DNA of 64,000 nt from NCBI GenBank assembly GCA_018334055.1, contig JAGXSS010000107.1:42211-106210 (forward strand), read 5' to 3'. Shown here piece after piece: positions 1-64,000 of the stretch. This stretch comes from Peptococcaceae bacterium. Lineage in GTDB: Bacteria; Bacillota; UBA994. The notes under the pieces were generated by a model. That model was not told where the DNA came from, searched no databases, and saw nothing but the letters and a program-made list of their open reading frames with translations. Position 1 is the first letter of the stretch. Each line of letters starts with the position of its first letter. The position numbers were made by a program, and so were the translations under genes.

Positions 1-205
1 AGTGCCCCGCGCCAAACATACCGTAGCCGCCAAGCAAGTCAAGGTACTGATCCCCTTTGATATCGGTGACCGTACTGCCCCTTGCTTCCCACTCGACGGT
101 GGCCAAGCCCATGTAACGGAAAAGACGCGACAAACCAGGATTCAAGTAGCGCTCATATTTTTCAATAATCTCTTCGGCCATCAATGTGGCATCTGTATGT
201 ACCAT
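1..205 (-). CDS. Class III PLP-dependent aminotransferase (acetylornithine/ornithine/GABA aminotransferase family), N-terminal fragment. The gene continues past the left edge of the window.
   Basis: Minus-strand translation from the ATG at 205..203 reads MVHTDATLMAEEIIEKYERYLNPGLSRLFRYMGLATVEWEARGSTVTDIKGDQYLDLLGGYGMFGAGH, a typical class-III aminotransferase N-terminus. A GGAGGG Shine-Dalgarno sits 6-8 nt upstream. It is absent from the ORF track because there is no in-window stop. Confidence 0.6.
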   Translation of the reverse strand, partial: MVHTDATLMAEEIIEKYERYLNPGLSRLFRYMGLATVEWEARGSTVTDIKGDQYLDLLGGYGMFGAGH

Positions 206-319
206 GTTTATCCCTCCTACGTCATCCTTACCACATAAATTGTACACTACCTAGTGTACAAATCAAATAAAAAACCACTCCCCCAGCGAATCGCATCAGG
301 AAGTGGTCTTCATAACAAA

Positions 320-397
320 TGGTCGGGCTGACAGGACTTGAACCTGCGACCTCTTGCACCCCAAGCAAGCGCGCTAGCCAAACTGCGCTACAGCCCG
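320..397 (-). tRNA. tRNA-Pro (anticodon GGG)
   Basis: The reverse complement folds as a cloverleaf: acceptor CGGGCTG/CAGCCCG, D-stem GCGC/GCGC, anticodon stem CTTGC/GCAAG with loop TTGGGGT (anticodon GGG), T-stem GCAGG/CCTGT with T-loop TTCAAGT, discriminator A and an encoded CCA. It is 78 nt long. Confidence 0.8.
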
Positions 398-452
398 TCG
401 CTTGCTTATTATAGCCTAGAGGTGCATGTTTGGCAAGCAAAATGCCTTTTTG

Positions 453-1931
453 CTAAAGAATTATCGCAATCAACCCGCCGCTGCCTTCGTTGACTATGCG
501 CCGTAAGCACTCCCGCAGTTTGCCCTGGGCGTCGTCAGGCATGGTCAAGAGCTTATTCTGAATGCCTTCGCGGACTAGGTGTTGCAATGATTTGCCGAAG
601 ATATTGGCCTCCCACAACTTCTCTGGGTTAGCTTCAAATTCGTCAACCAAGTACTTGATTAACTCCTCGCTCTGCTTCTCCGTGCCCACAATGGGGGCGA
701 CTTCACTTTCGACATCGACGCGGATGATGTGGAACGAGGGCGCGGTCGCTCTTAGTCGTACCCCAAAGCGATTCCCCTGTCTGATAATTTCGGGTTGATC
801 AAGGGCCATCTCTTCTAAACTGGGAGGCGATATGCCGTAACCGGCCACGCGGGAATCACGATAGGCATGACGAATCCGTTCGTACTCGCGCTTGCTGACA
901 GTTAAAATCTTTAATAAGCGCATAATGGTGTCTTGACCGCGCACCTCTTCTCCGGCGGCCTCGGTGAGAGCATCATAGTAAAGATGCTCGGGCGTGGTCA
1001 GCTCTATCTTAGCCACCCCATTGGCTAGGTCTATTTGTTGCAACACGACCTCTTGCACGGCGTCACACATGCTCAATTCTTCGATGAGGCGGTCGATGTC
1101 TCTGAGTCGAGTCACTATTTTGACACCATCGCTGACGGCTTCTTCCAGCTTGGTTCGCAAATAGTGCTTTTTTTCTAACACCTCAATCCAAGTTGGCAGA
1201 GATATCCTCACATCTTTTACCGGGAATTCATAAAGCGCTTCTTTGAGCACTGTAGCTATGTCTTCCTCGGTCAGCTTGGCGCAATTGAGGGCTAAGACTG
1301 TGAGGTCTAATCTCTTCTCAAGTTCATTCCTGAGTTGAAGGGTCTCGGGATCATTGGGGCGACTAGAATTAAGTATGAGTAAGAATGGTTTACCAATCCG
1401 CTTGAGTTCATCCACCACGCGCTCTTCGGCTGCGACAAATTCTTCCCGAGCAATGTCGGAAAATGAGCCGTCGGCGGTGATAACTATGCCCACGGTAGAG
1501 TGGTCTTCGATGACCTTTTGGGTGCCGATTTCAGCGGCGGCCTCAAACGTTATTGGTTCGTCGTGCCATGGCGTTTGCACCATCCGCGGCCCACTCTCGT
1601 CGGCATAGCCACGGGCCCCCTTGACGGCATACCCCACGCAATCTACGAGACGTATTCTTGCTGACAGACCAGGTTTAAGTACTAGTTCAACTGCTTCATC
1701 TGGGATGAACTTCGGCTCCACTGTCATAATAGTGCGCCCTGCTCCACTTTGCGGCAATTCATCCCTTGTTCTTTCCCTAACATTATCATCATCTATGTTA
1801 GGGAGCACCAAGAGCTCCATGAAGCGCTTGATAAAGGTGGACTTACCAGTGCGCACGGGACCCACAATACCAAGGTAGATGTCTCCGCCGGTTCTCTCAG
1901 CCATGTCCTTCAGTAAATCAAACTGAGCCAT
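453..1931 (-). CDS. spoIVA: Stage IV sporulation protein A (spore coat morphogenetic ATPase)
   Basis: The 492-aa product (the B. subtilis SpoIVA is also 492 aa) has the N-terminus MAQFDLLKDMAERTGGDIYLGIVGPVRTGKSTFIKRFME with a Walker A motif. The ORF-track start is a TTG two codons upstream. The ATG at 1931 is preceded by GGAGGGGAG. Confidence 0.9.
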   Translation of the reverse strand: MAQFDLLKDMAERTGGDIYLGIVGPVRTGKSTFIKRFMELLVLPNIDDDNVRERTRDELPQSGAGRTIMTVEPKFIPDEAVELVLKPGLSARIRLVDCVGYAVKGARGYADESGPRMVQTPWHDEPITFEAAAEIGTQKVIEDHSTVGIVITADGSFSDIAREEFVAAEERVVDELKRIGKPFLLILNSSRPNDPETLQLRNELEKRLDLTVLALNCAKLTEEDIATVLKEALYEFPVKDVRISLPTWIEVLEKKHYLRTKLEEAVSDGVKIVTRLRDIDRLIEELSMCDAVQEVVLQQIDLANGVAKIELTTPEHLYYDALTEAAGEEVRGQDTIMRLLKILTVSKREYERIRHAYRDSRVAGYGISPPSLEEMALDQPEIIRQGNRFGVRLRATAPSFHIIRVDVESEVAPIVGTEKQSEELIKYLVDEFEANPEKLWEANIFGKSLQHLVREGIQNKLLTMPDDAQGKLRECLRRIVNEGSGGLIAIIL

Positions 1932-2055
1932 GAACAACCACTCCCCTCCATTTCTCCAAGCACTGCTTCACGAGTGACCCTGCGTCTTACCTCACACCAA
2001 GTTGCAAGGCTTGGTCAGTAATATATATTCAGGGAGCGCCGTGATATACCCATGC

Positions 2056-2084
2056 AGAAGAAAAACGTGGGTTACCCCACGTCA
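2056..2084 (-). terminator. Rho-independent terminator downstream of gpsA
   Basis: On the minus strand the sequence reads GACGTGGGGTAACCCACGTTTTTCTTCTGC, a GC-rich hairpin followed by a T-run. Confidence 0.6.
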
Positions 2085-2089
2085 CGGAT

Positions 2090-3109
2090 TTAAAATGGCA
2101 ACTGTTCCTCTGTCTCATTCTTGCGCTGCCTAGTCATCAGGTCATGAACGGCATCCCGCGGATTGCGCTTTTCATACAACACTTCGTGCAGGGCCTCGGC
2201 AATGGGGAGTTCTACTTGATTGTCGCGCCCCAGTCTACAAGCCGCAAGCGTGGCACTCACGCCCTCCACTACCTGCGGTGAACCCTGAAGAATCTCTTCT
2301 AACGATTTCCCTTGTCCCAGGGCGAGACCTGTCCGACGGTTGCGGCTGTGCGGGCTGGTACAGGTAACAATTAGGTCGCCCATACCAGATAGACCCGCAA
2401 AGGTCGACGGCTCTGCACCAAGCGCTCGCCCTAACCGCACCATCTCGGTTAGCCCCCTGGTCATTAGGGCAGCTTTAGTATTGTCACCGTAACCCAACCC
2501 ATCAGCAATGCCAGCCGCTAAGGCATAGACATTTTTCAAGGCGCCTCCCAATTCAACTCCCATCAAATCAGCATTGGTATATATGCGGAAATAACCAGTC
2601 ATCAGCATGTCCTGGACAAATGACCCAACTACAAGGTCACCCGCTACCACCGTTGCCGCAGGCAATCCCTGCGCAATCTCCACCGCATGATTAGGACCGG
2701 AAATCACGGCAATGGGATGCCCCGGACCGAGGATATTCCCCAGTAAACGAGACAATCGCGAACCTGATTTCATGTCAAAGCCTTTGGCAGCATTGACAAC
2801 GGCAGTGCCGGTCCTGAGATGAGGCTTTAACAGCTGTACCGTATCGCCGACAAAGGCCGAAGGCGTAGCCACAATGATCAATTGACAGTCGCCGAAAACG
2901 GCAAAGTCACTCACCGGGTCTATGTTATCCGGCAGCTTAATGCCCGGCAGAAATAGATTGTTAGTGCGATCCTGCTCTATTTCTTGGCGCAATCGATCTT
3001 CGCGCACCCATAAGCAGACCTTGCGGCAGTTCTCTGCAGCGACCTTCGCCAAGGCCGTCCCCCAACCGCCAGCACCAATGATGCCAACCTTTATGTTTCT
3101 ATCGTTCAT
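2090..3109 (-). CDS. gpsA: NAD(P)H-dependent glycerol-3-phosphate dehydrogenase
   Basis: The N-terminus is KVGIIGAGGWGTALA (Rossmann fold) and the 339-aa length fits. Synteny der-gpsA-spoIVA matches B. subtilis. Confidence 0.9.
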   Translation of the reverse strand: MNDRNIKVGIIGAGGWGTALAKVAAENCRKVCLWVREDRLRQEIEQDRTNNLFLPGIKLPDNIDPVSDFAVFGDCQLIIVATPSAFVGDTVQLLKPHLRTGTAVVNAAKGFDMKSGSRLSRLLGNILGPGHPIAVISGPNHAVEIAQGLPAATVVAGDLVVGSFVQDMLMTGYFRIYTNADLMGVELGGALKNVYALAAGIADGLGYGDNTKAALMTRGLTEMVRLGRALGAEPSTFAGLSGMGDLIVTCTSPHSRNRRTGLALGQGKSLEEILQGSPQVVEGVSATLAACRLGRDNQVELPIAEALHEVLYEKRNPRDAVHDLMTRQRKNETEEQLPF

Positions 3110-3114
3110 GCCCT

Positions 3115-4428
3115 CTATTCCTTCTTTCTCGCTATCAGCACAATGGGAGTGCCGACAAAGGCATAGACTTCACGCAAGCGATTTTCTAGAAAACGCTTGT
3201 AGCTGAAATGCAACAGTTCGGGTTCATTGACGAGGAAAAGAAATGTCGGGGGTTGCACACTGACCTGAGTCACATAGCCGATCTTCAGGCGCTTCCCTTT
3301 TTCGGAAGGTGGCGGTGTCACCAAGGTGGCTTCGAGTACCAGTTCCATGAGGGCACTAGTGGAGATCTTCTTTCTTTGTTCCTCTCGCACCTCATTGACG
3401 AGTTCTAAAATCTTCTGCACTCGTTGACCGGTCTTGGCGGAAACAAATAACACCGGAGCATAATCGGCAAACAAAAGCTCTGCTTTTAGTTTTTTAGCAA
3501 ATTGGTCCGCAGTCTTATGATCTTTTACAATCAAGTCCCACTTATTGACCACATAGATGAGGCCCTTCCCGCGCTCATGCGCATAACCGACAATTTTTTT
3601 ATCTTGCTCCAGCACACCCTCCGTAGCGTCGATGACCATCAGGCAAACATCCGATTTATCGACCGCACGCAGACTGCGAACCACGCTATACCGCTCAATG
3701 TCCTCTCTGACCTTTGACTTCCGGCGCAGGCCCGCTGTGTCAACGATGACATAGCGCTTGCCTTCCCTCTCAAAAAGAGTATCAATGGCATCACGCGTAG
3801 TGCCGGGGGTATCACTGACTATTACTCTATTTTCCCCAAGGATACTGTTCACTAGGGATGATTTCCCAACATTAGGTCTGCCAATAACGGCCATCTTAAT
3901 GACATCCGCACCATAGATCGGTTCTTCATCTTCAGGTAGAGCACTCACAATGGCGTCCAGAAAGTCTCCCAAGTTTAAACCGTTAACTGCCGAAATGGGG
4001 ATGGGCTCGCCCAAGCCTAGGGTAAAGAAATCTGTGGCGTGAGGAAAAAGGGCTGGTACATCTAGCTTATTCACGACTAACAAAACGGGCTTCCTAGTAT
4101 TACGTAAAAGTTCTGCCACATCTCTATCGGCTGCCGTCACACCTTGCCGTCCATCCACCAAAAAAATTACCAAGTCGGCTGCTTCGACCGCCATAGTGGC
4201 TTGAAAACGCATTTGCTCTAATATAGAATCCTCGGCACCAAAAGTAATCCCGCCGGTATCGATTAGGGTAAAATTTCTTCCGGTCCATTCGACATCAGCA
4301 TAAATGCGATCGCGAGTGACCCCGGGCGAGTCTTCTACTATCGAAATACGCTGTCCGACCAAGTAGTTAAAAAGGGTGGATTTACCGACATTAGGCCGGC
4401 CAACAATAGCAACATACGACATAGTCAA
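3115..4428 (-). CDS. der: Ribosome-biogenesis GTPase Der (EngA), with two GTPase domains
   Basis: There are two G domains (IVGRPNVGKSTLFN and AVIGRPNVGKSSLVN), a KH-like C-terminus, and a length of 437 aa. Confidence 0.9.
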   Translation of the reverse strand: MTMSYVAIVGRPNVGKSTLFNYLVGQRISIVEDSPGVTRDRIYADVEWTGRNFTLIDTGGITFGAEDSILEQMRFQATMAVEAADLVIFLVDGRQGVTAADRDVAELLRNTRKPVLLVVNKLDVPALFPHATDFFTLGLGEPIPISAVNGLNLGDFLDAIVSALPEDEEPIYGADVIKMAVIGRPNVGKSSLVNSILGENRVIVSDTPGTTRDAIDTLFEREGKRYVIVDTAGLRRKSKVREDIERYSVVRSLRAVDKSDVCLMVIDATEGVLEQDKKIVGYAHERGKGLIYVVNKWDLIVKDHKTADQFAKKLKAELLFADYAPVLFVSAKTGQRVQKILELVNEVREEQRKKISTSALMELVLEATLVTPPPSEKGKRLKIGYVTQVSVQPPTFLFLVNEPELLHFSYKRFLENRLREVYAFVGTPIVLIARKKE

Positions 4429-5736
4429 TCACTCCTTAAGACCGAGGGTCAACTTCACTAAGTCTTCCCCCGTAGTCCGACAAACAGCAAGAATTAATTC
4501 AGGAAACGAGGACTGTAGCTCTAGGAAGGTAGTATCATCCAAAAATTTCCCCTCGCGCAGGGTGATGTCGGGTATAAGAACACGGGTCCTCGGGAAAATC
4601 TGAGCCATACTCAAGGCCAAGGCGATATCTCGCCCCCCCAACAAACCGGTAACAGTGACGCCTCCGCCAAACAACAGGTTCGGCACGGTAAGCACATCGA
4701 CAAAAACTTGGTGCCGCGCATTAATTTCATGCTGCAAGCGCTGCAAACATATGGCCGATGCCATACCCGTCACCCATAGAACTGGGCTTTCCGGCCTGCG
4801 GCGCTGCCCAACAGCAGCTAGGGTGCGTAAAAAATCATCTCTGAATAACCTAGATATGCCAACCCCGTTTTCGAGCTGGGGGAAGTCATCATAGGAGCTA
4901 GACCTTGGGAAGTCAGTCTCAGCTAAGACGTAGAACTCATCCGCCGCATAAACCAAGGTGCGGCCGAACTTGCGGCGGGCGCGTACACGGAATTTTTCGA
5001 GGCGAAGCAATACCTCCCGCGCACTATCCTTGTTGAAACGGTTTAATTCTGGCAACCCCTGACGATGTCCGGTTAGGCCGACAGGCACGACCGCGATGGA
5101 ATCCACCCCAGGATGAAGCGCCACGAGATCAGCAATGCTACGTTCAAGTTCCGCACCGTCATTTGTCCCGGGGATCAGCACAAGTTGAACATGGACAGAA
5201 ATACCATGTGCGACTAACTCCCGGACTTGCTCCATGATCATTGCCGCTCGCGGATTTCCCATTATTTCCACTCTCAGTTTTGGATTGGTCGAATGCACCG
5301 ACACATAGATCGGCGATATGCCTTCCTGCAACAAGCGCCGCCATTCCTCCTCCGGAATATTGGTGAGGGTCACGAAGGAGCCATAGACCAGTGATAGGCG
5401 ATAATCGTCGTCCTTAACATAGAGAGATTGGCGCTGTCCTGGGGGCATTTGCTTAACGAAACAAAAGAGGCAGTTATTCTCACAGGTGTGTAACTCGTCT
5501 AGGGTAGCAGTAGCAAATACAACCCCGATGTCCTCACCTGAACGATGCCGCACTAAGTAAGTTCTTCTTGCACCTGCTACTTCCGCGGCAATCTGCATTG
5601 ATGGAAAGGCCAATGCTTGCTTCCAGCTGATAATATCTCTAATTTCCATTTCATTGACCTGCACTATTTTCATCCCTGCACGAAGTCCGGCTCTTGCCGC
5701 CCTCGAGCCAGGAATTACTTCGATAATAACCCCCAC
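4429..5736 (-). CDS. Radical SAM protein with N-terminal PDZ-like domain and C-terminal DUF512-type domain
   Basis: It carries a CENNCLFC (CX3CX2C) radical-SAM cluster motif and a PDZ-like N-terminus (GSRAARAGLRAGMKIVQVNE). The GTG start has a GGAGG SD. Its stop abuts the der start (4428/4429). Confidence 0.7.
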   Translation of the reverse strand: MGVIIEVIPGSRAARAGLRAGMKIVQVNEMEIRDIISWKQALAFPSMQIAAEVAGARRTYLVRHRSGEDIGVVFATATLDELHTCENNCLFCFVKQMPPGQRQSLYVKDDDYRLSLVYGSFVTLTNIPEEEWRRLLQEGISPIYVSVHSTNPKLRVEIMGNPRAAMIMEQVRELVAHGISVHVQLVLIPGTNDGAELERSIADLVALHPGVDSIAVVPVGLTGHRQGLPELNRFNKDSAREVLLRLEKFRVRARRKFGRTLVYAADEFYVLAETDFPRSSSYDDFPQLENGVGISRLFRDDFLRTLAAVGQRRRPESPVLWVTGMASAICLQRLQHEINARHQVFVDVLTVPNLLFGGGVTVTGLLGGRDIALALSMAQIFPRTRVLIPDITLREGKFLDDTTFLELQSSFPELILAVCRTTGEDLVKLTLGLKE

Positions 5737-5775
5737 ATTATGCCTCCATCATCAGCCTTTACACGACATTATCCC

Positions 5776-6252
5776 CTACCGTCTCCACGTAGTCAATCCC
5801 TTCATATCCTCTTCTACCCTGCTCAGCAGAATTTTGAAGCAGGCAAAATTGGCGACGATGCCATAAGCGCAAAGATGTCTACCTAGGGCAACCAAACCAC
5901 AGCGTCGGGATAGAAACCCCCCCACCCTAATCGATAAATTTACACATTGCAAGGCGTCAATGATCAGGACATCTTTTTGCTGCATCCCCCTGGCCTGCAA
6001 AAACAGGCGGAGCGCGCTTAAAGTGGCTTGCCGTGCGGGACCAAGCGAGACAATGTATACATTGTTTTGTTGGTGGTCTTGCCCGTAAAATAAGACACGG
6101 CCCAACGATTTGGCGGGTGTACGATCAAAATGAGGGAGAGAAATAATCTCCCTCAGGCAAGGCTTCTTATTAATCCCGAGCATTCTTAGATGCATGGCAG
6201 CCGCCGTCACCGAAGTATGCGCACCTCCATAGCAGCAGTATATTATTTCCAA
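5776..6252 (-). CDS. Hypothetical protein, DUF3189-like, with an N-terminal IIYCCYGGAHTS motif
   Basis: The 158-aa ORF reads MEIIYCCYGGAHTSVTAAAMHL from its N-terminus. The start is TTG with no obvious SD. It overlaps the upstream paralogue by 10 nt in another frame. Confidence 0.45.
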   Translation of the reverse strand: MEIIYCCYGGAHTSVTAAAMHLRMLGINKKPCLREIISLPHFDRTPAKSLGRVLFYGQDHQQNNVYIVSLGPARQATLSALRLFLQARGMQQKDVLIIDALQCVNLSIRVGGFLSRRCGLVALGRHLCAYGIVANFACFKILLSRVEEDMKGLTTWRR

Positions 6253-6617
6253 TCGATGCTATGCTCAATCGTCCGCAGTTCGCTAGTGATGAGCCTCCTC
6301 TGATGGGGCATCTTACTAAACAAAAATGCTCGCCACTTAGCCAGAAACCCTTCCTGAACATAGATTGCCCTGAGGTGATTTGCGCCCCATACTTCCCCTG
6401 CCGTGAAAAAGAGATTGTCCACTATTTCGGGTTTTGCGCCGCTGCAAAAACAGATAACCGTTCCCTTGGGGTGTTTAAGCGACACATACTGACCAGGCGC
6501 GACTAATTGTGGCCATAGACGCGCGCACAGGACGGCGACGACCTCTGGATTTTTATGCACAAACGCCAAACCTGCGACTAAGGCAGCAAGCCCCACTTTG
6601 CTATGAAACACCATCAT
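6243..6617 (-). CDS. Hypothetical protein, a divergent paralogue of the downstream gene, with a VICFCSGAKPE motif
   Basis: The 124-aa ORF shares a hydrophobic-C-x-C-x-G-(G)-A motif with 5776..6252. Its start overlaps the spoIIP stop (ATGA). The SD is weak. Confidence 0.4.
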   Translation of the reverse strand: MMVFHSKVGLAALVAGLAFVHKNPEVVAVLCARLWPQLVAPGQYVSLKHPKGTVICFCSGAKPEIVDNLFFTAGEVWGANHLRAIYVQEGFLAKWRAFLFSKMPHQRRLITSELRTIEHSIDWK

Positions 6618-7789
6618 TTATTTTTTTTCCCAAATTTCAGGCTAAACTCCTCCGACACAAAGTGTCTCACCTTGCTATTCATTTCCTTGAGGCTCCCCGT
6701 ACTCAAAAAGAGATAGGCAAACCCACCCACAATTAACAGCCCGAGCACAAAGAAGAGGCTCCCACGGGCCGCGCCCCCCTCACGAGCGATCCCTGCTGCG
6801 TCAGCTGGACCTGCCGCGCCTAGATATGCAGCGAGTACTCCAGCCAATAAATTCGCGCCATCCTTGGCTTCCTCTCGCGTACTCTTATGCGTGCCTAACT
6901 CTAATAGGAGTGCGCGAGGGTGAAGTTCCTGATTGTAGCTACCCCTCCCGAAAAAAATGTCTCTCACTAACCTTGGATAACGCTTGTTTGCGGCGGCCAT
7001 TAGTTCTTGAGCGAATTTCTTGTTGGCGCGCATGTTAGGGTTTTGCCTTCCCACTACTAATCTAATCTGCGCCATTTCCCGTCCTTTAATTTTGGCGGTG
7101 TAGTACCGGCGCTCGAGGGCATCCCTATGCACATCTAGCAGGGCTTGCGGACTATGCTGCCTGATCATCTCCATAGCAGTGCGCCGCGAGCGCATGTAGG
7201 CTCTCTTATCATGGGGGTCGTGACTACGCTTGTTTTGCTCAACTTGGAACCCTTGCTTTTCGAGATTTCCCGTAAAACTTTCCCCCACGATAAAAATACC
7301 GCCGTTATCGCGAATGCTTGATGCGCCGTCGGATGGTAGATATGACTCTGCACTATGGGTGTGGTATATCGAAATGCGCACATTTTGACCGGCCTGGGCC
7401 CGTAGTGCCTCCGGCAGCACGCCTGTCCGCCCCCACTCCTCGAGAAAAGTAGAAAACCAAGCCGAGGGTTCTCCAACTGATTCCGTTCGCAAAAATCTAG
7501 CCTTGCCGATGAGTCCGTCCACTGCTACCACTTCATACAGACGATTATCGGCATTTTGGAACATATCTCCCACCACCACTACCCGCGCCGTATGAAAAAT
7601 CTCCTCCCCAGTCACTTCATCGACGACCGTAAAGTACTGTCCGTCTAACAGTTCACACATCACCTCGGGATGAATGGCGTCGTTGAGCAAAGCAGTTCTC
7701 GCCCAAAATGGTTCGATGGCGAGAGCAAGCAAGATGCTAACCACGGCGAACAAATAGATTTTAATTCCCTTACTTTTCATCGTCATCAT
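6614..7789 (-). CDS. spoIIP: Stage II sporulation protein P (SpoIIP-family cell-wall amidase/peptidase for engulfment)
   Basis: It has an N-terminal membrane anchor, the SpoIIP signature IYHTHSAESY, a length of 391 aa and a GGAGGG SD. Confidence 0.8.
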   Translation of the reverse strand: MMTMKSKGIKIYLFAVVSILLALAIEPFWARTALLNDAIHPEVMCELLDGQYFTVVDEVTGEEIFHTARVVVVGDMFQNADNRLYEVVAVDGLIGKARFLRTESVGEPSAWFSTFLEEWGRTGVLPEALRAQAGQNVRISIYHTHSAESYLPSDGASSIRDNGGIFIVGESFTGNLEKQGFQVEQNKRSHDPHDKRAYMRSRRTAMEMIRQHSPQALLDVHRDALERRYYTAKIKGREMAQIRLVVGRQNPNMRANKKFAQELMAAANKRYPRLVRDIFFGRGSYNQELHPRALLLELGTHKSTREEAKDGANLLAGVLAAYLGAAGPADAAGIAREGGAARGSLFFVLGLLIVGGFAYLFLSTGSLKEMNSKVRHFVSEEFSLKFGKKNK

Positions 7790-8450
7790 TCCCTCCTGGC
7801 ATCTTCAGACCCTGCGGGCGATCTGCGGTAATTGGTGCCGGTCCGCCGCGTAGTTTTTCGCGGGTTTCCCCAATTAACTCGGCAAGGAGCACCGCTATCA
7901 GTCCCGCCAAAACCACGGCATCAAAAATGCCCGCACCCCCAATTACTGTTTTCCCGGTGAAAGGACCCATTAAGAGCAGGATGCCGTAAACAACGTCATT
8001 GAGTACAATGCCCAGTACCCCCGCGATAAAGGCGCCTCGACGCGAACGCCCAAACAAATAGGCGGTAATGCCTGCGATAAGCGAGAATGTATAAATTGGA
8101 TCAAGCAGCATAGTTGCCGGATCTGACGGCAGATACGCCGAGACAAAGTACACCACGCCGGTAGTAGCTACAACTGCCAGCACAGTGCGCCAACGCTCTT
8201 TGTGGGTACCAGCCGTAACAAACAGGTACAAGCAAATGGCGATGGGTATAAACCCACCCCCCACATTGATGCTCAGGGTCCGCGCCAAGGGCAAATCCGG
8301 CAGCAGTCCTCCGACCAGCATCGCCAGCACAAGCACCAAGGCTGTTCTGTCATCCATCTTCATTCGGTCGAGCACTCGTTGGGCAATCCCCGACAAAATA
8401 AGGATAGTTACGATAACTAGAGCCAACAATCCAATGGGTAACCCGAGCAT
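7770..8450 (-). CDS. DUF1614-family polytopic membrane protein (YphB/SeaA-like position upstream of der)
   Basis: The product is multi-pass hydrophobic. I moved the start to the ATG at 8450 (MLGLPIGLL...), which has a strong AAGGAAGGAG SD. The track start at 8486 is a GTG without an SD. Confidence 0.6.
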   Translation of the reverse strand: MLGLPIGLLALVIVTILILSGIAQRVLDRMKMDDRTALVLVLAMLVGGLLPDLPLARTLSINVGGGFIPIAICLYLFVTAGTHKERWRTVLAVVATTGVVYFVSAYLPSDPATMLLDPIYTFSLIAGITAYLFGRSRRGAFIAGVLGIVLNDVVYGILLLMGPFTGKTVIGGAGIFDAVVLAGLIAVLLAELIGETREKLRGGPAPITADRPQGLKMPGGNDDDEK

Positions 8451-8496
8451 CAAAAGACTCCTTCCTTTTGAGTGACCGTCTCTCACGCTATCTTGC

Positions 8497-8548
8497 CCGT
8501 TTTTGTTTCAGAAAATCAAAAACACGCCGCAATATAGCGGCGTGTTTC
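8497..8548 (-). terminator. Rho-independent terminator downstream of ispH-rpsA
   Basis: The hairpin is AAACACGCCGCtatatTGCGGCGTGTTT, followed by TTTGATTTTCTG on the minus strand. Confidence 0.65.
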
Positions 8549-8556
8549 AGTAAGAT

Positions 8557-10620
8557 CTACGATTTTTGATCTTTGAGCAAGTCTCCGAATTTATCCCCCA
8601 AGGTTACCTTGCTTTCTTCGCGGTAACTCTGGTTGCGATCGTCACGCCCACGTTTCTCGCCACGGTCACGCCGCTCACCCTTGTCCGGGCGTTCTGTGCG
8701 CTCCGTGCGCGGACGATCAACCGCCTCTTTTATGGAAAGGCTGACTCGATGTTCTGCGGGAACAATCGAAAGAATCTTCACGGTGACCTCATCACCAGGC
8801 TTGACGGCGTCCTCGGTCCTTTCAACCCGCTCGTGAGAGAGTTGAGAAATATGCACTAGCCCCTCAATACCGGGGGCAATTTCGACAAAGGCCCCGAAAC
8901 TTGCCGTACGCACAATCTTACCTGGAACTACCGAGCCCGGTGTGAACTTCTCGGTAAGCTTGTTCCATGGATCGCCCTCGCCCTGCTTGATACTGAGTGA
9001 GACTCTACCTTTTTCGCGGTCCACCCCAAGAACCTTGACCCGCACGGCCTGACCCTCAGTGAGAGCCTCCGACGGATGATTAACTCTCTGCCAGGCAATC
9101 TCGGAGACATGGACTAAACCGTCAATCCCCCCAAGGTCCACAAAGGCACCGAAATCGGTGAGTCTTTGGACTGTACCATCGCGCAGACTACCAACGACCA
9201 AGGAGTCCCAAGTCTTTGACTTAATTTCCTCAGTCTTCTTCTCTAAAGCCTCCTTGCGCGAGACAACCACCCGACGTCGAGCCTCTTCGATTTCTTTAAC
9301 CACTATAGAGATGGTCTGACCAACATACGAGGCCAGGTCAGGAACATAGCGTAGGTCAACATGGGAGGCTGGCATAAAAGTCTTGACACCGAGCACCTCG
9401 ACCATGACGCCACCCTTGACAGCCTCTAAGATCTTCCCTTGCAAGATGCGGCCTGTATCGCGGGCCGTAGCTAAGTCCTTCATGCCCTGCTCCTCCAGCG
9501 CCCGACGCCGCGAAAGCAAAACCTTATCTTCCTTCGAGTCGATGCGGAGCACAACGGCCACTACGGTTTCGCCGACCTGGCAAACATCAAGAGGGCTGCG
9601 CTCGGGGTCATTGCTGAGTTCATTTTTTGCTATGTAAGCTTCCGACTTGTGACCGATATCTACACCAACACCCTCGGCATCAACGCTAACCACCTTGCCC
9701 TCGACTACCTGACCGCGCTTAAGATTCGGGACAGTGATTGTCTCTTGTTGGGGATCTTCCCCAACAACTGTCTCTTGCTCACCTAGCGCTTTGTTCTCCA
9801 TGTTCTCCATCGCAACGACGACCTCCTTAATGTTCCATTCAGGGGTGGAGGCACCCGCGGCCACTCCGACAAGTTCAATACCAATGAACCAATCGCTCTG
9901 TAGCTCCAGGGCTCCCTCTACCTGATAAGTGGGTGTGCCCACCGACCGGCATATGTCAGCTAGATTTCTGGTATTAGCACTATTATTCCCGCCCACAACT
10001 ACCATTATATCCGCTTCTCTGGCCAATTCATAGGTGGCTTGCTGTCTTTCTTGCGTTGCCCGACAAATAGTTTCTATCGGCTTCACCTTTCGACCTTGTG
10101 CCTGCAAACATTCTACCACAGTCTGCCACAGAATAGGAGAGGTAGTTGTTTGTGCCAGGACGGCAACCTCAGCTTTTATGGGAATTACATCCAAATCAGC
10201 TGGGGTCTGCACCACAAAGGGGATGCCGCCTGCGTGGGCCAGTACGGCCTCAATCTCGGGGTGATGCCTATCCCCCACTATAACTACATCCATACCTGCT
10301 GCAATTGCGTGACGTGTCTCCTTCTGTAAGCGCAAGACGTGGGGGCAGGTAGCATCGATGATTTTTACACCTTTCTCAATGGCTGCTTGATAAACATTCG
10401 GCGCAGCGCCATGAGAACGAATGAGCAGGGTGGCTCCCTTCTCTATCTCCGACAAAGAAATTTGCCTAAGCCCGGCTTGCTCTAATCTCTGCACTACTCC
10501 GGGGTTATGGACGACGGGACCCAAGGAAAACCCATGTTCGCGCGCCACTTTTTCGGCCTGCACAATGGCGCGCCGTACACCAGCGCACATACCTGTTGGT
10601 TCCACGACGATGACTTTCAT
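8557..10620 (-). CDS. ispH-rpsA: Bifunctional 4-hydroxy-3-methylbut-2-enyl diphosphate reductase (IspH/LytB) fused to ribosomal protein S1 (four S1 domains)
   Basis: The N-terminal ~280 aa are IspH (MKVIVVEPTGMCAGVRRA..., Cys ligands). S1 repeats follow (GQVVEGKVVSVDAEGVGVDIG..., GAFVDLGGIDGLVHVSEIA..., GAFVEIAPGIEGLVHISQLS). The tail is highly charged (RPRTERTERPDKGERRDRGEKRGRDDR). The start forms an ATGA overlap with plsC. Confidence 0.9.
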   Translation of the reverse strand: MKVIVVEPTGMCAGVRRAIVQAEKVAREHGFSLGPVVHNPGVVQRLEQAGLRQISLSEIEKGATLLIRSHGAAPNVYQAAIEKGVKIIDATCPHVLRLQKETRHAIAAGMDVVIVGDRHHPEIEAVLAHAGGIPFVVQTPADLDVIPIKAEVAVLAQTTTSPILWQTVVECLQAQGRKVKPIETICRATQERQQATYELAREADIMVVVGGNNSANTRNLADICRSVGTPTYQVEGALELQSDWFIGIELVGVAAGASTPEWNIKEVVVAMENMENKALGEQETVVGEDPQQETITVPNLKRGQVVEGKVVSVDAEGVGVDIGHKSEAYIAKNELSNDPERSPLDVCQVGETVVAVVLRIDSKEDKVLLSRRRALEEQGMKDLATARDTGRILQGKILEAVKGGVMVEVLGVKTFMPASHVDLRYVPDLASYVGQTISIVVKEIEEARRRVVVSRKEALEKKTEEIKSKTWDSLVVGSLRDGTVQRLTDFGAFVDLGGIDGLVHVSEIAWQRVNHPSEALTEGQAVRVKVLGVDREKGRVSLSIKQGEGDPWNKLTEKFTPGSVVPGKIVRTASFGAFVEIAPGIEGLVHISQLSHERVERTEDAVKPGDEVTVKILSIVPAEHRVSLSIKEAVDRPRTERTERPDKGERRDRGEKRGRDDRNQSYREESKVTLGDKFGDLLKDQKS

Positions 10621-11195
10621 TGCAAAGAGTCCCTGAGTTTCTTGATATGAGACATGAGGTTCTCAGCGGCCAGTGCTCTACTATATGGCTCAGGAGAGAG
10701 GGATGACAGTTCCACGGCCTCGCCAATGACAACCCTTACCCTTTTCCCCAAACGATATTCACCCCAGATAGCTGCAGGAACTATGGGCACTTTAGTCCTC
10801 TCAGCTAGTAGGATGACGCCATTGGTCGGGGCTGACATTTCGAGTGTCTTACTCCGCGTGCCCTCGGGGAAGATACCCAGCACCTCACCACCGCTCAGAA
10901 TAGTTAGGCTACGCTTTATTGCCTGTATGTCCGCACTACCACGCTTGACCGGAAAGGCCCCAGCTTTCTTCGCTAGGAAGCCAAGAAATGGCCAAGAAAA
11001 AATCTCCGCTTTCGCCATAAAGCGAATAGGTCGCTCTACCGCCAGGGCAATCAACACAGGGTCAAAAAGGTGGATATGATTGGCGCATACAATGACACCG
11101 CCGGCAGCGGGCACCCGGCCACGGCCAACTACTTCCACCCGGAACAGAAGCCGCACTATCCAACCCGCCAGGAATCTTATTATTTTATATGGCAT
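10617..11195 (-). CDS. plsC: 1-acyl-sn-glycerol-3-phosphate acyltransferase
   Basis: It has the NHxxxxD motif (CANHIHLFDPV) and the FPEGTRS motif, and is 192 aa long. Confidence 0.85.
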   Translation of the reverse strand: MPYKIIRFLAGWIVRLLFRVEVVGRGRVPAAGGVIVCANHIHLFDPVLIALAVERPIRFMAKAEIFSWPFLGFLAKKAGAFPVKRGSADIQAIKRSLTILSGGEVLGIFPEGTRSKTLEMSAPTNGVILLAERTKVPIVPAAIWGEYRLGKRVRVVIGEAVELSSLSPEPYSRALAAENLMSHIKKLRDSLQ

Positions 11196-12225
11196 CTTTC
11201 TTCCTCGCTATGATATCCAAAATATGGCTAATCACCATTTCCACCTCTAAGTTAGTAGTGTCGACAATAACCGCATCGCTGGCTGGGCGGAGTGGCGAGA
11301 CCGCACGATGGCTATCGAAGTAGTCTCTCTGCTCAATTTGCAGAACAACTGCCTCGAGATCGACATCATGTCCTAAGGCGCGTAGCTCCACAAGGCGCCG
11401 CCGGGCTCGTTCTCGAGGATCAGCAACAAGAAAAATCTTCACGGGGGCATCTTTGAGTACGGTTGTACCAATATCTCGTCCATCCATGACTATCCCTCCG
11501 CGCAGCGCTAGCTTCCGTTGCTTTTCGACAATAACTTCGCGCAGTTCTTCATAGCTCGAAACTAACGAGACGGAGACATTAACCAGAGGGGTACGAATCT
11601 CATTTCCTAACACTCTTCCGTCAAGGGTCAGCTGCGAATCGGCATTGAGGTCGAAAATCATTTCCCTTGCTAAGCGACTCAAGATTGCCGCATCCTGCAG
11701 GTCCACTCCTTGCGAAAGTGCCAACCAAGTCACGGCTCGATACATGGCTCCAGTGTCCAAGTAACGAAGTCCCATCCGGAGAGCTATGCCCTTGGCGACC
11801 GTACTTTTACCGGCACCAGCGGGGCCGTCAATGGCTACATTTAGCATGCCGAAGGTCTGTACCCCCACTAGGTCTGGTCGCAGTCCTACGGCGCCCCGCA
11901 AATAGATATGTTTCACACTGTCACGGTGTCGACCGTTGTCAACAAAAACCACAACCCGCACACACAGTCTCGGTGCACCGACAACTTCAATTTCCTGAGC
12001 CCCCAAAAGTGGAACTGCAGAGAGACCAATTGCACGCGCTGCCTCTGCCGGGAATGCAGCGTTGATATCTGGGGTTGCAGTAAAGATTATGTTGACAATT
12101 TCACTCTCGCGCACAGCATTCTCTTTCATTATCAGGGCGAGCATCTCAGTTGTCGCCTCTAAAATGTGAGCCCGTGTATTCTGTTCGCAGGTCGTTGCTC
12201 CCCTTATAGCAATAATTATATTCAC
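11185..12225 (-). CDS. aroH-cmk: Fusion protein: AroH-type chorismate mutase (N-terminal ~120 aa) plus cytidylate kinase Cmk (C-terminal ~225 aa)
   Basis: The N-terminus NIIIAIRGATTCEQNT...ATPDINAAFPAEAARAIG...RVVVFVDNG...VGLRPDL matches AroH (IRGIRGATT...LRPDL). The continuous frame then runs into MLNVAIDGPAGAGKSTVAKGIALRMGLRYLDTGAMYRAVT, the canonical Cmk N-terminus with a P-loop. The start is GTG. Confidence 0.8.
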   Translation of the reverse strand: MNIIIAIRGATTCEQNTRAHILEATTEMLALIMKENAVRESEIVNIIFTATPDINAAFPAEAARAIGLSAVPLLGAQEIEVVGAPRLCVRVVVFVDNGRHRDSVKHIYLRGAVGLRPDLVGVQTFGMLNVAIDGPAGAGKSTVAKGIALRMGLRYLDTGAMYRAVTWLALSQGVDLQDAAILSRLAREMIFDLNADSQLTLDGRVLGNEIRTPLVNVSVSLVSSYEELREVIVEKQRKLALRGGIVMDGRDIGTTVLKDAPVKIFLVADPRERARRRLVELRALGHDVDLEAVVLQIEQRDYFDSHRAVSPLRPASDAVIVDTTNLEVEMVISHILDIIARKKDAI

Positions 12226-12270
12226 CCACTTCGCTAGAATGTTGCATTTGTGAAAATACCCTTATTCTTG

Positions 12271-13500
12271 TTAGTTCTCCATGGAGGCAATTTGTCCTGC
12301 CAATGCCCCTGTGCTCCAGGCGATTTGCAGGTTGAAACCGCCAGTATACCCATCAACATCGAGCATTTCTCCGGCAAAAAAGAGGCCTCGAACTAACTTT
12401 GACTCCATAGTGCGGGGATCTACTTCAGCTGTGCTCACCCCGCCCCCGGTGACAATAGCTTCGTCTATCGGTCGAGTGCGGGTGACTGTTAGCGAGATAT
12501 TCTTCAGGAGAAAACTCAATTGTTCACGTTCAAGCCGGGTTACTTGGTTCACCGGTCGTTCATGTGGGATTCTAGAAAGTCTGGCCACGACGGGAATCAA
12601 AGAAGCAGGCAATAAATCACCTAGACTATTACCGAAGTATTTTTTCCCATGCAGCGCAAAATCTCGCTGTAATCGCAACTGCAACGCATCCTGGGACAGT
12701 GCAGGCTTAAGGTCAAGAAGCAAGGGGACATGACCGGACGCCAGCTTCCCCCTCAGGCGACTGCTGAGGGACAAAACAATCGGTCCACTTATCCCAAAGT
12801 GAGTGAACAACATTTCACCAAATTCTTGCCCAAAAGGAGCTGTAAGCTGCACATTTTTTAAACTGAGCCCCTGAACCTCTCGCACCCATGGTTCAGCAAC
12901 CTCTAAAGGAACCAGAGCAGGACTAATTGGCACAATGCTGTGCCCAAGGGCCTTAGCCATAATGTACCCATCTCCGGAAGAGCCGGTGCGTGGATATGAG
13001 GCCCCACCGGTCGCCAATATGACCTTATCGGCCGTTAAAGCACCTCTTCCACCAGTGCATTCAAGCGAAAACTGACCGTTGTCCATTTTATACATATTGC
13101 TCACTCGCGAATCTAAGCACACACGCACTTTGAGACGATATAACTCGCCAGACAACTGCTGAATAACCTGTAGCGCCGAGTCGCTAACGGGGAAGACCCT
13201 GTTCCCTCTCTCAACGGCAAGCTGCACTCCAATACCTTCAAAAAAGGACATTGTTGCTGGGCTGTCTAGATAGTTGAATGCGCTATACAAAAAACGGCCG
13301 TTGGTGGGCACATTGGACACCAGCTCCTTCGCTGAGCAGGCATTTGTAATGTTGCAACGGCCCTTCCCAGTGATAGCTAATTTTACTCCCGCTCGATGGT
13401 TTCGCTCTATCACAGTCACCGCTGCTCCTCCGCGAGCAGCGAAGATTGCTGCCATCATACCGGCTGCACCGCACCCAACTACCACCACCTGCCTAGGCAT
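12271..13500 (-). CDS. NAD(P)/FAD-dependent oxidoreductase, HI0933/YhiN (BaiN-like) flavoprotein family
   Basis: MPRQVVVVGCGAAGMMAAIFAARGG is an FAD-binding GxGxxG N-terminus. I moved the start to the ATG at 13500. The track start at 13542 lies 50 nt inside rluB. Confidence 0.75.
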   Translation of the reverse strand: MPRQVVVVGCGAAGMMAAIFAARGGAAVTVIERNHRAGVKLAITGKGRCNITNACSAKELVSNVPTNGRFLYSAFNYLDSPATMSFFEGIGVQLAVERGNRVFPVSDSALQVIQQLSGELYRLKVRVCLDSRVSNMYKMDNGQFSLECTGGRGALTADKVILATGGASYPRTGSSGDGYIMAKALGHSIVPISPALVPLEVAEPWVREVQGLSLKNVQLTAPFGQEFGEMLFTHFGISGPIVLSLSSRLRGKLASGHVPLLLDLKPALSQDALQLRLQRDFALHGKKYFGNSLGDLLPASLIPVVARLSRIPHERPVNQVTRLEREQLSFLLKNISLTVTRTRPIDEAIVTGGGVSTAEVDPRTMESKLVRGLFFAGEMLDVDGYTGGFNLQIAWSTGALAGQIASMEN

Positions 13501-14221
13501 GCCGAACGGTGCCAACAAACTTGTAGAGTTCGTCCACTTCACTAGGCGAGAGATGACGATGCGCTCCCAGTGGTAAATCAGCGAGCGTCAGCGGGCCGAT
13601 AGACAATCGCTTGAGAAAGATAACGCTTAGGCCCACCGCCATACACATGCGTCGAATTTGCCTATTGCGCCCTTCATAAATTGTCAATAAGAAAGATGTG
13701 GCTGATGGGCAATAGCTTACTGAATCTACTCTCGCTGGGGCAGTAGGACCATCAGGTAAGTCCACACCTCCCTGAAGCAAAGCAATGGTTTCTTGGGTGA
13801 GGAATCCAGAGACCTCGACATAGTAGGTCTTGGCGATTTGCTGTGAAGGGTGCAAGAGTTTATTGCACAAATCGCCGTCATTAGTTAAGAGTAACAGTCC
13901 TTCGGTATCCTTGTCTAACCTGCCGACAGGATACAGTCTCACCTTGAGGTCAGGAAGCAGGTCAAGTACGGTCTTTCTATCATGGGTATCTTTAACCGTT
14001 GTCACATAGTCGCGCGGCTTATGCACCAAAATATAGGCTTTTTTCTCAGGCGAGCTGAGGGGGCTGCCATCTACGCTAACCGTATCCCCTGCCCCTACTT
14101 TCGCCCCAATGCCCGCAACGTGGCCATTAATCTGTACCCTGCCGGCCAGCACGAGCTGCTCAGCGGCGCGACGTGACGCCACACCATGTTGCGCCAATAC
14201 TTTGTGAATCCGGCTCATCAT
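13493..14221 (-). CDS. rluB: 23S rRNA pseudouridine synthase (RluB/RsuA family) with N-terminal S4 domain
   Basis: It has an S4 domain (HKVLAQHGVASRRAAEQLVLAGRVQING) and the catalytic YPVGRLDKDTEGLLLLTNDG. The ATG at 14221 forms an ATGA overlap with the dapB stop. Confidence 0.85.
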   Translation of the reverse strand: MMSRIHKVLAQHGVASRRAAEQLVLAGRVQINGHVAGIGAKVGAGDTVSVDGSPLSSPEKKAYILVHKPRDYVTTVKDTHDRKTVLDLLPDLKVRLYPVGRLDKDTEGLLLLTNDGDLCNKLLHPSQQIAKTYYVEVSGFLTQETIALLQGGVDLPDGPTAPARVDSVSYCPSATSFLLTIYEGRNRQIRRMCMAVGLSVIFLKRLSIGPLTLADLPLGAHRHLSPSEVDELYKFVGTVRHA

Positions 14222-14937
14222 AAAGCGAGGTCCAGTACTTGCCACATGTCAAATAGTCCTTTCTGTTGCTTCATTACAAAACGCACCGCCAGTAGCGCCC
14301 CCAGGGCAAACGCCTCCCTTGTTTCGGCCTGATGAGTGAGAACGAGGCGCTCTCCGTGGCCGGCAACATGCACCTGGTGCTCACCAACCACCTCCCCTAT
14401 GCGCAGACTATGGCAAGGAACGGGTCGTCCGATCAAGTCCACTATACGCTTAGCCGTACCACTTGGGGAGTCCTTCTTGTGTTGATGGTGAATCTCGACC
14501 ACCTCAATACCGTATTCCGGTCCGAAATGTCGACTAAGAGTGCTCACGGCATGAAAAAAGACATTTACGCCACGCGCCATGTTTGGGGAGTGCACGATGG
14601 GAATATGCCTAGATCTCTCGCGCAACACACTCAATTGCTCCGGAGATAATCCAGTTGTTCCGGAAACCAGTCTGCAACCAGAGTTTTGCGCTAACAGAGA
14701 GGTTTGCAGACATGTTTCGGGGGATGTGAAGTCGATGACGACGTCAACCGAGCCTAAATCTAATTCTTCAAGCCTCTTGATTTGTGGCCGCAGAGAACTC
14801 TCTAGGGGTTGTCCACAAAGAGGATGATTAGCCTGCTCAGCAGCTGCGACTACCACCATATCTTTAGTCTGATCGATCAACTTGGCGATAAGTGAGCCCA
14901 TGCGCCCACCTATACCTACAATGGCTACTCTAATCAA
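14218..14937 (-). CDS. dapB: 4-hydroxy-tetrahydrodipicolinate reductase
   Basis: IRVAIVGIGGRMG is a Rossmann N-terminus and the 239-aa length fits. The TTG start is preceded by AGAAGG. Confidence 0.8.
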   Translation of the reverse strand: MIRVAIVGIGGRMGSLIAKLIDQTKDMVVVAAAEQANHPLCGQPLESSLRPQIKRLEELDLGSVDVVIDFTSPETCLQTSLLAQNSGCRLVSGTTGLSPEQLSVLRERSRHIPIVHSPNMARGVNVFFHAVSTLSRHFGPEYGIEVVEIHHQHKKDSPSGTAKRIVDLIGRPVPCHSLRIGEVVGEHQVHVAGHGERLVLTHQAETREAFALGALLAVRFVMKQQKGLFDMWQVLDLAL

Positions 14938-15054
14938 CTGCCCACCAACCTTCTTTGTCGCGTTTCATGCTAAGTTCAGTTTAACCCCAAGTTACGCGAA
15001 ACATCAATTTTGGGCAAATGCCCGCAGGGCATTGGGAGTTTACTGCCCTTTTCT

Positions 15055-15086
15055 TCTCTAAAAAGCCCCCCGGCTAGGAGGGGCTC
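15055..15086 (-). terminator. Rho-independent terminator downstream of ridA
   Basis: The minus strand reads GAGCCCCTCCTAGCCGGGGGGCTTTTTAGAG. Confidence 0.6.
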
Positions 15087-15089
15087 GGG

Positions 15090-15548
15090 TTATTCAACTT
15101 CCACGATCATCTCCACCTCTACAGCGGCACCTAGTGGGAGTCCCGAAACTCCGACCGCTGCCCTTGCGTGCACTCCCCTCTCGCCAAACACAGACTGCAA
15201 GAGTTCCGATGCCCCATTAATCACCTTTGGCTGGTCGCCAAAGGTGGGCAGACTAGAGACAAAACCTGTCACTTTGACAATGCGCTTGACTTTGTCGAGA
15301 TTAGGCTCTATGGTTTTTATCGCCGCGATACAGTTGATTGCACAAATTCGTGCGGCCTCATAGGCAGAACCTAGGTCTATCTCCTGCCCGACAATGCCCC
15401 TAAACTGTAACTCACCCTTAACCAAGGGGAGCTGACCGGAGACAAAGATCAGGTTTCCGGACCGCACAGCAGGCACATACGCAGCTACAGGTTTCGCCGC
15501 TTCAGGAATAACAAGTCCAAGATCGTGTAGTCGGGCGTCAACAGACAT
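15090..15548 (-). CDS. ridA: RidA/YjgF-family reactive-intermediate (enamine/imine) deaminase
   Basis: The 152-aa product contains VSGQLP and a conserved C-terminal region ARAAVGVSGLPLGAAVEVEMIVEV. The SD is strong (GCAAGGGGG). Confidence 0.8.
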   Translation of the reverse strand: MSVDARLHDLGLVIPEAAKPVAAYVPAVRSGNLIFVSGQLPLVKGELQFRGIVGQEIDLGSAYEAARICAINCIAAIKTIEPNLDKVKRIVKVTGFVSSLPTFGDQPKVINGASELLQSVFGERGVHARAAVGVSGLPLGAAVEVEMIVEVE

Positions 15549-15616
15549 GAAATAACCCCCTTGCTTTCATCTAAGCTAATTTTGACATAAGCAAGATACA
15601 AAAGCAATTGCCTGTT

Positions 15617-16120
15617 TCAATTATAGAGATGATGCGTGAGGAGGAGCGCCGCTCCCACGGTAACTAGGTCAGATAAGAGACCAACCAATAGACTGTGCCT
15701 AATTTTTTTCACGCCTATAGCCCCAAAGTACACGGTTATAACATATAGCGTGGTGTCACTGCTGCCTTGGATGGCGGATGCCACCATCCCCACGAAGGAG
15801 TCTGGACCATAGGTCGAGAGAATTCCCTGCGCCACCACCAGAGAACCGCTACCGGTGAGTGGGCGCAAAATGGCTAAAGGAACGACCTCCTTGGGCATGC
15901 CCACATGTTCGGCCAAAACACCCATGCTCTGTTCAATAAGTCGCAACAGACCTGATGCTTGCAAAAGATTTACGGCAATAATCATCGCGAGGATATAGGG
16001 GAAGAGACGAACAACAGTAGATATCCCCTGCCTAGCCCCTTCGATGAACTCTTCAAAGACCTGCACCCGCCTGAGCAGTCCCGCCCCCACTATAACCATA
16101 CAAACAATGAGGATTATCAC
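15617..16120 (-). CDS. spmB: Spore maturation protein B
   Basis: The 167-aa product is membrane/nucleoside-transporter-like. It is the last gene of dacB-spmA-spmB. The GTG start overlaps the spmA stop. Confidence 0.75.
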   Translation of the reverse strand: MIILIVCMVIVGAGLLRRVQVFEEFIEGARQGISTVVRLFPYILAMIIAVNLLQASGLLRLIEQSMGVLAEHVGMPKEVVPLAILRPLTGSGSLVVAQGILSTYGPDSFVGMVASAIQGSSDTTLYVITVYFGAIGVKKIRHSLLVGLLSDLVTVGAALLLTHHLYN

Positions 16121-16701
16121 GGCCTGAAATACCTGCGAAGTGCCCGGTCAGCGATCAAGCCGACAACCAAACCGGCAAGGCTAGCCAACAAAGTCACCCC
16201 GATGATGGCCATTGGGTTTTCACTTCCAGCGGCTAACCGAATGCCCACCAAAGTAGCTGGGAATAGTGTGACCCCGGTCGTATTGAGCACTATCAGAGTA
16301 CACATGGCATCGGTCGCGGTGTCCTTACGGAGGCTACCGGCTTGCATCACTCGCATTGCCTCAAGACCCAACGGTGTGGCGGCATTGCCTAAACCAAAAA
16401 GCGTAGCACAGACATTCGACACAATTAGCGAGAGAATAGGCTCATTGCTTCTTAGTGAAGGGAACAGTATGACAAAAATCGGCCGGAAAACTCGCGCCAA
16501 AGCCTTGATCAGCCCGGCTTTCTCAGCTATACGATTTATCCCCGACCAAAAAGCGACCGTTCCTGCTAGGCCCAGTGTCAGGGCAATCGCCTGCTCTCCA
16601 CTTCTAGCCAAGGAATTGGCTACCCCCTCTGCGTCTTTGCCCCCAACGAGGACATAGCCGATGCAAAGAATTACGGTTACTCCCCAGATTGCATTCATCA
16701 T
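16117..16701 (-). CDS. spmA: Spore maturation protein A
   Basis: MMNAIWGVTVILCIGYVL is the SpmA-type N-terminus. The start forms an ATGA overlap with the dacB stop. Confidence 0.75.
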   Translation of the reverse strand: MMNAIWGVTVILCIGYVLVGGKDAEGVANSLARSGEQAIALTLGLAGTVAFWSGINRIAEKAGLIKALARVFRPIFVILFPSLRSNEPILSLIVSNVCATLFGLGNAATPLGLEAMRVMQAGSLRKDTATDAMCTLIVLNTTGVTLFPATLVGIRLAAGSENPMAIIGVTLLASLAGLVVGLIADRALRRYFRP

Positions 16702-17840
16702 GTAATGTGCACCAAGGGCCAAAGGACAAACTTAGCGTAACTTACTATGTGACGAGCCAAAAACCGCAACCAAGAGCGTTCGCGTGATGCCTGGTCACTC
16801 AGGAGCGGCACACGGCCCACAATTTCGCCGTTAAACTCGATCAACAGCTCTCCTATTTTTTGGAGGGCGAATAGCGGAGGTCGGACACTTGTTGGGAGCT
16901 CCACAGTCATAAGAGGAGCGCTCTCCTCACTTTTCGCCTGCACCCACCAGTAATCATGTGCTGCCACCACTCCGATGTAAGCAGGCTGACCACCTACGAC
17001 GGCAACATAACCTTTGAACAAGCCGCGCTGCACCATCAAATGCGGGCGAAAATTGGCAAACCCCCACTGCAAGAGAGCAAGGGTCTCCCCGTAGTGGTCT
17101 GGCGAATTCAGTACAATGCAAAGCAGTTGCCAGCCAGAATATGTGGCCGAAGAAGCCAGACAGTGCCCTGCTGCCCTAGTCCAACCAGTCTTAATGCCAT
17201 CTGCGCCAGCCTTGATTTGGAGCAAACGATTTTTGTTATGCCAGATGCGCGGAGCCTCGATTGCGTCCTGCCTTACCGCAAAACGCTCTGTCCGCACTAC
17301 GACACGGAGGAAGGGGTCCTTAAGCACCGCTCGCGCAATTAAAGCTAAGTCATAGGCAGAGGAGAAATGGTCAGGGTGGTGTAGTCCATGGGGATTGACG
17401 AAATTTGTGTTCATGGCGCCCAGATTCTGGGCCCGATTATTCATCTGCACACTGAAGTCCGGAAGACTACCCGCAAGGAAGTAGGCAATCGTCTGGGCGG
17501 CGTCATTACCAGATCGTAGCATGAGACCATAGACTAAGCTACGCAAGGTAATCATTTCACCGGGGATAAGCCAGATGTTACTCGCCTCAACTGCTATCCA
17601 TTCCGGTCTTATCGTGATAATTTCGTCTAAGCGCCCACTTTCAGCGGCCAGTAAGGCGGTCATCTTCTTAGTTAGGCTGGCCATGGGTCTCCTCTGGTGA
17701 ATGTTGTTACCATAGAGGACTCTGCCACTTTCAACATCCATGACTATGGCGGCGGAAGCATCTATGCTGAGGGCAGCAGAGTTCGCCAACGGACCAAAAA
17801 AAATCAGCACGATTGCCATGAGGAGAGCCTTTATCCGCAA
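16698..17840 (-). CDS. dacB: D-alanyl-D-alanine carboxypeptidase (S11, PBP5*-type; sporulation-specific DacB)
   Basis: It has the SxxK motif (ASLTKKMT), SGND and KTG motifs, and a signal anchor. I moved the start to the TTG at 17840, which has a perfect AAGGAGGTG SD. The track start at 17903 is a GTG without an SD. Confidence 0.8.
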   Translation of the reverse strand: MRIKALLMAIVLIFFGPLANSAALSIDASAAIVMDVESGRVLYGNNIHQRRPMASLTKKMTALLAAESGRLDEIITIRPEWIAVEASNIWLIPGEMITLRSLVYGLMLRSGNDAAQTIAYFLAGSLPDFSVQMNNRAQNLGAMNTNFVNPHGLHHPDHFSSAYDLALIARAVLKDPFLRVVVRTERFAVRQDAIEAPRIWHNKNRLLQIKAGADGIKTGWTRAAGHCLASSATYSGWQLLCIVLNSPDHYGETLALLQWGFANFRPHLMVQRGLFKGYVAVVGGQPAYIGVVAAHDYWWVQAKSEESAPLMTVELPTSVRPPLFALQKIGELLIEFNGEIVGRVPLLSDQASRERSWLRFLARHIVSYAKFVLWPLVHIT

Positions 17841-17941
17841 ATAGGTGCACCTCCTTAGCTTCCATAAAGTATATGGAGCGCGGGAAACACCTAGCACATG
17901 CACAAAAGAGGCTCAAGGCCTCTTTCTAGAAAACTTGCTAT

Positions 17942-18346
17942 TTATGAGAGATGTCCATTTTTGTTAGACGGTGAAGGTTGTTTTATCAAGGAAGCGATTT
18001 GCTGAATTAGCTGCGGCGCAGAATCCATAATGCGGTCAGCTATGGGGTTGGCATCAACAGGTAATAAACGAATATTCCCTCCACCCACGACTAAGAAGGC
18101 CACTGGTTGCAATGTAACCCCGGCACCTGAGCCGCCGCCGAAAGGAAAGTAGCCGTCTTTTTGGTCTTTGCTTCCTTCAAATTCACTGCCACCGGCCGCA
18201 AAACCAAAAGTCACACGTGATATGGGCATGATGACGCTGCCATCTGGAGTTTCCACCGGATCACCCACAATGGTGTTTACGTCTACCATGTCTTGGATGC
18301 TCTCCATGGCTGTTTTCATCAGACCTTGAATTGGATGATTGTCCAT
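17942..18346 (-). CDS. ytfJ: Sporulation protein YtfJ/GerW family
   Basis: MDNHPIQGLMKTAMESIQDMVDVNTIVGDPVETPDGSVIMPISRVTFGFAAGGSEF is nearly collinear with B. subtilis YtfJ. I trimmed the start to the internal ATG (track residue 20). Confidence 0.8.
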   Translation of the reverse strand: MDNHPIQGLMKTAMESIQDMVDVNTIVGDPVETPDGSVIMPISRVTFGFAAGGSEFEGSKDQKDGYFPFGGGSGAGVTLQPVAFLVVGGGNIRLLPVDANPIADRIMDSAPQLIQQIASLIKQPSPSNKNGHLS

Positions 18347-18998
18347 CGCTATACCCCCCTTTTTTGCGTTTCCGTTTTTCTCGCCAAAGAACATAAGCTG
18401 CACCTATAATGTGTACGACTCGCACGGACAATATGCACTGCAGAAAAGTCTGAAATTTACGTTCCTTAAAACTGGGGAAGACCGCCAAAACCATATCCTT
18501 ACCCGCAATTTTTTGGCGCGATTGGAGCATGCCAAGCAAAGTTCCTTTTAAGCACCATATTCCCCCAGCTAGAAGGGCTGTCCATGCTGCATCCCCACTG
18601 CCGATGGTCGTCTGCCAAGTGAAGGCTCGCAGCAAGGTTCTTTCGAGAGTGTAGTTTATAACCGGTCGATAATCTTGATACAGGCCATGGAGTGTACGCG
18701 CCAGAGAAAGCAGCTCTTGTTGATCAAATGTATCGACTTCCATTCTGTTCTCGGGCATCGGTTTTTTTCCTAGCTCCTCCTTAGTCTTCACATTCACTTC
18801 TAATCGCCAAGACTTAAGTGTAGGGCTAAGTTCAAGGACGGACATTTCGGTGCGATGAAAAACCACCCCAAAAGGGCCTAGAAGGCGCAGGGTTACGCGA
18901 TCATCCTCGCCTTTGCGCTCATACTTAAACTCTACTTCTGCCCGCATAGCGAGAAATACGGCTGTTGCAACTAGGCCAGCGATGATAATAAATTCCAT
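18261..18998 (-). CDS. ytfI: Sporulation protein YtfI (DUF2953). The low-complexity C-terminal tail overlaps the ytfJ start.
   Basis: It has an N-terminal TM anchor (MEFIIIAGLVATAVFLA), the ytfI-ytfJ gene pair is conserved, and the 3' end runs through an A/G homopolymer tract. Confidence 0.6.
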   Translation of the reverse strand: MEFIIIAGLVATAVFLAMRAEVEFKYERKGEDDRVTLRLLGPFGVVFHRTEMSVLELSPTLKSWRLEVNVKTKEELGKKPMPENRMEVDTFDQQELLSLARTLHGLYQDYRPVINYTLERTLLRAFTWQTTIGSGDAAWTALLAGGIWCLKGTLLGMLQSRQKIAGKDMVLAVFPSFKERKFQTFLQCILSVRVVHIIGAAYVLWREKRKRKKGGYSDGQSSNSRSDENSHGEHPRHGRRKHHCG

Positions 18999-19032
18999 AA
19001 CAGTCCCCTTTGAGCCCTAATGTTCTAGCATG

Positions 19033-19067
19033 TACAAAAAAAGAGGTGCGCATTCAGCGCACCTCTA
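19033..19067 (-). terminator. Rho-independent terminator downstream of scpB
   Basis: The minus strand reads AGAGGTGCGCTGAATGCGCACCTCTTTTTTTGTA. Confidence 0.7.
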
Positions 19068-19073
19068 GGGTAG

Positions 19074-19613
19074 CTATCCGGGTAGGGGCAAGTCCTTGAG
19101 TGAGCGTAGGTTAAAATGATGAAGAAAGTTTTCTGTCGTTCCATACAGTATGGGGCGGCCCATGGAATCTTTCCTGCCCACCTCCACTATGAGTCCTTTT
19201 TCTAGTAGAGTTAGCAAGGCACGTTCACATTTAACACCACGTATTTCCTCAACTTCGGCCCTGGTAATGGGTTGTTTATAGGCCACAATAGCCAGAACCT
19301 CAAGCGTAGGCTTGGAAATTTTGTACTGTCTTCCTGCTGTAAGACGCAATACAAGATCTGCGGCCGCGGGCTTGGTCACAAGTTGGAGGCTATCTGCTAC
19401 TATGCGCAACATGATTCCCCGTGTGGGCTCGACGCAGACATCTTCCATCTGGGCAATAAGCAAGGCCAAGTCCTGATCGCCGATGGATAAAATCTCCATG
19501 AGACGCTTTCTTTCGACGGGTTCACCTGAGGCAAAGAGTAAGGCTTCAAACAGCCCTAGCTTGCTAAGCAACCTGACCGGCCTCCCTGCTCTCAAGATAG
19601 CACGCCGCTGCAT
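19074..19613 (-). CDS. scpB: Segregation and condensation protein B
   Basis: FEALLFASGEPV and the winged-helix repeats fit ScpB. The track start overlaps scpA by 50 nt, so the true start may be internal. Confidence 0.85.
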   Translation of the reverse strand: MQRRAILRAGRPVRLLSKLGLFEALLFASGEPVERKRLMEILSIGDQDLALLIAQMEDVCVEPTRGIMLRIVADSLQLVTKPAAADLVLRLTAGRQYKISKPTLEVLAIVAYKQPITRAEVEEIRGVKCERALLTLLEKGLIVEVGRKDSMGRPILYGTTENFLHHFNLRSLKDLPLPG

Positions 19614-20295
19614 CGTCCCTTAGCAATACCTCACCAAGGCGAACAAGCTCTAGTAATCCTAAAAAAATCATAACTATTTCGAGTCTAGAACAAGCCAATG
19701 GAAAGACACAGGAAAATTCGACCCTACCTTGGGCCTCTATCGTCTGACGTACGTAGGACATCCCCCAGGCGAGAGTGCACGCAGGCCGCGAAACTTCTAG
19801 AACCATGGGCTGCCGAAGGCGCATCGCCTGCTCGAAAGCCGCCACCAAGGTAAGTAATGAAACTTTTTGCAGCGACCCACCAGCCGATGGCAGGGCTTCA
19901 TAAGCCACAACCCCTCGAGGGCTGAGGAGGGCAGATTCGGCCGCCAGATTCTCCAGCATATCGACAACCTCGCGGTAACTCTCGTAGGTAAGGCCCTGAA
20001 CAATACTTAGAAGGGCCGGATCATCGGCATGGAGGGAAGCCTCTGTTTGGCGCAAGTCTTCCACCGGAAGAAGGCGACGCGACTTTAATCTGAGCATTGT
20101 AGAGCAGAGCACTAAGTGCGTCCCAGCCTCGTCTACCGCCAGAGGGGTGTGAGCGTCCATAATTGCCTGGACTACTTGTTCCACAACATGCTCCAGCCGT
20201 AATGCAAAAATATCCAATTCGGAGTCGAGGAGCAAGCGCAGGAGCTTCGTCAATGAACCGGCGAAGTTTTCGCAATCGATCTCTACCTCCGTCAT
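19564..20295 (-). CDS. scpA: Segregation and condensation protein A (kleisin)
   Basis: The 243-aa kleisin-family product has the N-terminus EIDCENFAGSLTKLLRLLLDSELDIFAL. It overlaps the upstream protease gene by 4 nt. Confidence 0.85.
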   Translation of the reverse strand: MTEVEIDCENFAGSLTKLLRLLLDSELDIFALRLEHVVEQVVQAIMDAHTPLAVDEAGTHLVLCSTMLRLKSRRLLPVEDLRQTEASLHADDPALLSIVQGLTYESYREVVDMLENLAAESALLSPRGVVAYEALPSAGGSLQKVSLLTLVAAFEQAMRLRQPMVLEVSRPACTLAWGMSYVRQTIEAQGRVEFSCVFPLACSRLEIVMIFLGLLELVRLGEVLLRDDAAACYLESREAGQVA

Positions 20296-20942
20296 AAGAA
20301 TAAACCCACCACTGCAATAACCATCCCATACATCCCTCTATGCAGTAAACTACCGATGGGAATGACCGTCAGCGACGTGATACCGGTAGCTACTAGAAGC
20401 AAAATAAGTAACATGCCCCACTGGTTAGTGAAGGACTGAAAACGATAGCTGTACTTACTAGGCAAGAGCCCCGCCAGAATCTTGGACCCGTCTAAGGGTG
20501 GGACCGGCAGGAGATTAAAGACTGCTAGAAAAATGTTAAGGGAGACGGCGGTACTGAGCATGCTCCCGATGAAATCGCCTGGGGATGAGGGGAGCATGGC
20601 TAGGGCCAGTACATGCATAATTACCAACACAAACGCTGTAACAATATTAGCAGCCGGTCCTGCGAGCGACACCAACACCAGTCCCTGCCGCCGGTTACGG
20701 TAGTACTTCGGGTCAATCTCTACGGCCTTGCCCCACCCAAAACGAAAAAACATTATCATGAGGAAACCGATCGGATCAATGTGTGCGACTGGGTTCAGGG
20801 TTAACCTGCCTTGCCATTTTGGCGTCGGATCGCCTAAGCGATGCGAAACATAGGCATGGGCAAATTCATGCACGGTTAAGGCCAGTAAAAGCGCCGGAAG
20901 CAAAAAGATGAGGTTTTCCGGCAACAAGTCCAGTATATTCAT
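20292..20942 (-). CDS. Site-2 protease family zinc metalloprotease (M50)
   Basis: It has the HEFAHAYVSHRLGD (HExxH) motif and multiple TM segments. I moved the start to the ATG at 20942, immediately after the stop of the upstream gene. Confidence 0.75.
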   Translation of the reverse strand: MNILDLLPENLIFLLPALLLALTVHEFAHAYVSHRLGDPTPKWQGRLTLNPVAHIDPIGFLMIMFFRFGWGKAVEIDPKYYRNRRQGLVLVSLAGPAANIVTAFVLVIMHVLALAMLPSSPGDFIGSMLSTAVSLNIFLAVFNLLPVPPLDGSKILAGLLPSKYSYRFQSFTNQWGMLLILLLVATGITSLTVIPIGSLLHRGMYGMVIAVVGLFL

Positions 20943-20943
20943 A

Positions 20944-23565
20944 TCAATTTCCTCCTTTTTGAATGCGTTCGAGGAGCCTATCCAAGTATTCCAGCTCATC
21001 TTCACGACTTGAGACGCGTCTTTCTAGGTGCGCTTTCTTTAACTCCCTTAGCAATCTGCCGAGTAGCGGCCCTGGAGCAACGCCACGCTCGATGAGATCT
21101 TGGCCACTCAAAGAGCCCTTGGCCGGGCCAAGCGCATGCATTAGCCCGAGCTTTTTAGCCCCTTCCTGGCCGGCGAGGGCAGCAATAAGCAGTCTAGATT
21201 CGGCATGTAGAACGTCGTACTTGAGGAGGAGGTCAGCGGGAGTAGACTCGGTATCTGTCAAACCGCGCACTAATTCTTCCGCATGCTCCATTACTTCAAG
21301 TGCCACATCTCGCGCCTTACGCGAGAGTCTAAGGCTATCAACTAAGGCCGGCCATTCAGATGTCGGCCTGTAGAGCAGCAAAATAACACAGTACACCGCA
21401 AGATGGTCCATATTGGAAAGGTCTGCCTGAGAAACGCTACGTAAAACTTCTATCTGCCGGTCGGTTAACCTTAAGTTCGGCAGTATATGGGACCATATGC
21501 CGAGCTCATCCATGCGCAAAATAGCTTTGGGGGCCGAAACTTCTGCGAAAAGTAAGCGGAGCTCATCACGCAGTTTCTCTCTTGAGACTTTTTCCAGCAC
21601 GCCGTTTTCCAAGGCATTCCGAAGAAAGCGCTCAGATTGTTCCTCCAAGGCAAAACCATAGCGCTGTTCAAAACGAACTGCTCGAATAATGCGTGTCGGG
21701 TCCTCAACAAAGCTGAGGTTGTACAATACTCTTACTAAACCCAATTTAAGATCTTCTCGACCGCCATAAAAATCGAGTAAATTGCCAAAAAGGTCTGGAT
21801 TTAGTGGCACCGCCAAGGTATTTATAGTAAAGTCACGGCGATAGAGATCTTGCCGAATTGTGGCATACTGTACATCTGGTAAGGCGGCAGGCATGGCATA
21901 AAATTCAGTACGGGCCGTAGCGAAGTCGATTTGTTCTCCCGCTGGCAGAGTCAAAGTTGCCGTACCGAATTTTGGGTAATCCACGCATGTTGCGTTGAGT
22001 CTTTTTGCCATAACCTTGGCAAAAGGAATGGCCTCCGGTTCAACTACGAGGTCTATGTCTACATTTGGATGAGCAAGCATGATATCTCTTACCAGCCCAC
22101 CGACCAAGTAGGCCTTGGCGCCTTGCCTTTCTGCCTCCTGCCCGATCAATAACAATAGCCCCATGGCTTTCTTGCCTAGGTGCTCCTCAAGAAGGGAATT
22201 GATATTTGGGGCGGTTAAGTCGTCATTCTCAGGCTGAGACCGATATGTAACCTGGTACCAGTGGGGATAACTCTTGCCATGTAAGGTGCGCAATACATCA
22301 GTGCGCGTAACAATGCCAATTACCGCTCCCAAGGCGTCGACAACCGGCAGCCTCCCGATGTCCTTCACCATCATGAGTCTCTGCACTTCATCCATAGAAG
22401 AGTCTGCTGATACTGTTACTACGACCGTAGACATGAAGCCTTTGACCGGGGCATTTTGCAAGCCGTGGTGGTTAGCTTTGTCGAGGTCGCGTCGAGAGAT
22501 AATGCCAATGAGTCGACTGTCCTGCACCACGGGCAAACCGCTGTGACCACTGCGCAGCATGGTGTGCCCTGCCTCTTCCATGGTAGTTTCTGGATTAACG
22601 CTCTTTACCGGGGTGCTCATAATATCTTTAGCCCTAAGAGGTGGCTCTATCACTAACGGCAGTATTTGTTCAATTATACCTAGTAGCTCTTCTACCCCCT
22701 TTCCTTTGACTGTAGCGGCTGCCGCCTGCCGATGGCCACTGCCACCAAAATGCCGCATCAGGGCATGCATATTTACCCTGTCGTTTTTACTACGTCCCAC
22801 CAGGTGTACTCGGCCATCCATATTCACTACGACAATGCAGGCGTCACAATCATCTATCTCGGACAATCGTGAAGCCAGCACAGCCAGTCCATCTACATAT
22901 TCATTGATCTCGCATGAGGTCAGCCTAACTTTCGCTTCTTTCACAGTCATTTCGCGAGATGCCGTGAGTAACTCTTCAAACAGCGAGCGCTGTCCATCGC
23001 TGAGAGGGCTGCGCACATAGCTGGCTATGACCTCCAGATTGGCCTTTTGGGCGAGGAGGTAGGACACAGCCTTGGCATCACGAGTTGAAGTCGTCCCGGT
23101 CGTCAAGCAACCAGTATCGGAATAAATGGCTACCGCCATGACAGTGGCCTGTGCCGGAGTAAGGAACAAACCCCTTGCTTCTATTTCTTCCACTAACAAG
23201 GTTGTGGTAGCGCCGACCTGTTCAACTTGGATTTTAGCCCGGGCTGGAATACTACTGCTTAACGGATGATGGTCAATGATTGTCAGACGAACTTCATCAT
23301 TTTGAAACACAGGCCTAAACTTCCCGATGCGCTCTTGACTCTGCGTATCAAGCACGACCAAGTGGGATATCTCTTGCACATTGATATGGTCAGGGGAGGT
23401 CAAATTTAGGCTGTCTTTGTAAAGAGAATAGAGCTCGCGCACTTTCTTGTTGATATGACCGGGGAAACACACAAGCGCCCTAGGTCTGAGCAATTTTGCT
23501 GCTACTAACGACCCTAGGGCGTCAAAGTCAGCATTACTGTGACTTACTACAACCTCCACCCACAC
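20944..23565 (-). CDS. Multidomain protein: DHH/DHHA1 phosphoesterase + tandem CBS + class-II nucleotidyltransferase (poly(A) polymerase/CCA-adding enzyme head) + C-terminal region
   Basis: The domains are DHH (HSNADFDALGS, IIDHHP), DHHA1 (FGGSGHRQAAAA), two CBS modules, and a PolA head (AYLVGGLVRDIMLAHPNVDIDLVVE, the GGxVRD signature). The total is 873 aa with a GTG start. Confidence 0.8.
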   Translation of the reverse strand: MWVEVVVSHSNADFDALGSLVAAKLLRPRALVCFPGHINKKVRELYSLYKDSLNLTSPDHINVQEISHLVVLDTQSQERIGKFRPVFQNDEVRLTIIDHHPLSSSIPARAKIQVEQVGATTTLLVEEIEARGLFLTPAQATVMAVAIYSDTGCLTTGTTSTRDAKAVSYLLAQKANLEVIASYVRSPLSDGQRSLFEELLTASREMTVKEAKVRLTSCEINEYVDGLAVLASRLSEIDDCDACIVVVNMDGRVHLVGRSKNDRVNMHALMRHFGGSGHRQAAAATVKGKGVEELLGIIEQILPLVIEPPLRAKDIMSTPVKSVNPETTMEEAGHTMLRSGHSGLPVVQDSRLIGIISRRDLDKANHHGLQNAPVKGFMSTVVVTVSADSSMDEVQRLMMVKDIGRLPVVDALGAVIGIVTRTDVLRTLHGKSYPHWYQVTYRSQPENDDLTAPNINSLLEEHLGKKAMGLLLLIGQEAERQGAKAYLVGGLVRDIMLAHPNVDIDLVVEPEAIPFAKVMAKRLNATCVDYPKFGTATLTLPAGEQIDFATARTEFYAMPAALPDVQYATIRQDLYRRDFTINTLAVPLNPDLFGNLLDFYGGREDLKLGLVRVLYNLSFVEDPTRIIRAVRFEQRYGFALEEQSERFLRNALENGVLEKVSREKLRDELRLLFAEVSAPKAILRMDELGIWSHILPNLRLTDRQIEVLRSVSQADLSNMDHLAVYCVILLLYRPTSEWPALVDSLRLSRKARDVALEVMEHAEELVRGLTDTESTPADLLLKYDVLHAESRLLIAALAGQEGAKKLGLMHALGPAKGSLSGQDLIERGVAPGPLLGRLLRELKKAHLERRVSSREDELEYLDRLLERIQKGGN

Positions 23566-23597
23566 ACCCCCAGAAATAGTCTACCTAATTATAGCAT

Positions 23598-23638
23598 ACA
23601 AAAAACACAATCGCGTTTTACATCGAACGCGATTGTGC
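23598..23638 (-). terminator. Rho-independent terminator downstream of spoVAE
   Basis: The minus strand reads CACAATCGCGTTCGATGTAAAACGCGATTGTGTTTTTTGTA. Confidence 0.7.
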
Positions 23639-23646
23639 TAGAAAGC

Positions 23647-24000
23647 CTACCCCTTGGGATTAAACACTAAGGCCGAGAAGAAACCCATGAGGATGGCCGC
23701 AGTGATGCCGGAGCTTGTAAAGTCGAGAATCCCCCCAATCACCCCGTACCAACCGACCATGGCCATTTCACTAAGTGCACCTTGCACCAGTTGATGACCG
23801 AAACTAGTTATCGGAACAGAGGCGCCAGCTCCAGACCACTTGACTAACGGGCCATAAATACCCAGACCAGACAATATCCCGCCAGACACCACGAGCACCG
23901 TAAGTACATGTGCTGGGGTTAAGGGTGTCAAATCCATAAGTAATTGTCCAATCGCGCAGATTATGCCACCCACGAGAAATGCATAGAGGAATATCATCAT
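23647..24000 (-). CDS. spoVAE: Stage V sporulation protein AE (SpoVAEb-type)
   Basis: The 117-aa membrane protein is the last gene of spoVAC-AD-AE. Confidence 0.8.
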   Translation of the reverse strand: MMIFLYAFLVGGIICAIGQLLMDLTPLTPAHVLTVLVVSGGILSGLGIYGPLVKWSGAGASVPITSFGHQLVQGALSEMAMVGWYGVIGGILDFTSSGITAAILMGFFSALVFNPKG

Positions 24001-24005
24001 CGCTC

Positions 24006-25052
24006 CTATTCTGCCATCCTATCATGGCACATTTCAATGGCGACGGCATGGGCGACGCAGGGGATGGTTTCGCCTTGCTGAAAGGTGGTGGGGCTTAACA
24101 GGGCGCCAGTCCCGACAAGCAGCAATCGCTGCAAAGCGCCGGCACGCAGCAACTCAAAGAGATAGCCGCAAAAAACCGCGGCGCTACAACCACAGCCAGA
24201 TCCACCTGCAAAAACAGGCTGCACGTTGCGATCATAAATCATGAGTCCGCAGTCATTGAGCCGACTTCCAAGTTCAAGATTAGATTGATGGAGCAATTCC
24301 CGTAAAATGTTGTATCCAACATAGGCGAGGTCTCCTGTCACCACTAAATCATAATGTTCTGCCGGAAGATTCAGATCGGAAAAATGACGCAAAATAGTAT
24401 CCGCGGCAGCGGGTGCCATTGCTGCGCCCATGTCGAATGGGTCCTTTATACCGAGGTCGACTACTTTCCCGATGGTAAAATGGGTAACCCGGGGCATTAA
24501 CCCCTGATGGTGCAGACCATCGGCTAAGAGTAGCGCTCCTGCGCCTGTCACTGTGTATTGACTATAGGGAGGGCGCTGTCCCCCATACTCTGTAGGGAAA
24601 CGATACTGCCTCTCAGAGGTAGCATTATGACTCGATACAGCGGCCACGGTGTGGGTTGCGAAACCGCCATCGATGAGGGCTGCCCCTAAACCTGTTGATT
24701 CCGCCATAGTAGAACAAGCGCCATACAAACCTAGCATTGGTATGCCCAAATCACGAGCAGCGAAATTAGCCGATGTGCACTGATTAAGTAAGTCTCCAGC
24801 TAACAGAATATCGACACTCGAAGATGAGACCGCGCCTTTCCCGAGCACCATTTGCACGGTCTCCTTCAGCATGGCTGTCTCTGCTGCTTCCCAACTCTTA
24901 GCGCCGTTAAGCATATCAGGATACACTACGTCGAAACTTCCTTGTAGCGGCCCAGTCCCCTCTAAGGGCCCGACGCAGGTCGCGGAACTAATAATGGCAA
25001 CAGGTCGTGAAAAAGCTACAGTCTGCAGTCCGAATTTTTTTTTCGCCCTCAT
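24006..25052 (-). CDS. spoVAD: Stage V sporulation protein AD (thiolase-fold)
   Basis: The 348-aa product has a condensing-enzyme-like fold with active-site Cys context (SSATCVGP). It overlaps spoVAC by 4 nt. Confidence 0.85.
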   Translation of the reverse strand: MRAKKKFGLQTVAFSRPVAIISSATCVGPLEGTGPLQGSFDVVYPDMLNGAKSWEAAETAMLKETVQMVLGKGAVSSSSVDILLAGDLLNQCTSANFAARDLGIPMLGLYGACSTMAESTGLGAALIDGGFATHTVAAVSSHNATSERQYRFPTEYGGQRPPYSQYTVTGAGALLLADGLHHQGLMPRVTHFTIGKVVDLGIKDPFDMGAAMAPAAADTILRHFSDLNLPAEHYDLVVTGDLAYVGYNILRELLHQSNLELGSRLNDCGLMIYDRNVQPVFAGGSGCGCSAAVFCGYLFELLRAGALQRLLLVGTGALLSPTTFQQGETIPCVAHAVAIEMCHDRMAE

Positions 25053-25528
25053 AACCCCCTCACTAATCCATGCAAAATGCCCACCACGAGCGCAGTAACT
25101 ACACCATAGACGATGACCGGCCCCGCTAGCTGAAACATGCGTCCGCCGACACCGAGTATATAACCCTCCCGCTTAAATTCGATGGCCGAGGACACGATGG
25201 AGTTGGCAAACCCTGTTACAGGCACTCCTACCCCAGCCCCGGCAAACTGCCCAATGTAATCCCAAACACCCAAGCCTGTCAACACTGAAGCAATCACAAT
25301 CAGCGTGGCCACCATGGGACTAGCCGCCTGTTCCGCAGAAAATCCTAAACGCATATATAGGAAAATAAGCACTTGACCAAGGACGGATACTAAACCACCT
25401 ACCACAAATGCCACCATGGTATTGCGGGCCACAGGAATTTTTAGCCGTTTTTGTGCACTCAACCGTTGATAGTCTTTGCGCTGCAACTGTTGACGTTGCT
25501 TCGCCTTACTACTGCCCACAGTTTCCAC
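25049..25528 (-). CDS. spoVAC: Stage V sporulation protein AC
   Basis: VAFVVGGLVSVLGQ and a C-terminal glycine-rich membrane region fit SpoVAC. Length is 159 aa. Confidence 0.85.
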   Translation of the reverse strand: METVGSSKAKQRQQLQRKDYQRLSAQKRLKIPVARNTMVAFVVGGLVSVLGQVLIFLYMRLGFSAEQAASPMVATLIVIASVLTGLGVWDYIGQFAGAGVGVPVTGFANSIVSSAIEFKREGYILGVGGRMFQLAGPVIVYGVVTALVVGILHGLVRGL

Positions 25529-25565
25529 CTCCCCTCCTAGTCTTGACCTGAGCCAGGTAGAACAT

Positions 25566-25598
25566 ACAAAAAAGAACGCCCTGTATACAGGGCATTCT
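25566..25598 (-). terminator. Rho-independent terminator downstream of the dodecin gene (upstream of the spoVA operon)
   Basis: The minus strand reads GAATGCCCTGTATACAGGGCGTTCTTTTTTGTA. Confidence 0.65.
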
Positions 25599-25602
25599 CA
25601 CC

Positions 25603-25815
25603 TCAACGTTTCGGTTCAACGAGGAAGGCCACTTTCACATTCGCCTTATACTCTACTATGTGTCCTCGCTCTACATTGCCGGTCATATTGTAGACCTCTA
25701 CTCCCGTAATATTGTCCACCGTGCGAGCTGCCTCGTGAACTGCATTTTCGATCGCATCCTGCCAGCTACGCTGAGAATCCCCGACTAATTCTAGGACCTT
25801 CACCACTTGGACCAT
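25603..25815 (-). CDS. Dodecin-family flavin-binding protein
   Basis: The 70-aa product MVQVVKVLELVGDSQRSWQDAIENAVHEAARTVDNITGVEVYNMTGNVERGHIVEYKANVKVAFLVE matches the dodecin fold. The SD is strong (GAGGAGGT). Confidence 0.7.
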   Translation of the reverse strand: MVQVVKVLELVGDSQRSWQDAIENAVHEAARTVDNITGVEVYNMTGNVERGHIVEYKANVKVAFLVEPKR

Positions 25816-25972
25816 GACGTACCTCCTCGTGTGTTAATCGCATCCTTACCAACGTTGCACCATGGGGTCTAAGGTCTGGAACACGCTTAGATAACTGCCA
25901 CCAAGACCAAGCAACTAAGGTGAGCACTGCTACCAGAGCAACCAAGAATATCTGTTTTCGCTTCAGTGGCAT
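25766..25972 (-). CDS. Possible small single-pass membrane protein (hypothetical)
   Basis: An internal ATG (MPLKRKQIFLVALVAVLTLVAWSWWQL...) has an AGAGGTG SD. The 3' end overlaps the dodecin start by ~50 nt. No family is recognised. Confidence 0.25.
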   Translation of the reverse strand: MPLKRKQIFLVALVAVLTLVAWSWWQLSKRVPDLRPHGATLVRMRLTHEEVRHGPSGEGPRISRGFSA

Positions 25973-26051
25973 GAGACACACCTCTATTGTCATGGTACAA
26001 CCTTCATGGTTGCTCAAGCATAGTATTTCCGGACCTCGACCGTTCATGCAA

Positions 26052-26816
26052 TTAACCGAGGAGTTGCTTTAAACGCATCAAAATTGCCTTCTCGAGGCGC
26101 GAAATCTGGACTTGGCTCACGCCAAATTCCAGAGCTACTTGAGATTGCGTCATGTTTTCAAAATATCGGGCGAAAATGATGCGCTGTTCCTTAGGAGGTA
26201 GTCTTGCTAACACTTGCTTTAAGGCCAGCTCTTCAATCAAGGCGTCCCCCTCTGCCGCGGTGGGTTGCAGACGGTCCACCAAGTAACGCGAACTGTCGTC
26301 CTCTGAAGAAACCTTTTCTTCGAGGGAAGCAGGTGGCCGCAGAGCCCCGAAAGCCAAGACAATTTCTTCTTCCCGCAAACCGAGGGCGGCTGCGACTTCA
26401 CTGATTCGCGCCTCCCTCCCCAGTTCAGCCCGCAATTTCTCGCCGCACCTGCGTGCTTTATGCGCTGTTTCCTTAATACTCCGCGAGATTTTTATCGGCC
26501 CGTCATCCCTTAGATAACGGCGAATTTCTCCTATAATCAAGGGAACCGCATATGTCGAAAACTTTACATTATAGGATGGGTCAAACCTGTCGATCGCTTT
26601 GAGCAAGCCAATGCAGCCAATTTGAAACAGGTCTTCTGGGTCATGTCCAATATTTAGAAATCTCCCGACCACAGAATACACCAGGCGGGCATGACCAAGG
26701 AGCATTTTATCTCGTGACGAATTATCGCCAGCGCGAATGCTCGTCAGATAAGCTTCAGTATCTTTTTCGCTCAAGACCGGGCCGCTGGCCACATGTTTGG
26801 CATTTATGGTGCTCAT
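26052..26816 (-). CDS. sigF: RNA polymerase sporulation sigma factor sigma-F
   Basis: Regions 2 and 4 are present (YAVPLIIGEIRRYLRDDGPIKISRS; MTQSQVALEFGVSQVQISRLEKAIL). It is the third gene of the spoIIA operon. Confidence 0.9.
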   Translation of the reverse strand: MSTINAKHVASGPVLSEKDTEAYLTSIRAGDNSSRDKMLLGHARLVYSVVGRFLNIGHDPEDLFQIGCIGLLKAIDRFDPSYNVKFSTYAVPLIIGEIRRYLRDDGPIKISRSIKETAHKARRCGEKLRAELGREARISEVAAALGLREEEIVLAFGALRPPASLEEKVSSEDDSSRYLVDRLQPTAAEGDALIEELALKQVLARLPPKEQRIIFARYFENMTQSQVALEFGVSQVQISRLEKAILMRLKQLLG

Positions 26817-27250
26817 TATTGTTTTACGGAAAACGAAAGATACTTGGTCATTTTCACAATAGTACCTTGTCCCGGCGTAGACTCTACTTCTACTTCATCC
26901 ATGAAACTCTCCATGACGGTAAAGCCTAGCCCGCAGCGTTCTTCATCCGGTCGCGTTGTAAAAAGTGGCTGACGTGCTTCTTCTACGTCGATTATACCGA
27001 CTCCAAAATCAGAAATCACAACCAAGATACTGCCCGGAGACACCATCCCGCGCAGGAGGATGTCACCGCTCCCTTCGTGATAGCCATGAATAATGGCATT
27101 AGTAACAGCTTCTGAAACTGCCGTCCTAATTTCGTTCAACTCGACCAAAGACCAGTCACCCGCCTCTAGGGCGAACTGCGCCACCACTGCACGGGCAAAT
27201 TGCACATTCTGCGACAAGGCTGGAATGCGTAATTCAAACCAATTATCCAT
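26816..27250 (-). CDS. spoIIAB: Anti-sigma F factor (serine protein kinase)
   Basis: The 144-aa product has a GHKL ATPase motif (EAVTNAIIHG ... GLGF). Confidence 0.9.
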   Translation of the reverse strand: MDNWFELRIPALSQNVQFARAVVAQFALEAGDWSLVELNEIRTAVSEAVTNAIIHGYHEGSGDILLRGMVSPGSILVVISDFGVGIIDVEEARQPLFTTRPDEERCGLGFTVMESFMDEVEVESTPGQGTIVKMTKYLSFSVKQ

Positions 27251-27269
27251 GTATCTCCCCCATTTCGTC

Positions 27270-27611
27270 TTATCCCTTTAGTGCCGCTAACGCATGCACT
27301 TCTGAATCATATGACGGGATAATGCGTGGCAGTCCAGCCATGTTGTACAATCTTTCGACGCTAGGGTGTACGAAACATGCAGCCATACGGCCACCCGCGG
27401 AGTTCACGCGGCGATACCTCCCGAGTATAACTCCAAGCCCAGAACTGTCCATAAAAGTTAAGTCTGATAGATTAAACAATACGTGCATAGCAATTTCTTT
27501 ATCCAGCTCTTTTTCCACATTGTCGCGAAATCGGTCCGCAGAGTGCTGGTCAAGCTCTCCTTTGAGGGTAACAACTAAGACATTCCCGCGATATTTTAGC
27601 TCTATCTCCAT
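27270..27611 (-). CDS. spoIIAA: Anti-sigma F factor antagonist (STAS domain)
   Basis: The 113-aa STAS-domain product has the phospho-Ser context FMDSSGLGVILGRY. The SD is AGGGAGG. Confidence 0.9.
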   Translation of the reverse strand: MEIELKYRGNVLVVTLKGELDQHSADRFRDNVEKELDKEIAMHVLFNLSDLTFMDSSGLGVILGRYRRVNSAGGRMAACFVHPSVERLYNMAGLPRIIPSYDSEVHALAALKG

Positions 27612-27626
27612 ATATTACAACCTCCC

Positions 27627-27664
27627 TTTCGACCTACATTCTGCACTTAGCAAAAAAATCCTGC
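27627..27664 (-). promoter_or_regulatory. Putative sigma-H-type promoter of the spoIIA operon with an adjacent Spo0A-box-like element
   Basis: The minus strand reads gcAGGATTT-N11-gcaGAAT (sigma-H consensus RnAGGAwWW-N11/12-RnnGAAT). It is followed by GGTCGAA (one mismatch to the 0A box TGTCGAA) and the AGGGAGG SD of spoIIAA. Confidence 0.45.
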
Positions 27665-27665
27665 C

Positions 27666-27695
27666 AAACAAAATGAAAAGCCCCCATTGGGGGCC
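27666..27695 (-). terminator. Rho-independent terminator downstream of dacF (upstream of the spoIIA promoter)
   Basis: The minus strand reads GCCCCCAATGGGGGCTTTTCATTTTGTTTGG. Confidence 0.65.
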
Positions 27696-27708
27696 ATAAA
27701 TTTTGTTT

Positions 27709-28878
27709 CTAGTTCAACAGACGTCGCCACAAGCGGTGAAAAAATATCCAAGCGGGGGCGCGTGGTACCGTTTGCGTGGCCAAGAGGTCGACGCTAGCCA
27801 CCACATTGCCGTCTTTTAAGACAGAAAAACGTCCCACAATTTGGCCTACATGGACAGGTGCCTCCACGATAAAGAACTCTCGCTTCGTTTCCCAGACACT
27901 TTGGTTACCCTTCGTTTTCAAGATATCGAGATGCTCACGGGCATGGACCTTGACACTTTGGAGAGTGCCCTTATCAATTGGTGCCGCGCCAACTTCCTGG
28001 CCTCGCTCGACCACACGCCTCCCCTCATAGGTGGCGAAACCGTAGTCTAGGAGTCGTACAATGTCGGTGTTCCGCTCCGCGGGAGATGTGCCCCCGAGCA
28101 CAACAGCAATGAGCCGCAAGCCACCCCTCTTGGCAGTTGCCGACAAGCACCAGCCAGCTCGTGTCGTCCAGCCGGTCTTTAATCCATCGTAACCTGGATA
28201 CGAAGTCAACAGATGGCGATTAGTATTGGCAAGCATGCTCCGCAGTCCAGCCCTCTGGAGATGAGTCAATCGAATGGCAGAGTAATCATGCACGCGCTCG
28301 TGATGCAGCAAGGCCCTGGTCATTAGCGCCACATCATAGGCCGATGAATACGCTCCGCCGATATCTAGACCACAAGCAGTAGTGAATTTAGTATTCTGCA
28401 TGCCAAGCTGCTGTGCTCTATCATTCATCAAGGCAACGAACCCAGGCTCACTCCCAGCTACAAACTCCCCTAAAGCCACAGCGGCATCGTTCGCAGATAC
28501 AATAGCTACCGCTAAGAACAGCTGTTCTACGGTGAGAGTTTCCCCCTCTTTTAGCCAAATCTGAGAGCCGCCATACTGTGCTGCATGACTACTGATGCGC
28601 ACCACATCGTCCCAACCAATACGTTCTGTTTCGATAGCCTCAAAAACCAATAACATCGTCATTATCTTAGTTAGACTGGCGATAGGCTTCCTCTCGTGTT
28701 CGTCCCTAGCCAGCAAAATTGTGCCGGTGCCCATGTCCATGAGCAAGGCCTGTGGCACGCGCAGGGCCAGAGCTAGGGCCATCGCCGGTAAGCTCGGTTG
28801 CGCAGTATGACCAAGTGGTAGATAAACTAAGCAAACGCAAAGAAACAGTACGGCCACTCGGAAAAGTCGCTGTGACAC
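27709..28878 (-). CDS. dacF: D-alanyl-D-alanine carboxypeptidase (S11), forespore-type DacF
   Basis: It has the SxxK motif (ASLTKIMT), SAND and KTG motifs. It sits immediately upstream of spoIIAA as in B. subtilis. The GTG start has a GAGGAGG SD. Confidence 0.8.
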   Translation of the reverse strand: MSQRLFRVAVLFLCVCLVYLPLGHTAQPSLPAMALALALRVPQALLMDMGTGTILLARDEHERKPIASLTKIMTMLLVFEAIETERIGWDDVVRISSHAAQYGGSQIWLKEGETLTVEQLFLAVAIVSANDAAVALGEFVAGSEPGFVALMNDRAQQLGMQNTKFTTACGLDIGGAYSSAYDVALMTRALLHHERVHDYSAIRLTHLQRAGLRSMLANTNRHLLTSYPGYDGLKTGWTTRAGWCLSATAKRGGLRLIAVVLGGTSPAERNTDIVRLLDYGFATYEGRRVVERGQEVGAAPIDKGTLQSVKVHAREHLDILKTKGNQSVWETKREFFIVEAPVHVGQIVGRFSVLKDGNVVASVDLLATQTVPRAPAWIFFHRLWRRLLN

Positions 28879-28905
28879 AGTAGGTCCTCCTCAGCACTTT
28901 TCTCC

Positions 28906-28936
28906 TAGCATGCCCCCGTTAAGAACAATTAAATAC
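28906..28936 (-). promoter_or_regulatory. Putative forespore (sigma-F/G-type) promoter of dacF
   Basis: The minus strand reads GTATT-N15-GGGCATGCTA, against a sigma-F consensus GYATA-N14/15-GGnnAnAnTA. There is one mismatch in each element. Confidence 0.3.
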
Positions 28937-28939
28937 GAA

Positions 28940-30226
28940 CTAACTCAGGCGTTCTATGTGCCAGTCAGTTACTGAAGGAGGTGCATCACCGAGCAGGAAC
29001 GCAGAGCGGAGTCGCTCCATAAAATGGGCAGTCAACGGAATACTTGCATGCACAATAAGAATTGGCGCGTCAGACGCCACTTTGTCGCCAACTCGCACCA
29101 CAAGCTCAAATCCCGCTGCGTAATCTATCTTATCACCCTTCTTATGCCGACCAGCCCCGATCTCTACGGACAGTCCACCAAGCAACAAGGGATCAATTGC
29201 CCGGACAAAGCCCTCGCGTTGGGCATACAAGGTCTCGCGATACCTCGCCTGCGGCAGAGCTACCGACAAATCGCCTCCTTGGGCCTCGACCATTTCCGTG
29301 AACTTCGCCAGTGCGCGCCCCGAATCAAGAGCCTCCTTGGCCGTTGCATAAGCGGTGGTTACGCTCATCTCGGGGAAGTAATGAAGAATCATCTCGCGCG
29401 CGAGGGCCAAGGACACTTCACGCAAATCAGGCGATCCGCCCTGGTTAGCCAAAATATCTAAGGCTTCCCGAATCTCCAGGGCGTTGCCAATTCTGTTGCC
29501 TAAGGGGGCATCCATGTTGGTCAAAAGAGCCACTGTCGGACGACCTAGGCGGTTGCCGATGTTAATCATGGTTTGAGCCAAGTAGAGCGCATCAGGAAGG
29601 TCCGCCATGAAGGCCCCTCTGCCAAATTTCACATCAAGAACAATGTGAGTTGCGCCAGCGGCGAGCTTCTTGCTCATGATAGAACTGGCAATGAGGGGGA
29701 TGCTTTCAATGGTGGCGGTCACATCGCGTAGGGCATAAAGGACTTTGTCTGCCGGGGCGATTGATGAACTAGCGGAGATAATGGCCAAACCAATCTTGGT
29801 GACTTGCTCCTTGTACTGCTCCATAGTTAACGCGGTAGAAAAACCCGTTATGCTTTCTAATTTATCGACCGTGCCGCCGGTATGCCCTAAACCTCGGCCC
29901 GTCATCTTGGCCACTGGGACTCCGCAGGCAGCAACGATGGGTGCTACTATCAAGGTAGTGGTATCAGCAACCCCACCCGTGGAGTGCTTATCCACCGCTT
30001 TCGGCAGGCCGATATCAATTTGAGTGCCCGATTTGACCATAGCCATGGTCAAATCGGCTGTCTCCCTTTCATCCATGCCGCGAAAGAAAATAGCCATAAG
30101 CAAGGCACTCTGCTGATAATCGGGGATACTGCCATCAGTTGAGCCCCGCACAAAAAAATCGATCTCCTCGGCGGATAAAGCGTGGCCGTCACGTTTTTTC
30201 TTGATAATTTCATAGAATCTCATCAT
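28940..30226 (-). CDS. pdp: Pyrimidine-nucleoside (thymidine) phosphorylase
   Basis: The 428-aa product has a glycosyltransferase family-3 N-terminus and HSTGGVADTTTLIVAPIVAACGVPVAKMTGRGLGHTGGT. Confidence 0.85.
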   Translation of the reverse strand: MMRFYEIIKKKRDGHALSAEEIDFFVRGSTDGSIPDYQQSALLMAIFFRGMDERETADLTMAMVKSGTQIDIGLPKAVDKHSTGGVADTTTLIVAPIVAACGVPVAKMTGRGLGHTGGTVDKLESITGFSTALTMEQYKEQVTKIGLAIISASSSIAPADKVLYALRDVTATIESIPLIASSIMSKKLAAGATHIVLDVKFGRGAFMADLPDALYLAQTMINIGNRLGRPTVALLTNMDAPLGNRIGNALEIREALDILANQGGSPDLREVSLALAREMILHYFPEMSVTTAYATAKEALDSGRALAKFTEMVEAQGGDLSVALPQARYRETLYAQREGFVRAIDPLLLGGLSVEIGAGRHKKGDKIDYAAGFELVVRVGDKVASDAPILIVHASIPLTAHFMERLRSAFLLGDAPPSVTDWHIERLS

Positions 30227-31395
30227 CTTAACCCTAGCAACTCCTTAAATGAACTTCCGGCAAACCTCTCCGGCAGTTCGAATAGATCGGCAACGGTGGC
30301 TGCAACATCGGCTAAGGTGTGCCGGTCCCCCAGCGAATAGTTACTCAAGGCACTTGGACTATAAACCAACAATGGCACAAACTCTCGCGTGTGATCGGTG
30401 CCTGGGTGGAGAGGGTCACATCCATGGTCAGCAACAATAAAGAGGTGGTCTAAAGGCCGCATAAGAGGCAGAAAGCCCCCCAGCCATTGGTCAAATTCAG
30501 CCAGGGCATGGCCATACCCAACGGCATCGTTCCGATGACCGTACAGCATGTCGAAATCGACTAGGTTCGCAAAGATCAGACCATGTTCTTGTTTGATGTA
30601 TTCAGTCGTTATTTTATCCAAGCCTTGTATATTATTGTCGGTCTTCAAGCAGTTGCTGAAACCACGCCCATTGTAAATATCACATATTTTACCAATGCCC
30701 GTTACATTCAGACCCTCCTCATATAATACATCCGGCAAAGTTGCTGTGGGGGGCGCCACTGCGTAGTCATGACGATTAACTGTCCGGAAAAATGTTCCAA
30801 CACCGCTAAAAGGGCGAGCAATTATCCTCGCGACGCGCATTTCACCCTGCATGAGGTCTCTTGCTACGCCGCAAATAGAATATAACTCCATAAGAGGGAC
30901 AATCTCCTCGTGAGCCGCAATTTGCATGACGCTGTCAGCTGAAGTGTACAGGATGGGTGAGCCGGTTTCTACGTGTAGCTGCCCTAATTGGGTGATGATT
31001 TCAGTGCCCGATGCCACGACGTTGCCGAGAAAATTCCGCCCTGTTCTCCTGCTTAATTCTGCCACCACTTGGTCTGGAAACCCATGTGGAAAAGTCACAA
31101 AGGGCTCGTCCATCACTAGGCCAGCCATTTCCCAATGCCCCGTAATGGTGTCCTTACCCTTAGACCGGGTCATGGCGCGACCAAATGAGGCCTGCGTTTT
31201 ATCGGGCGCGGGGAAGCCAGCATGGGGGAGTATTTTTCCCATGCCAAGTCTAGCCAGATTGGGTAGCGCAAGTTTAGGATTGGCATCTAATACATGCTTC
31301 AGAGTGTTGCTTCCGGCATCGCCGTAATCACCCGCATCAGGTAGAGCACCCACTCCTAAACTATCAAGGACAATGATTAAGACTGTCTTCTGCAA
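30223..31395 (-). CDS. deoB: Phosphopentomutase
   Basis: The 390-aa product has an alkaline-phosphatase-like metalloenzyme N-terminus (VLIIVLDSLGVGALPDA). Confidence 0.85.
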   Translation of the reverse strand: MQKTVLIIVLDSLGVGALPDAGDYGDAGSNTLKHVLDANPKLALPNLARLGMGKILPHAGFPAPDKTQASFGRAMTRSKGKDTITGHWEMAGLVMDEPFVTFPHGFPDQVVAELSRRTGRNFLGNVVASGTEIITQLGQLHVETGSPILYTSADSVMQIAAHEEIVPLMELYSICGVARDLMQGEMRVARIIARPFSGVGTFFRTVNRHDYAVAPPTATLPDVLYEEGLNVTGIGKICDIYNGRGFSNCLKTDNNIQGLDKITTEYIKQEHGLIFANLVDFDMLYGHRNDAVGYGHALAEFDQWLGGFLPLMRPLDHLFIVADHGCDPLHPGTDHTREFVPLLVYSPSALSNYSLGDRHTLADVAATVADLFELPERFAGSSFKELLGLR

Positions 31396-31406
31396 AACAG
31401 TACCTC

Positions 31407-32336
31407 CTATGCTCGTGGATGCGCCTTGTCGTAGACTTCACGCAGACGTGTTTTGGTGACATGGGTGTAGATTTGGGTGGTACTGATGTCGGCATGACCC
31501 AGCATTTCTTGCACCGCCCGCAGGTCAGCACCATTTTCCAACAAATGAGTAGCAAAGGAATGCCTCATGGTGTGGGGAGTTACGTTTACCTGTATATTGG
31601 TCTTTTTGGCATGATTCTTAAACAGCTTCCAAAGGCCTTGACGTGTCAACTGTCGCCCATGGTGGTTTAAAAAGAGCGATTGGACGCTCGAACTGCGCTG
31701 CAACTTGCTCCGTCCCGAGGCGAGGTAGATCTTAAGGGCGGTGATGGCCACCGAACCAAGTGGAACCATGCGCTCTTTGTCACCCTTGCCATAGCACTTG
31801 AGCAGCCCTACCTCTAAGTTCACATCGGTCACCTTTAGAGTGACTAACTCGGAAACTCGAATACCCGTGGCATACAAGACCTCAAACATGGCCCTATCAC
31901 GTAAAGCAATCGGCGAAAGGTCACTGGTTACAATCAAGAATTTTTCAATTTCATGCAAATTGAGCACCTTGGGTAGACGCTTCTGCACCTTAGGGGCATC
32001 CAGGGCAGCAGCAGGGTCGACCGGAATACTCCCTTCATGATAGAGGAAACGGAAAAAGGATCGTATAGAGGAGAGGCACCGCGAAACCGTGGCGCCGGTC
32101 TTGCCCTGGGCGCGGAGACGGTCAAGGTAAAGCCGAATTTGCTGGCGATCAAGACACTGCCAGTCGAGAGTCTCTTGCACGAGGTAGATATGGAACTGGG
32201 AAAGATCCCGCCCATATGATTCGATAGTGTTGGCGGCAAGTCCCCGCTCTACCTTTAAATGATCGAGGTACTCTCTTATGTACGTCTCCAAGACAATCCA
32301 CCTTCTTCGCATTCTACAGCTATTATGATTCGGCAC
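31407..32336 (-). CDS. xerD: Tyrosine recombinase XerD
   Basis: The catalytic motifs are RHSFATHLLENGADLRAVQEMLGHADISTTQIYTHV, and it lies in the conserved deoB/pdp context. The exact start is uncertain (GTG at 32336 or ATG at 32312). Confidence 0.85.
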   Translation of the reverse strand: MPNHNSCRMRRRWIVLETYIREYLDHLKVERGLAANTIESYGRDLSQFHIYLVQETLDWQCLDRQQIRLYLDRLRAQGKTGATVSRCLSSIRSFFRFLYHEGSIPVDPAAALDAPKVQKRLPKVLNLHEIEKFLIVTSDLSPIALRDRAMFEVLYATGIRVSELVTLKVTDVNLEVGLLKCYGKGDKERMVPLGSVAITALKIYLASGRSKLQRSSSVQSLFLNHHGRQLTRQGLWKLFKNHAKKTNIQVNVTPHTMRHSFATHLLENGADLRAVQEMLGHADISTTQIYTHVTKTRLREVYDKAHPRA

Positions 32337-32399
32337 AGTTGCTACAATACCTGCGGGGCATTTTGCCTGGCCGCGAAGAAAATCCCCCTCTGCAGGGGG

Positions 32400-32651
32400 T
32401 CAGAATCCTTCGTTGTACCAACTTCGTAAATGTGCTAAAACCCTCGCCAGGAATGTCTCCTGCCTACCCTGCTCCATAGTAGCGGTCGCATCCAAGGCAC
32501 GTTGTTTCCCCTCAGGCTCCGGTTCAGCAAAATAACCATCTATGAACTGCCAAACCAGGAGAGCCAGTAAGGCGACTACAATCACTAACCCCACAATTTT
32601 AATACATTGAATCCTTTTGCCACGAAAGGGCCCTAGAGTAATCACCCACAT
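32400..32651 (-). CDS. Small membrane protein, DUF4227/YqzK-like
   Basis: The 83-aa product has one TM helix (IVGLVIVVALLALLVWQF). Its position next to xerD matches B. subtilis yqzK. Confidence 0.5.
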   Translation of the reverse strand: MWVITLGPFRGKRIQCIKIVGLVIVVALLALLVWQFIDGYFAEPEPEGKQRALDATATMEQGRQETFLARVLAHLRSWYNEGF

Positions 32652-32733
32652 CCCGTTGTCCTCCCCCCCATTGCTGCCTAAAGATTATCGTTAATACTTA
32701 TGTGAAGCTGGGGGGGAGTAGAACGTAGAGTCG

Positions 32734-33939
32734 TTAAATACCCTTTTCCCTTCTATACGCCTCAACACCACTAGCGAGAATGCGCATGGCATGGGTTAGG
32801 TCCGAGCTATTCAACACGTAGGCTATGCGCACCTCATCTCTACCCAAAGTAGGGGTAGCATAGAAACCAGCGGCAGGGGCCACCATGGTAGTCGCCCCGT
32901 CCAAACTGAAGTTCGACAACATCCATTCGGCAAATACATCACCATCGTCTATCGGGAGCTTGGCAACGACATAGAACGCGCCCTTGGGCGCCTTGCATAC
33001 CGCCCCAGGAATGCTCATGACGCCGTCAAAGACAATATCGCGACGCTGCTGGTACTCGGCTAACACACGTGCGAAATAAGAATCTGGCACTTCGAGGGCA
33101 CCTAGTGCGCCGACTTGTTCGAGAGTGGGGGGACAAAGCCTCGCCTGCGCAAAGCGCATGATCGAGTCGAGCAATGCCTTGTTATGGGTAACGACATTGC
33201 CGACGCGGGCACCGCAGGCGCTAAAACGCTTGCTGATACTGTCCGCGATAATCGCGTGTTCTGCAATACCATTAAGACTCATGATGCTTGTAAACTCTTC
33301 CCCATCGTAAACAAATTCGCGGTAGACTTCGTCCGCAATAAGGAACAAGTCGTACTCTACCGCCAGTTCGGCTAACACCTCTAGTTCAGCTTTTGTATAG
33401 ACCACACCTGTCGGATTGCCGGGGTTACTAATCATAATGGCGCGGGTGCGAGGGGTAATCTTGGCGGCAAAGTGCTCTTTAGGCGGCAATCTGAAACCGT
33501 TTTGGGCTGTGGTGGTAACAGGCACAATTTTGATAGTGCCGTATACTGCAAATCCGTTGTAATTGGCGTAGAAAGGCTCGGGAACGAGTATCTCGTCGCC
33601 CGCATCGCAGGTAGCCAGCATAGCGAAGAGCAAGGCCTCACTCCCGCCAGTGGTTACTATTACCTCATTTGGGTCTACATGTACCCCATATTTGGCATAG
33701 TACTTAGCCAAGCCCTGGCGAAACTCCGGCAGGCCATTGGAAGGACCGTAGGCCAATACTTTCTCATTGTAGTTCTTGATTTTGTCCCACATTTGTGGAG
33801 GTGTTTCTATGTCCGGCTGACCGATGTTTAAGTGATAAACCTTTGTCCCACGCCGCTTTGCTGCATCTGCAAAAGGAACTAGTTTGCGAATAGGTGAAGC
33901 AGGAATATCCATACCTCGTTGTGATAACTTGAGACTCAT
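32734..33939 (-). CDS. Class I/II PLP-dependent aminotransferase (AspB/PatA-like)
   Basis: It contains LNIGQPD, a PLP-binding Lys region (SKRFSACGARVG) and the aminotransferase I/II fold. I moved the start to the ATG at 33939 (MSLKL...), which has a GGGAGGGG SD. Confidence 0.75.
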   Translation of the reverse strand: MSLKLSQRGMDIPASPIRKLVPFADAAKRRGTKVYHLNIGQPDIETPPQMWDKIKNYNEKVLAYGPSNGLPEFRQGLAKYYAKYGVHVDPNEVIVTTGGSEALLFAMLATCDAGDEILVPEPFYANYNGFAVYGTIKIVPVTTTAQNGFRLPPKEHFAAKITPRTRAIMISNPGNPTGVVYTKAELEVLAELAVEYDLFLIADEVYREFVYDGEEFTSIMSLNGIAEHAIIADSISKRFSACGARVGNVVTHNKALLDSIMRFAQARLCPPTLEQVGALGALEVPDSYFARVLAEYQQRRDIVFDGVMSIPGAVCKAPKGAFYVVAKLPIDDGDVFAEWMLSNFSLDGATTMVAPAAGFYATPTLGRDEVRIAYVLNSSDLTHAMRILASGVEAYRREKGI

Positions 33940-33979
33940 CTTTGACCCCTCCCGCAATTTTACGATGCTATGCCATGAA

Positions 33980-35047
33980 TTATTCTCGGTAGTTAACCGA
34001 AATCCTGCGTTTCTCACTATGTTTAGCCCTGGCCAGAAAAATGAGTTCGCTAATCAATTTTGGGTAACTCGTACCTGTAGCCTCCCACATTTTAGGGTAC
34101 ATGGAAATGTTAGTAAATCCCGGCATGGTATTAAGCTCGTTTACGTAGATCTGGCCTGTAGGGGTGAGGAAAAAATCAACCCTCGCTAGGCCTGAGCAAT
34201 CTAAGGCTTGATACACCCGCAGTGACAGCTCCTGCACTTGTCTAACTTGTTGCGGTGTCAAATTGGCCGGTATGTAGAGTGTAGATGGCTCCTCATACTT
34301 AGCGGTGTAGCTGTAAAAATCAGCATTAGGGACCACCTCCCCTGGCAAAGAGGCGCGAGGTTGTTCATTGCCCAGAACGCTGCATTCTATTTCCCGACCC
34401 TTGGCCTGTTGTTCTACTATGACCTTGCGGTCATACTTAAAGGCGACTTCAATAAAATGAGCCAGCGCATCATTATCTACCGCCTTATTGATGCCCACAC
34501 TTGAACCCATGTTAGCGGGCTTAACAAAACAGGGGAAACCCAGTCGCTCAGCAATATTATGGTGGTGCCTGTCAGGCTCTAAGGCATAACTATGATCAGT
34601 GAACCATACGAAATCCACCACCGGAATTCCTAGCTGTTTACAAATGGTTTTTTGCAGAATTTTGTCCATTCCTAGGGCAGAGCTCATAACTCCTGAACCA
34701 ACATAAGGAATATCCAAAATCTCCAGTAACCCCTGAATACTGCCATCTTCCCCATATGGTCCGTGCAGGACGGGGAAAACCACATCCCCTTGCATCAGGA
34801 TTTCGACAATAGGACCGACCCCCACCTCCCCCTCCGGCTCGACTACAGCAGATTCGTTGCGGGCGAGCATCGCCCGCGGATCAACCCCGGCAATCCACCT
34901 GCCGCGCTTAGTTATGCCAACAGGGATGGGGACAAACTCCTTTTCATCTATAGCGCTTATGACCGAGACTGCGGACTGCACAGAAACCTCATGTTCAGCA
35001 GATCGTCCACCGAAAAGGATAATGACGCGTTGTTTCAACCTTTCCAC
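33980..35047 (-). CDS. ddl: D-alanine--D-alanine ligase
   Basis: VIILFGGRSAEHEVS is the Ddl N-terminus and an ATP-grasp C-terminus follows. Length is 355 aa. Confidence 0.85.
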   Translation of the reverse strand: MERLKQRVIILFGGRSAEHEVSVQSAVSVISAIDEKEFVPIPVGITKRGRWIAGVDPRAMLARNESAVVEPEGEVGVGPIVEILMQGDVVFPVLHGPYGEDGSIQGLLEILDIPYVGSGVMSSALGMDKILQKTICKQLGIPVVDFVWFTDHSYALEPDRHHHNIAERLGFPCFVKPANMGSSVGINKAVDNDALAHFIEVAFKYDRKVIVEQQAKGREIECSVLGNEQPRASLPGEVVPNADFYSYTAKYEEPSTLYIPANLTPQQVRQVQELSLRVYQALDCSGLARVDFFLTPTGQIYVNELNTMPGFTNISMYPKMWEATGTSYPKLISELIFLARAKHSEKRRISVNYRE

Positions 35048-36174
35048 CTCCGTCTACCCTTAATTGCACCTAACATCAACAGAAATCCGCCAAACACTGC
35101 CAGCAACCGCCCCGTTGTGAACAATGGTATATAGGCAGGGACGGTCAGTCCTACCCGACCAATTTCACCCCCGTCAGCCGTTACTACGGCCTCACCCACT
35201 TTTTGCCCGGGCCTGAGGGGAGGCCACAAATTTCTTCTTAGCTGTAAAGTAATCTCCGGAACCGCTTTGCGCAGTTCAGAGATGCGTATAACACGCGACA
35301 ATTCGCTTGTTGCCACGATGAGCACCTCTCCAGCCAATGGTACACGGAAGAGACCGAGGGCTTGTCTACTGTTAACGAGAACTTGACGAGCGAAATTCGC
35401 AAACCCAAAGTCAAGCAGTGCCTGTGAGTCCGACCAAAGACTTCGACCTTCCGACCCCAGCACTACACTAACTAGCAACAGACCATCACGCTCCGCGATA
35501 AGAAGCAAGCACTGACCAGCTTCATCAGTATAGCCGGTCTTCCCGCCTAAAGCTCCCCTGTATTCCCCAAGCAAGCGGTTTTGGTTCAAAAGGACACGAC
35601 CGCTGTTCATCACGAAACGTTCCGTACCGGCAATCTCCATGAACGAAGGTAGTGAGGAAGCGTGAATACCTAGTAGGGCGAGATCGCGGGCAGTGGAATA
35701 ATGGCCAACCCCAGGCATGCCATGGGCATTCTTAAACTGCGAGTTCCGCATGTTAAGCTCTGCTGCCCGTCTATTCATCTTCTCATTGAACGCCTCCAGA
35801 TTGCCCGCCAGGTGTTCCGCGATGGCGTTACAGGCATCGTTGGCAGAAATAAGCATGGCAGCGTATAGAAGTTCACGCAGTGTAAACCTATCTCCTGCTG
35901 CCGCATTAAGCGAGGAACCACCCACCGCCATGGCTCTTTGGCTCATGATGACTTCGGAATCTAAGTCGCCTTGTTCTATAGCCAAAACCACCGTCAGCAC
36001 TTTTGTCAAACTTGCCGGTGGATGACGCAAATCTACCCTGTGGCCAAACAGCGGCTCCTCCCGCCCCCTCGCTACAACAATGCCCCGAGTGGCCACAATA
36101 GAAACAGCCCCTACCATGCTTGTTGCATACAACATCAACACTATCAGCAAGATAACAGTTTTCGTTTTCCACAT
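35035..36174 (-). CDS. D-alanyl-D-alanine carboxypeptidase (S11), third paralogue
   Basis: It has the SxxK motif (ASLTKVLT), SAND and KTG motifs, a signal anchor and a C-terminal TM segment. I moved the start to the ATG at 36174 (MWKTK...), which has an AAGGAG SD. Confidence 0.75.
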   Translation of the reverse strand: MWKTKTVILLIVLMLYATSMVGAVSIVATRGIVVARGREEPLFGHRVDLRHPPASLTKVLTVVLAIEQGDLDSEVIMSQRAMAVGGSSLNAAAGDRFTLRELLYAAMLISANDACNAIAEHLAGNLEAFNEKMNRRAAELNMRNSQFKNAHGMPGVGHYSTARDLALLGIHASSLPSFMEIAGTERFVMNSGRVLLNQNRLLGEYRGALGGKTGYTDEAGQCLLLIAERDGLLLVSVVLGSEGRSLWSDSQALLDFGFANFARQVLVNSRQALGLFRVPLAGEVLIVATSELSRVIRISELRKAVPEITLQLRRNLWPPLRPGQKVGEAVVTADGGEIGRVGLTVPAYIPLFTTGRLLAVFGGFLLMLGAIKGRRRWKG

Positions 36175-36303
36175 GCTAGGACTCCTTGACTCAAAATTCA
36201 ACGTTAGGGGTCGAAAGAAGTCGGATATTGACCTCTTGGGTCTATTACCCAGGAAATGAGCTAAAGTGCTCTGCCCTTAGTCAATATACCATAAGTCTGA
36301 GGT

Positions 36304-36924
36304 CTAAAACAGCGCTGTTGCGACCCTTATAAACACGGGCGTTATAAGGACTTCGATTAAGCAGGCCAACACCATGAGAAAAATATAGGGGATGGTGTTT
36401 AAGGAGAATTTAGCCACGGATGTACCGCCCCGACGCTGGACTGTCCGCTGATTTGCGCCAAATATCACCGCGAAAGAAAAGGCAATCCCTGAGGCGCCCA
36501 GTCCCACCATTGCCGGTACTGCTAAGAGGTTATGGGGAATGATGGATGATAAGGCGAACAGGAAGCCTCTTATCCCAAACTCCTCTACGAGGAAACCTAC
36601 GCTAAACCCAATGATAAATCCACGCAAAAAAAGCAAGAGTAAGATGCCTGGCGCACCAAACACCAAGAGACCGCATAGCCATAAGATTGCGACCACTTGG
36701 AAATTCCCCCACACTACACTTTGCCAAGTGGCAGGTACGAGTGTCCCCACCATGATGCTCTCAAAATACGTATTGATGTACCTCACCAAGTCTTGACGCT
36801 GGGGCACTGTGACGGCGGTAATGGTGATAGCACCGCTGACGATTCCTACGACAAACATTATCGCAACTAGTACCAGCGCTAGCCACCGCTCCCGCCAGTG
36901 CAGAAGCAAAACACTATTTTTCAC
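36304..36924 (-). CDS. spoIIM: Stage II sporulation protein M
   Basis: The 206-aa polytopic membrane protein has the SpoIIM-family pattern (WRERWLALVLV...GNFQVVAILWLCGLL). Confidence 0.8.
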   Translation of the reverse strand: MKNSVLLLHWRERWLALVLVAIMFVVGIVSGAITITAVTVPQRQDLVRYINTYFESIMVGTLVPATWQSVVWGNFQVVAILWLCGLLVFGAPGILLLLFLRGFIIGFSVGFLVEEFGIRGFLFALSSIIPHNLLAVPAMVGLGASGIAFSFAVIFGANQRTVQRRGGTSVAKFSLNTIPYIFLMVLACLIEVLITPVFIRVATALF

Positions 36925-37014
36925 GCCGCCTGCCCTCCTCGAAAGTACATCAATAATATGTTATGCCGAACACCAGGCTTTCATAAGCACGGACGAGGTG
37001 AAGCCTATGTGTAT

Positions 37015-37052
37015 CCAAAGGAAAATCTCCCGGCCAGACATGACCGGGAGAT
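37015..37052 (-). terminator. Rho-independent terminator downstream of the oxidoreductase gamma-subunit gene
   Basis: The minus strand reads TCTCCCGGTCATGTCTGGCCGGGAGATTTTCCTTTGG. Confidence 0.65.
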
Positions 37053-37079
37053 AGAGCAGGATAGCGACTAAAAAACTGT

Positions 37080-37628
37080 TTAAGCCAAGACAGGTTCGAC
37101 GGATGCCCTACCTCGGGCGATGGCCTGGAGGTTAATAGGTAGCAGTTCTTGGCGATGCGCAGGCAAAATATTACGGAGGGCCTGCTCTAGGCTTGCCTCG
37201 CTGATCAGGCTGGTGGCCTCGAGCAAGGCACCCAGGGCCACCATGTTGGCCACCCGAGGTTGACCAAGCCCTGTTGCTATGTCATTTGCCTCTACGGCAA
37301 TGATGCGTATATCGGTGCGGGTCGGAGGGCGATTGATGAGCGAACTATTGTAGATCAAGAGGCCGCCTGGCTTTACAATGTCCTCAAATTTATCTAACGA
37401 TGGCAGATTCAAAGCAACTACTGCGTCCGGACTGGTTACCAGTGGAGATCCAACTTCCTCATCCGCAATGATTACCGTGCAATTGGCGGTACCGCCACGC
37501 ATCTCCGGACCATAAGAAGGCATCCAAGAAACTTGCTTCCCATCAAGCATGCCGGCATAGGTTAGGAGCTGCCCCATGAGCATGACACCTTGGCCCCCAA
37601 AGCCAGCCATAATTACGCCTAGAGTCAC
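37080..37628 (-). CDS. 2-oxoacid:ferredoxin oxidoreductase, gamma subunit
   Basis: GFGGQGVMLMGQLL and a length of 182 aa fit the gamma subunit. It overlaps the beta subunit by 4 nt. Confidence 0.8.
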   Translation of the reverse strand: MTLGVIMAGFGGQGVMLMGQLLTYAGMLDGKQVSWMPSYGPEMRGGTANCTVIIADEEVGSPLVTSPDAVVALNLPSLDKFEDIVKPGGLLIYNSSLINRPPTRTDIRIIAVEANDIATGLGQPRVANMVALGALLEATSLISEASLEQALRNILPAHRQELLPINLQAIARGRASVEPVLA

Positions 37629-38377
37629 TTCTTTTCACCTGCCTCGATGTCTTTATAATCACCTAAGGGGAAGTACGGCATCATATCACGCTGCACTTTC
37701 TCGAGCGATTCCTTTGGAGTCAGCCCCCAGTTTGTCGGACAAGTAGACAGTACCTCAACCAAAGTAAACCCCTTGCCGGCAATCTGATATTCAAATGCTT
37801 TCTTAATGGCCCGTTTTGCCTTTACGATGTTGGCAACATTGTGCACCGATACCCTAGCGATGTAAGCCGGGCCGTCCAGTGTCGCCAGCATCTCCGACAC
37901 CCGAATAGGAAACCCTTGCTTCTTGGTGTCTCGGCCATAGGGTGAGGTGGAGGTCTTATCCCCGGGCAGGGTTGTCGGTGCCATTTGTCCGCCCGTCATG
38001 CCATAGATGCCGTTGTTAACAAAAACAGTAGTAATTAGTTCACCGCGAGCGGCAGCATGGACAATTTCGGCACATCCGATGGAAGCCAAATCTCCATCCC
38101 CTTGGTAAGTAAAGACCACGCCCTCTGGAACAACTCGCTTTATCCCAGTAGCCACGGCTGGGGCTCGGCCATGCGCAGCTTCTTGCATATCACAAACAAA
38201 GTAGTTGTAGGCGAGTACCGCACAGCCGACCGGGGCGACGCCCACGGCTTTGTCGGCGATGCCGAGCTCATCAATGACCTCGGCGATGAGGCGGTGAATA
38301 ATGCCATGGGTACAGCCCGGACAATAATGGGTGGGCATATCGGTCAGGGATTTCGGACAGTCAAAGACCTTAACCAT
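37625..38377 (-). CDS. 2-oxoacid:ferredoxin oxidoreductase, beta subunit (TPP-binding)
   Basis: It has a TPP-binding fold (GDGD, CPGCTHG N-terminus) and is 250 aa long. Confidence 0.8.
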   Translation of the reverse strand: MVKVFDCPKSLTDMPTHYCPGCTHGIIHRLIAEVIDELGIADKAVGVAPVGCAVLAYNYFVCDMQEAAHGRAPAVATGIKRVVPEGVVFTYQGDGDLASIGCAEIVHAAARGELITTVFVNNGIYGMTGGQMAPTTLPGDKTSTSPYGRDTKKQGFPIRVSEMLATLDGPAYIARVSVHNVANIVKAKRAIKKAFEYQIAGKGFTLVEVLSTCPTNWGLTPKESLEKVQRDMMPYFPLGDYKDIEAGEKK

Positions 38378-38378
38378 G

Positions 38379-39443
38379 CTATTTAACCCCCATGATCTGC
38401 AATACTTGTGTTGCTATCTCATTAGGTGTGGGTACGATACCACCCATGCGGCCATAAAAATGCACCGGTCTCGCTCCGTTGACAACGAGCTTTACATCCT
38501 CTACCATTTGGCCGGCACTCATCTCCACACAAAGGAAGTCTTTGGCCACAGGCATGACCTTGGCAAAAGCATCCTCAGGGAATGGCCACAAGGAAATGGG
38601 CCTGAGCAATCCCACACGATGTCCTTGATCTCGCAATTGAGCAATGGCGGTCTTAACGATGCGCGCCGTGGAACCGTAGGCTACAACGACTAATTCGGCA
38701 TCATCGCAATGCAAGAGCTCTGCCTTTTGTTCCGCTACCTTGATGAGTGCGTATTTTTCCTGCAAGTGTATATTATGGGCTTCTAAATCAATGGCATGGA
38801 GCACCAAAGAATTTATTACGTTTTTTTGTCCATTGTGGTTGCAGAGTCCGGTGGTTGCCCAGTCCTTGGCGGGTAACTCACGCGGAGTTGACTGTCTGAA
38901 CTCCACCGGCTCCATCATTTGCCCAAGCAAGCCATCTCCGAGAATGAGGACGGGATTGCGGTATAAATCGGCGATGTCAAATGCCTCGGTCACCAGGTCG
39001 ACAGCCTCTTGAAGGTTTGCCGGGGCTAGCACAACTAATCGGTAATCACCATGCCCGCCACCCTTGACGGACTGAAAATAATCGCCTTGTCCGGGCTGAA
39101 TGCTGCCTAGGCCCGGTCCTCCGCGCACGATATTGACAATTACAGCCGGTAGCTGTGCACCAGCCATATAAGAAATACCTTCTTGCTTGAGACTGATTCC
39201 TGGACTTGACGAAGAGGTCATTACTCTCGCCCCCGCGCCTGCTGCCCCATAGACCATGTTGATGGCCGAAACTTCACTTTCGGCCTGAACAAATGTCCCT
39301 CCTACCTCGGGTAAGCGCCGCGACATGTATTCAGGTAACTCGTTCTGAGGGGTTATCGGATATCCGAAAAAAAAGCGACAACCAGCTCTAATGGCGGCTT
39401 CGGCAATGGCCTCATTGCCCTTCATTAAGACACGTTGTTTCAC
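38379..39443 (-). CDS. 2-oxoacid:ferredoxin oxidoreductase, alpha subunit
   Basis: The 354-aa pyrimidine-binding domain starts with FFFGYPITPQNE. Confidence 0.8.
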   Translation of the reverse strand: MKQRVLMKGNEAIAEAAIRAGCRFFFGYPITPQNELPEYMSRRLPEVGGTFVQAESEVSAINMVYGAAGAGARVMTSSSSPGISLKQEGISYMAGAQLPAVIVNIVRGGPGLGSIQPGQGDYFQSVKGGGHGDYRLVVLAPANLQEAVDLVTEAFDIADLYRNPVLILGDGLLGQMMEPVEFRQSTPRELPAKDWATTGLCNHNGQKNVINSLVLHAIDLEAHNIHLQEKYALIKVAEQKAELLHCDDAELVVVAYGSTARIVKTAIAQLRDQGHRVGLLRPISLWPFPEDAFAKVMPVAKDFLCVEMSAGQMVEDVKLVVNGARPVHFYGRMGGIVPTPNEIATQVLQIMGVK

Positions 39444-39454
39444 GGCTCACCCTC

Positions 39455-39658
39455 CTACTTATCGACTGAAATAACTACATCCGGACAGATGCGGGCACAG
39501 GCTGCACAAGCGATGCATTTGGACATATCACTTACCCCGGCAGGATTAAAACCCCGCTTATTAAACTTCTTCTGCATTATAACAATTTTTACCGGACAGA
39601 CATGGATGCATAATTCACAACCCTTGCATCTCTCTTCATTGAATGTCACCTTGGCCAT
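39455..39658 (-). CDS. 2-oxoacid:ferredoxin oxidoreductase, delta subunit (2x[4Fe-4S] ferredoxin)
   Basis: MAKVTFNEERCKGCELCIHVCPV...CIACAACARICPD has two CxxCxxCxxxCP motifs. The true start is the internal ATG with a GGAGG SD. The track ORF is over-extended at the N-terminus. Confidence 0.8.
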   Translation of the reverse strand: MAKVTFNEERCKGCELCIHVCPVKIVIMQKKFNKRGFNPAGVSDMSKCIACAACARICPDVVISVDK

Positions 39659-39660
39659 TA

Positions 39661-40377
39661 TTAAACCTCCCCAGCATAATTGTTTCCCGTCGCCCAAGGG
39701 GGCAACATATAGAGCCCAAGCTGCAAAACCGGAACATTTGGCAACATAACGCTTACTGCGGGGGCAATTGCAGGCACACAACTCACGAAGGCTGTGGGCA
39801 AACCAGTGCGCACCTCAAGCTCCCCGAGAAGGTCCTGCCCACGCAACAAATCCTCTGGTGTGGTAAACCCCATGAGGTTGGAATTATTGCAGAGAGCGGT
39901 AATTCGCAAGCGTGACTTACTCTCAATGGCAGAGATAAGTCGCTGCATGGCATCAACATTATCGGTGTATGGTCGGTAGGGGTTGACCACCAAGATCATG
40001 TCATAGGAGCCCTCGGGTAAATCGGCTTGATATCTCCCTAGCACCGTCGCACCAGCCGGATCGCCCCCCACATCGAGGACTACCTGCTGCTGTGTGTCGT
40101 GTAAGCTACCGCTGATGCTTGCCGGGAGAGCGGGCAAATCAGCATGGCGCAAATCGCCGGCAGGCGCAATTACGTGAATTCCCCGCTTGGCAAGTTCCTC
40201 GAATTTGTCGCGACTGCGAAAGTACAGATTCACAATGTCCACATCAATCAGGGAAACTATGGCTTCGTTCCCATAAAAACTGCGCTTAGCCAGACTTAGG
40301 TTTATGGCGACCTCCGTCTTGCCACTGCCGTAGCTCCCAGTAATAATTGAGACACGATGATGCCACAGGCTATTCAT
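39661..40377 (-). CDS. SIMIBI-class P-loop NTPase of unknown function (HypB/UreG/CooC-like Walker A: GSYGSGKT)
   Basis: The 238-aa product has Walker A SIITGSYGSGKTEVAINL, a Walker B-like VVLDVGGD and no NKxD motif. Its start overlaps the buk1 stop by 8 nt, so it sits in the operon between buk1 and the oxidoreductase genes. Confidence 0.6.
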   Translation of the reverse strand: MNSLWHHRVSIITGSYGSGKTEVAINLSLAKRSFYGNEAIVSLIDVDIVNLYFRSRDKFEELAKRGIHVIAPAGDLRHADLPALPASISGSLHDTQQQVVLDVGGDPAGATVLGRYQADLPEGSYDMILVVNPYRPYTDNVDAMQRLISAIESKSRLRITALCNNSNLMGFTTPEDLLRGQDLLGELEVRTGLPTAFVSCVPAIAPAVSVMLPNVPVLQLGLYMLPPWATGNNYAGEV

Positions 40378-41446
40378 AGGTATAGTCTTGCTCCTGACCA
40401 GTAAGTACCCTCAGGGCACCTTCACAGAGAGCCGACATCTCCCCTTCTCCCGGCATAACTTCTATTGGGGCAATAAATGAAACAGCTTCAGTGATCCAGG
40501 GAATGAGGGCTTCCTTATTGTACGCCAGGCCTCCCGTAAGAATGATTACATCCACTTTGCCTTTTAAGGCAGCGGCCATCGCCCCGATTTCCTTTGCTAC
40601 TTGGTAGGCGAAAGCCCTAAAAATCAAGCCCGCATACACATCGCCAGATGCCATCCGGCGAGCAACCTCCCGACCGTCATTGGTGCCCAAGTAGGCAACC
40701 ATGCCGCCCTGACCGGTAATCATTTTCTTAATCTCACCGTGAGAATACTTACCGCTAAAACACAGGCGTGCTAATTCACCCGCTGGCAAACCACCACTTC
40801 TCTCAGGGGAAAAGGGGCCATCCCCGTCTAGGGCATTGTTCACATCAATGACACGCCCTTGTGAATGTGCGCCTACAGATACTCCCCCACCCAAATGGGC
40901 GACAATTAGGTTGAGAGCTTCATACTTTACGCCCTTGGCGCGCGCATAGCGCTTGGCCACCGCTTTTTGATTAAGAGCATGAAAGATGCTGCGACGGGAA
41001 ATTTCGGGGTGACCGGAAATCCTCGCCACATCCTGCATCTCATCCACCACCACAGGGTCTACAATGAAGGCGGGTATGCCAAGTTCATCGGCTAGATCCT
41101 TGGCCAAGAGTCCGCCCAAGTTGCTGGCGTGTTCTCCGCGTTCCGCCGCGTGCAGATCACGCACCATGGCGGCATTGACTCTATAGGTGCCGGAGGGGAT
41201 GGGCTTGAGTAACCCGCCGCGGCCAACTACGGCCGATAAACGACTGACCGCAAAACCTTGCTCAGCCAGAAAACGAGTAATGACCTGCCGGCGGAACGCA
41301 TACTGCTCGGCAATCCTACTAAACGGTGCCAATTCCTCGTTAGTGTGGCTGAGGTTATCCTCCATCACCACTTTGTCATTTTCGAAGAGAGCTATTTTCG
41401 TAGATGTCGACCCAGGGTTAATCGCCAAAACATAGTGTTTGGTCAT
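40370..41446 (-). CDS. buk: Butyrate (branched-chain acyl) kinase 1
   Basis: YVLAINPGSTSTKIALF is the ASKHA acetate/butyrate kinase N-terminus. Length is 358 aa. Confidence 0.85.
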   Translation of the reverse strand: MTKHYVLAINPGSTSTKIALFENDKVVMEDNLSHTNEELAPFSRIAEQYAFRRQVITRFLAEQGFAVSRLSAVVGRGGLLKPIPSGTYRVNAAMVRDLHAAERGEHASNLGGLLAKDLADELGIPAFIVDPVVVDEMQDVARISGHPEISRRSIFHALNQKAVAKRYARAKGVKYEALNLIVAHLGGGVSVGAHSQGRVIDVNNALDGDGPFSPERSGGLPAGELARLCFSGKYSHGEIKKMITGQGGMVAYLGTNDGREVARRMASGDVYAGLIFRAFAYQVAKEIGAMAAALKGKVDVIILTGGLAYNKEALIPWITEAVSFIAPIEVMPGEGEMSALCEGALRVLTGQEQDYTYE

Positions 41447-41447
41447 T

Positions 41448-42356
41448 TTAATACCTCCCCGCTACCACACTGGCGCAAGCAATAGACAATAATTTAGCCT
41501 CCGGAGAATCGGAGCGCGATGTCAAGACAATAGGCGCTGCCGCCCCTACGATTAGACCGGCCACTCGAGCGCGAGCCAAATAGACGAGAGTCTTGTATAG
41601 AACATTGCCAACCTCGATAGTCGGTACCAACAGAATATCTGCATCTCCCGCCACCTGTGATTGAATGCCCTTGTGCCGAGCAGCATCAAGACTTATGGCC
41701 CCATCGAGAGCTAGGGGACCATGGACAAGACAGTTTTTAATTTCTCCCCGCTCTGCCATTAGCTGCAATTCGTAGGCCTCCACCGTGGCCTGCATCTTGG
41801 GGTTGACCACCTCTACTGCCGCTAATGCTGCTACTTTTGGCAGGTCAACACCTAGCGCACGAGCTACGTCGACCGCGTTTTGCAGAATGTCCACTTTTTG
41901 TGCTAGATCTGGCGCGATGTTCTGTCCTCCATCGGTCATAAAGAGCATTTTGTGGTAGGTCGGCACCTCGATCAGCGCGACATGGCTAAGGACCCGACCT
42001 GTGCGCAGCCCGTTTTCCTTGTCTAGCACCGCCCGAAGAATATCTGCGGTACCAATTAGGCCTTTCATCAGCATATGAGCGCGTCCCTCGCGCACTAGGG
42101 TCACCGCCACTTTCGCGGCCATGATTCTGTCGGGTACATTGATGATTTCCATGCCGGTAAGATTGAGAGCCGACTCCTTTGCTACCATGAGAATCTTCTC
42201 AGCGTCACCCACCAAACACGCCTCCGCCAAACCTGAAGCTTGGGCCGCAGTAAGGGCCGCGAGAACCTCCGCATCCTCAGCAACCGCCACTGCTACACGA
42301 CGTCTTGGCCCTCGTTTCGCCTGTTCGAGCACTTGGTCAAAAGATTTGATCAACAA
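41448..42356 (-). CDS. ptb: Phosphate butyryltransferase (phosphate acyltransferase)
   Basis: The 302-aa product belongs to the Pta/Ptb family (GLIGTADILRAVL..., SDSPEAKLLSIA). Confidence 0.85.
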   Translation of the reverse strand: MLIKSFDQVLEQAKRGPRRRVAVAVAEDAEVLAALTAAQASGLAEACLVGDAEKILMVAKESALNLTGMEIINVPDRIMAAKVAVTLVREGRAHMLMKGLIGTADILRAVLDKENGLRTGRVLSHVALIEVPTYHKMLFMTDGGQNIAPDLAQKVDILQNAVDVARALGVDLPKVAALAAVEVVNPKMQATVEAYELQLMAERGEIKNCLVHGPLALDGAISLDAARHKGIQSQVAGDADILLVPTIEVGNVLYKTLVYLARARVAGLIVGAAAPIVLTSRSDSPEAKLLSIACASVVAGRY

Positions 42357-42368
42357 AAAACACCCCCA

Positions 42369-43451
42369 TCAATATTGCTTAGCTTGTTCTTCCCCGGCCA
42401 ATACACGACAGACGCCTTCAGCAAGCGCTAACATTTCATCTTCACCTGGCCAGACCTTCACTGGGGCAATAAATTCTACGTATTGGGAAATATCCCTAAC
42501 CAAGGAATCCGAGTTGGCTAGGCCTCCCGTCAAGATTATGGCATCTACTTTCCCATGAAGAACGGTAGACATGGCGCCGATTTCCTTAGCAATTTGGTAG
42601 GCCATAGCGCGCATAATTAGCTGTGCCTGGACATCACCTCGACCGGCACGTTGATACGCCTCGCGCGCATCATTGGTGCCTAAGTAGGCCACCATTCCGC
42701 CCTGTCCAGCAATTTGCTTCTTTATTTCCTGCGCACTATAGCGGCCACTAAAACACAGCGCTGCCAACTCTCCCGCAGGCAAAGAACCTGTTCGTTCAGG
42801 AGAGAATGGACCCATTTCGTTGGCGTTGTTGACATCCATGATTCTACCATTTTGGAGGGGAGCCACGGAAATACCGCCACCCAGATGCGCCACCACCAAT
42901 CGGCTGTTGAAGAACGACAACCCCATCTCGCGACAAACGCGCCTTGCTACCGCCTTAATATTTAGGGCATGACTAAGACTTCTGCGCACAATAAGCGGAT
43001 GCCCAGAGATTCTCGCTAAATCCGTAAATTCATCCACAGAAACGGGATCAACAACATAGGCCTGTACACCTAAAGATTGGGCGATTCCATGAGCGAGCAA
43101 CCCTCCTAGATTCGAGGCATGCTGCCCCTGCACGCCGCTTTGCAAGTCTTGCAGCAAGGCATCACTCGTGGCATAGGTACCACCGGGAAGAGGACGCAAC
43201 AATCCCCCCATACCGGCAACCGCATCAATCTGGCGATCCCCTCCCAAAGCAGAGAGAGCGGTGCCGAGAAACGCTTCGACTGTGGTGAGCCTAAATGAGC
43301 ACTGCTCAATAATACCCGGATAGACGGCCAACTCCTCCGCCTTGTGGGCAATACTCTGCATCCTGAAGCACTTCGTGCCAAGATACAGAGCTACCTTGGT
43401 AGAAGTACTCCCAGGGTTAATGAGTAGCAACACGTAATCCGCCAAGCACAT
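42369..43451 (-). CDS. buk2: Butyrate (branched-chain acyl) kinase 2
   Basis: I moved the start to the internal ATG (MCLADYVLLLINPGSTSTKVALY), which has a GGAAGGAG SD. The product is a paralogue of buk1. Confidence 0.8.
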   Translation of the reverse strand: MCLADYVLLLINPGSTSTKVALYLGTKCFRMQSIAHKAEELAVYPGIIEQCSFRLTTVEAFLGTALSALGGDRQIDAVAGMGGLLRPLPGGTYATSDALLQDLQSGVQGQHASNLGGLLAHGIAQSLGVQAYVVDPVSVDEFTDLARISGHPLIVRRSLSHALNIKAVARRVCREMGLSFFNSRLVVAHLGGGISVAPLQNGRIMDVNNANEMGPFSPERTGSLPAGELAALCFSGRYSAQEIKKQIAGQGGMVAYLGTNDAREAYQRAGRGDVQAQLIMRAMAYQIAKEIGAMSTVLHGKVDAIILTGGLANSDSLVRDISQYVEFIAPVKVWPGEDEMLALAEGVCRVLAGEEQAKQY

Positions 43452-43531
43452 ACTCCTTCCTACGATGTCCCTTGACAATAATATAACTTCCACAGAGACA
43501 TAAAACACTTTAAAAGAAAATTGCGTGTTTT

Positions 43532-43567
43532 GCCAAAATCAAAAGGCTGTCCAAGGAGGAGCAGCCT
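43532..43567 (-). terminator. Rho-independent terminator downstream of spo0A
   Basis: The minus strand reads GGCTGCTCCTCCTTGGACAGCCTTTTGATTTTGG. Confidence 0.65.
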
Positions 43568-43591
43568 AATTATACACCACTATGTTGTTGC

Positions 43592-44362
43592 CTATACAGC
43601 TCTCTCCAACCGCAAGCGATCGGCGACTTTGGCAATAAATTCAGAATTGGTAGGTTTGCCACGGCGATAATCCACAGTATAGCCGAAGAGCCGATTTATG
43701 GCCTCGACATTACCGCGGCCCCAGGCTACTTCAATGGCATGACGAATGGCCCGCTCTACCCGACTGGGCGTGGATTCATGCTGCTTAGCAATTTTGGGAT
43801 AGAGTATCTTGGTGATGCTGTTTAGGAGCTGCATCTCACCCGCAACCAAGACTATGGCTTCTCGTAAGTATTGATAGCCCCTGATATTTGCAGGTATCCC
43901 CAGCTCGTGCAATAAGTCTGAGATTTTTTGCTCGAGATGTCTGGCTTGCTGCTTCTCTGTGATATGGACGATGGGCAAAGGTTCGCTGACAACCAGTTGT
44001 TGTATACGCTGCGCTAATGTCTCTAAGTTAAAGGGCTTCAATATATAATAGCTGGCACCGAGTTCTAAAACGCGCTTGGTCATTTGTTCTTGTCCAATAG
44101 CTGTTAACATAATTGTTTTCGGCCTATCTTTTTCAGGTAGTGCCGCCATGCGTTCTAGCACTCCGATGCCATCGAGATGCGGCATGATAATGTCTAGCAC
44201 ACAGACATGGGGCTTTAAGCTCTGCATAAGTCTTAGTGCCTCGTCACCGTTATGCCCCATTCCTACCACTTGGATTTCTGGCCGCTTTGATAAGAATTCA
44301 CTCAGAAGTTCACAGAAGTCCCTATTATCGTCGACAATCAAGACCTTAGTCTTTTCCCTCAC
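43592..44362 (-). CDS. spo0A: Sporulation master regulator Spo0A (response regulator)
   Basis: It has a receiver domain ([12 protein letters not shown]-box) and the Spo0A-specific C-terminal DNA-binding domain ([30 protein letters not shown]). I moved the start to the GTG at 44362, which has a GGGGAGGAG SD. Confidence 0.9.
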
Positions 44363-44400
44363 CGGCAATCTCCTCCCCTGCTCCACCTACACCAGTTAGC

Positions 44401-44460
44401 TTTCTACAGGCCCTTGCCGTATTCCTGCCAAATATTTTCACTTACTTACTGTATTATAAA
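44401..44460 (-). promoter_or_regulatory. spo0A upstream region: a perfect sigma-A -10 (TATAAT) followed by a sigma-H-like AGGAATA-N12-gtaGAAA element (dual-promoter arrangement as in B. subtilis Pv/Ps)
   Basis: This is seen on the minus strand about 95 and 40-65 nt upstream of the GTG start at 44362. There is no convincing -35 for the TATAAT. Confidence 0.3.
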
Positions 44461-44521
44461 TATTTTTCACGACTGTTCAGGCAACAATGAGCACTGGCAT
44501 GCACCAATGCTCACCTCAGTT

Positions 44522-45928
44522 TTACGAAGCACGCAGACGTTGCCGATAGAAAAAGGTCGGCGCTATTTCCTCCCTGCGCTCTAAGAGCCCCGATTCTCCA
44601 ACCATCCATTCAATGAACATCCCATACCCTCTGCTGGGATCATTGACAAACACATGGGTCACGGCACCAACAAGCTTTCCTCCCTGTAAAATGGGACTAC
44701 CTGACATGCCCTGCACAATGCCCCCTGTCTTGGCCAGTAAACGTTCGTCAGTCACTTTCACTACTAATCCCTTTGCTCCCGGGGCAGACTGTTGTCGGGA
44801 CACTCGCTGCACTTCTATGGCGAACCTCTCGACCTTTTCCCCATCGATGACAGTGTAAATGTACGCCGGACCCTCTCGGACCTGATCGCGCAAGAGTATA
44901 GGCACGGCTGGTGAATCACCTGTCAAGTCGTTGTGAATTTCGCCGAAAATGCCAAATTCTGAATTTTTAGTGATTGAACCGACGTTGTTTTCTTCCTTAA
45001 CGAATACACTGCGCTTTTCTCCGGGCGCTCCTCGCTTGCCCGACTCAATGGACGTCACTGTGGCCCGCACAATATTGCCGCTACCCACTTCTACTGGTCG
45101 GCCAGTGTCTATGTCCGCAATGACATGACCGAGTGCGCCATAAATATTTGATTCCCTGTCAACAAAGGTGAGTGTGCCAACCCCAACTACGTTGTCGCGC
45201 ACGAAGAGACCTAAACGATGCTGCCCAGTTTCACTGCACAAATGCGGAGTTACGAGGATATCCACCGCACGGTCATCTCGACCAACGGTGAGGAGAACCT
45301 GTTGCCTTTGTCGCCCAAGCTCCTCAGTAATTTGGTTAAGCACTAATGAGTCAGGGCGCTCCATTCCATGAGCCGATAAGATACGGTCACCGAGGCGAAT
45401 GCCTGCTTCGCGTGCGGGTGAAAATTCAGCGTCCCGCCCCTGTATATTGGCAAACCCAACCACCATGAGGCCGTCAGAGCGAAGGCTAACCCCTACAGAA
45501 TGTCCGGCGGGCACCAGCTCTACAACAGGAACTATTTCGATTTTTAAGCGGCGAATGGTAAGACCAAACACGCTGAGGCGCAACTGTGCCGTTCCCTGTT
45601 GCAAAGTCTCCAAAGACAGTGGTCTAGACAAGCAAAATTTGACCAATTGTGGACCCAACTCGGTGCCATTGATGCGTACCATACCGGCTTGTTCCAGCGA
45701 AACCCCCAGTGAAAAAGGTAGGTGCAGAGGCAAGAGCACCGAACTACCCTCTGTCACGCGCAGGTCCACCGGTAGAAGATAGAGGCTTCTCGCACCTGGA
45801 CTAAGAGCTACTACAAGCACTATGGCTGAAAAAAAGCAACCCAAGAGGGTTTTCAGCATTCGCTTCTCCAAGGCCGCACCCCTTTCAACAAACAAGTCTG
45901 CTTTTAAGTTAACCAACGCGAAAACCAA
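44522..45928 (-). CDS. spoIVB: SpoIVB peptidase (S55) with PDZ domain
   Basis: It has a signal anchor, a PDZ domain and a serine-protease C-terminus (GGIVQGMSGSPIL). The start may instead be the ATG at 45859 (MLKTLL...). Confidence 0.8.
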   Translation of the reverse strand: MVFALVNLKADLFVERGAALEKRMLKTLLGCFFSAIVLVVALSPGARSLYLLPVDLRVTEGSSVLLPLHLPFSLGVSLEQAGMVRINGTELGPQLVKFCLSRPLSLETLQQGTAQLRLSVFGLTIRRLKIEIVPVVELVPAGHSVGVSLRSDGLMVVGFANIQGRDAEFSPAREAGIRLGDRILSAHGMERPDSLVLNQITEELGRQRQQVLLTVGRDDRAVDILVTPHLCSETGQHRLGLFVRDNVVGVGTLTFVDRESNIYGALGHVIADIDTGRPVEVGSGNIVRATVTSIESGKRGAPGEKRSVFVKEENNVGSITKNSEFGIFGEIHNDLTGDSPAVPILLRDQVREGPAYIYTVIDGEKVERFAIEVQRVSRQQSAPGAKGLVVKVTDERLLAKTGGIVQGMSGSPILQGGKLVGAVTHVFVNDPSRGYGMFIEWMVGESGLLERREEIAPTFFYRQRLRAS

Positions 45929-45994
45929 CTATCCTCGCTAGTTAACATAATGACTTGCCTGTTGGTGGGAAGAGCGTTGTTCAGCACCTTAAGC

Positions 45995-47698
45995 CTAGAC
46001 TTGCGTTCTCGGTCTCAAGCTGAGCAATTCCTCGGCATGGGTTAGTGCCACTTCGCTTTCTACTCCACTTAACATGCGAGCGAGTTCTATTTTTCTCCCG
46101 GTAACATCCAAAGCACGCACCTCGGTGATAGTTTTTTCGCCTTTGATCAATTTTTGCACGCAGAGGTGATAATCGGCAAAAGCCGCAATGGGGGCGAGGT
46201 GGGTGATACAGATGACCTGCTTACCATTACTGAGAGTAGCAATTTTCTCTGCCACCGCCTGCGCGGCCTTGCCTCCGACACCACTGTCGATTTCGTCAAA
46301 AACCAAAGTCGGAATATCATCAAGGTCACTAAAAACTGTTTTTAGCGCCAACATAACCCGAGAGATTTCTCCACCGGAGGCAATTTTGCTAAGCGGCTTC
46401 AAATCCTCTCCTTTGTTAGCGGAGAACAAAAACTCTACTGTTTCCGTGCCCGTGGAACTCACAGCACTTACTTCTTGCGGACGAAACGCCATCTTCAGTT
46501 CGGCGTTTGTCATGCCTAGATCTTTAAGATGCCCTTCACAGGCCAGACCCAGTAGTCGAGCCTTTTTTTCCCGTAAAATACGCATATCCGCCGCTAGGGA
46601 ACCATATCTCTCGAGATGTTTTTTGAGCACCGCCTGTAACTGGGTGGCGCGCTCGGCAGAACTGCTCAGTCGGTCAAAGTTAGCTTGGGCGGTCTTGGCA
46701 AAGGATAAAACTTCTTCGATGCTGTGACCGTATTTTCGCTTCAGTTTCCCTATAGCATCTAGCCTTTCCTCAATGCTGCTCTGGCGGTCATGCTCAAATA
46801 TCAAATTATCCTTAAATCTACCCAATTCGCGACAAGCATCATCAACCAGGTAGGATGCTTGCTCCACCAGGCCAGCGATCGGCAGCAGTTCAGGGGCGTG
46901 CCGACCAACCTCCCTCAAGTCGCCTTGTACCCGGCCTAGCACATCTATAACCGCCTTGTTCTTACCTTGCCCGGAAAAAAGGTCGACAAATGATCGTTCC
47001 ACGGCGCTGCTCAATTTCTCATGATTGAGCAGGCGCAACCGCTCTGCTCGGAGTTCCTCCTCTTCTTCCACACGCAAACGGGCATTTTTTATCTCGCCAA
47101 TTTGAAAAGTTAAGATGTCGCTCTGTCGAGCCCTCTCTTTATCATCCACCGTCAAATCCCGCAACTCTTCCTTGCAACGACGATAAGCCCCCGCTGCCAC
47201 GCCCAGACCATCGAGGATGGTCTGCCCTTCACCGCCGGTAAAGCGATCTAAGAGGCCGAGATGTCGAGCAGGGTAGAGTAAGGACTGGTGTTCATGCTGA
47301 CCATGCATATCGACTAGGTGCTCCCCCAGAGACTTAAGCGTAGCTTGCGTCACCACGCGCCCATTTAACCGACAAACCGATCTGGAATGGCTTATCTCCC
47401 GCGTGATAATGACCTCTCTGTCCACAGGGCCCAATTCCCCATCTCCTTCTCCCTGCTCCGTAACAATCTGGAGCGCTTGGGGGCTAGAGATAGAGAAGAC
47501 GCCTTGCACAAAAGCCTTGTCCGCCCCGGTTCGAATGAGATCGCTCGTGGCGCGCCCTCCCAGCAACAAACTCAAGGCATCAACAATGATAGACTTTCCC
47601 GCACCAGTCTCCCCCGACAAGACGGTGAGCCCGGCGTGCAACTCTAGATCCAGCTCTTCGATGACAGCGAGATTGCGAATAATCAGTCTTTCGAGCAT
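45995..47698 (-). CDS. recN: DNA repair protein RecN
   Basis: The 567-aa SMC-like product has Walker A GETGAGKSIIVDAL and a C-terminal signature/Walker B. Confidence 0.9.
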   Translation of the reverse strand: MLERLIIRNLAVIEELDLELHAGLTVLSGETGAGKSIIVDALSLLLGGRATSDLIRTGADKAFVQGVFSISSPQALQIVTEQGEGDGELGPVDREVIITREISHSRSVCRLNGRVVTQATLKSLGEHLVDMHGQHEHQSLLYPARHLGLLDRFTGGEGQTILDGLGVAAGAYRRCKEELRDLTVDDKERARQSDILTFQIGEIKNARLRVEEEEELRAERLRLLNHEKLSSAVERSFVDLFSGQGKNKAVIDVLGRVQGDLREVGRHAPELLPIAGLVEQASYLVDDACRELGRFKDNLIFEHDRQSSIEERLDAIGKLKRKYGHSIEEVLSFAKTAQANFDRLSSSAERATQLQAVLKKHLERYGSLAADMRILREKKARLLGLACEGHLKDLGMTNAELKMAFRPQEVSAVSSTGTETVEFLFSANKGEDLKPLSKIASGGEISRVMLALKTVFSDLDDIPTLVFDEIDSGVGGKAAQAVAEKIATLSNGKQVICITHLAPIAAFADYHLCVQKLIKGEKTITEVRALDVTGRKIELARMLSGVESEVALTHAEELLSLRPRTQV

Positions 47699-47740
47699 AA
47701 ACGACCTCCTTGTCTGCCTTCGGTCCGGCTAGAAAGCAAT

Positions 47741-48580
47741 CTATAGCTTGTAGCGCAAAACATCATAAAAACTGCGCGGGACGATTTTCACTAAGCGAGT
47801 GACGATATCCGAACACTCCACAACTACCTCGTCCTTCGGGTAAACACGCACTCCTTCCTGACCATCGAGGGTCAGGACAACATCTTCATGTATGGAATGA
47901 ACCTTAACGGCAATGCGGTCCTGCGGCGAAACGACGAGAGGGCGAGCTTGCAGCATGTGCGGGCAGATGGGCGTCAACAACATGAGGCGCATTGTTGGGT
48001 CGACAATGGGCCCACCGGCCGACAAGGAATAGGCGGTGGAACCGGTGGGTGTACTGATAATGACCCCATCGGCAGGAAATGTTTTAAAGAAGTTATTGCC
48101 AATATGCACCTCAAGGCGAATCATGCGAGCGAATGCGCCCTTAGTAACCACACAATCATTGAGCACCACAGATTCATAGACTTGTCTACCATCGCGATTG
48201 ACCAGGACTCTTAACATCATTCGCTCCTGCATTACATACTCCCCGCGTCGCAACACCGCCAATGCCGCCAACACGTCAACTTCCTCGACTTCGGTCAAAA
48301 ACCCTAAGTTGCCTAAGTTGACACCGAGGAGGGGCACGCCCCAAAAAGGCCAGGTGCGGGCCACTGAAAGGAGTGTGCCATCCCCGCCTAGCACCATCAC
48401 CGCCGAGCATCTGCTAGCTATTTCTTGGTCCGAAAACCCCATTTCCGGAAGACCGATGTGCAGGGCTAGACTGTGCGGCAACATGATTTCCTTGTCGCCA
48501 TCCTTACATTCGGCCACAATCAATCGTGTTACCCCTTCCGTCAGTGGCTTGCCGAGATTGCCCACCACTCCAATAGGCAT
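47741..48580 (-). CDS. ppnK: NAD+ kinase
   Basis: GGDGT (VMVLGGDGTLL) and NxGxLGF motifs are present. Length is 279 aa. Confidence 0.85.
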   Translation of the reverse strand: MPIGVVGNLGKPLTEGVTRLIVAECKDGDKEIMLPHSLALHIGLPEMGFSDQEIASRCSAVMVLGGDGTLLSVARTWPFWGVPLLGVNLGNLGFLTEVEEVDVLAALAVLRRGEYVMQERMMLRVLVNRDGRQVYESVVLNDCVVTKGAFARMIRLEVHIGNNFFKTFPADGVIISTPTGSTAYSLSAGGPIVDPTMRLMLLTPICPHMLQARPLVVSPQDRIAVKVHSIHEDVVLTLDGQEGVRVYPKDEVVVECSDIVTRLVKIVPRSFYDVLRYKL

Positions 48581-48604
48581 ATCGCATCCCCTCTCCCCAC
48601 CATA

Positions 48605-49408
48605 CTAGCGCAAAGCTCTGTGGGCTTCTCTGATGACAAAATCCACGTCAATTGTCTGGCCGTCAGCGGTACCAAGTTTCCACCAAGCTAAAAACTCCAT
48701 ATTGCCCTCGGGGCCAAGCAGTGGCGAAAAAGTCAGTCCCCAAAGACCCCAGCTGAGCTCACGCGCAAACTGCAAGATATTCTCCAAAACTTCGCGGTGC
48801 ACACTAGGGTCCTTAATTACTCCTCGACTGCGGGTTGCGACCACTCTTCCCGCTTCAAACTGCGGCTTGATGAGAGCAATCACCTCACCCTGTCCTTGCA
48901 GCAGTCTATGTAGCACCGGTAGCACCAAGCGCAGGGAAATAAATGACACATCCACAGTGGCCATATTTGGAATATTTAGGAGCATGGCACTGTCTAGGTA
49001 ACGTATGTTTGTCTTCTCAAGTACGGTGACTCTGGCATCCTCACGCAATCTCCAGGCAATTTGCCCTTTGCCGACATCAACCGCAGTCACGTGGGATGCA
49101 CTGTTCTGCAGCGCACAGTCGGTGAAGCCGCCTGTTGAGGCCCCGACATCAAGCACATGCTTTCCCGCAAATAGAATCCCGAAATCGGAGACGGCCTTTT
49201 CCAGTTTAAGTCCCCCGCGGGAGACATACCGCAAGGGCGCGTCCACTTTAATATCAACAGTTGGCAGGTAGGCATGACCACCCTTATCGCAGCGCTCCCC
49301 ATTTACCCAAACCAAACCTGCGGCAATGAGCGCTTGGGCTCTCTCCCTAGACTCGGCAAAACCTTTTTCGAGGAGGAGTAAGTCTAGACGCGTTTTCTTA
49401 ATCGACAT
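48605..49408 (-). CDS. tlyA: TlyA-family rRNA 2'-O-methyltransferase (S4 + FtsJ domains)
   Basis: It has an S4 N-terminus (TRLDLLLLEKGFAESRERAQALIAAGLVWVNG) and an FtsJ methyltransferase core (VLDVGASTGGFTD). Confidence 0.8.
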   Translation of the reverse strand: MSIKKTRLDLLLLEKGFAESRERAQALIAAGLVWVNGERCDKGGHAYLPTVDIKVDAPLRYVSRGGLKLEKAVSDFGILFAGKHVLDVGASTGGFTDCALQNSASHVTAVDVGKGQIAWRLREDARVTVLEKTNIRYLDSAMLLNIPNMATVDVSFISLRLVLPVLHRLLQGQGEVIALIKPQFEAGRVVATRSRGVIKDPSVHREVLENILQFARELSWGLWGLTFSPLLGPEGNMEFLAWWKLGTADGQTIDVDFVIREAHRALR

Positions 49409-51263
49409 GCATTTCTACCAAAGCTACAATCTGCGGTGCATCCAGTCCGGCTAGGGCGAGTTGCCTAGCCCGAGATGCTTGCGCGACAAATCCATCTTTA
49501 TAGCCTAGCCTGATAATTTTGGCTCGCCCAGTGCCGCCGACACGCTCCGGTGATTCTTCGAGGGAGGAGCCAAAGCCCCCCGACAGGATATTGTCCTCAA
49601 CCGTCACCACTAAGGGAGTTCTGCTGACGAGTTCTAGTAGGGGTAGAGGTAGTGGCCAGATTTGAGGCGCGTAGTATACCCCCACCAAGAAGCCGTTCGC
49701 TCTAAGTACTTTTGCTGCTTTCAGACACTCTCCCAATAAGGGGCCAACGCCGACCAGGAGCACTTCCGGCTCCTGGTCTCCGATACAATGCCCCAGAAGA
49801 GTAGATTGCTTTAGACCTAGATGACGCGCTTCATCCCTAGGATACCGCACAGCGACAGGACCCGGTTGCTTGAGAGCCTCCGCCAACAAGAAACCAAAAT
49901 CATCCTTCCCAACCGGCGCAAAGATTTTCATGCCCGGCAAAGTACGTAGGTAGGAAAGGTCATAGATGCCGTGGTGAGTTTCACCATCCTCCCCCACCAC
50001 CCCGGCTCGGTCCAAACAAAAGACCACGGGCAGTTTCTGCAGGCAGACATCATGTAGTAATTGGTCATAGGCGCGTTGCAGGAAGGAAGAATAGACAGCT
50101 ACCACGGGCTTAATGCCACCCGCAGCCAGCCCGGCGGCAAAGGTGACAGCATGTTGCTCCGCTATGCCTACATCGTACAAGCGCCGCGGTAAAGTCTTGG
50201 CGAATTTACTAAGACCGGTTCCACCTTGCATCGCCGCAGTTATCGCTACGATGCGAGAATCGGCAGCCGCCAGAGAACATATATTTTCACCAAACAATTC
50301 GGTAAAAGTAGTATGCGCACCGTGCCCGTTCCGCTCTCCGGTAGCCTGGTCAAAAGGCGGCACCCCATGAAACTGTTCAGGGTTGATTTCTGCCGGCAAG
50401 TACCCTTTACCTTTCTTCGTGACACAATGCAAGAGCACCGGAGTCTCCAGCGTCCTAGCCTGACGAAGGGCGGCGCGCAAATCCGATATACTATGACCGT
50501 CTACCGGTCCAAGGTAGGTGAATCCCAGTTCCTCAAAGACCATTCCCCGCACCAAGAGATACTTCATACTGCTTTTAACCCTTAGCGCCAGTGAAGAAAG
50601 CAAGGAGCCAAAACGGGGGATGCCGCGCAGCATGCCTTGCACATCTTTCTTGGTTCGCTGATAAAAGGGCAGGGTGCGCAAAGTTGTAAGGTATTTAGCG
50701 ATGGAGCCTACATTCGGCGCAATAGACATCTCATTATCATTCAGCACTACTAAGAGGGGTTTGTTGAGTTCTGCGGCATGATTGATGGCCTCCCAAGCCA
50801 TTCCCCCCGTCAAGGCTCCATCCCCTATAACTGCTACCACATGATTTTTATTTCCTTGCAAGCGTGCCGCTTCAGCCAAACCAAGCGCTGCGGAAATCGA
50901 TGTGGTACTGTGGCCTGTGTTAAAGGCATCGTGGCCGCTCTCACTGCGCTTGGGGAAACCACTGAGGCCACCTTCTTGCCGCAGGGTAAGAAACTGTTCC
51001 CGGCGTCCGGTGAGCAGTTTGTGGGCATAGGTCTGATGGCCCACGTCCCAAACAATGCAATCGCTAGGGGTGGAAAATTCACGGTGCAGGGCGATTGTCA
51101 ATTCGACCACGCCGAGATTTGAACCCAAGTGACCACCGGTGATGGCCACGCCGGCAATAATTTCCTGTCTAAGCTCTGTAGCAAGCATTCTCAATTCACT
51201 ATCGCCAAAAGCCTTAAGGTCTTCGGGGGATTTAATCTGATGAAGCAAGCTCACTAGTGCCAC
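49398..51263 (-). CDS. dxs: 1-deoxy-D-xylulose-5-phosphate synthase
   Basis: The 621-aa transketolase-like TPP enzyme contains GHQTYAHKLLTGRRE and GDGALTGGMAWEA. Confidence 0.9.
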   Translation of the reverse strand: MALVSLLHQIKSPEDLKAFGDSELRMLATELRQEIIAGVAITGGHLGSNLGVVELTIALHREFSTPSDCIVWDVGHQTYAHKLLTGRREQFLTLRQEGGLSGFPKRSESGHDAFNTGHSTTSISAALGLAEAARLQGNKNHVVAVIGDGALTGGMAWEAINHAAELNKPLLVVLNDNEMSIAPNVGSIAKYLTTLRTLPFYQRTKKDVQGMLRGIPRFGSLLSSLALRVKSSMKYLLVRGMVFEELGFTYLGPVDGHSISDLRAALRQARTLETPVLLHCVTKKGKGYLPAEINPEQFHGVPPFDQATGERNGHGAHTTFTELFGENICSLAAADSRIVAITAAMQGGTGLSKFAKTLPRRLYDVGIAEQHAVTFAAGLAAGGIKPVVAVYSSFLQRAYDQLLHDVCLQKLPVVFCLDRAGVVGEDGETHHGIYDLSYLRTLPGMKIFAPVGKDDFGFLLAEALKQPGPVAVRYPRDEARHLGLKQSTLLGHCIGDQEPEVLLVGVGPLLGECLKAAKVLRANGFLVGVYYAPQIWPLPLPLLELVSRTPLVVTVEDNILSGGFGSSLEESPERVGGTGRAKIIRLGYKDGFVAQASRARQLALAGLDAPQIVALVEMHVD

Positions 51264-51694
51264 CCGCCAACCACTAAACCGAGCACCGCCCCCGCTAATA
51301 CTTCAAGAGGGGTGTGCCCGAGCAATTCCTTGAGTGGGATTTCGGATACATGCCCATTTAAGCGGGACTGTATGATTATTTTGTTCAGGGCCTCAGCATG
51401 CTTGCCTGCCGCTTGACGTACTCCTGTGGCATCATACATAACTATGAATGCGAAAATAATGGCGACAGCAGAGTAAGAGCTTGCAAAACCCTCCACCCTG
51501 ATCACCGACGCTACTAGGGAGCAAACGACTGTTGAATGGGCAGATGGCATACCCCCTGCGCCGTAGAGCCTTTCCCAACTGAAGTAACCAGTTTTACGCC
51601 AAGCAAATACCACCTTCAAGCCTTGTGCTATCGCCCAGGCAATCATCGAGCGATACAGTATAGGATTATGCGTCACCAATTCTAGCCAAGGCAT
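51254..51694 (-). CDS. Divergent PAP2/acid-phosphatase-related membrane protein (DUF212 family)
   Basis: The 146-aa product contains SGGMPSAHST, a PAP2-like motif. Confidence 0.6.
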   Translation of the reverse strand: MPWLELVTHNPILYRSMIAWAIAQGLKVVFAWRKTGYFSWERLYGAGGMPSAHSTVVCSLVASVIRVEGFASSYSAVAIIFAFIVMYDATGVRQAAGKHAEALNKIIIQSRLNGHVSEIPLKELLGHTPLEVLAGAVLGLVVGGWH

Positions 51695-51712
51695 AGATGG
51701 CCTCCTCGCCTA

Positions 51713-52570
51713 CTACTTAGGTATTGTTAAACAGATATCGGCAGCCTGCCGCAACATGTGGCTACCACCAAAAGTCTTTAAGGCATCATAACATGCTTCG
51801 TGACACTTGCGTAACTTTTCTTCGGCACCCCGTACTCCCAAGACCGAGACATAGGTAAGTTTGCCCTTAGCGCTGTCGACGCCACTGGCATCCAAAATGT
51901 CGTCTCTAATCTGAAAACCTAGACCTAGGTGCGTGGCATAGCGGGTCAGAAGCTCCAATTCATCCTTAACAGTACCTGCTAAGATAGCTCCCATACGCAC
52001 TGCGGCTGCAAACAATGCGCCGGTCTTGTGCGTATGGATATACTCTAGGGTGGGCAAGGGTGTCGCTAACTCCTGGTTTTCCGATAAAATATCCACCGAC
52101 TGGCCTCCAACTAAGCCATAGGTCCCTGCAGCTAGGGCCATTTCGGCCGTGGCCTGCAGTACCTTGCCAGAGCTATAAAACTCCGGCAGGCGATTGACCA
52201 TGAGCTCAAAGGCCAATGTCAGGAGCGCATCTCCTGCCAGTATAGCTATCGCTTCACCGTACACTTTATGACAGCTAAGTCTGCCCCGGCGGTAATCATC
52301 ATTATCCATGGCCGGCAAGTCGTCGTGCACCAAGGAATAGGTGTGAATGCATTCGATTGCCGCTGCCGCCGGAAGGAAAGTCCGGGCACTCCCACCAAAC
52401 ATTTCGTGCGTCGCAATGGCTAAAGCCGGTCGCAGCCTCTTGCCGCCACCCATGACACTGTAGTGCATCGCCGCATGGATGGTTGGCGGAAACTCCTTTT
52501 CACTCGGAAGGTAGGTTAGAAGGGCCTCATTCACCATGAGGCTGTAGTAACCTTGGTCAAATGTTTTCAT
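51713..52570 (-). CDS. ispA: (2E,6E)-farnesyl diphosphate synthase (polyprenyl synthetase family)
   Basis: It has two DDxxD motifs (LVHDDLPAMDNDDYRRG; RDDILD). Confidence 0.85.
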   Translation of the reverse strand: MKTFDQGYYSLMVNEALLTYLPSEKEFPPTIHAAMHYSVMGGGKRLRPALAIATHEMFGGSARTFLPAAAAIECIHTYSLVHDDLPAMDNDDYRRGRLSCHKVYGEAIAILAGDALLTLAFELMVNRLPEFYSSGKVLQATAEMALAAGTYGLVGGQSVDILSENQELATPLPTLEYIHTHKTGALFAAAVRMGAILAGTVKDELELLTRYATHLGLGFQIRDDILDASGVDSAKGKLTYVSVLGVRGAEEKLRKCHEACYDALKTFGGSHMLRQAADICLTIPK

Positions 52571-52775
52571 CGTTACTCACGGGGCGGAAAGGTTTCTGTT
52601 CATCCTTCAGCAGTATCTCAACTTTTTGCTCGGCGTGGGTAAGTGAGGACTCGCACCAAGCAAGAATCCTTACACCCTCGGCATAGCATGATAAAGCCTC
52701 CTCGAGGGTTACCTCTCCGCTTTCCAATTTGGCAACGATTGTTTCTAACTCTTGCAGCGCCTTTTCAAAGTTCAC
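52557..52775 (-). CDS. xseB: Exodeoxyribonuclease VII small subunit
   Basis: VNFEKALQELETIVAKLESGEVTLEEAL matches the XseB N-terminus. The GTG start at 52775 has an AAAGGAGA SD. The track ORF is over-extended into xseA. Confidence 0.75.
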   Translation of the reverse strand: MNFEKALQELETIVAKLESGEVTLEEALSCYAEGVRILAWCESSLTHAEQKVEILLKDEQKPFRPVSNDENI

Positions 52776-52777
52776 CT

Positions 52778-53977
52778 TTATTCTCCTTTCCCCGTCACAA
52801 TCGAAACCATGCTCCCCCGCGCCAAGGTTGTGACAACACTTTCGCCACAAGCAACTTGGTCGGCACTCTTGAGGACATCTCCGTTCAGAGTTCGTGTCAC
52901 GCTGTATCCTCGCGCCAAGACACTGAGTGGGCTAAGGGCCTTTAAACGGCCCGCCCGCTCAGCCACTCGCCCGCGGTCCTTGGCCAGAAGAAAGAGCATG
53001 GTCTGTGTCAATCGTCGCCGAAGTTCGTTGGCCTTATGCCGTCCATCAACGACACGCTGCCTAGGGGAGGCCGCAGTAAGACGCGTTGCTAACCAGTCAA
53101 TTTGTTGTCGCCACTGCAACCTCTTGCTCATTAGGCCCCTTGACAACCGTTGGCCAAGGAGATCTACTTGTCGTTTTACTACTGTTATGTCCGGGACAAC
53201 CAGTTCTGCCGCCGCAGAAGGGGTTTCGCCGCGGCGGTCCGCCACAAAGTCGGCGATAGTAAAGTCGCTCTCATGCCCCACTGCGGAAACCACCGGACAA
53301 GAACAACCGGCTATGGCACGTGCTACGCGTTCGTCGTTAAATGCCCACAAATCCTCAATTGAGCCCCCGCCTCGACCGACAATGGCTACATCGATTTCGG
53401 GTCGAGCCTGCAGAGAATCTAGGGCGGCGACTAGGGAAGGAACCGCTTCCGCTCCCTGCACGATGACAGGGATGACCAGCACCGAGGATAGTGGCCACCG
53501 GCGAGATAAGACTTTGACCATGTCCCGGACGGCCGCACCGGTTGGCGAGGTCAGGAGGGCTATGAGTCGCGGAAAGCTAGGGAGCTGACGTTTGCGGCTT
53601 GGGTTAAACAACCCCTCGGCCTCAAGCCTGGACTTTAATTGTTCATAGGCAAGATAGAGCGACCCAATACCATCCGGCTCTAGCTGCTCAGCGTAAAACT
53701 GATAGGTACCGTCCCTCTCAAACACCCCAATACTCCCTCGCGCCAATACCTTCATGCCATCGCTGGGGACAAAGCGTAGGCTCGGTGTCTTGCTGCGCCA
53801 CATCACGCACCGTACACTGGAGCGGTCATCTTTGAGGGTAAAGTAACAGTGCCCAGAGGAGTGAGCCTTAAAGTTGCTTATTTCACCGGAGACCCAAACA
53901 TTTTTGAGCAGGGCGCTGCCTTCAAGCAGTTCACGCACCAGCCTAGTCAGGTCATAGACCGTAACAGTGTTAGGCAT
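52778..53977 (-). CDS. xseA: Exodeoxyribonuclease VII large subunit
   Basis: The 399-aa product has an OB-fold N-terminus (VWVSGEISNFKAHSSGHCYFTLKD). Confidence 0.85.
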   Translation of the reverse strand: MPNTVTVYDLTRLVRELLEGSALLKNVWVSGEISNFKAHSSGHCYFTLKDDRSSVRCVMWRSKTPSLRFVPSDGMKVLARGSIGVFERDGTYQFYAEQLEPDGIGSLYLAYEQLKSRLEAEGLFNPSRKRQLPSFPRLIALLTSPTGAAVRDMVKVLSRRWPLSSVLVIPVIVQGAEAVPSLVAALDSLQARPEIDVAIVGRGGGSIEDLWAFNDERVARAIAGCSCPVVSAVGHESDFTIADFVADRRGETPSAAAELVVPDITVVKRQVDLLGQRLSRGLMSKRLQWRQQIDWLATRLTAASPRQRVVDGRHKANELRRRLTQTMLFLLAKDRGRVAERAGRLKALSPLSVLARGYSVTRTLNGDVLKSADQVACGESVVTTLARGSMVSIVTGKGE

Positions 53978-54836
53978 GCTGCATTTTAGCGGCCAGCAGG
54001 GTGTTTTTTAGTAGCATGGCGATGGTCATCGGTCCCACCCCGCCCGGCACAGGAGTGATGTACGAAGCAACCTGTTTCACATCCTCGTAAACCACGTCCC
54101 CGACGAGTTTGCTCCCCACCCTATTGGTGCCGACATCAATGACTACAGCTCCTGGTTTGACCATGTCCCCCGTGATGAGATTGGTCTTGCCTACCGCAAC
54201 CACCAGCACATCGGCCTGACGGGTGTATAGTCCCAAGTTCTCGGTGTAACGATGGCAGATGGTAACAGTCGCATCAGCTAAGAGGAATAGTGTTGACATG
54301 GGCTTGCCAACAACATTGCTGCGGCCCACGACTACCACATGTTTACCCTTAAGCTGGTAGTTGATTGATTGCAACATCTCCATTACTCCGGCTGGAGTGC
54401 AGGGCAACAGCGCCCCAGACAGACCTAAATTCAGAAGGCCCACGTTCATAGGGTGAAAACCGTCTACATCCTTTTCCCTTCTGATGGCTCCAAAAATAGC
54501 CGTTTGGTCCAATTGCCGTGGCAGAGGAATCTGCACTAAAATACCATTTACTGCCGGATCGGCGTTTAATCGCGTGATGAGCATCATTAATTCCCTCTGG
54601 GAAACATCCGCCGCCAGCCTATGCGCTTGTGAGGCTATACCTACCTCTAAGCAGGCTTTTTCTTTCATACTAACGTATGTTGCCGAGGCGGGGTCTGTCC
54701 CCACCAGCACTACTGCCAAAGTCGGCTGATAATTTAAAGAGCCGATTTCCTTGGCTATATCTTCACGGATGCTTTTCGCCAAGGCCTTGCCATCGATAAT
54801 CTTTGCCACAAAAAGAACCTCCTCGCCATCGTTCAC
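53970..54836 (-). CDS. folD: Bifunctional methylenetetrahydrofolate dehydrogenase/methenyl-THF cyclohydrolase
   Basis: AKIIDGKALA is the FolD N-terminus, and PGGVGPMT is present near the C-terminus. Length is 288 aa. Confidence 0.9.
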   Translation of the reverse strand: MNDGEEVLFVAKIIDGKALAKSIREDIAKEIGSLNYQPTLAVVLVGTDPASATYVSMKEKACLEVGIASQAHRLAADVSQRELMMLITRLNADPAVNGILVQIPLPRQLDQTAIFGAIRREKDVDGFHPMNVGLLNLGLSGALLPCTPAGVMEMLQSINYQLKGKHVVVVGRSNVVGKPMSTLFLLADATVTICHRYTENLGLYTRQADVLVVAVGKTNLITGDMVKPGAVVIDVGTNRVGSKLVGDVVYEDVKQVASYITPVPGGVGPMTIAMLLKNTLLAAKMQHA

Positions 54837-54843
54837 AAAAATT

Positions 54844-55800
54844 TTAACACAAACCGCGGCCTAATTGCATTCTGTCCGCGCCTAAAAGTGCTATACCCAC
54901 GGCATTATCACCGGCCAAATGGGGAGGGGCGAGGATGAATGCGAACCGCTTAAGCCTAGCCTGCAGTCGCCGGCGTATGTGGGTGTTCGCGGCAACCCCA
55001 CCGCATAATAGAACCTCACCGGCCTTCTCTTGGTGCTCCCGCAGAACTTTCTCGAGGGAGTTACTAATAGAACGGAAGACGCCAAGCGCCACCGCACCGC
55101 GTGGCACACCTTGGTCTAGCGCCCGCATCGCCATCGAGGCCGGACCCGAAAAACTAATCGTGCTCGCCTTTACAGAGGAGGTTATGGGGAACGGTTCAAG
55201 GCCTTCGTTTTCCCAAGTTGTGGCTAACTCATCCATCGCCACGCCACAGGGGAAAGCCAAACCCATGTGCACCCCCACACGATCAATAAATTGACCGGCA
55301 TGCAAATCACTACTCCGGCCTAGGTGAGAGATCATAAAGCCGCCCTCGGCCAACGGAGCCACGAATAATATGTCGGTAGTCCCACCCGAGATCTGTACCG
55401 CAAGAAATGGTTTATGTAAAGGCCACCTTGCGGATAGTGCTGCCCGGACATGGCCCTCTTGATGAGAAAACTCGAGCAGCGGGACGCCTAACACCGTCGC
55501 CACTGTTGCCGCAAAGGCTTGTCCCGCCAAGAAAACCGGCATATAGGAACACGCTATAGGGGATGGCCTGGTGGCCACAGCCACAGCACCAATGTGTAAG
55601 CCAGAGAACCGAGGCAGTTTGAGTAACTCCGGCCAGTTTCGCACATGTAAAAAGAGGGCATCAGATTGCCTGAGCCCAACTTCACCCTCACGGACTGACA
55701 ACAACATTCGGCTGTCAGCAAGCACTTCGCCCAGATCAGACACCAGTGCCGCCGAAGTAGTGTAATTACTGGTATCTATACCAAGAATGCCCCGGATCAT
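54844..55800 (-). CDS. Kae1/TsaD (glycoprotease, ASKHA) family paralogue
   Basis: GILGIDTSNYTTSAAL aligns to TsaD GIETSCDDT. A metal-binding HxEGH motif (SHQEGHVRAA) and CGGVAAN are present. The start at 55800 forms an ATGA overlap with the nusB stop. Confidence 0.65.
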   Translation of the reverse strand: MIRGILGIDTSNYTTSAALVSDLGEVLADSRMLLSVREGEVGLRQSDALFLHVRNWPELLKLPRFSGLHIGAVAVATRPSPIACSYMPVFLAGQAFAATVATVLGVPLLEFSHQEGHVRAALSARWPLHKPFLAVQISGGTTDILFVAPLAEGGFMISHLGRSSDLHAGQFIDRVGVHMGLAFPCGVAMDELATTWENEGLEPFPITSSVKASTISFSGPASMAMRALDQGVPRGAVALGVFRSISNSLEKVLREHQEKAGEVLLCGGVAANTHIRRRLQARLKRFAFILAPPHLAGDNAVGIALLGADRMQLGRGLC

Positions 55801-56216
55801 GTCTCTACCCATCCTAAGCTGCTCGCTACACTCCCCAAGATACCGTGTATGAACCGACTGGACTCGTCGGTACTGTACTCCTTGGCAAGCTCTAGTCCCT
55901 CATCAATCACTACGCCCACCGGTGTATCCGGAGCATTCAGCAGCATCTCGGCGATGGATAGCCTGAGAATAGCACGATCAACACGAGCCAATCTCTCCAG
56001 CGACCATTTTTCTGCGTATTCAGTGATCAAGGCCTCTGTCTTTTCCCATTTTTGCACTGCTTTAGCAAGCACTAAACGGGCGTATCCCTCATCTTTTTCC
56101 GTCAGGGTAGTTACTCCCAGTGCGTAGGACAGCGCTTCTAAAGCACTGAGCTGCCCAAATTCAAGTTGAAAAAGCGCTTGCAGTGCCGCTTCTCTCGCGT
56201 TGCGTCTGCTCACCAA
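55797..56216 (-). CDS. nusB: Transcription antitermination factor NusB
   Basis: ARRNAREAALQALFQLEF is the NusB signature N-terminus. Length is 139 aa. Confidence 0.9.
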   Translation of the reverse strand: MVSRRNAREAALQALFQLEFGQLSALEALSYALGVTTLTEKDEGYARLVLAKAVQKWEKTEALITEYAEKWSLERLARVDRAILRLSIAEMLLNAPDTPVGVVIDEGLELAKEYSTDESSRFIHGILGSVASSLGWVET

Positions 56217-56253
56217 AATGCCCCCTGTTCGTCGTTGTGAGCTAGCATGCCAT

Positions 56254-56280
56254 CAAAAAACCACCGCTAAACAGGTGGTT
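56254..56280 (-). terminator. Rho-independent terminator downstream of the DUF2273 gene (end of the asp23-amaP-DUF2273 unit)
   Basis: The minus strand reads AAAACCACCTGTTTAGCGGTGGTTTTTTGATGG. Confidence 0.65.
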
Positions 56281-56499
56281 TTAGTCAACCGGTGGTAGCA
56301 CTCGCTCTAAGAACCCACGAAAATCTTCGTCGCTATCAAAACGAGCACCGAGGTAGTAACCGATCACGCCGCAAACCAAAATAAAAACCGTTTGCCAAAA
56401 CCCAAAAATGATCAGCATCAAGGCAAAGGTCACACCTAAAGAAGCGCCGAGAATTCTACCCCGAAAGAGAGTCAATATTTTCCTTATTCTATTATCCAT
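56281..56499 (-). CDS. DUF2273 small membrane protein (Asp23/AmaP-associated)
   Basis: The 72-aa product has two TM segments and sits in the conserved asp23-amaP neighbourhood. Confidence 0.55.
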   Translation of the reverse strand: MDNRIRKILTLFRGRILGASLGVTFALMLIIFGFWQTVFILVCGVIGYYLGARFDSDEDFRGFLERVLPPVD

Positions 56500-56507
56500 G
56501 GCAACAC

Positions 56508-57041
56508 CTACTGCAACCTATGTTTTTGCGACGGGGACATTTCCACTACCAGCACCTTGACCCCAAGGACCTTTACCCCGGTACTTGATTCGAGGTTTTG
56601 CTTGACTTCCTCCTGCAACACTGATGTCAAGCTAGGTATGTGGCTCGTCTGACCAACAGACACCTCCAAGGAAATAAGCAACCCATCATTGCTAAGATGC
56701 ACCTTCGCCTTGGCGTGATGCACACCGCGCACATTCTGGGCGGTACGCAACGCTAAATTGCGCACGGCGCTTACAGCAATGCGCACATCACCTATCTCTC
56801 CTTGGTGTGTTATAGCCGCTTTTGACGGTCGATCTCGGCGAATCCCCGAGACTAAGAAACGCACGCTAAAGATAAAGAAAAAAACTGCCACTGGGACAAA
56901 TTCCCACCTCGTGAGCAAGCGCCCAAGCTCCATGTAGCCCCAGCCTGGGGGGAAATTGACGGATGCACCAACGATTAGGAGTGTGACTACGGCGACAGCC
57001 AGGGTGTACAAGGACAACATAATGCGATCAAAAATATTCAA
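56508..57041 (-). CDS. amaP: Alkaline shock response membrane anchor protein AmaP
   Basis: The 177-aa product has an N-terminal TM region and a C-terminal Asp23-like segment, and lies immediately downstream of asp23. Confidence 0.65.
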   Translation of the reverse strand: MNIFDRIMLSLYTLAVAVVTLLIVGASVNFPPGWGYMELGRLLTRWEFVPVAVFFFIFSVRFLVSGIRRDRPSKAAITHQGEIGDVRIAVSAVRNLALRTAQNVRGVHHAKAKVHLSNDGLLISLEVSVGQTSHIPSLTSVLQEEVKQNLESSTGVKVLGVKVLVVEMSPSQKHRLQ

Positions 57042-57065
57042 CGATTAGCACCCCCCTACCCTGCC

Positions 57066-57440
57066 CTACGAGATAGCTTCTTCTTTCAATTCTTGAATGA
57101 TTACCGATTGAACATGCACATTCACTTCTACAACTTGCAGTCCGGTCATGGTCTCAATTGCACTGCGCACGTTTTCTTGTACTCGCTGTGCAACTTCAGG
57201 CATTTTTACCCCATACTCGAGCACAATGTGCAAATCAACAATAGCTTCTCGTTCACCCACCGTAACTTTGACTCCCTTGGCAAGGTTACTATTACGGAGC
57301 ATCCCTACCAGAGAAACCCCACTCATACCTGCTACGCCGGGGACCTCACTGGCCGCTAAGCCAGCAATTGCCGCCACCACATCCGGCTCAATGCGCAATG
57401 TGCCCGCATCGTACAAGCCATGTTGGAGAGCTTTCTCCAC
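57066..57440 (-). CDS. Asp23/Gls24-family envelope stress protein (YqhY-like)
   Basis: The 124-aa product has the Asp23-family pattern (IAGLAASEVPGVAGM ... VDLHIVLEYGVKMPEVAQRVQENV). Confidence 0.8.
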   Translation of the reverse strand: MEKALQHGLYDAGTLRIEPDVVAAIAGLAASEVPGVAGMSGVSLVGMLRNSNLAKGVKVTVGEREAIVDLHIVLEYGVKMPEVAQRVQENVRSAIETMTGLQVVEVNVHVQSVIIQELKEEAIS

Positions 57441-57502
57441 AGCTAATCACCTCCTATAGGTTACGAGCTCATTATACCAGAAACTGCAAAGCTGTGGCAA
57501 CG

Positions 57503-58024
57503 CTATTTCCGAAAGCGCACGCGTATGTTCTGCAGCCTTACTCCGGCCACGGTGCGGATGACATCCGCCACCCCAAGGGCCTCCACCTGCGTAAGGCTCT
57601 CCGCCTTCACGATGGCCTCAGCCATGCCTTTACCGAAGAACACCACCGCATCACCGAATCCCTTGCCGACAATGAGGCGTTCGACCTGCAGCTCGGACTC
57701 CTGCAGACTACTGATACTAATCAGCTCCATTTGCGCCTTGCCGCGTGCTTCCACAGTGCTGTTCAAATTGCTGACAATCTCACGCAGGAGCTCAATGCGC
57801 TCGCTCCTCTCCCTAGCTCGCTCGAGGCGATGTTCAACAAAGAAATCCCGCTGGGGTGGGGTGACCGGGGCTAATACAGGCTTTACCTCCTGCTCCTGCA
57901 AAGGTTCTATTTTGCTAATCGAAAGTGGCAATGGAGCGAAGCTCGATAACGCATAGTACCCAATGCCGCCCACTAAACCTACGGTCAACAAAAATCGTGT
58001 TAACATTTTTTTGTCAATGAGCAC
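57503..58024 (-). CDS. spoIIIAH: Stage III sporulation protein AH
   Basis: It is the last gene of the spoIIIA operon, with a TM anchor plus a YscJ-like domain. Length is 173 aa. Confidence 0.8.
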   Translation of the reverse strand: MLIDKKMLTRFLLTVGLVGGIGYYALSSFAPLPLSISKIEPLQEQEVKPVLAPVTPPQRDFFVEHRLERARERSERIELLREIVSNLNSTVEARGKAQMELISISSLQESELQVERLIVGKGFGDAVVFFGKGMAEAIVKAESLTQVEALGVADVIRTVAGVRLQNIRVRFRK

Positions 58025-58036
58025 AGATTACACCTC

Positions 58037-58639
58037 CTATTTTCCTGTTAGGACCTGGACTTTATGCGCGGGTAACGACAAAATCGTCTGGGTCGCCTTG
58101 GTTAGCGTTTCTAGAAGACGAGGGTCGACAGCCCCACTGGCGATGACCAGCACCCCATTGATGCGGGGCATCAACTCCGTTGTCGTAACGACGCTATCAC
58201 CCCCCGTACCCCGAGACATAACCGGCTCTGATGAATGTGTTTCCTCCCTAGACACCGTTGTGACTCCGGCTACGTCTTTCTCCTCCGTAATCCTCGAGGT
58301 TTGCCGCACATTAGCCGCCAATTTAACTTCGGAGGTAGTGCCTAAAGTCAACATCACCCGGACTTGACCTGCGCCTTTTACTTGAGAAAGCATCTCCCCC
58401 AGTTGCCTTTCTAAGCTTAGCTGATATTGCTGAATACCGGTTAAGTCCGTTGGTGTTCCTTGCACAACTACCTTGGCACCTCCTTCGGGTGGAACATTAG
58501 CCGGCAAAAACATCCTGATGGTCACCAGCAGCAAAATAATCGCTAGAATCATCTGGGCCTTTTTACTTGCCGCTAGTTGATGGAGCGCGGTCGTCAGATT
58601 CGTGTCTAAGGCCAATGGGCGACTTTCAACCTTTGCCAC
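58037..58639 (-). CDS. spoIIIAG: Stage III sporulation protein AG
   Basis: The 200-aa product has a TM anchor and matches the SpoIIIAG family. Confidence 0.8.
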   Translation of the reverse strand: MAKVESRPLALDTNLTTALHQLAASKKAQMILAIILLLVTIRMFLPANVPPEGGAKVVVQGTPTDLTGIQQYQLSLERQLGEMLSQVKGAGQVRVMLTLGTTSEVKLAANVRQTSRITEEKDVAGVTTVSREETHSSEPVMSRGTGGDSVVTTTELMPRINGVLVIASGAVDPRLLETLTKATQTILSLPAHKVQVLTGK

Positions 58640-58652
58640 TAAAAATACACCC

Positions 58653-59189
58653 CTATCTAGTGAATTCTATTGCCATATGTGCAGGTTTTATGCCGTAGAT
58701 CCTCGCTAAGCGCTCGCTGAGTGCGGAGTGAATTTGCTGTTCCTCCCTACTTCCCGCCCCTATACCTTGGCGCAATTGCACCTTGAGCAGGACTCTGGTA
58801 GGCATGCCATAATGGGCACTGTCTTCTGCTTGCTCTAGTGTCACTTCGGCCTTTGCTTTAACCACGTCCTCGTGCTCTTCACTTAATTGTGCCACCCGGT
58901 TCTCTAAGACCAACTTATAGGTCAACCACGTCGATTGCAGTGAGAGTGGATCTAAGCTTTTTAGCCTGCGGCCCCCCATAACCTCGGCTGTAGCCAGCAT
59001 GGAACTCAGCTCGAGCTCATAATTGATGAAAGTATTGATCGGAGACAGGAGCAGCAGCAACAGCATCAACCCTACCGCATAATCAACATAGCGTTTTACC
59101 CCTCCGTTAGGCAGAGCAATGTCTACCACTAGGGTCAACACCAAGAGTACGACAATATCCTGCACCCACCCCCGCAAGAACACCATCAT
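58653..59189 (-). CDS. spoIIIAF: Stage III sporulation protein AF
   Basis: The 178-aa product has two N-terminal TM segments. Confidence 0.75.
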   Translation of the reverse strand: MMVFLRGWVQDIVVLLVLTLVVDIALPNGGVKRYVDYAVGLMLLLLLLSPINTFINYELELSSMLATAEVMGGRRLKSLDPLSLQSTWLTYKLVLENRVAQLSEEHEDVVKAKAEVTLEQAEDSAHYGMPTRVLLKVQLRQGIGAGSREEQQIHSALSERLARIYGIKPAHMAIEFTR

Positions 59190-59206
59190 CAGAAACGCAC
59201 CTCACC

Positions 59207-60394
59207 TCAACGAATAGATAAAGTCGCATTACCGGTACCAATGACCACCGTAATCAATATGAAAAACATGATGCCCACCGTGATTAAAGCGCCGGCGACC
59301 ACTGTGAGTATGCCGGCTAAATTAGTGAGCGCATCGGCCACAGGATTTACCCCCATGGGCTGAATAATTGCAGCAGCCAAACGGTAAATAAAGACAACAA
59401 CCAGCACTTTAATGGCAGGCATGGCGCAGAGAATAAATACCGCCAATAGTCCTGCAATTCCGATGCCATTTTTTAGGAGCAAAGACGCCCCAGCTACCGT
59501 TTCAAAAACATCGGCGAACAAACCACCGACCACGGGAACAAAATTTTTCACTGCATACTTGGCCGTGCGCAGGGCTATCCCATCCGCTACACCTGCCGCC
59601 GTCCCCTGAACTACACTCAGTCCCACAAAGACGGTAAATGACAATCCCATAATGGCTATGCTTACATCTTTGAGCAGGCTCGACAGCTTGCCGACCTGCA
59701 ATTTGTCCGAAAAACTATTAAGTAGCGAGAGTACTCCAGCAAAGTACAGGAGAGGCATAACCAGCGTGGCGACAATGCTGCTGACGGTCGTTGCGGTAGC
59801 CGCGATGAGAGGGTTCAAGAGGGCGGCAGAGCCAACCGCACCGAGCGATATCAAGAGAGAAAGCAGGACCGGCATCAGGCTATACATAAGACTGATCATC
59901 AGTTCGACAGAGTCGACCACATCCTGCGTCAGGAGGGAAAAACTCTGCAGAACCACTCCCACGAGAACTAAGAAACAAACGGCATAGGCGATATTCCCAA
60001 CATTAGCACCAAGACTGTCCTGCAACTTCTTCATCAGCGCGCAAAGGATGGCCAGAACAAGCAGTCTCCCGAGCAGCGATGTCTGCCTCGCCACTTCTCG
60101 AAAAGCAAAGCGGCTGAGGTTCGCGAGAATCTGCCGTGAATTTTGTCCCTCGCCCCCCCTGAGGCCCTCAATTATCCCGGTTATGCTGAGGTCAGGGACG
60201 AACCCAGCATATTCCTGTTCCAGAGACCGCAGCACCTCATCCATGGAGAATAGGTTAAGTTCGCTCATCTGTTGCCTTAGGATTGGGTCTAGGTCAAATA
60301 CTCGCGTGCGCGCCGCGGCAAGTGGGTGCGATTCTACCCAAAAAAATAGCAGGCATATAGTAAGTACGGCGACTAGCAAAATCCTCTGTTTCAT
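59207..60394 (-). CDS. spoIIIAE: Stage III sporulation protein AE
   Basis: The 395-aa product is polytopic with a signal peptide. Confidence 0.85.
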   Translation of the reverse strand: MKQRILLVAVLTICLLFFWVESHPLAAARTRVFDLDPILRQQMSELNLFSMDEVLRSLEQEYAGFVPDLSITGIIEGLRGGEGQNSRQILANLSRFAFREVARQTSLLGRLLVLAILCALMKKLQDSLGANVGNIAYAVCFLVLVGVVLQSFSLLTQDVVDSVELMISLMYSLMPVLLSLLISLGAVGSAALLNPLIAATATTVSSIVATLVMPLLYFAGVLSLLNSFSDKLQVGKLSSLLKDVSIAIMGLSFTVFVGLSVVQGTAAGVADGIALRTAKYAVKNFVPVVGGLFADVFETVAGASLLLKNGIGIAGLLAVFILCAMPAIKVLVVVFIYRLAAAIIQPMGVNPVADALTNLAGILTVVAGALITVGIMFFILITVVIGTGNATLSIR

Positions 60395-60405
60395 AACTAC
60401 CTACC

Positions 60406-60792
60406 TCACGGAATTAGTCTAAGCAATGTTTCTAATATCACAAGCACCAAAGGAACCGAGAGACCTAAGATGATGAGCTTGCCAGCTAATTCAACTTTTT
60501 GAGCAAGCGAGTTTTCCCCGGCATCCTTGCAGATACCTGCACCGAATTCGGCAACAAAGGCCACCCCCATAATTCTGAGCAGCGTATTCAAGTGCAAGCT
60601 CCCCACATCCGCACGCTCTGCTAACTCCTCTACCAGTTCTATTACTACTGCCATGCGACCGATGAGGGTCATAAGGAGCACAACCGACGCCACAACCACT
60701 AGCACCAGTCCCAGTTCCGGCCGCAGCTGCTTTAATAGCAGTGCCGCCATCGCGACCGCTAGCGCCACGATCACAAATTGAAATATTTCCAC
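60406..60792 (-). CDS. spoIIIAD: Stage III sporulation protein AD
   Basis: The 128-aa product is a membrane protein. Confidence 0.8.
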   Translation of the reverse strand: MEIFQFVIVALAVAMAALLLKQLRPELGLVLVVVASVVLLMTLIGRMAVVIELVEELAERADVGSLHLNTLLRIMGVAFVAEFGAGICKDAGENSLAQKVELAGKLIILGLSVPLVLVILETLLRLIP

Positions 60793-60793
60793 G

Positions 60794-60994
60794 TCAAAAT
60801 TGCATCAGAGTCTGTATCGCTTGAAATAGGGTGATAATCTGGTATACCAAAAATGTAAGCACCATAACCACCCCAGCAATCATGACGAGCCCGGCTGACT
60901 CCTTTCTATCCCAGCTATTCAATAGATTGTAGATTATCCCTAGTGCTAAAAGGAAGGCTGTTAACTGCATAATGACCCTAAAATTTAGCTCCAT
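60794..60994 (-). CDS. spoIIIAC: Stage III sporulation protein AC
   Basis: The internal ATG (MELNFRVIMQLTAFLLAL...) has a GAGGGGG SD, giving 66 aa with two TM segments. The track ORF is over-extended at the N-terminus. Confidence 0.75.
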   Translation of the reverse strand: MELNFRVIMQLTAFLLALGIIYNLLNSWDRKESAGLVMIAGVVMVLTFLVYQIITLFQAIQTLMQF

Positions 60995-61008
60995 ATTGAT
61001 CCCCCTCA

Positions 61009-61539
61009 TTACAAAATGACAATGACCACTACCACGCCGATGAGTATGCCGAGGAACTGCCACATCCGTTCGTTGCGGGCCGCTTCTTCCACCGCATTTA
61101 CATAAAGGGCCTCAAGTCGTCGGCAGGCGAGCAGGAGATGTCGCTCTTGGTCTTCTCTGTTGCTCACGCCGAGGACCTCTCCGAGCAACCGGAGCGCTTC
61201 TAGGTCAGCCCAGAGCAAGGCGGATGATGTCTGTAGGTAGGCTAGCCCCGTGGCCCAAGACTGTCGCACTGGCCTGAATTCGGCAATGCCCCGTCCCGTC
61301 AGCGCAAAAAATTCAGCTACGGGCTTGGCTTGTGACTGGCTGACATTTTCTAAAGCGACGGATAAGGGGGTAGCGGCGTAGACAATTTCGGTAACGAGCA
61401 TCTCAATCCCGGTTCGTAAGCTCTGTAACTGGCGAGGGCGGTCGCGATAGCTCTTAGCGATGATGAGCCCGACCATAGTTGAAGCGTAGAGAATTAGGCC
61501 GAAACAAGCTCCACTCAAGACCAAACTCCACATTTTCAC
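61009..61539 (-). CDS. spoIIIAB: Stage III sporulation protein AB
   Basis: The 176-aa product has the conserved RPRQLQSLRTGIEML. Its start overlaps the spoIIIAA stop. Confidence 0.8.
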   Translation of the reverse strand: MKMWSLVLSGACFGLILYASTMVGLIIAKSYRDRPRQLQSLRTGIEMLVTEIVYAATPLSVALENVSQSQAKPVAEFFALTGRGIAEFRPVRQSWATGLAYLQTSSALLWADLEALRLLGEVLGVSNREDQERHLLLACRRLEALYVNAVEEAARNERMWQFLGILIGVVVVIVIL

Positions 61540-62501
61540 CTCGAAATGAGCGGAGCGCCCACGAATTCCACTGTTCCTGGACCAGCGCGATTGCTCAAAA
61601 TTATGATACGCTGAAATAATTGCCTCTCCATCAAATCTCTAATCTGTGGGCGCTTAGTGACCTCTTGGAGATTGGCCCCATGGGCAGTAGCCAAGACCCT
61701 CACCCCCGCATTGAGCGCTTCTTCTATCGCCAATACATCTTCTGTCCGACCTATCTCATCTGTCACCAACACTTCAGGAGAGAGAGCGCGTAGGGCCATG
61801 AGCATACCCTGCGCCTTAGGACAGCCATCAAGCACATCAGTGAACATGCCAACGTCCAGTTGAGGTCGTCCTTGGTAGCAGCCCGCGATCTCCGATCGCT
61901 CATCTACAATACATACCCTCTTGCCACCATCACTCACCTGTCTGGCGATGTCGCGCAACAAAGTAGTCTTTCCCCCTTGGGGAGGGGACACCACCAAGAG
62001 GTGGTATGGCGCACCACATTGATCGAGGAGAGCTGGCAGCAGGCGGTCAGCACAGCCCAATACACTGCGGGCCACCCTTAGACAGATGCCCGAAATATCC
62101 TTTAAGCCCCGCACCTTACCTTCACTGTCCAAGAGAGCCTTGCCCGCAAACCCCACCCTATGACCACCAGGGAGGGTAATATAGCCCTGCTTCAGCTCTT
62201 CCTCGAAAGCATAAAGAGAACTCTGTGAAAATGCTGCTACTAAATGCTTGATGTCCGCACTGGTGGCCGTTATCGCATGCACAATCCCACCGCCCGGTCC
62301 CACACTCTGTAGTGGTCGCCCATCGCGAATGCGGAGCTCGAAGCAGAGAAGGTCGCGCAGCTGTTCGCGCCACGGCCCCGGCAAAAAACGCAGCAAGCTA
62401 GTCCATTCCGTGTCTAGTGTCTTGTCCATTATTCCATCTGCCCCCTTGTCTACATGATATGACGCCTGTACCCCCTTTAGGACTTTACTTGCCCAAAACA
62501 A
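61536..62501 (-). CDS. spoIIIAA: Stage III sporulation protein AA (secretion-type ATPase)
   Basis: Walker A LVVSPPQGGKTTLLRDIA and Walker B VLVTDEIG are present. Length is 321 aa. Confidence 0.85.
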   Translation of the reverse strand: MFWASKVLKGVQASYHVDKGADGIMDKTLDTEWTSLLRFLPGPWREQLRDLLCFELRIRDGRPLQSVGPGGGIVHAITATSADIKHLVAAFSQSSLYAFEEELKQGYITLPGGHRVGFAGKALLDSEGKVRGLKDISGICLRVARSVLGCADRLLPALLDQCGAPYHLLVVSPPQGGKTTLLRDIARQVSDGGKRVCIVDERSEIAGCYQGRPQLDVGMFTDVLDGCPKAQGMLMALRALSPEVLVTDEIGRTEDVLAIEEALNAGVRVLATAHGANLQEVTKRPQIRDLMERQLFQRIIILSNRAGPGTVEFVGAPLISR

Positions 62502-62531
62502 AAAACGCCCCGACTGGGGCGTTTACAGGAT

Positions 62532-62798
62532 TCATGGCCTGACGCTCATATAGACTTCATCGTATTCAACTTCGTCTGGTAAATCATGACAAGCACCGCA
62601 TTGATCTATTAACTTACTAAATTCCTCAAAATTTTCTATAGTAAACTCCGCAAGGAGTGTAAGGCAGGCGGTCGTTTCAACAAGGAGAGCATCCTTTTGA
62701 TTTCTGCTTTCTTCCGCCTGACAAGCGACGGCCGAATTTAATCGCCGGATACGGCTCATGAGTTCCTTGGTGCGCAAATGTAGCAAGTACCTGTCCAC
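62532..62798 (-). CDS. Hypothetical small Cys-containing protein (position of yqhV upstream of spoIIIAA)
   Basis: The 88-aa product has no TM segment and contains CQ...C...CGAC. No family is recognised. Confidence 0.4.
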   Translation of the reverse strand: MDRYLLHLRTKELMSRIRRLNSAVACQAEESRNQKDALLVETTACLTLLAEFTIENFEEFSKLIDQCGACHDLPDEVEYDEVYMSVRP

Positions 62799-62868
62799 TC
62801 TTTGCCTCCCGCTTCACATTCCTGCCTAGTCTGCCCCGGCAACTCCAGGGTGATACCGAGAGATTAGC

Positions 62869-63390
62869 TCATTGTTCGATGCCATCTTGCGCCGGAATGC
62901 CTTTTCGCCAGTGGTGGCGCACTTCCCGCACCTCACTGATCATATCGGCAATATCCTCCACCAAGCTAGGCAGACCTCGGCCCGTGAGCACTACCGTCAT
63001 CTTTTTGTTTCTCTGTTTGACCGCATCCACCAGTAAAGCGGCAGGCACCAGCCCTAAAGACATGGCTACATTGACCTCATCTAATACTAAGAGGTCTAGG
63101 TCAGTCCCGAGCAGCTCGACCACGGTCAGAAAACCCTCCCGAGCGAGTCGTTCGTCCTCTGGGTCGGGGCTATTCGGGTCAACGAAGACATCTCGCCCAA
63201 AGCGGAAAATTCCGACCTCAGGTATGTACCGGCTGAGTGCTTCTACCTCTCCCGTCTGCTGTCCCTTCATAAATTGCACGAAAGCAACTTTGTGTTTGTG
63301 CCCCACTGCTCTAAGTATCAAACCCAGTGCGGCGGTAGTCTTGCCTTTGCCATCACCCGTGTAGACCATGACAATGCCTTTATGCTCCAT
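62869..63390 (-). CDS. cobO: Cob(I)yrinic acid a,c-diamide (corrinoid) adenosyltransferase, CobA/CobO/BtuR family
   Basis: It has the P-loop-like MVYTGDGKGKTTAALG. Length is 173 aa. Confidence 0.8.
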   Translation of the reverse strand: MEHKGIVMVYTGDGKGKTTAALGLILRAVGHKHKVAFVQFMKGQQTGEVEALSRYIPEVGIFRFGRDVFVDPNSPDPEDERLAREGFLTVVELLGTDLDLLVLDEVNVAMSLGLVPAALLVDAVKQRNKKMTVVLTGRGLPSLVEDIADMISEVREVRHHWRKGIPAQDGIEQ

Positions 63391-63545
63391 CTTCTTTCCT
63401 CCTCATCCCCTGTTACAAGTTCCACCAAGCATACATACTCTCGCCGTGATATTGCAGTTTGATGACAAGTAAAGCAACTCCAAAGGGATATGCCTATATA
63501 TAGCGAAATAGACAGGGTGATACATCAATGAAAGGGGTTTTTTCA

Positions 63546-64000
63546 TGCCGGTCAACCCTCTGATATTTCGTGAATACGACATCCGCGGCAACGCCGAGAA
63601 CGATCTCAACCCGGATGCGCTCACGCTACTGATTCGTGGCGTGTTCCGCTACTTCGAGCTTCATAACCAGCGCGAGTTTTTGCTTGGGCAGGACTGTCGC
63701 CTAAGTTCCCCCCGCATCAGCCAAACCATTTTAGCCCTAGCCAAAGAACATGGTCTGGCGGTCACCAATCTCGGACTAGTGACTTCCCCCGCTTTCTACT
63801 TTGCCGCTAAACATCTCGGGCTCAGCGCCGGGCTCATGGTCACCGCCAGTCACAATCCCCCGCCCGACAATGGCTTAAAGATCCTTCTCGGCAGCAGTAC
63901 CATCTATGGCAGTGAAATTCAAAAAATCCGCTTCCTTTGCGAGACACCACACCTTGATGAAGTCGCAGCAACCAGCTCGGAGCAACTTCTGCCGGCGGTC
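63546..64000 (+). CDS. Phosphoglucomutase/phosphomannomutase (alpha-D-phosphohexomutase) family, N-terminal fragment continuing past the window end
   Basis: The plus-strand ATG at 63546 is preceded by AAAGGGG. The translation contains the active-site motif TASHNPPPDNG. There is no stop within the window. Confidence 0.7.

What the first reader, a model, noticed from the sequence alone, without database searches (positions are those of the whole stretch)
11185..12225. In-frame fusion of AroH-type chorismate mutase with cytidylate kinase
A single uninterrupted 346-codon frame encodes an AroH-like chorismate mutase (IRGATT ... LRPDL) directly joined to a complete Cmk (MLNVAIDGPAGAGKSTVAK...). The two enzymes belong to unrelated pathways (aromatic amino-acid biosynthesis and pyrimidine nucleotide salvage). 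Cmk is normally the first gene of the cmk-(plsC)-rpsA unit. The internal Met at the junction (…GVQTFGMLNVAIDGP…) could also allow stand-alone Cmk to be translated. This is either a genuine bifunctional protein or a 1-nt assembly error that removed a stop/start junction.
Basis: partly seen in the sequence, partly recalled or inferred. Interest (0 to 1): 0.5.

Follow-up and report, generated by a model that had tools for sequence, protein, structure and literature searches.

The report
Chorismate mutase–CMP kinase gene fusion
Two neighbouring housekeeping genes, a small chorismate mutase (aroH) and CMP kinase (cmk), have merged into one reading frame here; the merger is real and recurs in many clostridial bacteria, so it is an ordinary neighbour-gene fusion whose main practical consequence is that databases label it only as "CMP kinase".

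Summary
Window 11185-12225, on the minus strand, is one uninterrupted 346-codon ORF with a GTG start. It encodes a full-length AroH-type chorismate mutase (aa 5-119) and a full-length (d)CMP kinase (aa 130-340), joined by about 8 residues.

It is not an assembly error. The identical fused ORF occurs on contigs from four separate assemblies. More than 100 protein clusters (40-72% identity, Clostridia/Bacillota MAGs) share the architecture.

Syntenic relatives carry separate aroH and cmk genes overlapping by 8-14 nt at the same spot. Their junction is 28 or 31 nt long, against 24 nt here, so an indel merged the frames. Bootstrapped Cmk trees need at least 2 fusion/fission events within this clade alone.

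The AroH catalytic residues checked (Arg7, Arg63, Glu78, Arg90, Tyr108, Arg116 in B. subtilis numbering) and the Cmk P-loop and DGRDIGT motifs are conserved. AlphaFold gives two confident domains with a floppy linker. The junction Met is not conserved and lacks a well-spaced Shine-Dalgarno sequence.

Cmk is also found fused to IspH, PlsC and EPSP synthase. I found no paper or curated family for AroH-Cmk, and named members are annotated only as "(d)CMP kinase". Interest is low.

The parts
11185..12225 (-). Fused aroH-cmk ORF, 346 codons plus stop, GTG start
11866..12225 (-). AroH-type chorismate mutase domain (aa 1-120) with Arg8, Phe58, Arg64, Glu78, Arg90, Tyr108, Leu115 and Arg116 (B. subtilis AroH Arg7, Phe57, Arg63, Glu78, Arg90, Tyr108, Leu115, Arg116)
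   Evidence: Pfam and NCBIfam; residue alignment to PDB 1com; Foldseek TM 0.95-0.97, rmsd 0.7-1.0 A to 1com/2cht/1ode
11842..11865 (-). Inter-domain linker (aa 121-128, VGVQTFGM). Residues 121-124 have pLDDT below 50. This is the hypervariable junction where the frames merged.
11845..11847 (-). Internal ATG (Met127). It aligns with the start Met of one stand-alone relative (P0045) but is not conserved in the other fusions aligned. The G-run lies 14 nt upstream, which is poor SD spacing.
11185..11841 (-). (d)CMP kinase domain (aa 129-346) plus stop codon. P-loop GPAGAGKS at aa 134-141 (nt 11803-11826); DGRDIGT at aa 248-254.
10617..11195 (-). plsC-like 1-acylglycerol-3-phosphate acyltransferase. 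Its start overlaps the cmk stop by 11 nt, consistent with translational coupling.
8557..10620 (-). ispH-rpsA fusion (bifunctional HMBPP reductase / ribosomal protein S1), 4-nt overlap with plsC. Last gene of the unit.
   Evidence: NF000907, 715.7 bits vs cutoff 624
8519..8548 (-). Intrinsic-terminator-like hairpin (12 pairs, 7 GC, followed by a T-rich tail) ending the unit
12271..13542 (-). Upstream HI0933-like / aminoacetone-oxidase-family flavoprotein, 45 nt from the aroH-cmk start. Probably the same transcription unit (inferred).

Best explanation
This is a genuine gene fusion encoding a bifunctional protein: an N-terminal AroH-type chorismate mutase (chorismate to prephenate) and a C-terminal (d)CMP kinase (CMP/dCMP + ATP to CDP/dCDP). 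It arose when a small indel in the short, hypervariable junction between two adjacent, overlapping, translationally coupled genes (aroH>cmk) put them in the same frame and removed the aroH stop codon. The fused gene sits in a tightly packed unit, (dapB>rluB>flavoprotein>) aroH-cmk > plsC > ispH-rpsA, that ends at a strong terminator. The two domains most likely fold and act independently through a flexible linker of about 8 residues. The AroH part should trimerise like all solved AroH enzymes, so the protein is expected to be a trimer carrying three Cmk domains. The fusion most likely fixes 1:1 co-expression of neighbouring genes rather than creating a metabolic channel. SHOWN: the ORF, both complete domains, conserved catalytic residues, recurrence of the fusion, unfused syntenic relatives, and the junction indel. 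INFERRED: both activities, trimerisation, the absence of functional coupling, and co-transcription.
For: One ORF with both full-length domains above curated cutoffs. The identical fused ORF is on contigs from ENA assemblies ERZ27300243, ERZ27300247 and ERZ27300241 and JGI 3300025516. More than 100 clusters share CM_1+Cytidylate_kin at 334-376 aa and 40-72% identity. About 28 of the top 150 50%-identity representatives align end to end. Syntenic relatives have separate genes: L005/L006 (Peptococcaceae MAG GCA_018333435) have aroH of 128-129 aa and cmk of 227 aa with a 14-nt overlap. L090 (Bacillota MAG GCA_035464215) has an 8-nt overlap. L009, L018 and L025 are adjacent but unfused, while L008, L010 and L011 are fused. 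The junction is 24 nt here against 28 and 31 nt in unfused relatives, a difference of one frame. The bootstrapped Cmk tree needs 2 (21%) or 3 (79%) fused/unfused changes and never fewer. Among 26 fusions, Arg8, Arg64, Arg90 and Arg116 are invariant and Glu78 and Tyr108 are at least 90% conserved, and these map onto B. subtilis AroH in the 1com alignment. The E61 (for Lys60) and G75 (for Cys75) substitutions have precedent: the solved Thermus chorismate mutase chain 1ode has Glu and Ser at these positions. AroH and Cmk halves are similarly conserved between window and relatives: 58 vs 62%, 41 vs 45%, 38 vs 41%. The AlphaFold model has mean pLDDT 89.9, a linker below 50 and pTM 0.65. Foldseek gives Cmk TM 0.85-0.90 and AroH TM 0.95-0.97, and no PDB chain spans both. 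Cmk is also fused to IspH, PlsC, EPSP synthase, LspA, a HAD hydrolase and UvrC in other organisms. The neighbouring ispH-rpsA is itself a known fusion.
Against: No biochemical, proteomic or read-level data were available. Activity of either half is inferred from sequence only. Trimer formation with a C-terminal 25-kDa appendage close to the active-site residues Leu115 and Arg116 was not modelled. Designed cage and crystal proteins built on an AroH-type trimer appear among the PDB matches, but that is only indirect reassurance. Cys75 of the B. subtilis enzyme is Gly here. The SD before the GTG start is weak, and automatic gene callers chose Met28 instead. Whether the organism has another chorismate mutase is unknown; none was found among 61 of the 65 ORFs of at least 90 aa in this window.
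Confidence: 0.82

Rival explanations
1. Assembly or sequencing artefact: a 1-nt error removed the aroH stop and cmk start junction, and the organism really has two genes.
For: Close relatives do have two overlapping genes at this position. The difference between fused and unfused junctions is a small indel in a variable stretch.
Against: The identical fused ORF appears on contigs from four assemblies built by two pipelines. Six more cluster representatives at 65-72% identity (P0002-P0006) or 55% (P0009) carry the fusion with different junction sequences. The junction differs from the relatives by 4-7 nt plus many substitutions, not by a single base.
Confidence: 0.02
2. Dual output: besides the 38-kDa fusion, ribosomes also start at the internal ATG (Met127) and make stand-alone Cmk of about 24 kDa.
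For: Met127 aligns exactly with the start Met of the stand-alone Cmk P0045 (MINVAIDGP). A G-rich run (GTGGGGGT) lies upstream.
Against: In the A2 alignment of 26 fusions, none of the other 25 has Met at this position; they have R/W/K/C-x-I-N-I and similar. The G-run ends 14 nt before the ATG. Unfused relatives have proper sites: AAGGA 8 nt before TTG, GGAGG 9 nt before TTG, AGGAGG 5 nt before ATG. The promoter-like scan is at chance level, 8 found against 6.5 expected.
Confidence: 0.12
3. The AroH half is no longer an enzyme and serves only as a trimerisation or regulatory (chorismate/prephenate-sensing) module for Cmk. This would resemble the chorismate-mutase-like regulatory domains of some DAHP synthases (from my own knowledge; not tested here).
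For: The partners are metabolically unrelated. Lys60 to Glu and Cys75 to Gly differ from the B. subtilis enzyme. Some fusions have almost no linker, e.g. LRPDLAK-LTIAIDGP, which would hold Cmk close to the AroH active site.
Against: The catalytic Arg8, Arg64, Arg90 and Arg116 are invariant and Glu78 and Tyr108 nearly invariant in 26 fusions. TIGR01796 (an equivalog model) is passed at 118.9 vs 82 bits. Stand-alone AroH of the sister lineage has the same Gly75 (IPLMGAQE in L006). The solved Thermus chorismate mutase chain 1ode has Glu and Ser at the two variant positions.
Confidence: 0.05

Closest known systems
Monofunctional AroH chorismate mutase (B. subtilis 1com/2cht; Thermus thermophilus 1ode/1ufy; Clostridium thermocellum 1xho)
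   Same: The N-terminal 120 residues align over the full length (E about 1e-25 to 1e-26). All residues checked are retained except Lys60 and Cys75. The predicted fold superposes at 0.7-1.0 A.
   Different: The known enzymes are stand-alone proteins of about 120-130 aa with a free, flexible C-terminal tail. Here that tail is replaced by a linker leading into Cmk.
Bacterial (d)CMP kinase Cmk (M. smegmatis 3r20, S. aureus 2h92, E. coli 1cke/1kdo)
   Same: The C-terminal 218 residues align over the full length (E 7e-51 to 3r20). The P-loop and DGRDIGT motifs are invariant. TM 0.85-0.90. The gene has its usual genomic place ahead of plsC and rpsA.
   Different: It carries an N-terminal enzyme domain.
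EPSP synthase-Cmk fusion (NCBIfam PRK11860, 'bifunctional 3-phosphoshikimate 1-carboxyvinyltransferase/cytidylate kinase')
   Same: A shikimate/aromatic-pathway enzyme is fused N-terminally to Cmk (P0205 and P0258). It reflects the old aroF(EPSPS)>cmk>rpsA synteny described in PMC1173090.
   Different: The partner is a different enzyme (a 430-aa EPSP synthase rather than a 120-aa AroH). The window protein scores 168 bits against a cutoff of 943, matching only the Cmk part.
Other neighbour fusions of Cmk and of this operon: PanC-Cmk (PRK13477), Cmk-Der (PRK09518), Cmk-IspH, Cmk-PlsC, IspH-RpsA (NF000907)
   Same: The same kind of event: adjacent genes of a housekeeping operon joined in frame. 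IspH-RpsA lies in the same operon in this window.
   Different: Different partners. The PanC-Cmk, Cmk-Der and IspH-RpsA fusions have curated bifunctional names, whereas AroH-Cmk has none. All named AroH-Cmk members are called only '(d)CMP kinase' or 'cytidylate kinase'.
AroQ-type chorismate mutase fusions (P-protein AroQ-PheA, T-protein AroQ-TyrA, AroQ-DAHP synthase)
   Same: Chorismate mutase is fused to a second enzyme (from PMC1173090, and my own knowledge).
   Different: Those use the unrelated all-helical AroQ fold, and their partners belong to the same pathway, which gives an obvious metabolic logic. Here the fold is AroH and the partner belongs to pyrimidine nucleotide metabolism.

Membership tests
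AroH-type chorismate mutase (Pfam CM_1 PF07736 / NCBIfam TIGR01796) | Full-length match above the curated thresholds | tested here: met
   PF07736 134.3 bits (cutoff 27), profile positions 2-116 of 116. TIGR01796 118.9 bits (cutoff 82).
AroH-type chorismate mutase (Pfam CM_1 PF07736 / NCBIfam TIGR01796) | Active-site residues Arg7, Arg63, Glu78, Arg90, Tyr108, Arg116 (B. subtilis numbering; residue roles are from my own knowledge of the 2cht literature) | tested here: met
   The alignment to 1com shows all six retained. Arg8, Arg64, Arg90 and Arg116 are invariant in 26 fusions, and Glu78 and Tyr108 are at least 90% conserved. Lys60 to Glu and Cys75 to Gly are substitutions also seen (as Glu and Ser) in the solved Thermus chorismate mutase chain 1ode.
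AroH-type chorismate mutase (Pfam CM_1 PF07736 / NCBIfam TIGR01796) | AroH alpha/beta fold that forms a homotrimer with active sites at subunit interfaces | tested here: inconclusive
   The monomer fold matches (TM 0.95-0.97, rmsd 0.7-1.0 A). Trimer formation could not be modelled with the tools available.
AroH-type chorismate mutase (Pfam CM_1 PF07736 / NCBIfam TIGR01796) | Catalyses chorismate to prephenate | not testable with these tools
   Needs an enzyme assay or complementation.
(d)CMP kinase Cmk (Pfam PF02224 / NCBIfam TIGR00017) | Full-length match above the curated thresholds | tested here: met
   PF02224 232.6 bits (cutoff 26), profile positions 1-210 of 211. TIGR00017 220.7 bits (cutoff 135.55).
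(d)CMP kinase Cmk (Pfam PF02224 / NCBIfam TIGR00017) | P-loop GPxGxGKS and the NMP-binding motifs (YLDTGAMYR, DGRDIGT, RD..D) | tested here: met
   G134, P135, G137, G139, K140, S141, D157-A160, Y162, R163, G249-G253, R300, D301 and D304 are invariant in 29 fused and stand-alone sequences.
(d)CMP kinase Cmk (Pfam PF02224 / NCBIfam TIGR00017) | Cmk fold | tested here: met
   Foldseek TM 0.85-0.90 to 2h92, 3r20 and 4die.
Curated bifunctional Cmk fusions (PRK13477 PanC-Cmk, PRK11860 EPSPS-Cmk, PRK09518 Cmk-Der) | Whole-protein score above the family cutoff, i.e. both partner domains present | tested here: not met
   238 vs 524, 168 vs 943 and 166 vs 953 bits. Only the Cmk part of each profile is matched.
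AroH-Cmk fusion architecture (unnamed; CM_1 + Cytidylate_kin in one chain) | Collinear end-to-end alignment with other proteins carrying both domains in the same order | tested here: met
   More than 100 clusters with 95-100% query coverage. About 28 of 150 top representatives align over residues 2-7 to 327-345. Single ORFs were verified at DNA level in L001-L004, L008, L010 and L011.

The most novel reading that the evidence does not exclude
The persistent pairing of an aromatic-pathway gene with cmk (aroH>cmk in Clostridia, EPSPS>cmk in Proteobacteria), repeatedly hardened into fusions, may reflect a real functional coupling rather than operon drift. For example, the AroH trimer could scaffold or allosterically control CMP kinase, with chorismate or prephenate level tuning CDP/CTP supply for the CTP-consuming, CMP-releasing phospholipid and MEP-isoprenoid steps encoded next door (plsC, ispH). 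Alternatively, Cmk could modulate chorismate mutase. Nothing here excludes this. The very short linkers of many Clostridiales fusions would hold Cmk right beside the AroH active-site residues Leu115 and Arg116.
Probability: 0.07. Interest if true: 0.55.

Novelty: new member of a known kind. Interest (0 to 1): 0.2.

Why it matters
Mainly for annotation. Every named member of this fusion family in public databases is called only "(d)CMP kinase" or "cytidylate kinase", and no NCBIfam bifunctional model exists for it. Metabolic reconstructions that rely on product names could therefore miss chorismate mutase and wrongly predict Phe/Tyr auxotrophy in many Clostridia, including gut and rumen MAGs. 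The automatic start call for this very protein (319 aa) also cuts off catalytic Arg8.

It is also a clean, small example of how overlapping, translationally coupled genes flip between fused and separate states through junction indels. At least 2 events are needed within one clade. It adds one more link to the unexplained old association of aromatic-pathway genes with cmk-rpsA. It opens no long-standing question, and a specialist would not be very surprised.

Tried and rejected
Most of the 80 loci are plain Cmk and none is close to the window, so it gave names for only a few fused lineages (Christensenella, 'Clostridia', Bacillota) and no census.
2. Three loci reported as near-full-length matches are not fused. 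In L050 the upstream gene is NrdR. L018 and L025 have aroH and cmk in different frames. L009 also looked fused; there the two are in the same frame but separated by a TAA stop plus a new SD and TTG start.
3. Five completed literature searches for any description of an AroH-Cmk or chorismate mutase-cytidylate kinase fusion found nothing relevant, and a sixth, for the EPSPS-Cmk fusion, returned only an unrelated paper; a seventh attempt failed on query syntax. PMC12335128 only lists the two enzymes separately.
4. The promoter and terminator consensus scan was at chance level for promoters (8 found vs 6.5 expected), so no internal or dedicated promoter can be claimed.
5. The Rfam gathering scan found only one tRNA. 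There is no T-box, riboswitch or leader near the gene.
6. I looked for another chorismate mutase or aromatic-pathway gene among 61 of the window's 65 ORFs of at least 90 aa and found none. This says nothing about the rest of the genome.
7. I considered programmed frameshifting in the unfused relatives as a route to a fused product. No slippery-site evidence was sought, and the idea was dropped as unsupported.
Full report
**1. The observation**

The ORF listing finds one ORF at 11185..12225 on the minus strand, 346 aa, with a GTG start. The sequence reads through ...HIYLRGAVGLRPDLVGVQTFGMLNVAIDGPAGAGKST... with no stop or frame change.

- Pfam places CM_1 (PF07736) on aa 5-119, covering profile positions 2-116 of 116 (E 3e-39).
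- Pfam places Cytidylate_kin (PF02224) on aa 130-340, covering 1-210 of 211 (E 5e-69).
- NCBIfam passes both equivalog models: TIGR01796 CM_mono_aroH at 118.9 vs 82 bits, and TIGR00017 cmk at 220.7 vs 135.55 bits.

The only addition is that the gene is on the minus strand.

The GTG at 12225 is the first start codon after the in-frame TAA at 12264-12262. Residues 4-12 (IIAIRGATT) are conserved in homologues. The database copy of this protein (P0001, 100% identical, 319 aa) was called from Met28. That start would delete the catalytic Arg8, so it is probably a mis-called start.

**2. Artefact or real**

The identical fused ORF is carried by 10 contigs. The four shown come from ENA assemblies ERZ27300243, ERZ27300247 and ERZ27300241 and from JGI metagenome 3300025516.

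The homology search returned more than 100 clusters with the same precomputed CM_1 + Cytidylate_kin architecture. They are 334-376 aa long, 40-72% identical, and cover 95-100% of the query. Where named, they come from Clostridiales, Defluviitaleaceae, Caldicoprobacterales and Bacillota MAGs.

In the exhaustive search of 50%-identity representatives, about 28 of the best 150 align end to end with the query.

At DNA level I verified single uninterrupted ORFs in L001-L004 (the window organism), L008 (Bacillota MAG), L010 (Clostridia MAG) and L011 (uncultured Christensenella). An assembly error is effectively excluded.

**3. Origin of the fusion**

The neighbourhood is conserved. It runs RidA-like > dapB > rluB > HI0933-like flavoprotein > aroH-cmk > plsC > ispH-rpsA > DUF1614 > spoIIP.

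Two stand-alone Cmk relatives, about 60-62% identical to the Cmk half, sit in the same synteny with a separate aroH directly upstream:

- L005/L006 (Peptococcaceae MAG GCA_018333435): aroH of 128-129 aa and cmk of 227 aa, with a 14-nt overlap and a TTG start.
- L090 (Bacillota MAG GCA_035464215): aroH of 121 aa and cmk of 224 aa, with an 8-nt overlap, ATGCATAA.

Between the conserved codons for LRPDLV and NVAIDG, the junction is 28 nt in L006 and 31 nt in L090. Both are 1 modulo 3, giving two frames. It is 24 nt in the window, giving one frame. The fusion is therefore a frame-merging indel in a short hypervariable junction between overlapping genes.

More distant Clostridia show the same pair in several states:

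| Locus | State |
|---|---|
| L008, L010, L011 | Fused |
| L009 | Stop codon + GGAGG + TTG start |
| L018 | 13-nt overlap |
| L025 (Tissierellales) | About 50-nt spacer with AGGAGG |

(All.) About 70 other genomes in the scan had no aroH within 4 kb of cmk.

In an NJ tree of the Cmk domain, fused and unfused forms interleave. In 100 bootstrap replicates of the window's clade, Fitch parsimony needs 2 (21%) or 3 (79%) state changes, and never fewer. The junction has therefore switched state repeatedly. The direction of each change (fusion or fission) is not resolved.

**4. Are both halves functional?**

The HMMER alignment to B. subtilis AroH (1com) shows these correspondences:

| B. subtilis AroH | Window protein |
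|---|---|
| Arg7 | Arg8 |
| Phe57 | Phe58 |
| Arg63 | Arg64 |
| Glu78 | Glu78 |
| Cys88 | Cys88 |
| Arg90 | Arg90 |
| Tyr108 | Tyr108 |
| Leu115, Arg116 | Leu115, Arg116 |
| Lys60 | Glu61 (substituted) |
| Cys75 | Gly75 (substituted) |

The solved Thermus thermophilus chorismate mutase chain (1ode) has Glu and Ser at the two substituted positions. The stand-alone AroH of L006 also has Gly75. These substitutions are therefore typical of the lineage and are not signs of decay.

Across 26 fusions, Arg8, Arg64, Arg90 and Arg116 are invariant, and Glu78 and Tyr108 are at least 90% conserved. The Cmk P-loop (GPAGAGKS), YLDTGAMYR and DGRDIGT motifs are invariant. The two halves diverge at similar rates: 58 vs 62%, 41 vs 45%, and 38 vs 41% identity.

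AlphaFold2 with the 26-sequence alignment gives mean pLDDT 89.9, with only residues 121-124 below 50, and pTM 0.65. This indicates two well-defined domains without a fixed mutual orientation.

Foldseek superposes the halves on Cmk structures (TM 0.85-0.90) and on AroH structures (TM 0.95-0.97, rmsd 0.7-1.0 A). No PDB chain covers both.

I infer that both activities are retained and that the protein trimerises through AroH. Neither point was tested.

**5. The internal Met**

Met127 (ATG at 11847-11845) aligns with the start Met of one stand-alone relative, P0045 (MINVAIDGP). In the A2 alignment of 26 fusions, none of the other 25 has Met there.

The only SD-like element, a G-run, ends 14 nt upstream of the ATG. 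Unfused relatives have well-placed sites: AAGGA 8 nt before TTG, GGAGG 9 nt before TTG, and AGGAGG 5 nt before ATG. Internal initiation cannot be excluded, but nothing supports it.

**6. Operon context**

- The cmk stop overlaps the plsC start by 11 nt, and plsC overlaps ispH-rpsA by 4 nt.
- A strong terminator-like hairpin follows ispH-rpsA at 8548-8519. Another lies at 15082-15066, after the RidA-like gene.
- The 45-nt gap before aroH-cmk has no convincing promoter. The promoter scan is at chance level.
- Rfam finds no regulatory RNA.
- I found no other aromatic-pathway gene or chorismate mutase among 61 of the window's 65 ORFs of at least 90 aa. The window is a typical endospore-former housekeeping and sporulation region, with spoIVA, der, gpsA, spo0A, spoIVB, spoIIIA, spoVA, dxs, recN and others.

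**7. Comparison with what is known**

Cmk is a frequent fusion partner. NCBIfam has curated bifunctional models for PanC-Cmk, EPSP synthase-Cmk and Cmk-Der. The representatives search also turned up Cmk-IspH, Cmk-PlsC, EPSPS-Cmk, LspA-Cmk, HAD-Cmk, UvrC-Cmk and Cmk-Cmk. IspH and PlsC are Cmk's operon neighbours in this window.

The next gene but one in this window, ispH-rpsA, is itself a recognised fusion (NF000907, 715.7 vs 624 bits).

The association of aromatic-pathway genes with cmk>rpsA is an old synteny documented by Song et al. 2005 (PMC1173090). That paper describes aroF(EPSPS)>cmk>rpsA, with lytB sometimes inserted. It does not mention an aroH-cmk fusion.

Five completed full-text searches found no paper describing the AroH-Cmk fusion. 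A sixth search, on the EPSPS-Cmk fusion, returned only an unrelated paper.

The window protein fails the whole-protein cutoffs of the curated bifunctional Cmk families, because only the Cmk part matches. It is therefore not a member of those families. It belongs to an unnamed but populous AroH-Cmk architecture that databases label simply "(d)CMP kinase".

**8. Verdict**

This is a real, recurrent neighbour-gene fusion. It most likely encodes an independently acting chorismate mutase and CMP kinase on one chain. It is ordinary in mechanism and already present, though unnamed, in sequence databases.

Its value is practical. The chorismate mutase activity is hidden behind a CMP-kinase product name, and the automatic start call is wrong. 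It is also a tidy illustration of switching between fused and overlapping gene states.

The most novel reading not excluded is a real regulatory or structural coupling between chorismate mutase and CMP kinase. I rate that at about 7%.

Noticed in passing
window 8557-10620 (-): A second fusion in the same operon: IspH (LytB) joined to four S1 domains, 687 aa. It passes NCBIfam NF000907 'bifunctional HMBPP reductase/30S ribosomal protein S1' (715.7 vs 624 bits). This is a known architecture.
   Followed up: yes
window 12145-12225 (-); protein P0001: Public gene calls for this exact protein start at Met28 (319 aa). That start omits the conserved IRGATT motif with catalytic Arg8. The GTG at 12225 is the better start.
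   Followed up: yes
L005 5188-5628 and L006 5195-5611: The unfused Peptococcaceae relatives carry an extra 138-146-aa ORF with no Pfam hit between the HI0933-like flavoprotein and aroH. It is absent from the window, which has only a 45-nt gap there.
   Followed up: no
window 15090-15548 (-): A 152-aa YjgF/RidA-like protein (PF14588 'YjgF/chorismate_mutase-like', PF01042) lies about 3 kb upstream, and this placement is conserved in relatives. It scores below the TIGR00004 Rid cutoff (50 vs 106 bits). It has the same fold class as AroH, but no link to the finding was established.
   Followed up: partly
window 20944-23565 (-): An 873-aa protein with DHH-DHHA1-CBS-CBS-PolyA_pol domains. Its best NCBIfam match is the A-adding tRNA nucleotidyltransferase model, but far below the cutoff (582 vs 1440 bits).
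   Followed up: partly
proteins P0137, P0151, P0152, P0155, P0232, P0257: Other Cmk fusions in public data: tandem Cmk-Cmk, LspA-Cmk, Cmk-IspH, Cmk-PlsC, HAD hydrolase-Cmk and UvrC-Cmk. Cmk appears unusually prone to fusing with whatever gene lies next to it.
   Followed up: partly
window 40370-43508 (-): Two acetate/butyrate-kinase-family genes flank a phosphate acetyl/butyryl-transferase gene (kinase-PTB-kinase), next to spo0A. Both kinase matches cover only the C-terminal part of the Pfam profile.
   Followed up: no
window 16698-17903, 27709-28878, 35035-36201 (-): Three Peptidase_S11 (D-Ala-D-Ala carboxypeptidase) paralogues lie within 20 kb, in a sporulation-gene-rich region.
   Followed up: no
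window 15959-16657 (+): A 232-aa plus-strand ORF with no Pfam hit. By comparison with the gene calls in L001 it probably lies opposite the real minus-strand spmA/spmB-like 'Gate' genes. It is likely a spurious ORF picked up by my greedy ORF selection.
   Followed up: no
window 323-397 (-): A single tRNA gene, the only Rfam gathering-level hit in the window.
   Followed up: no
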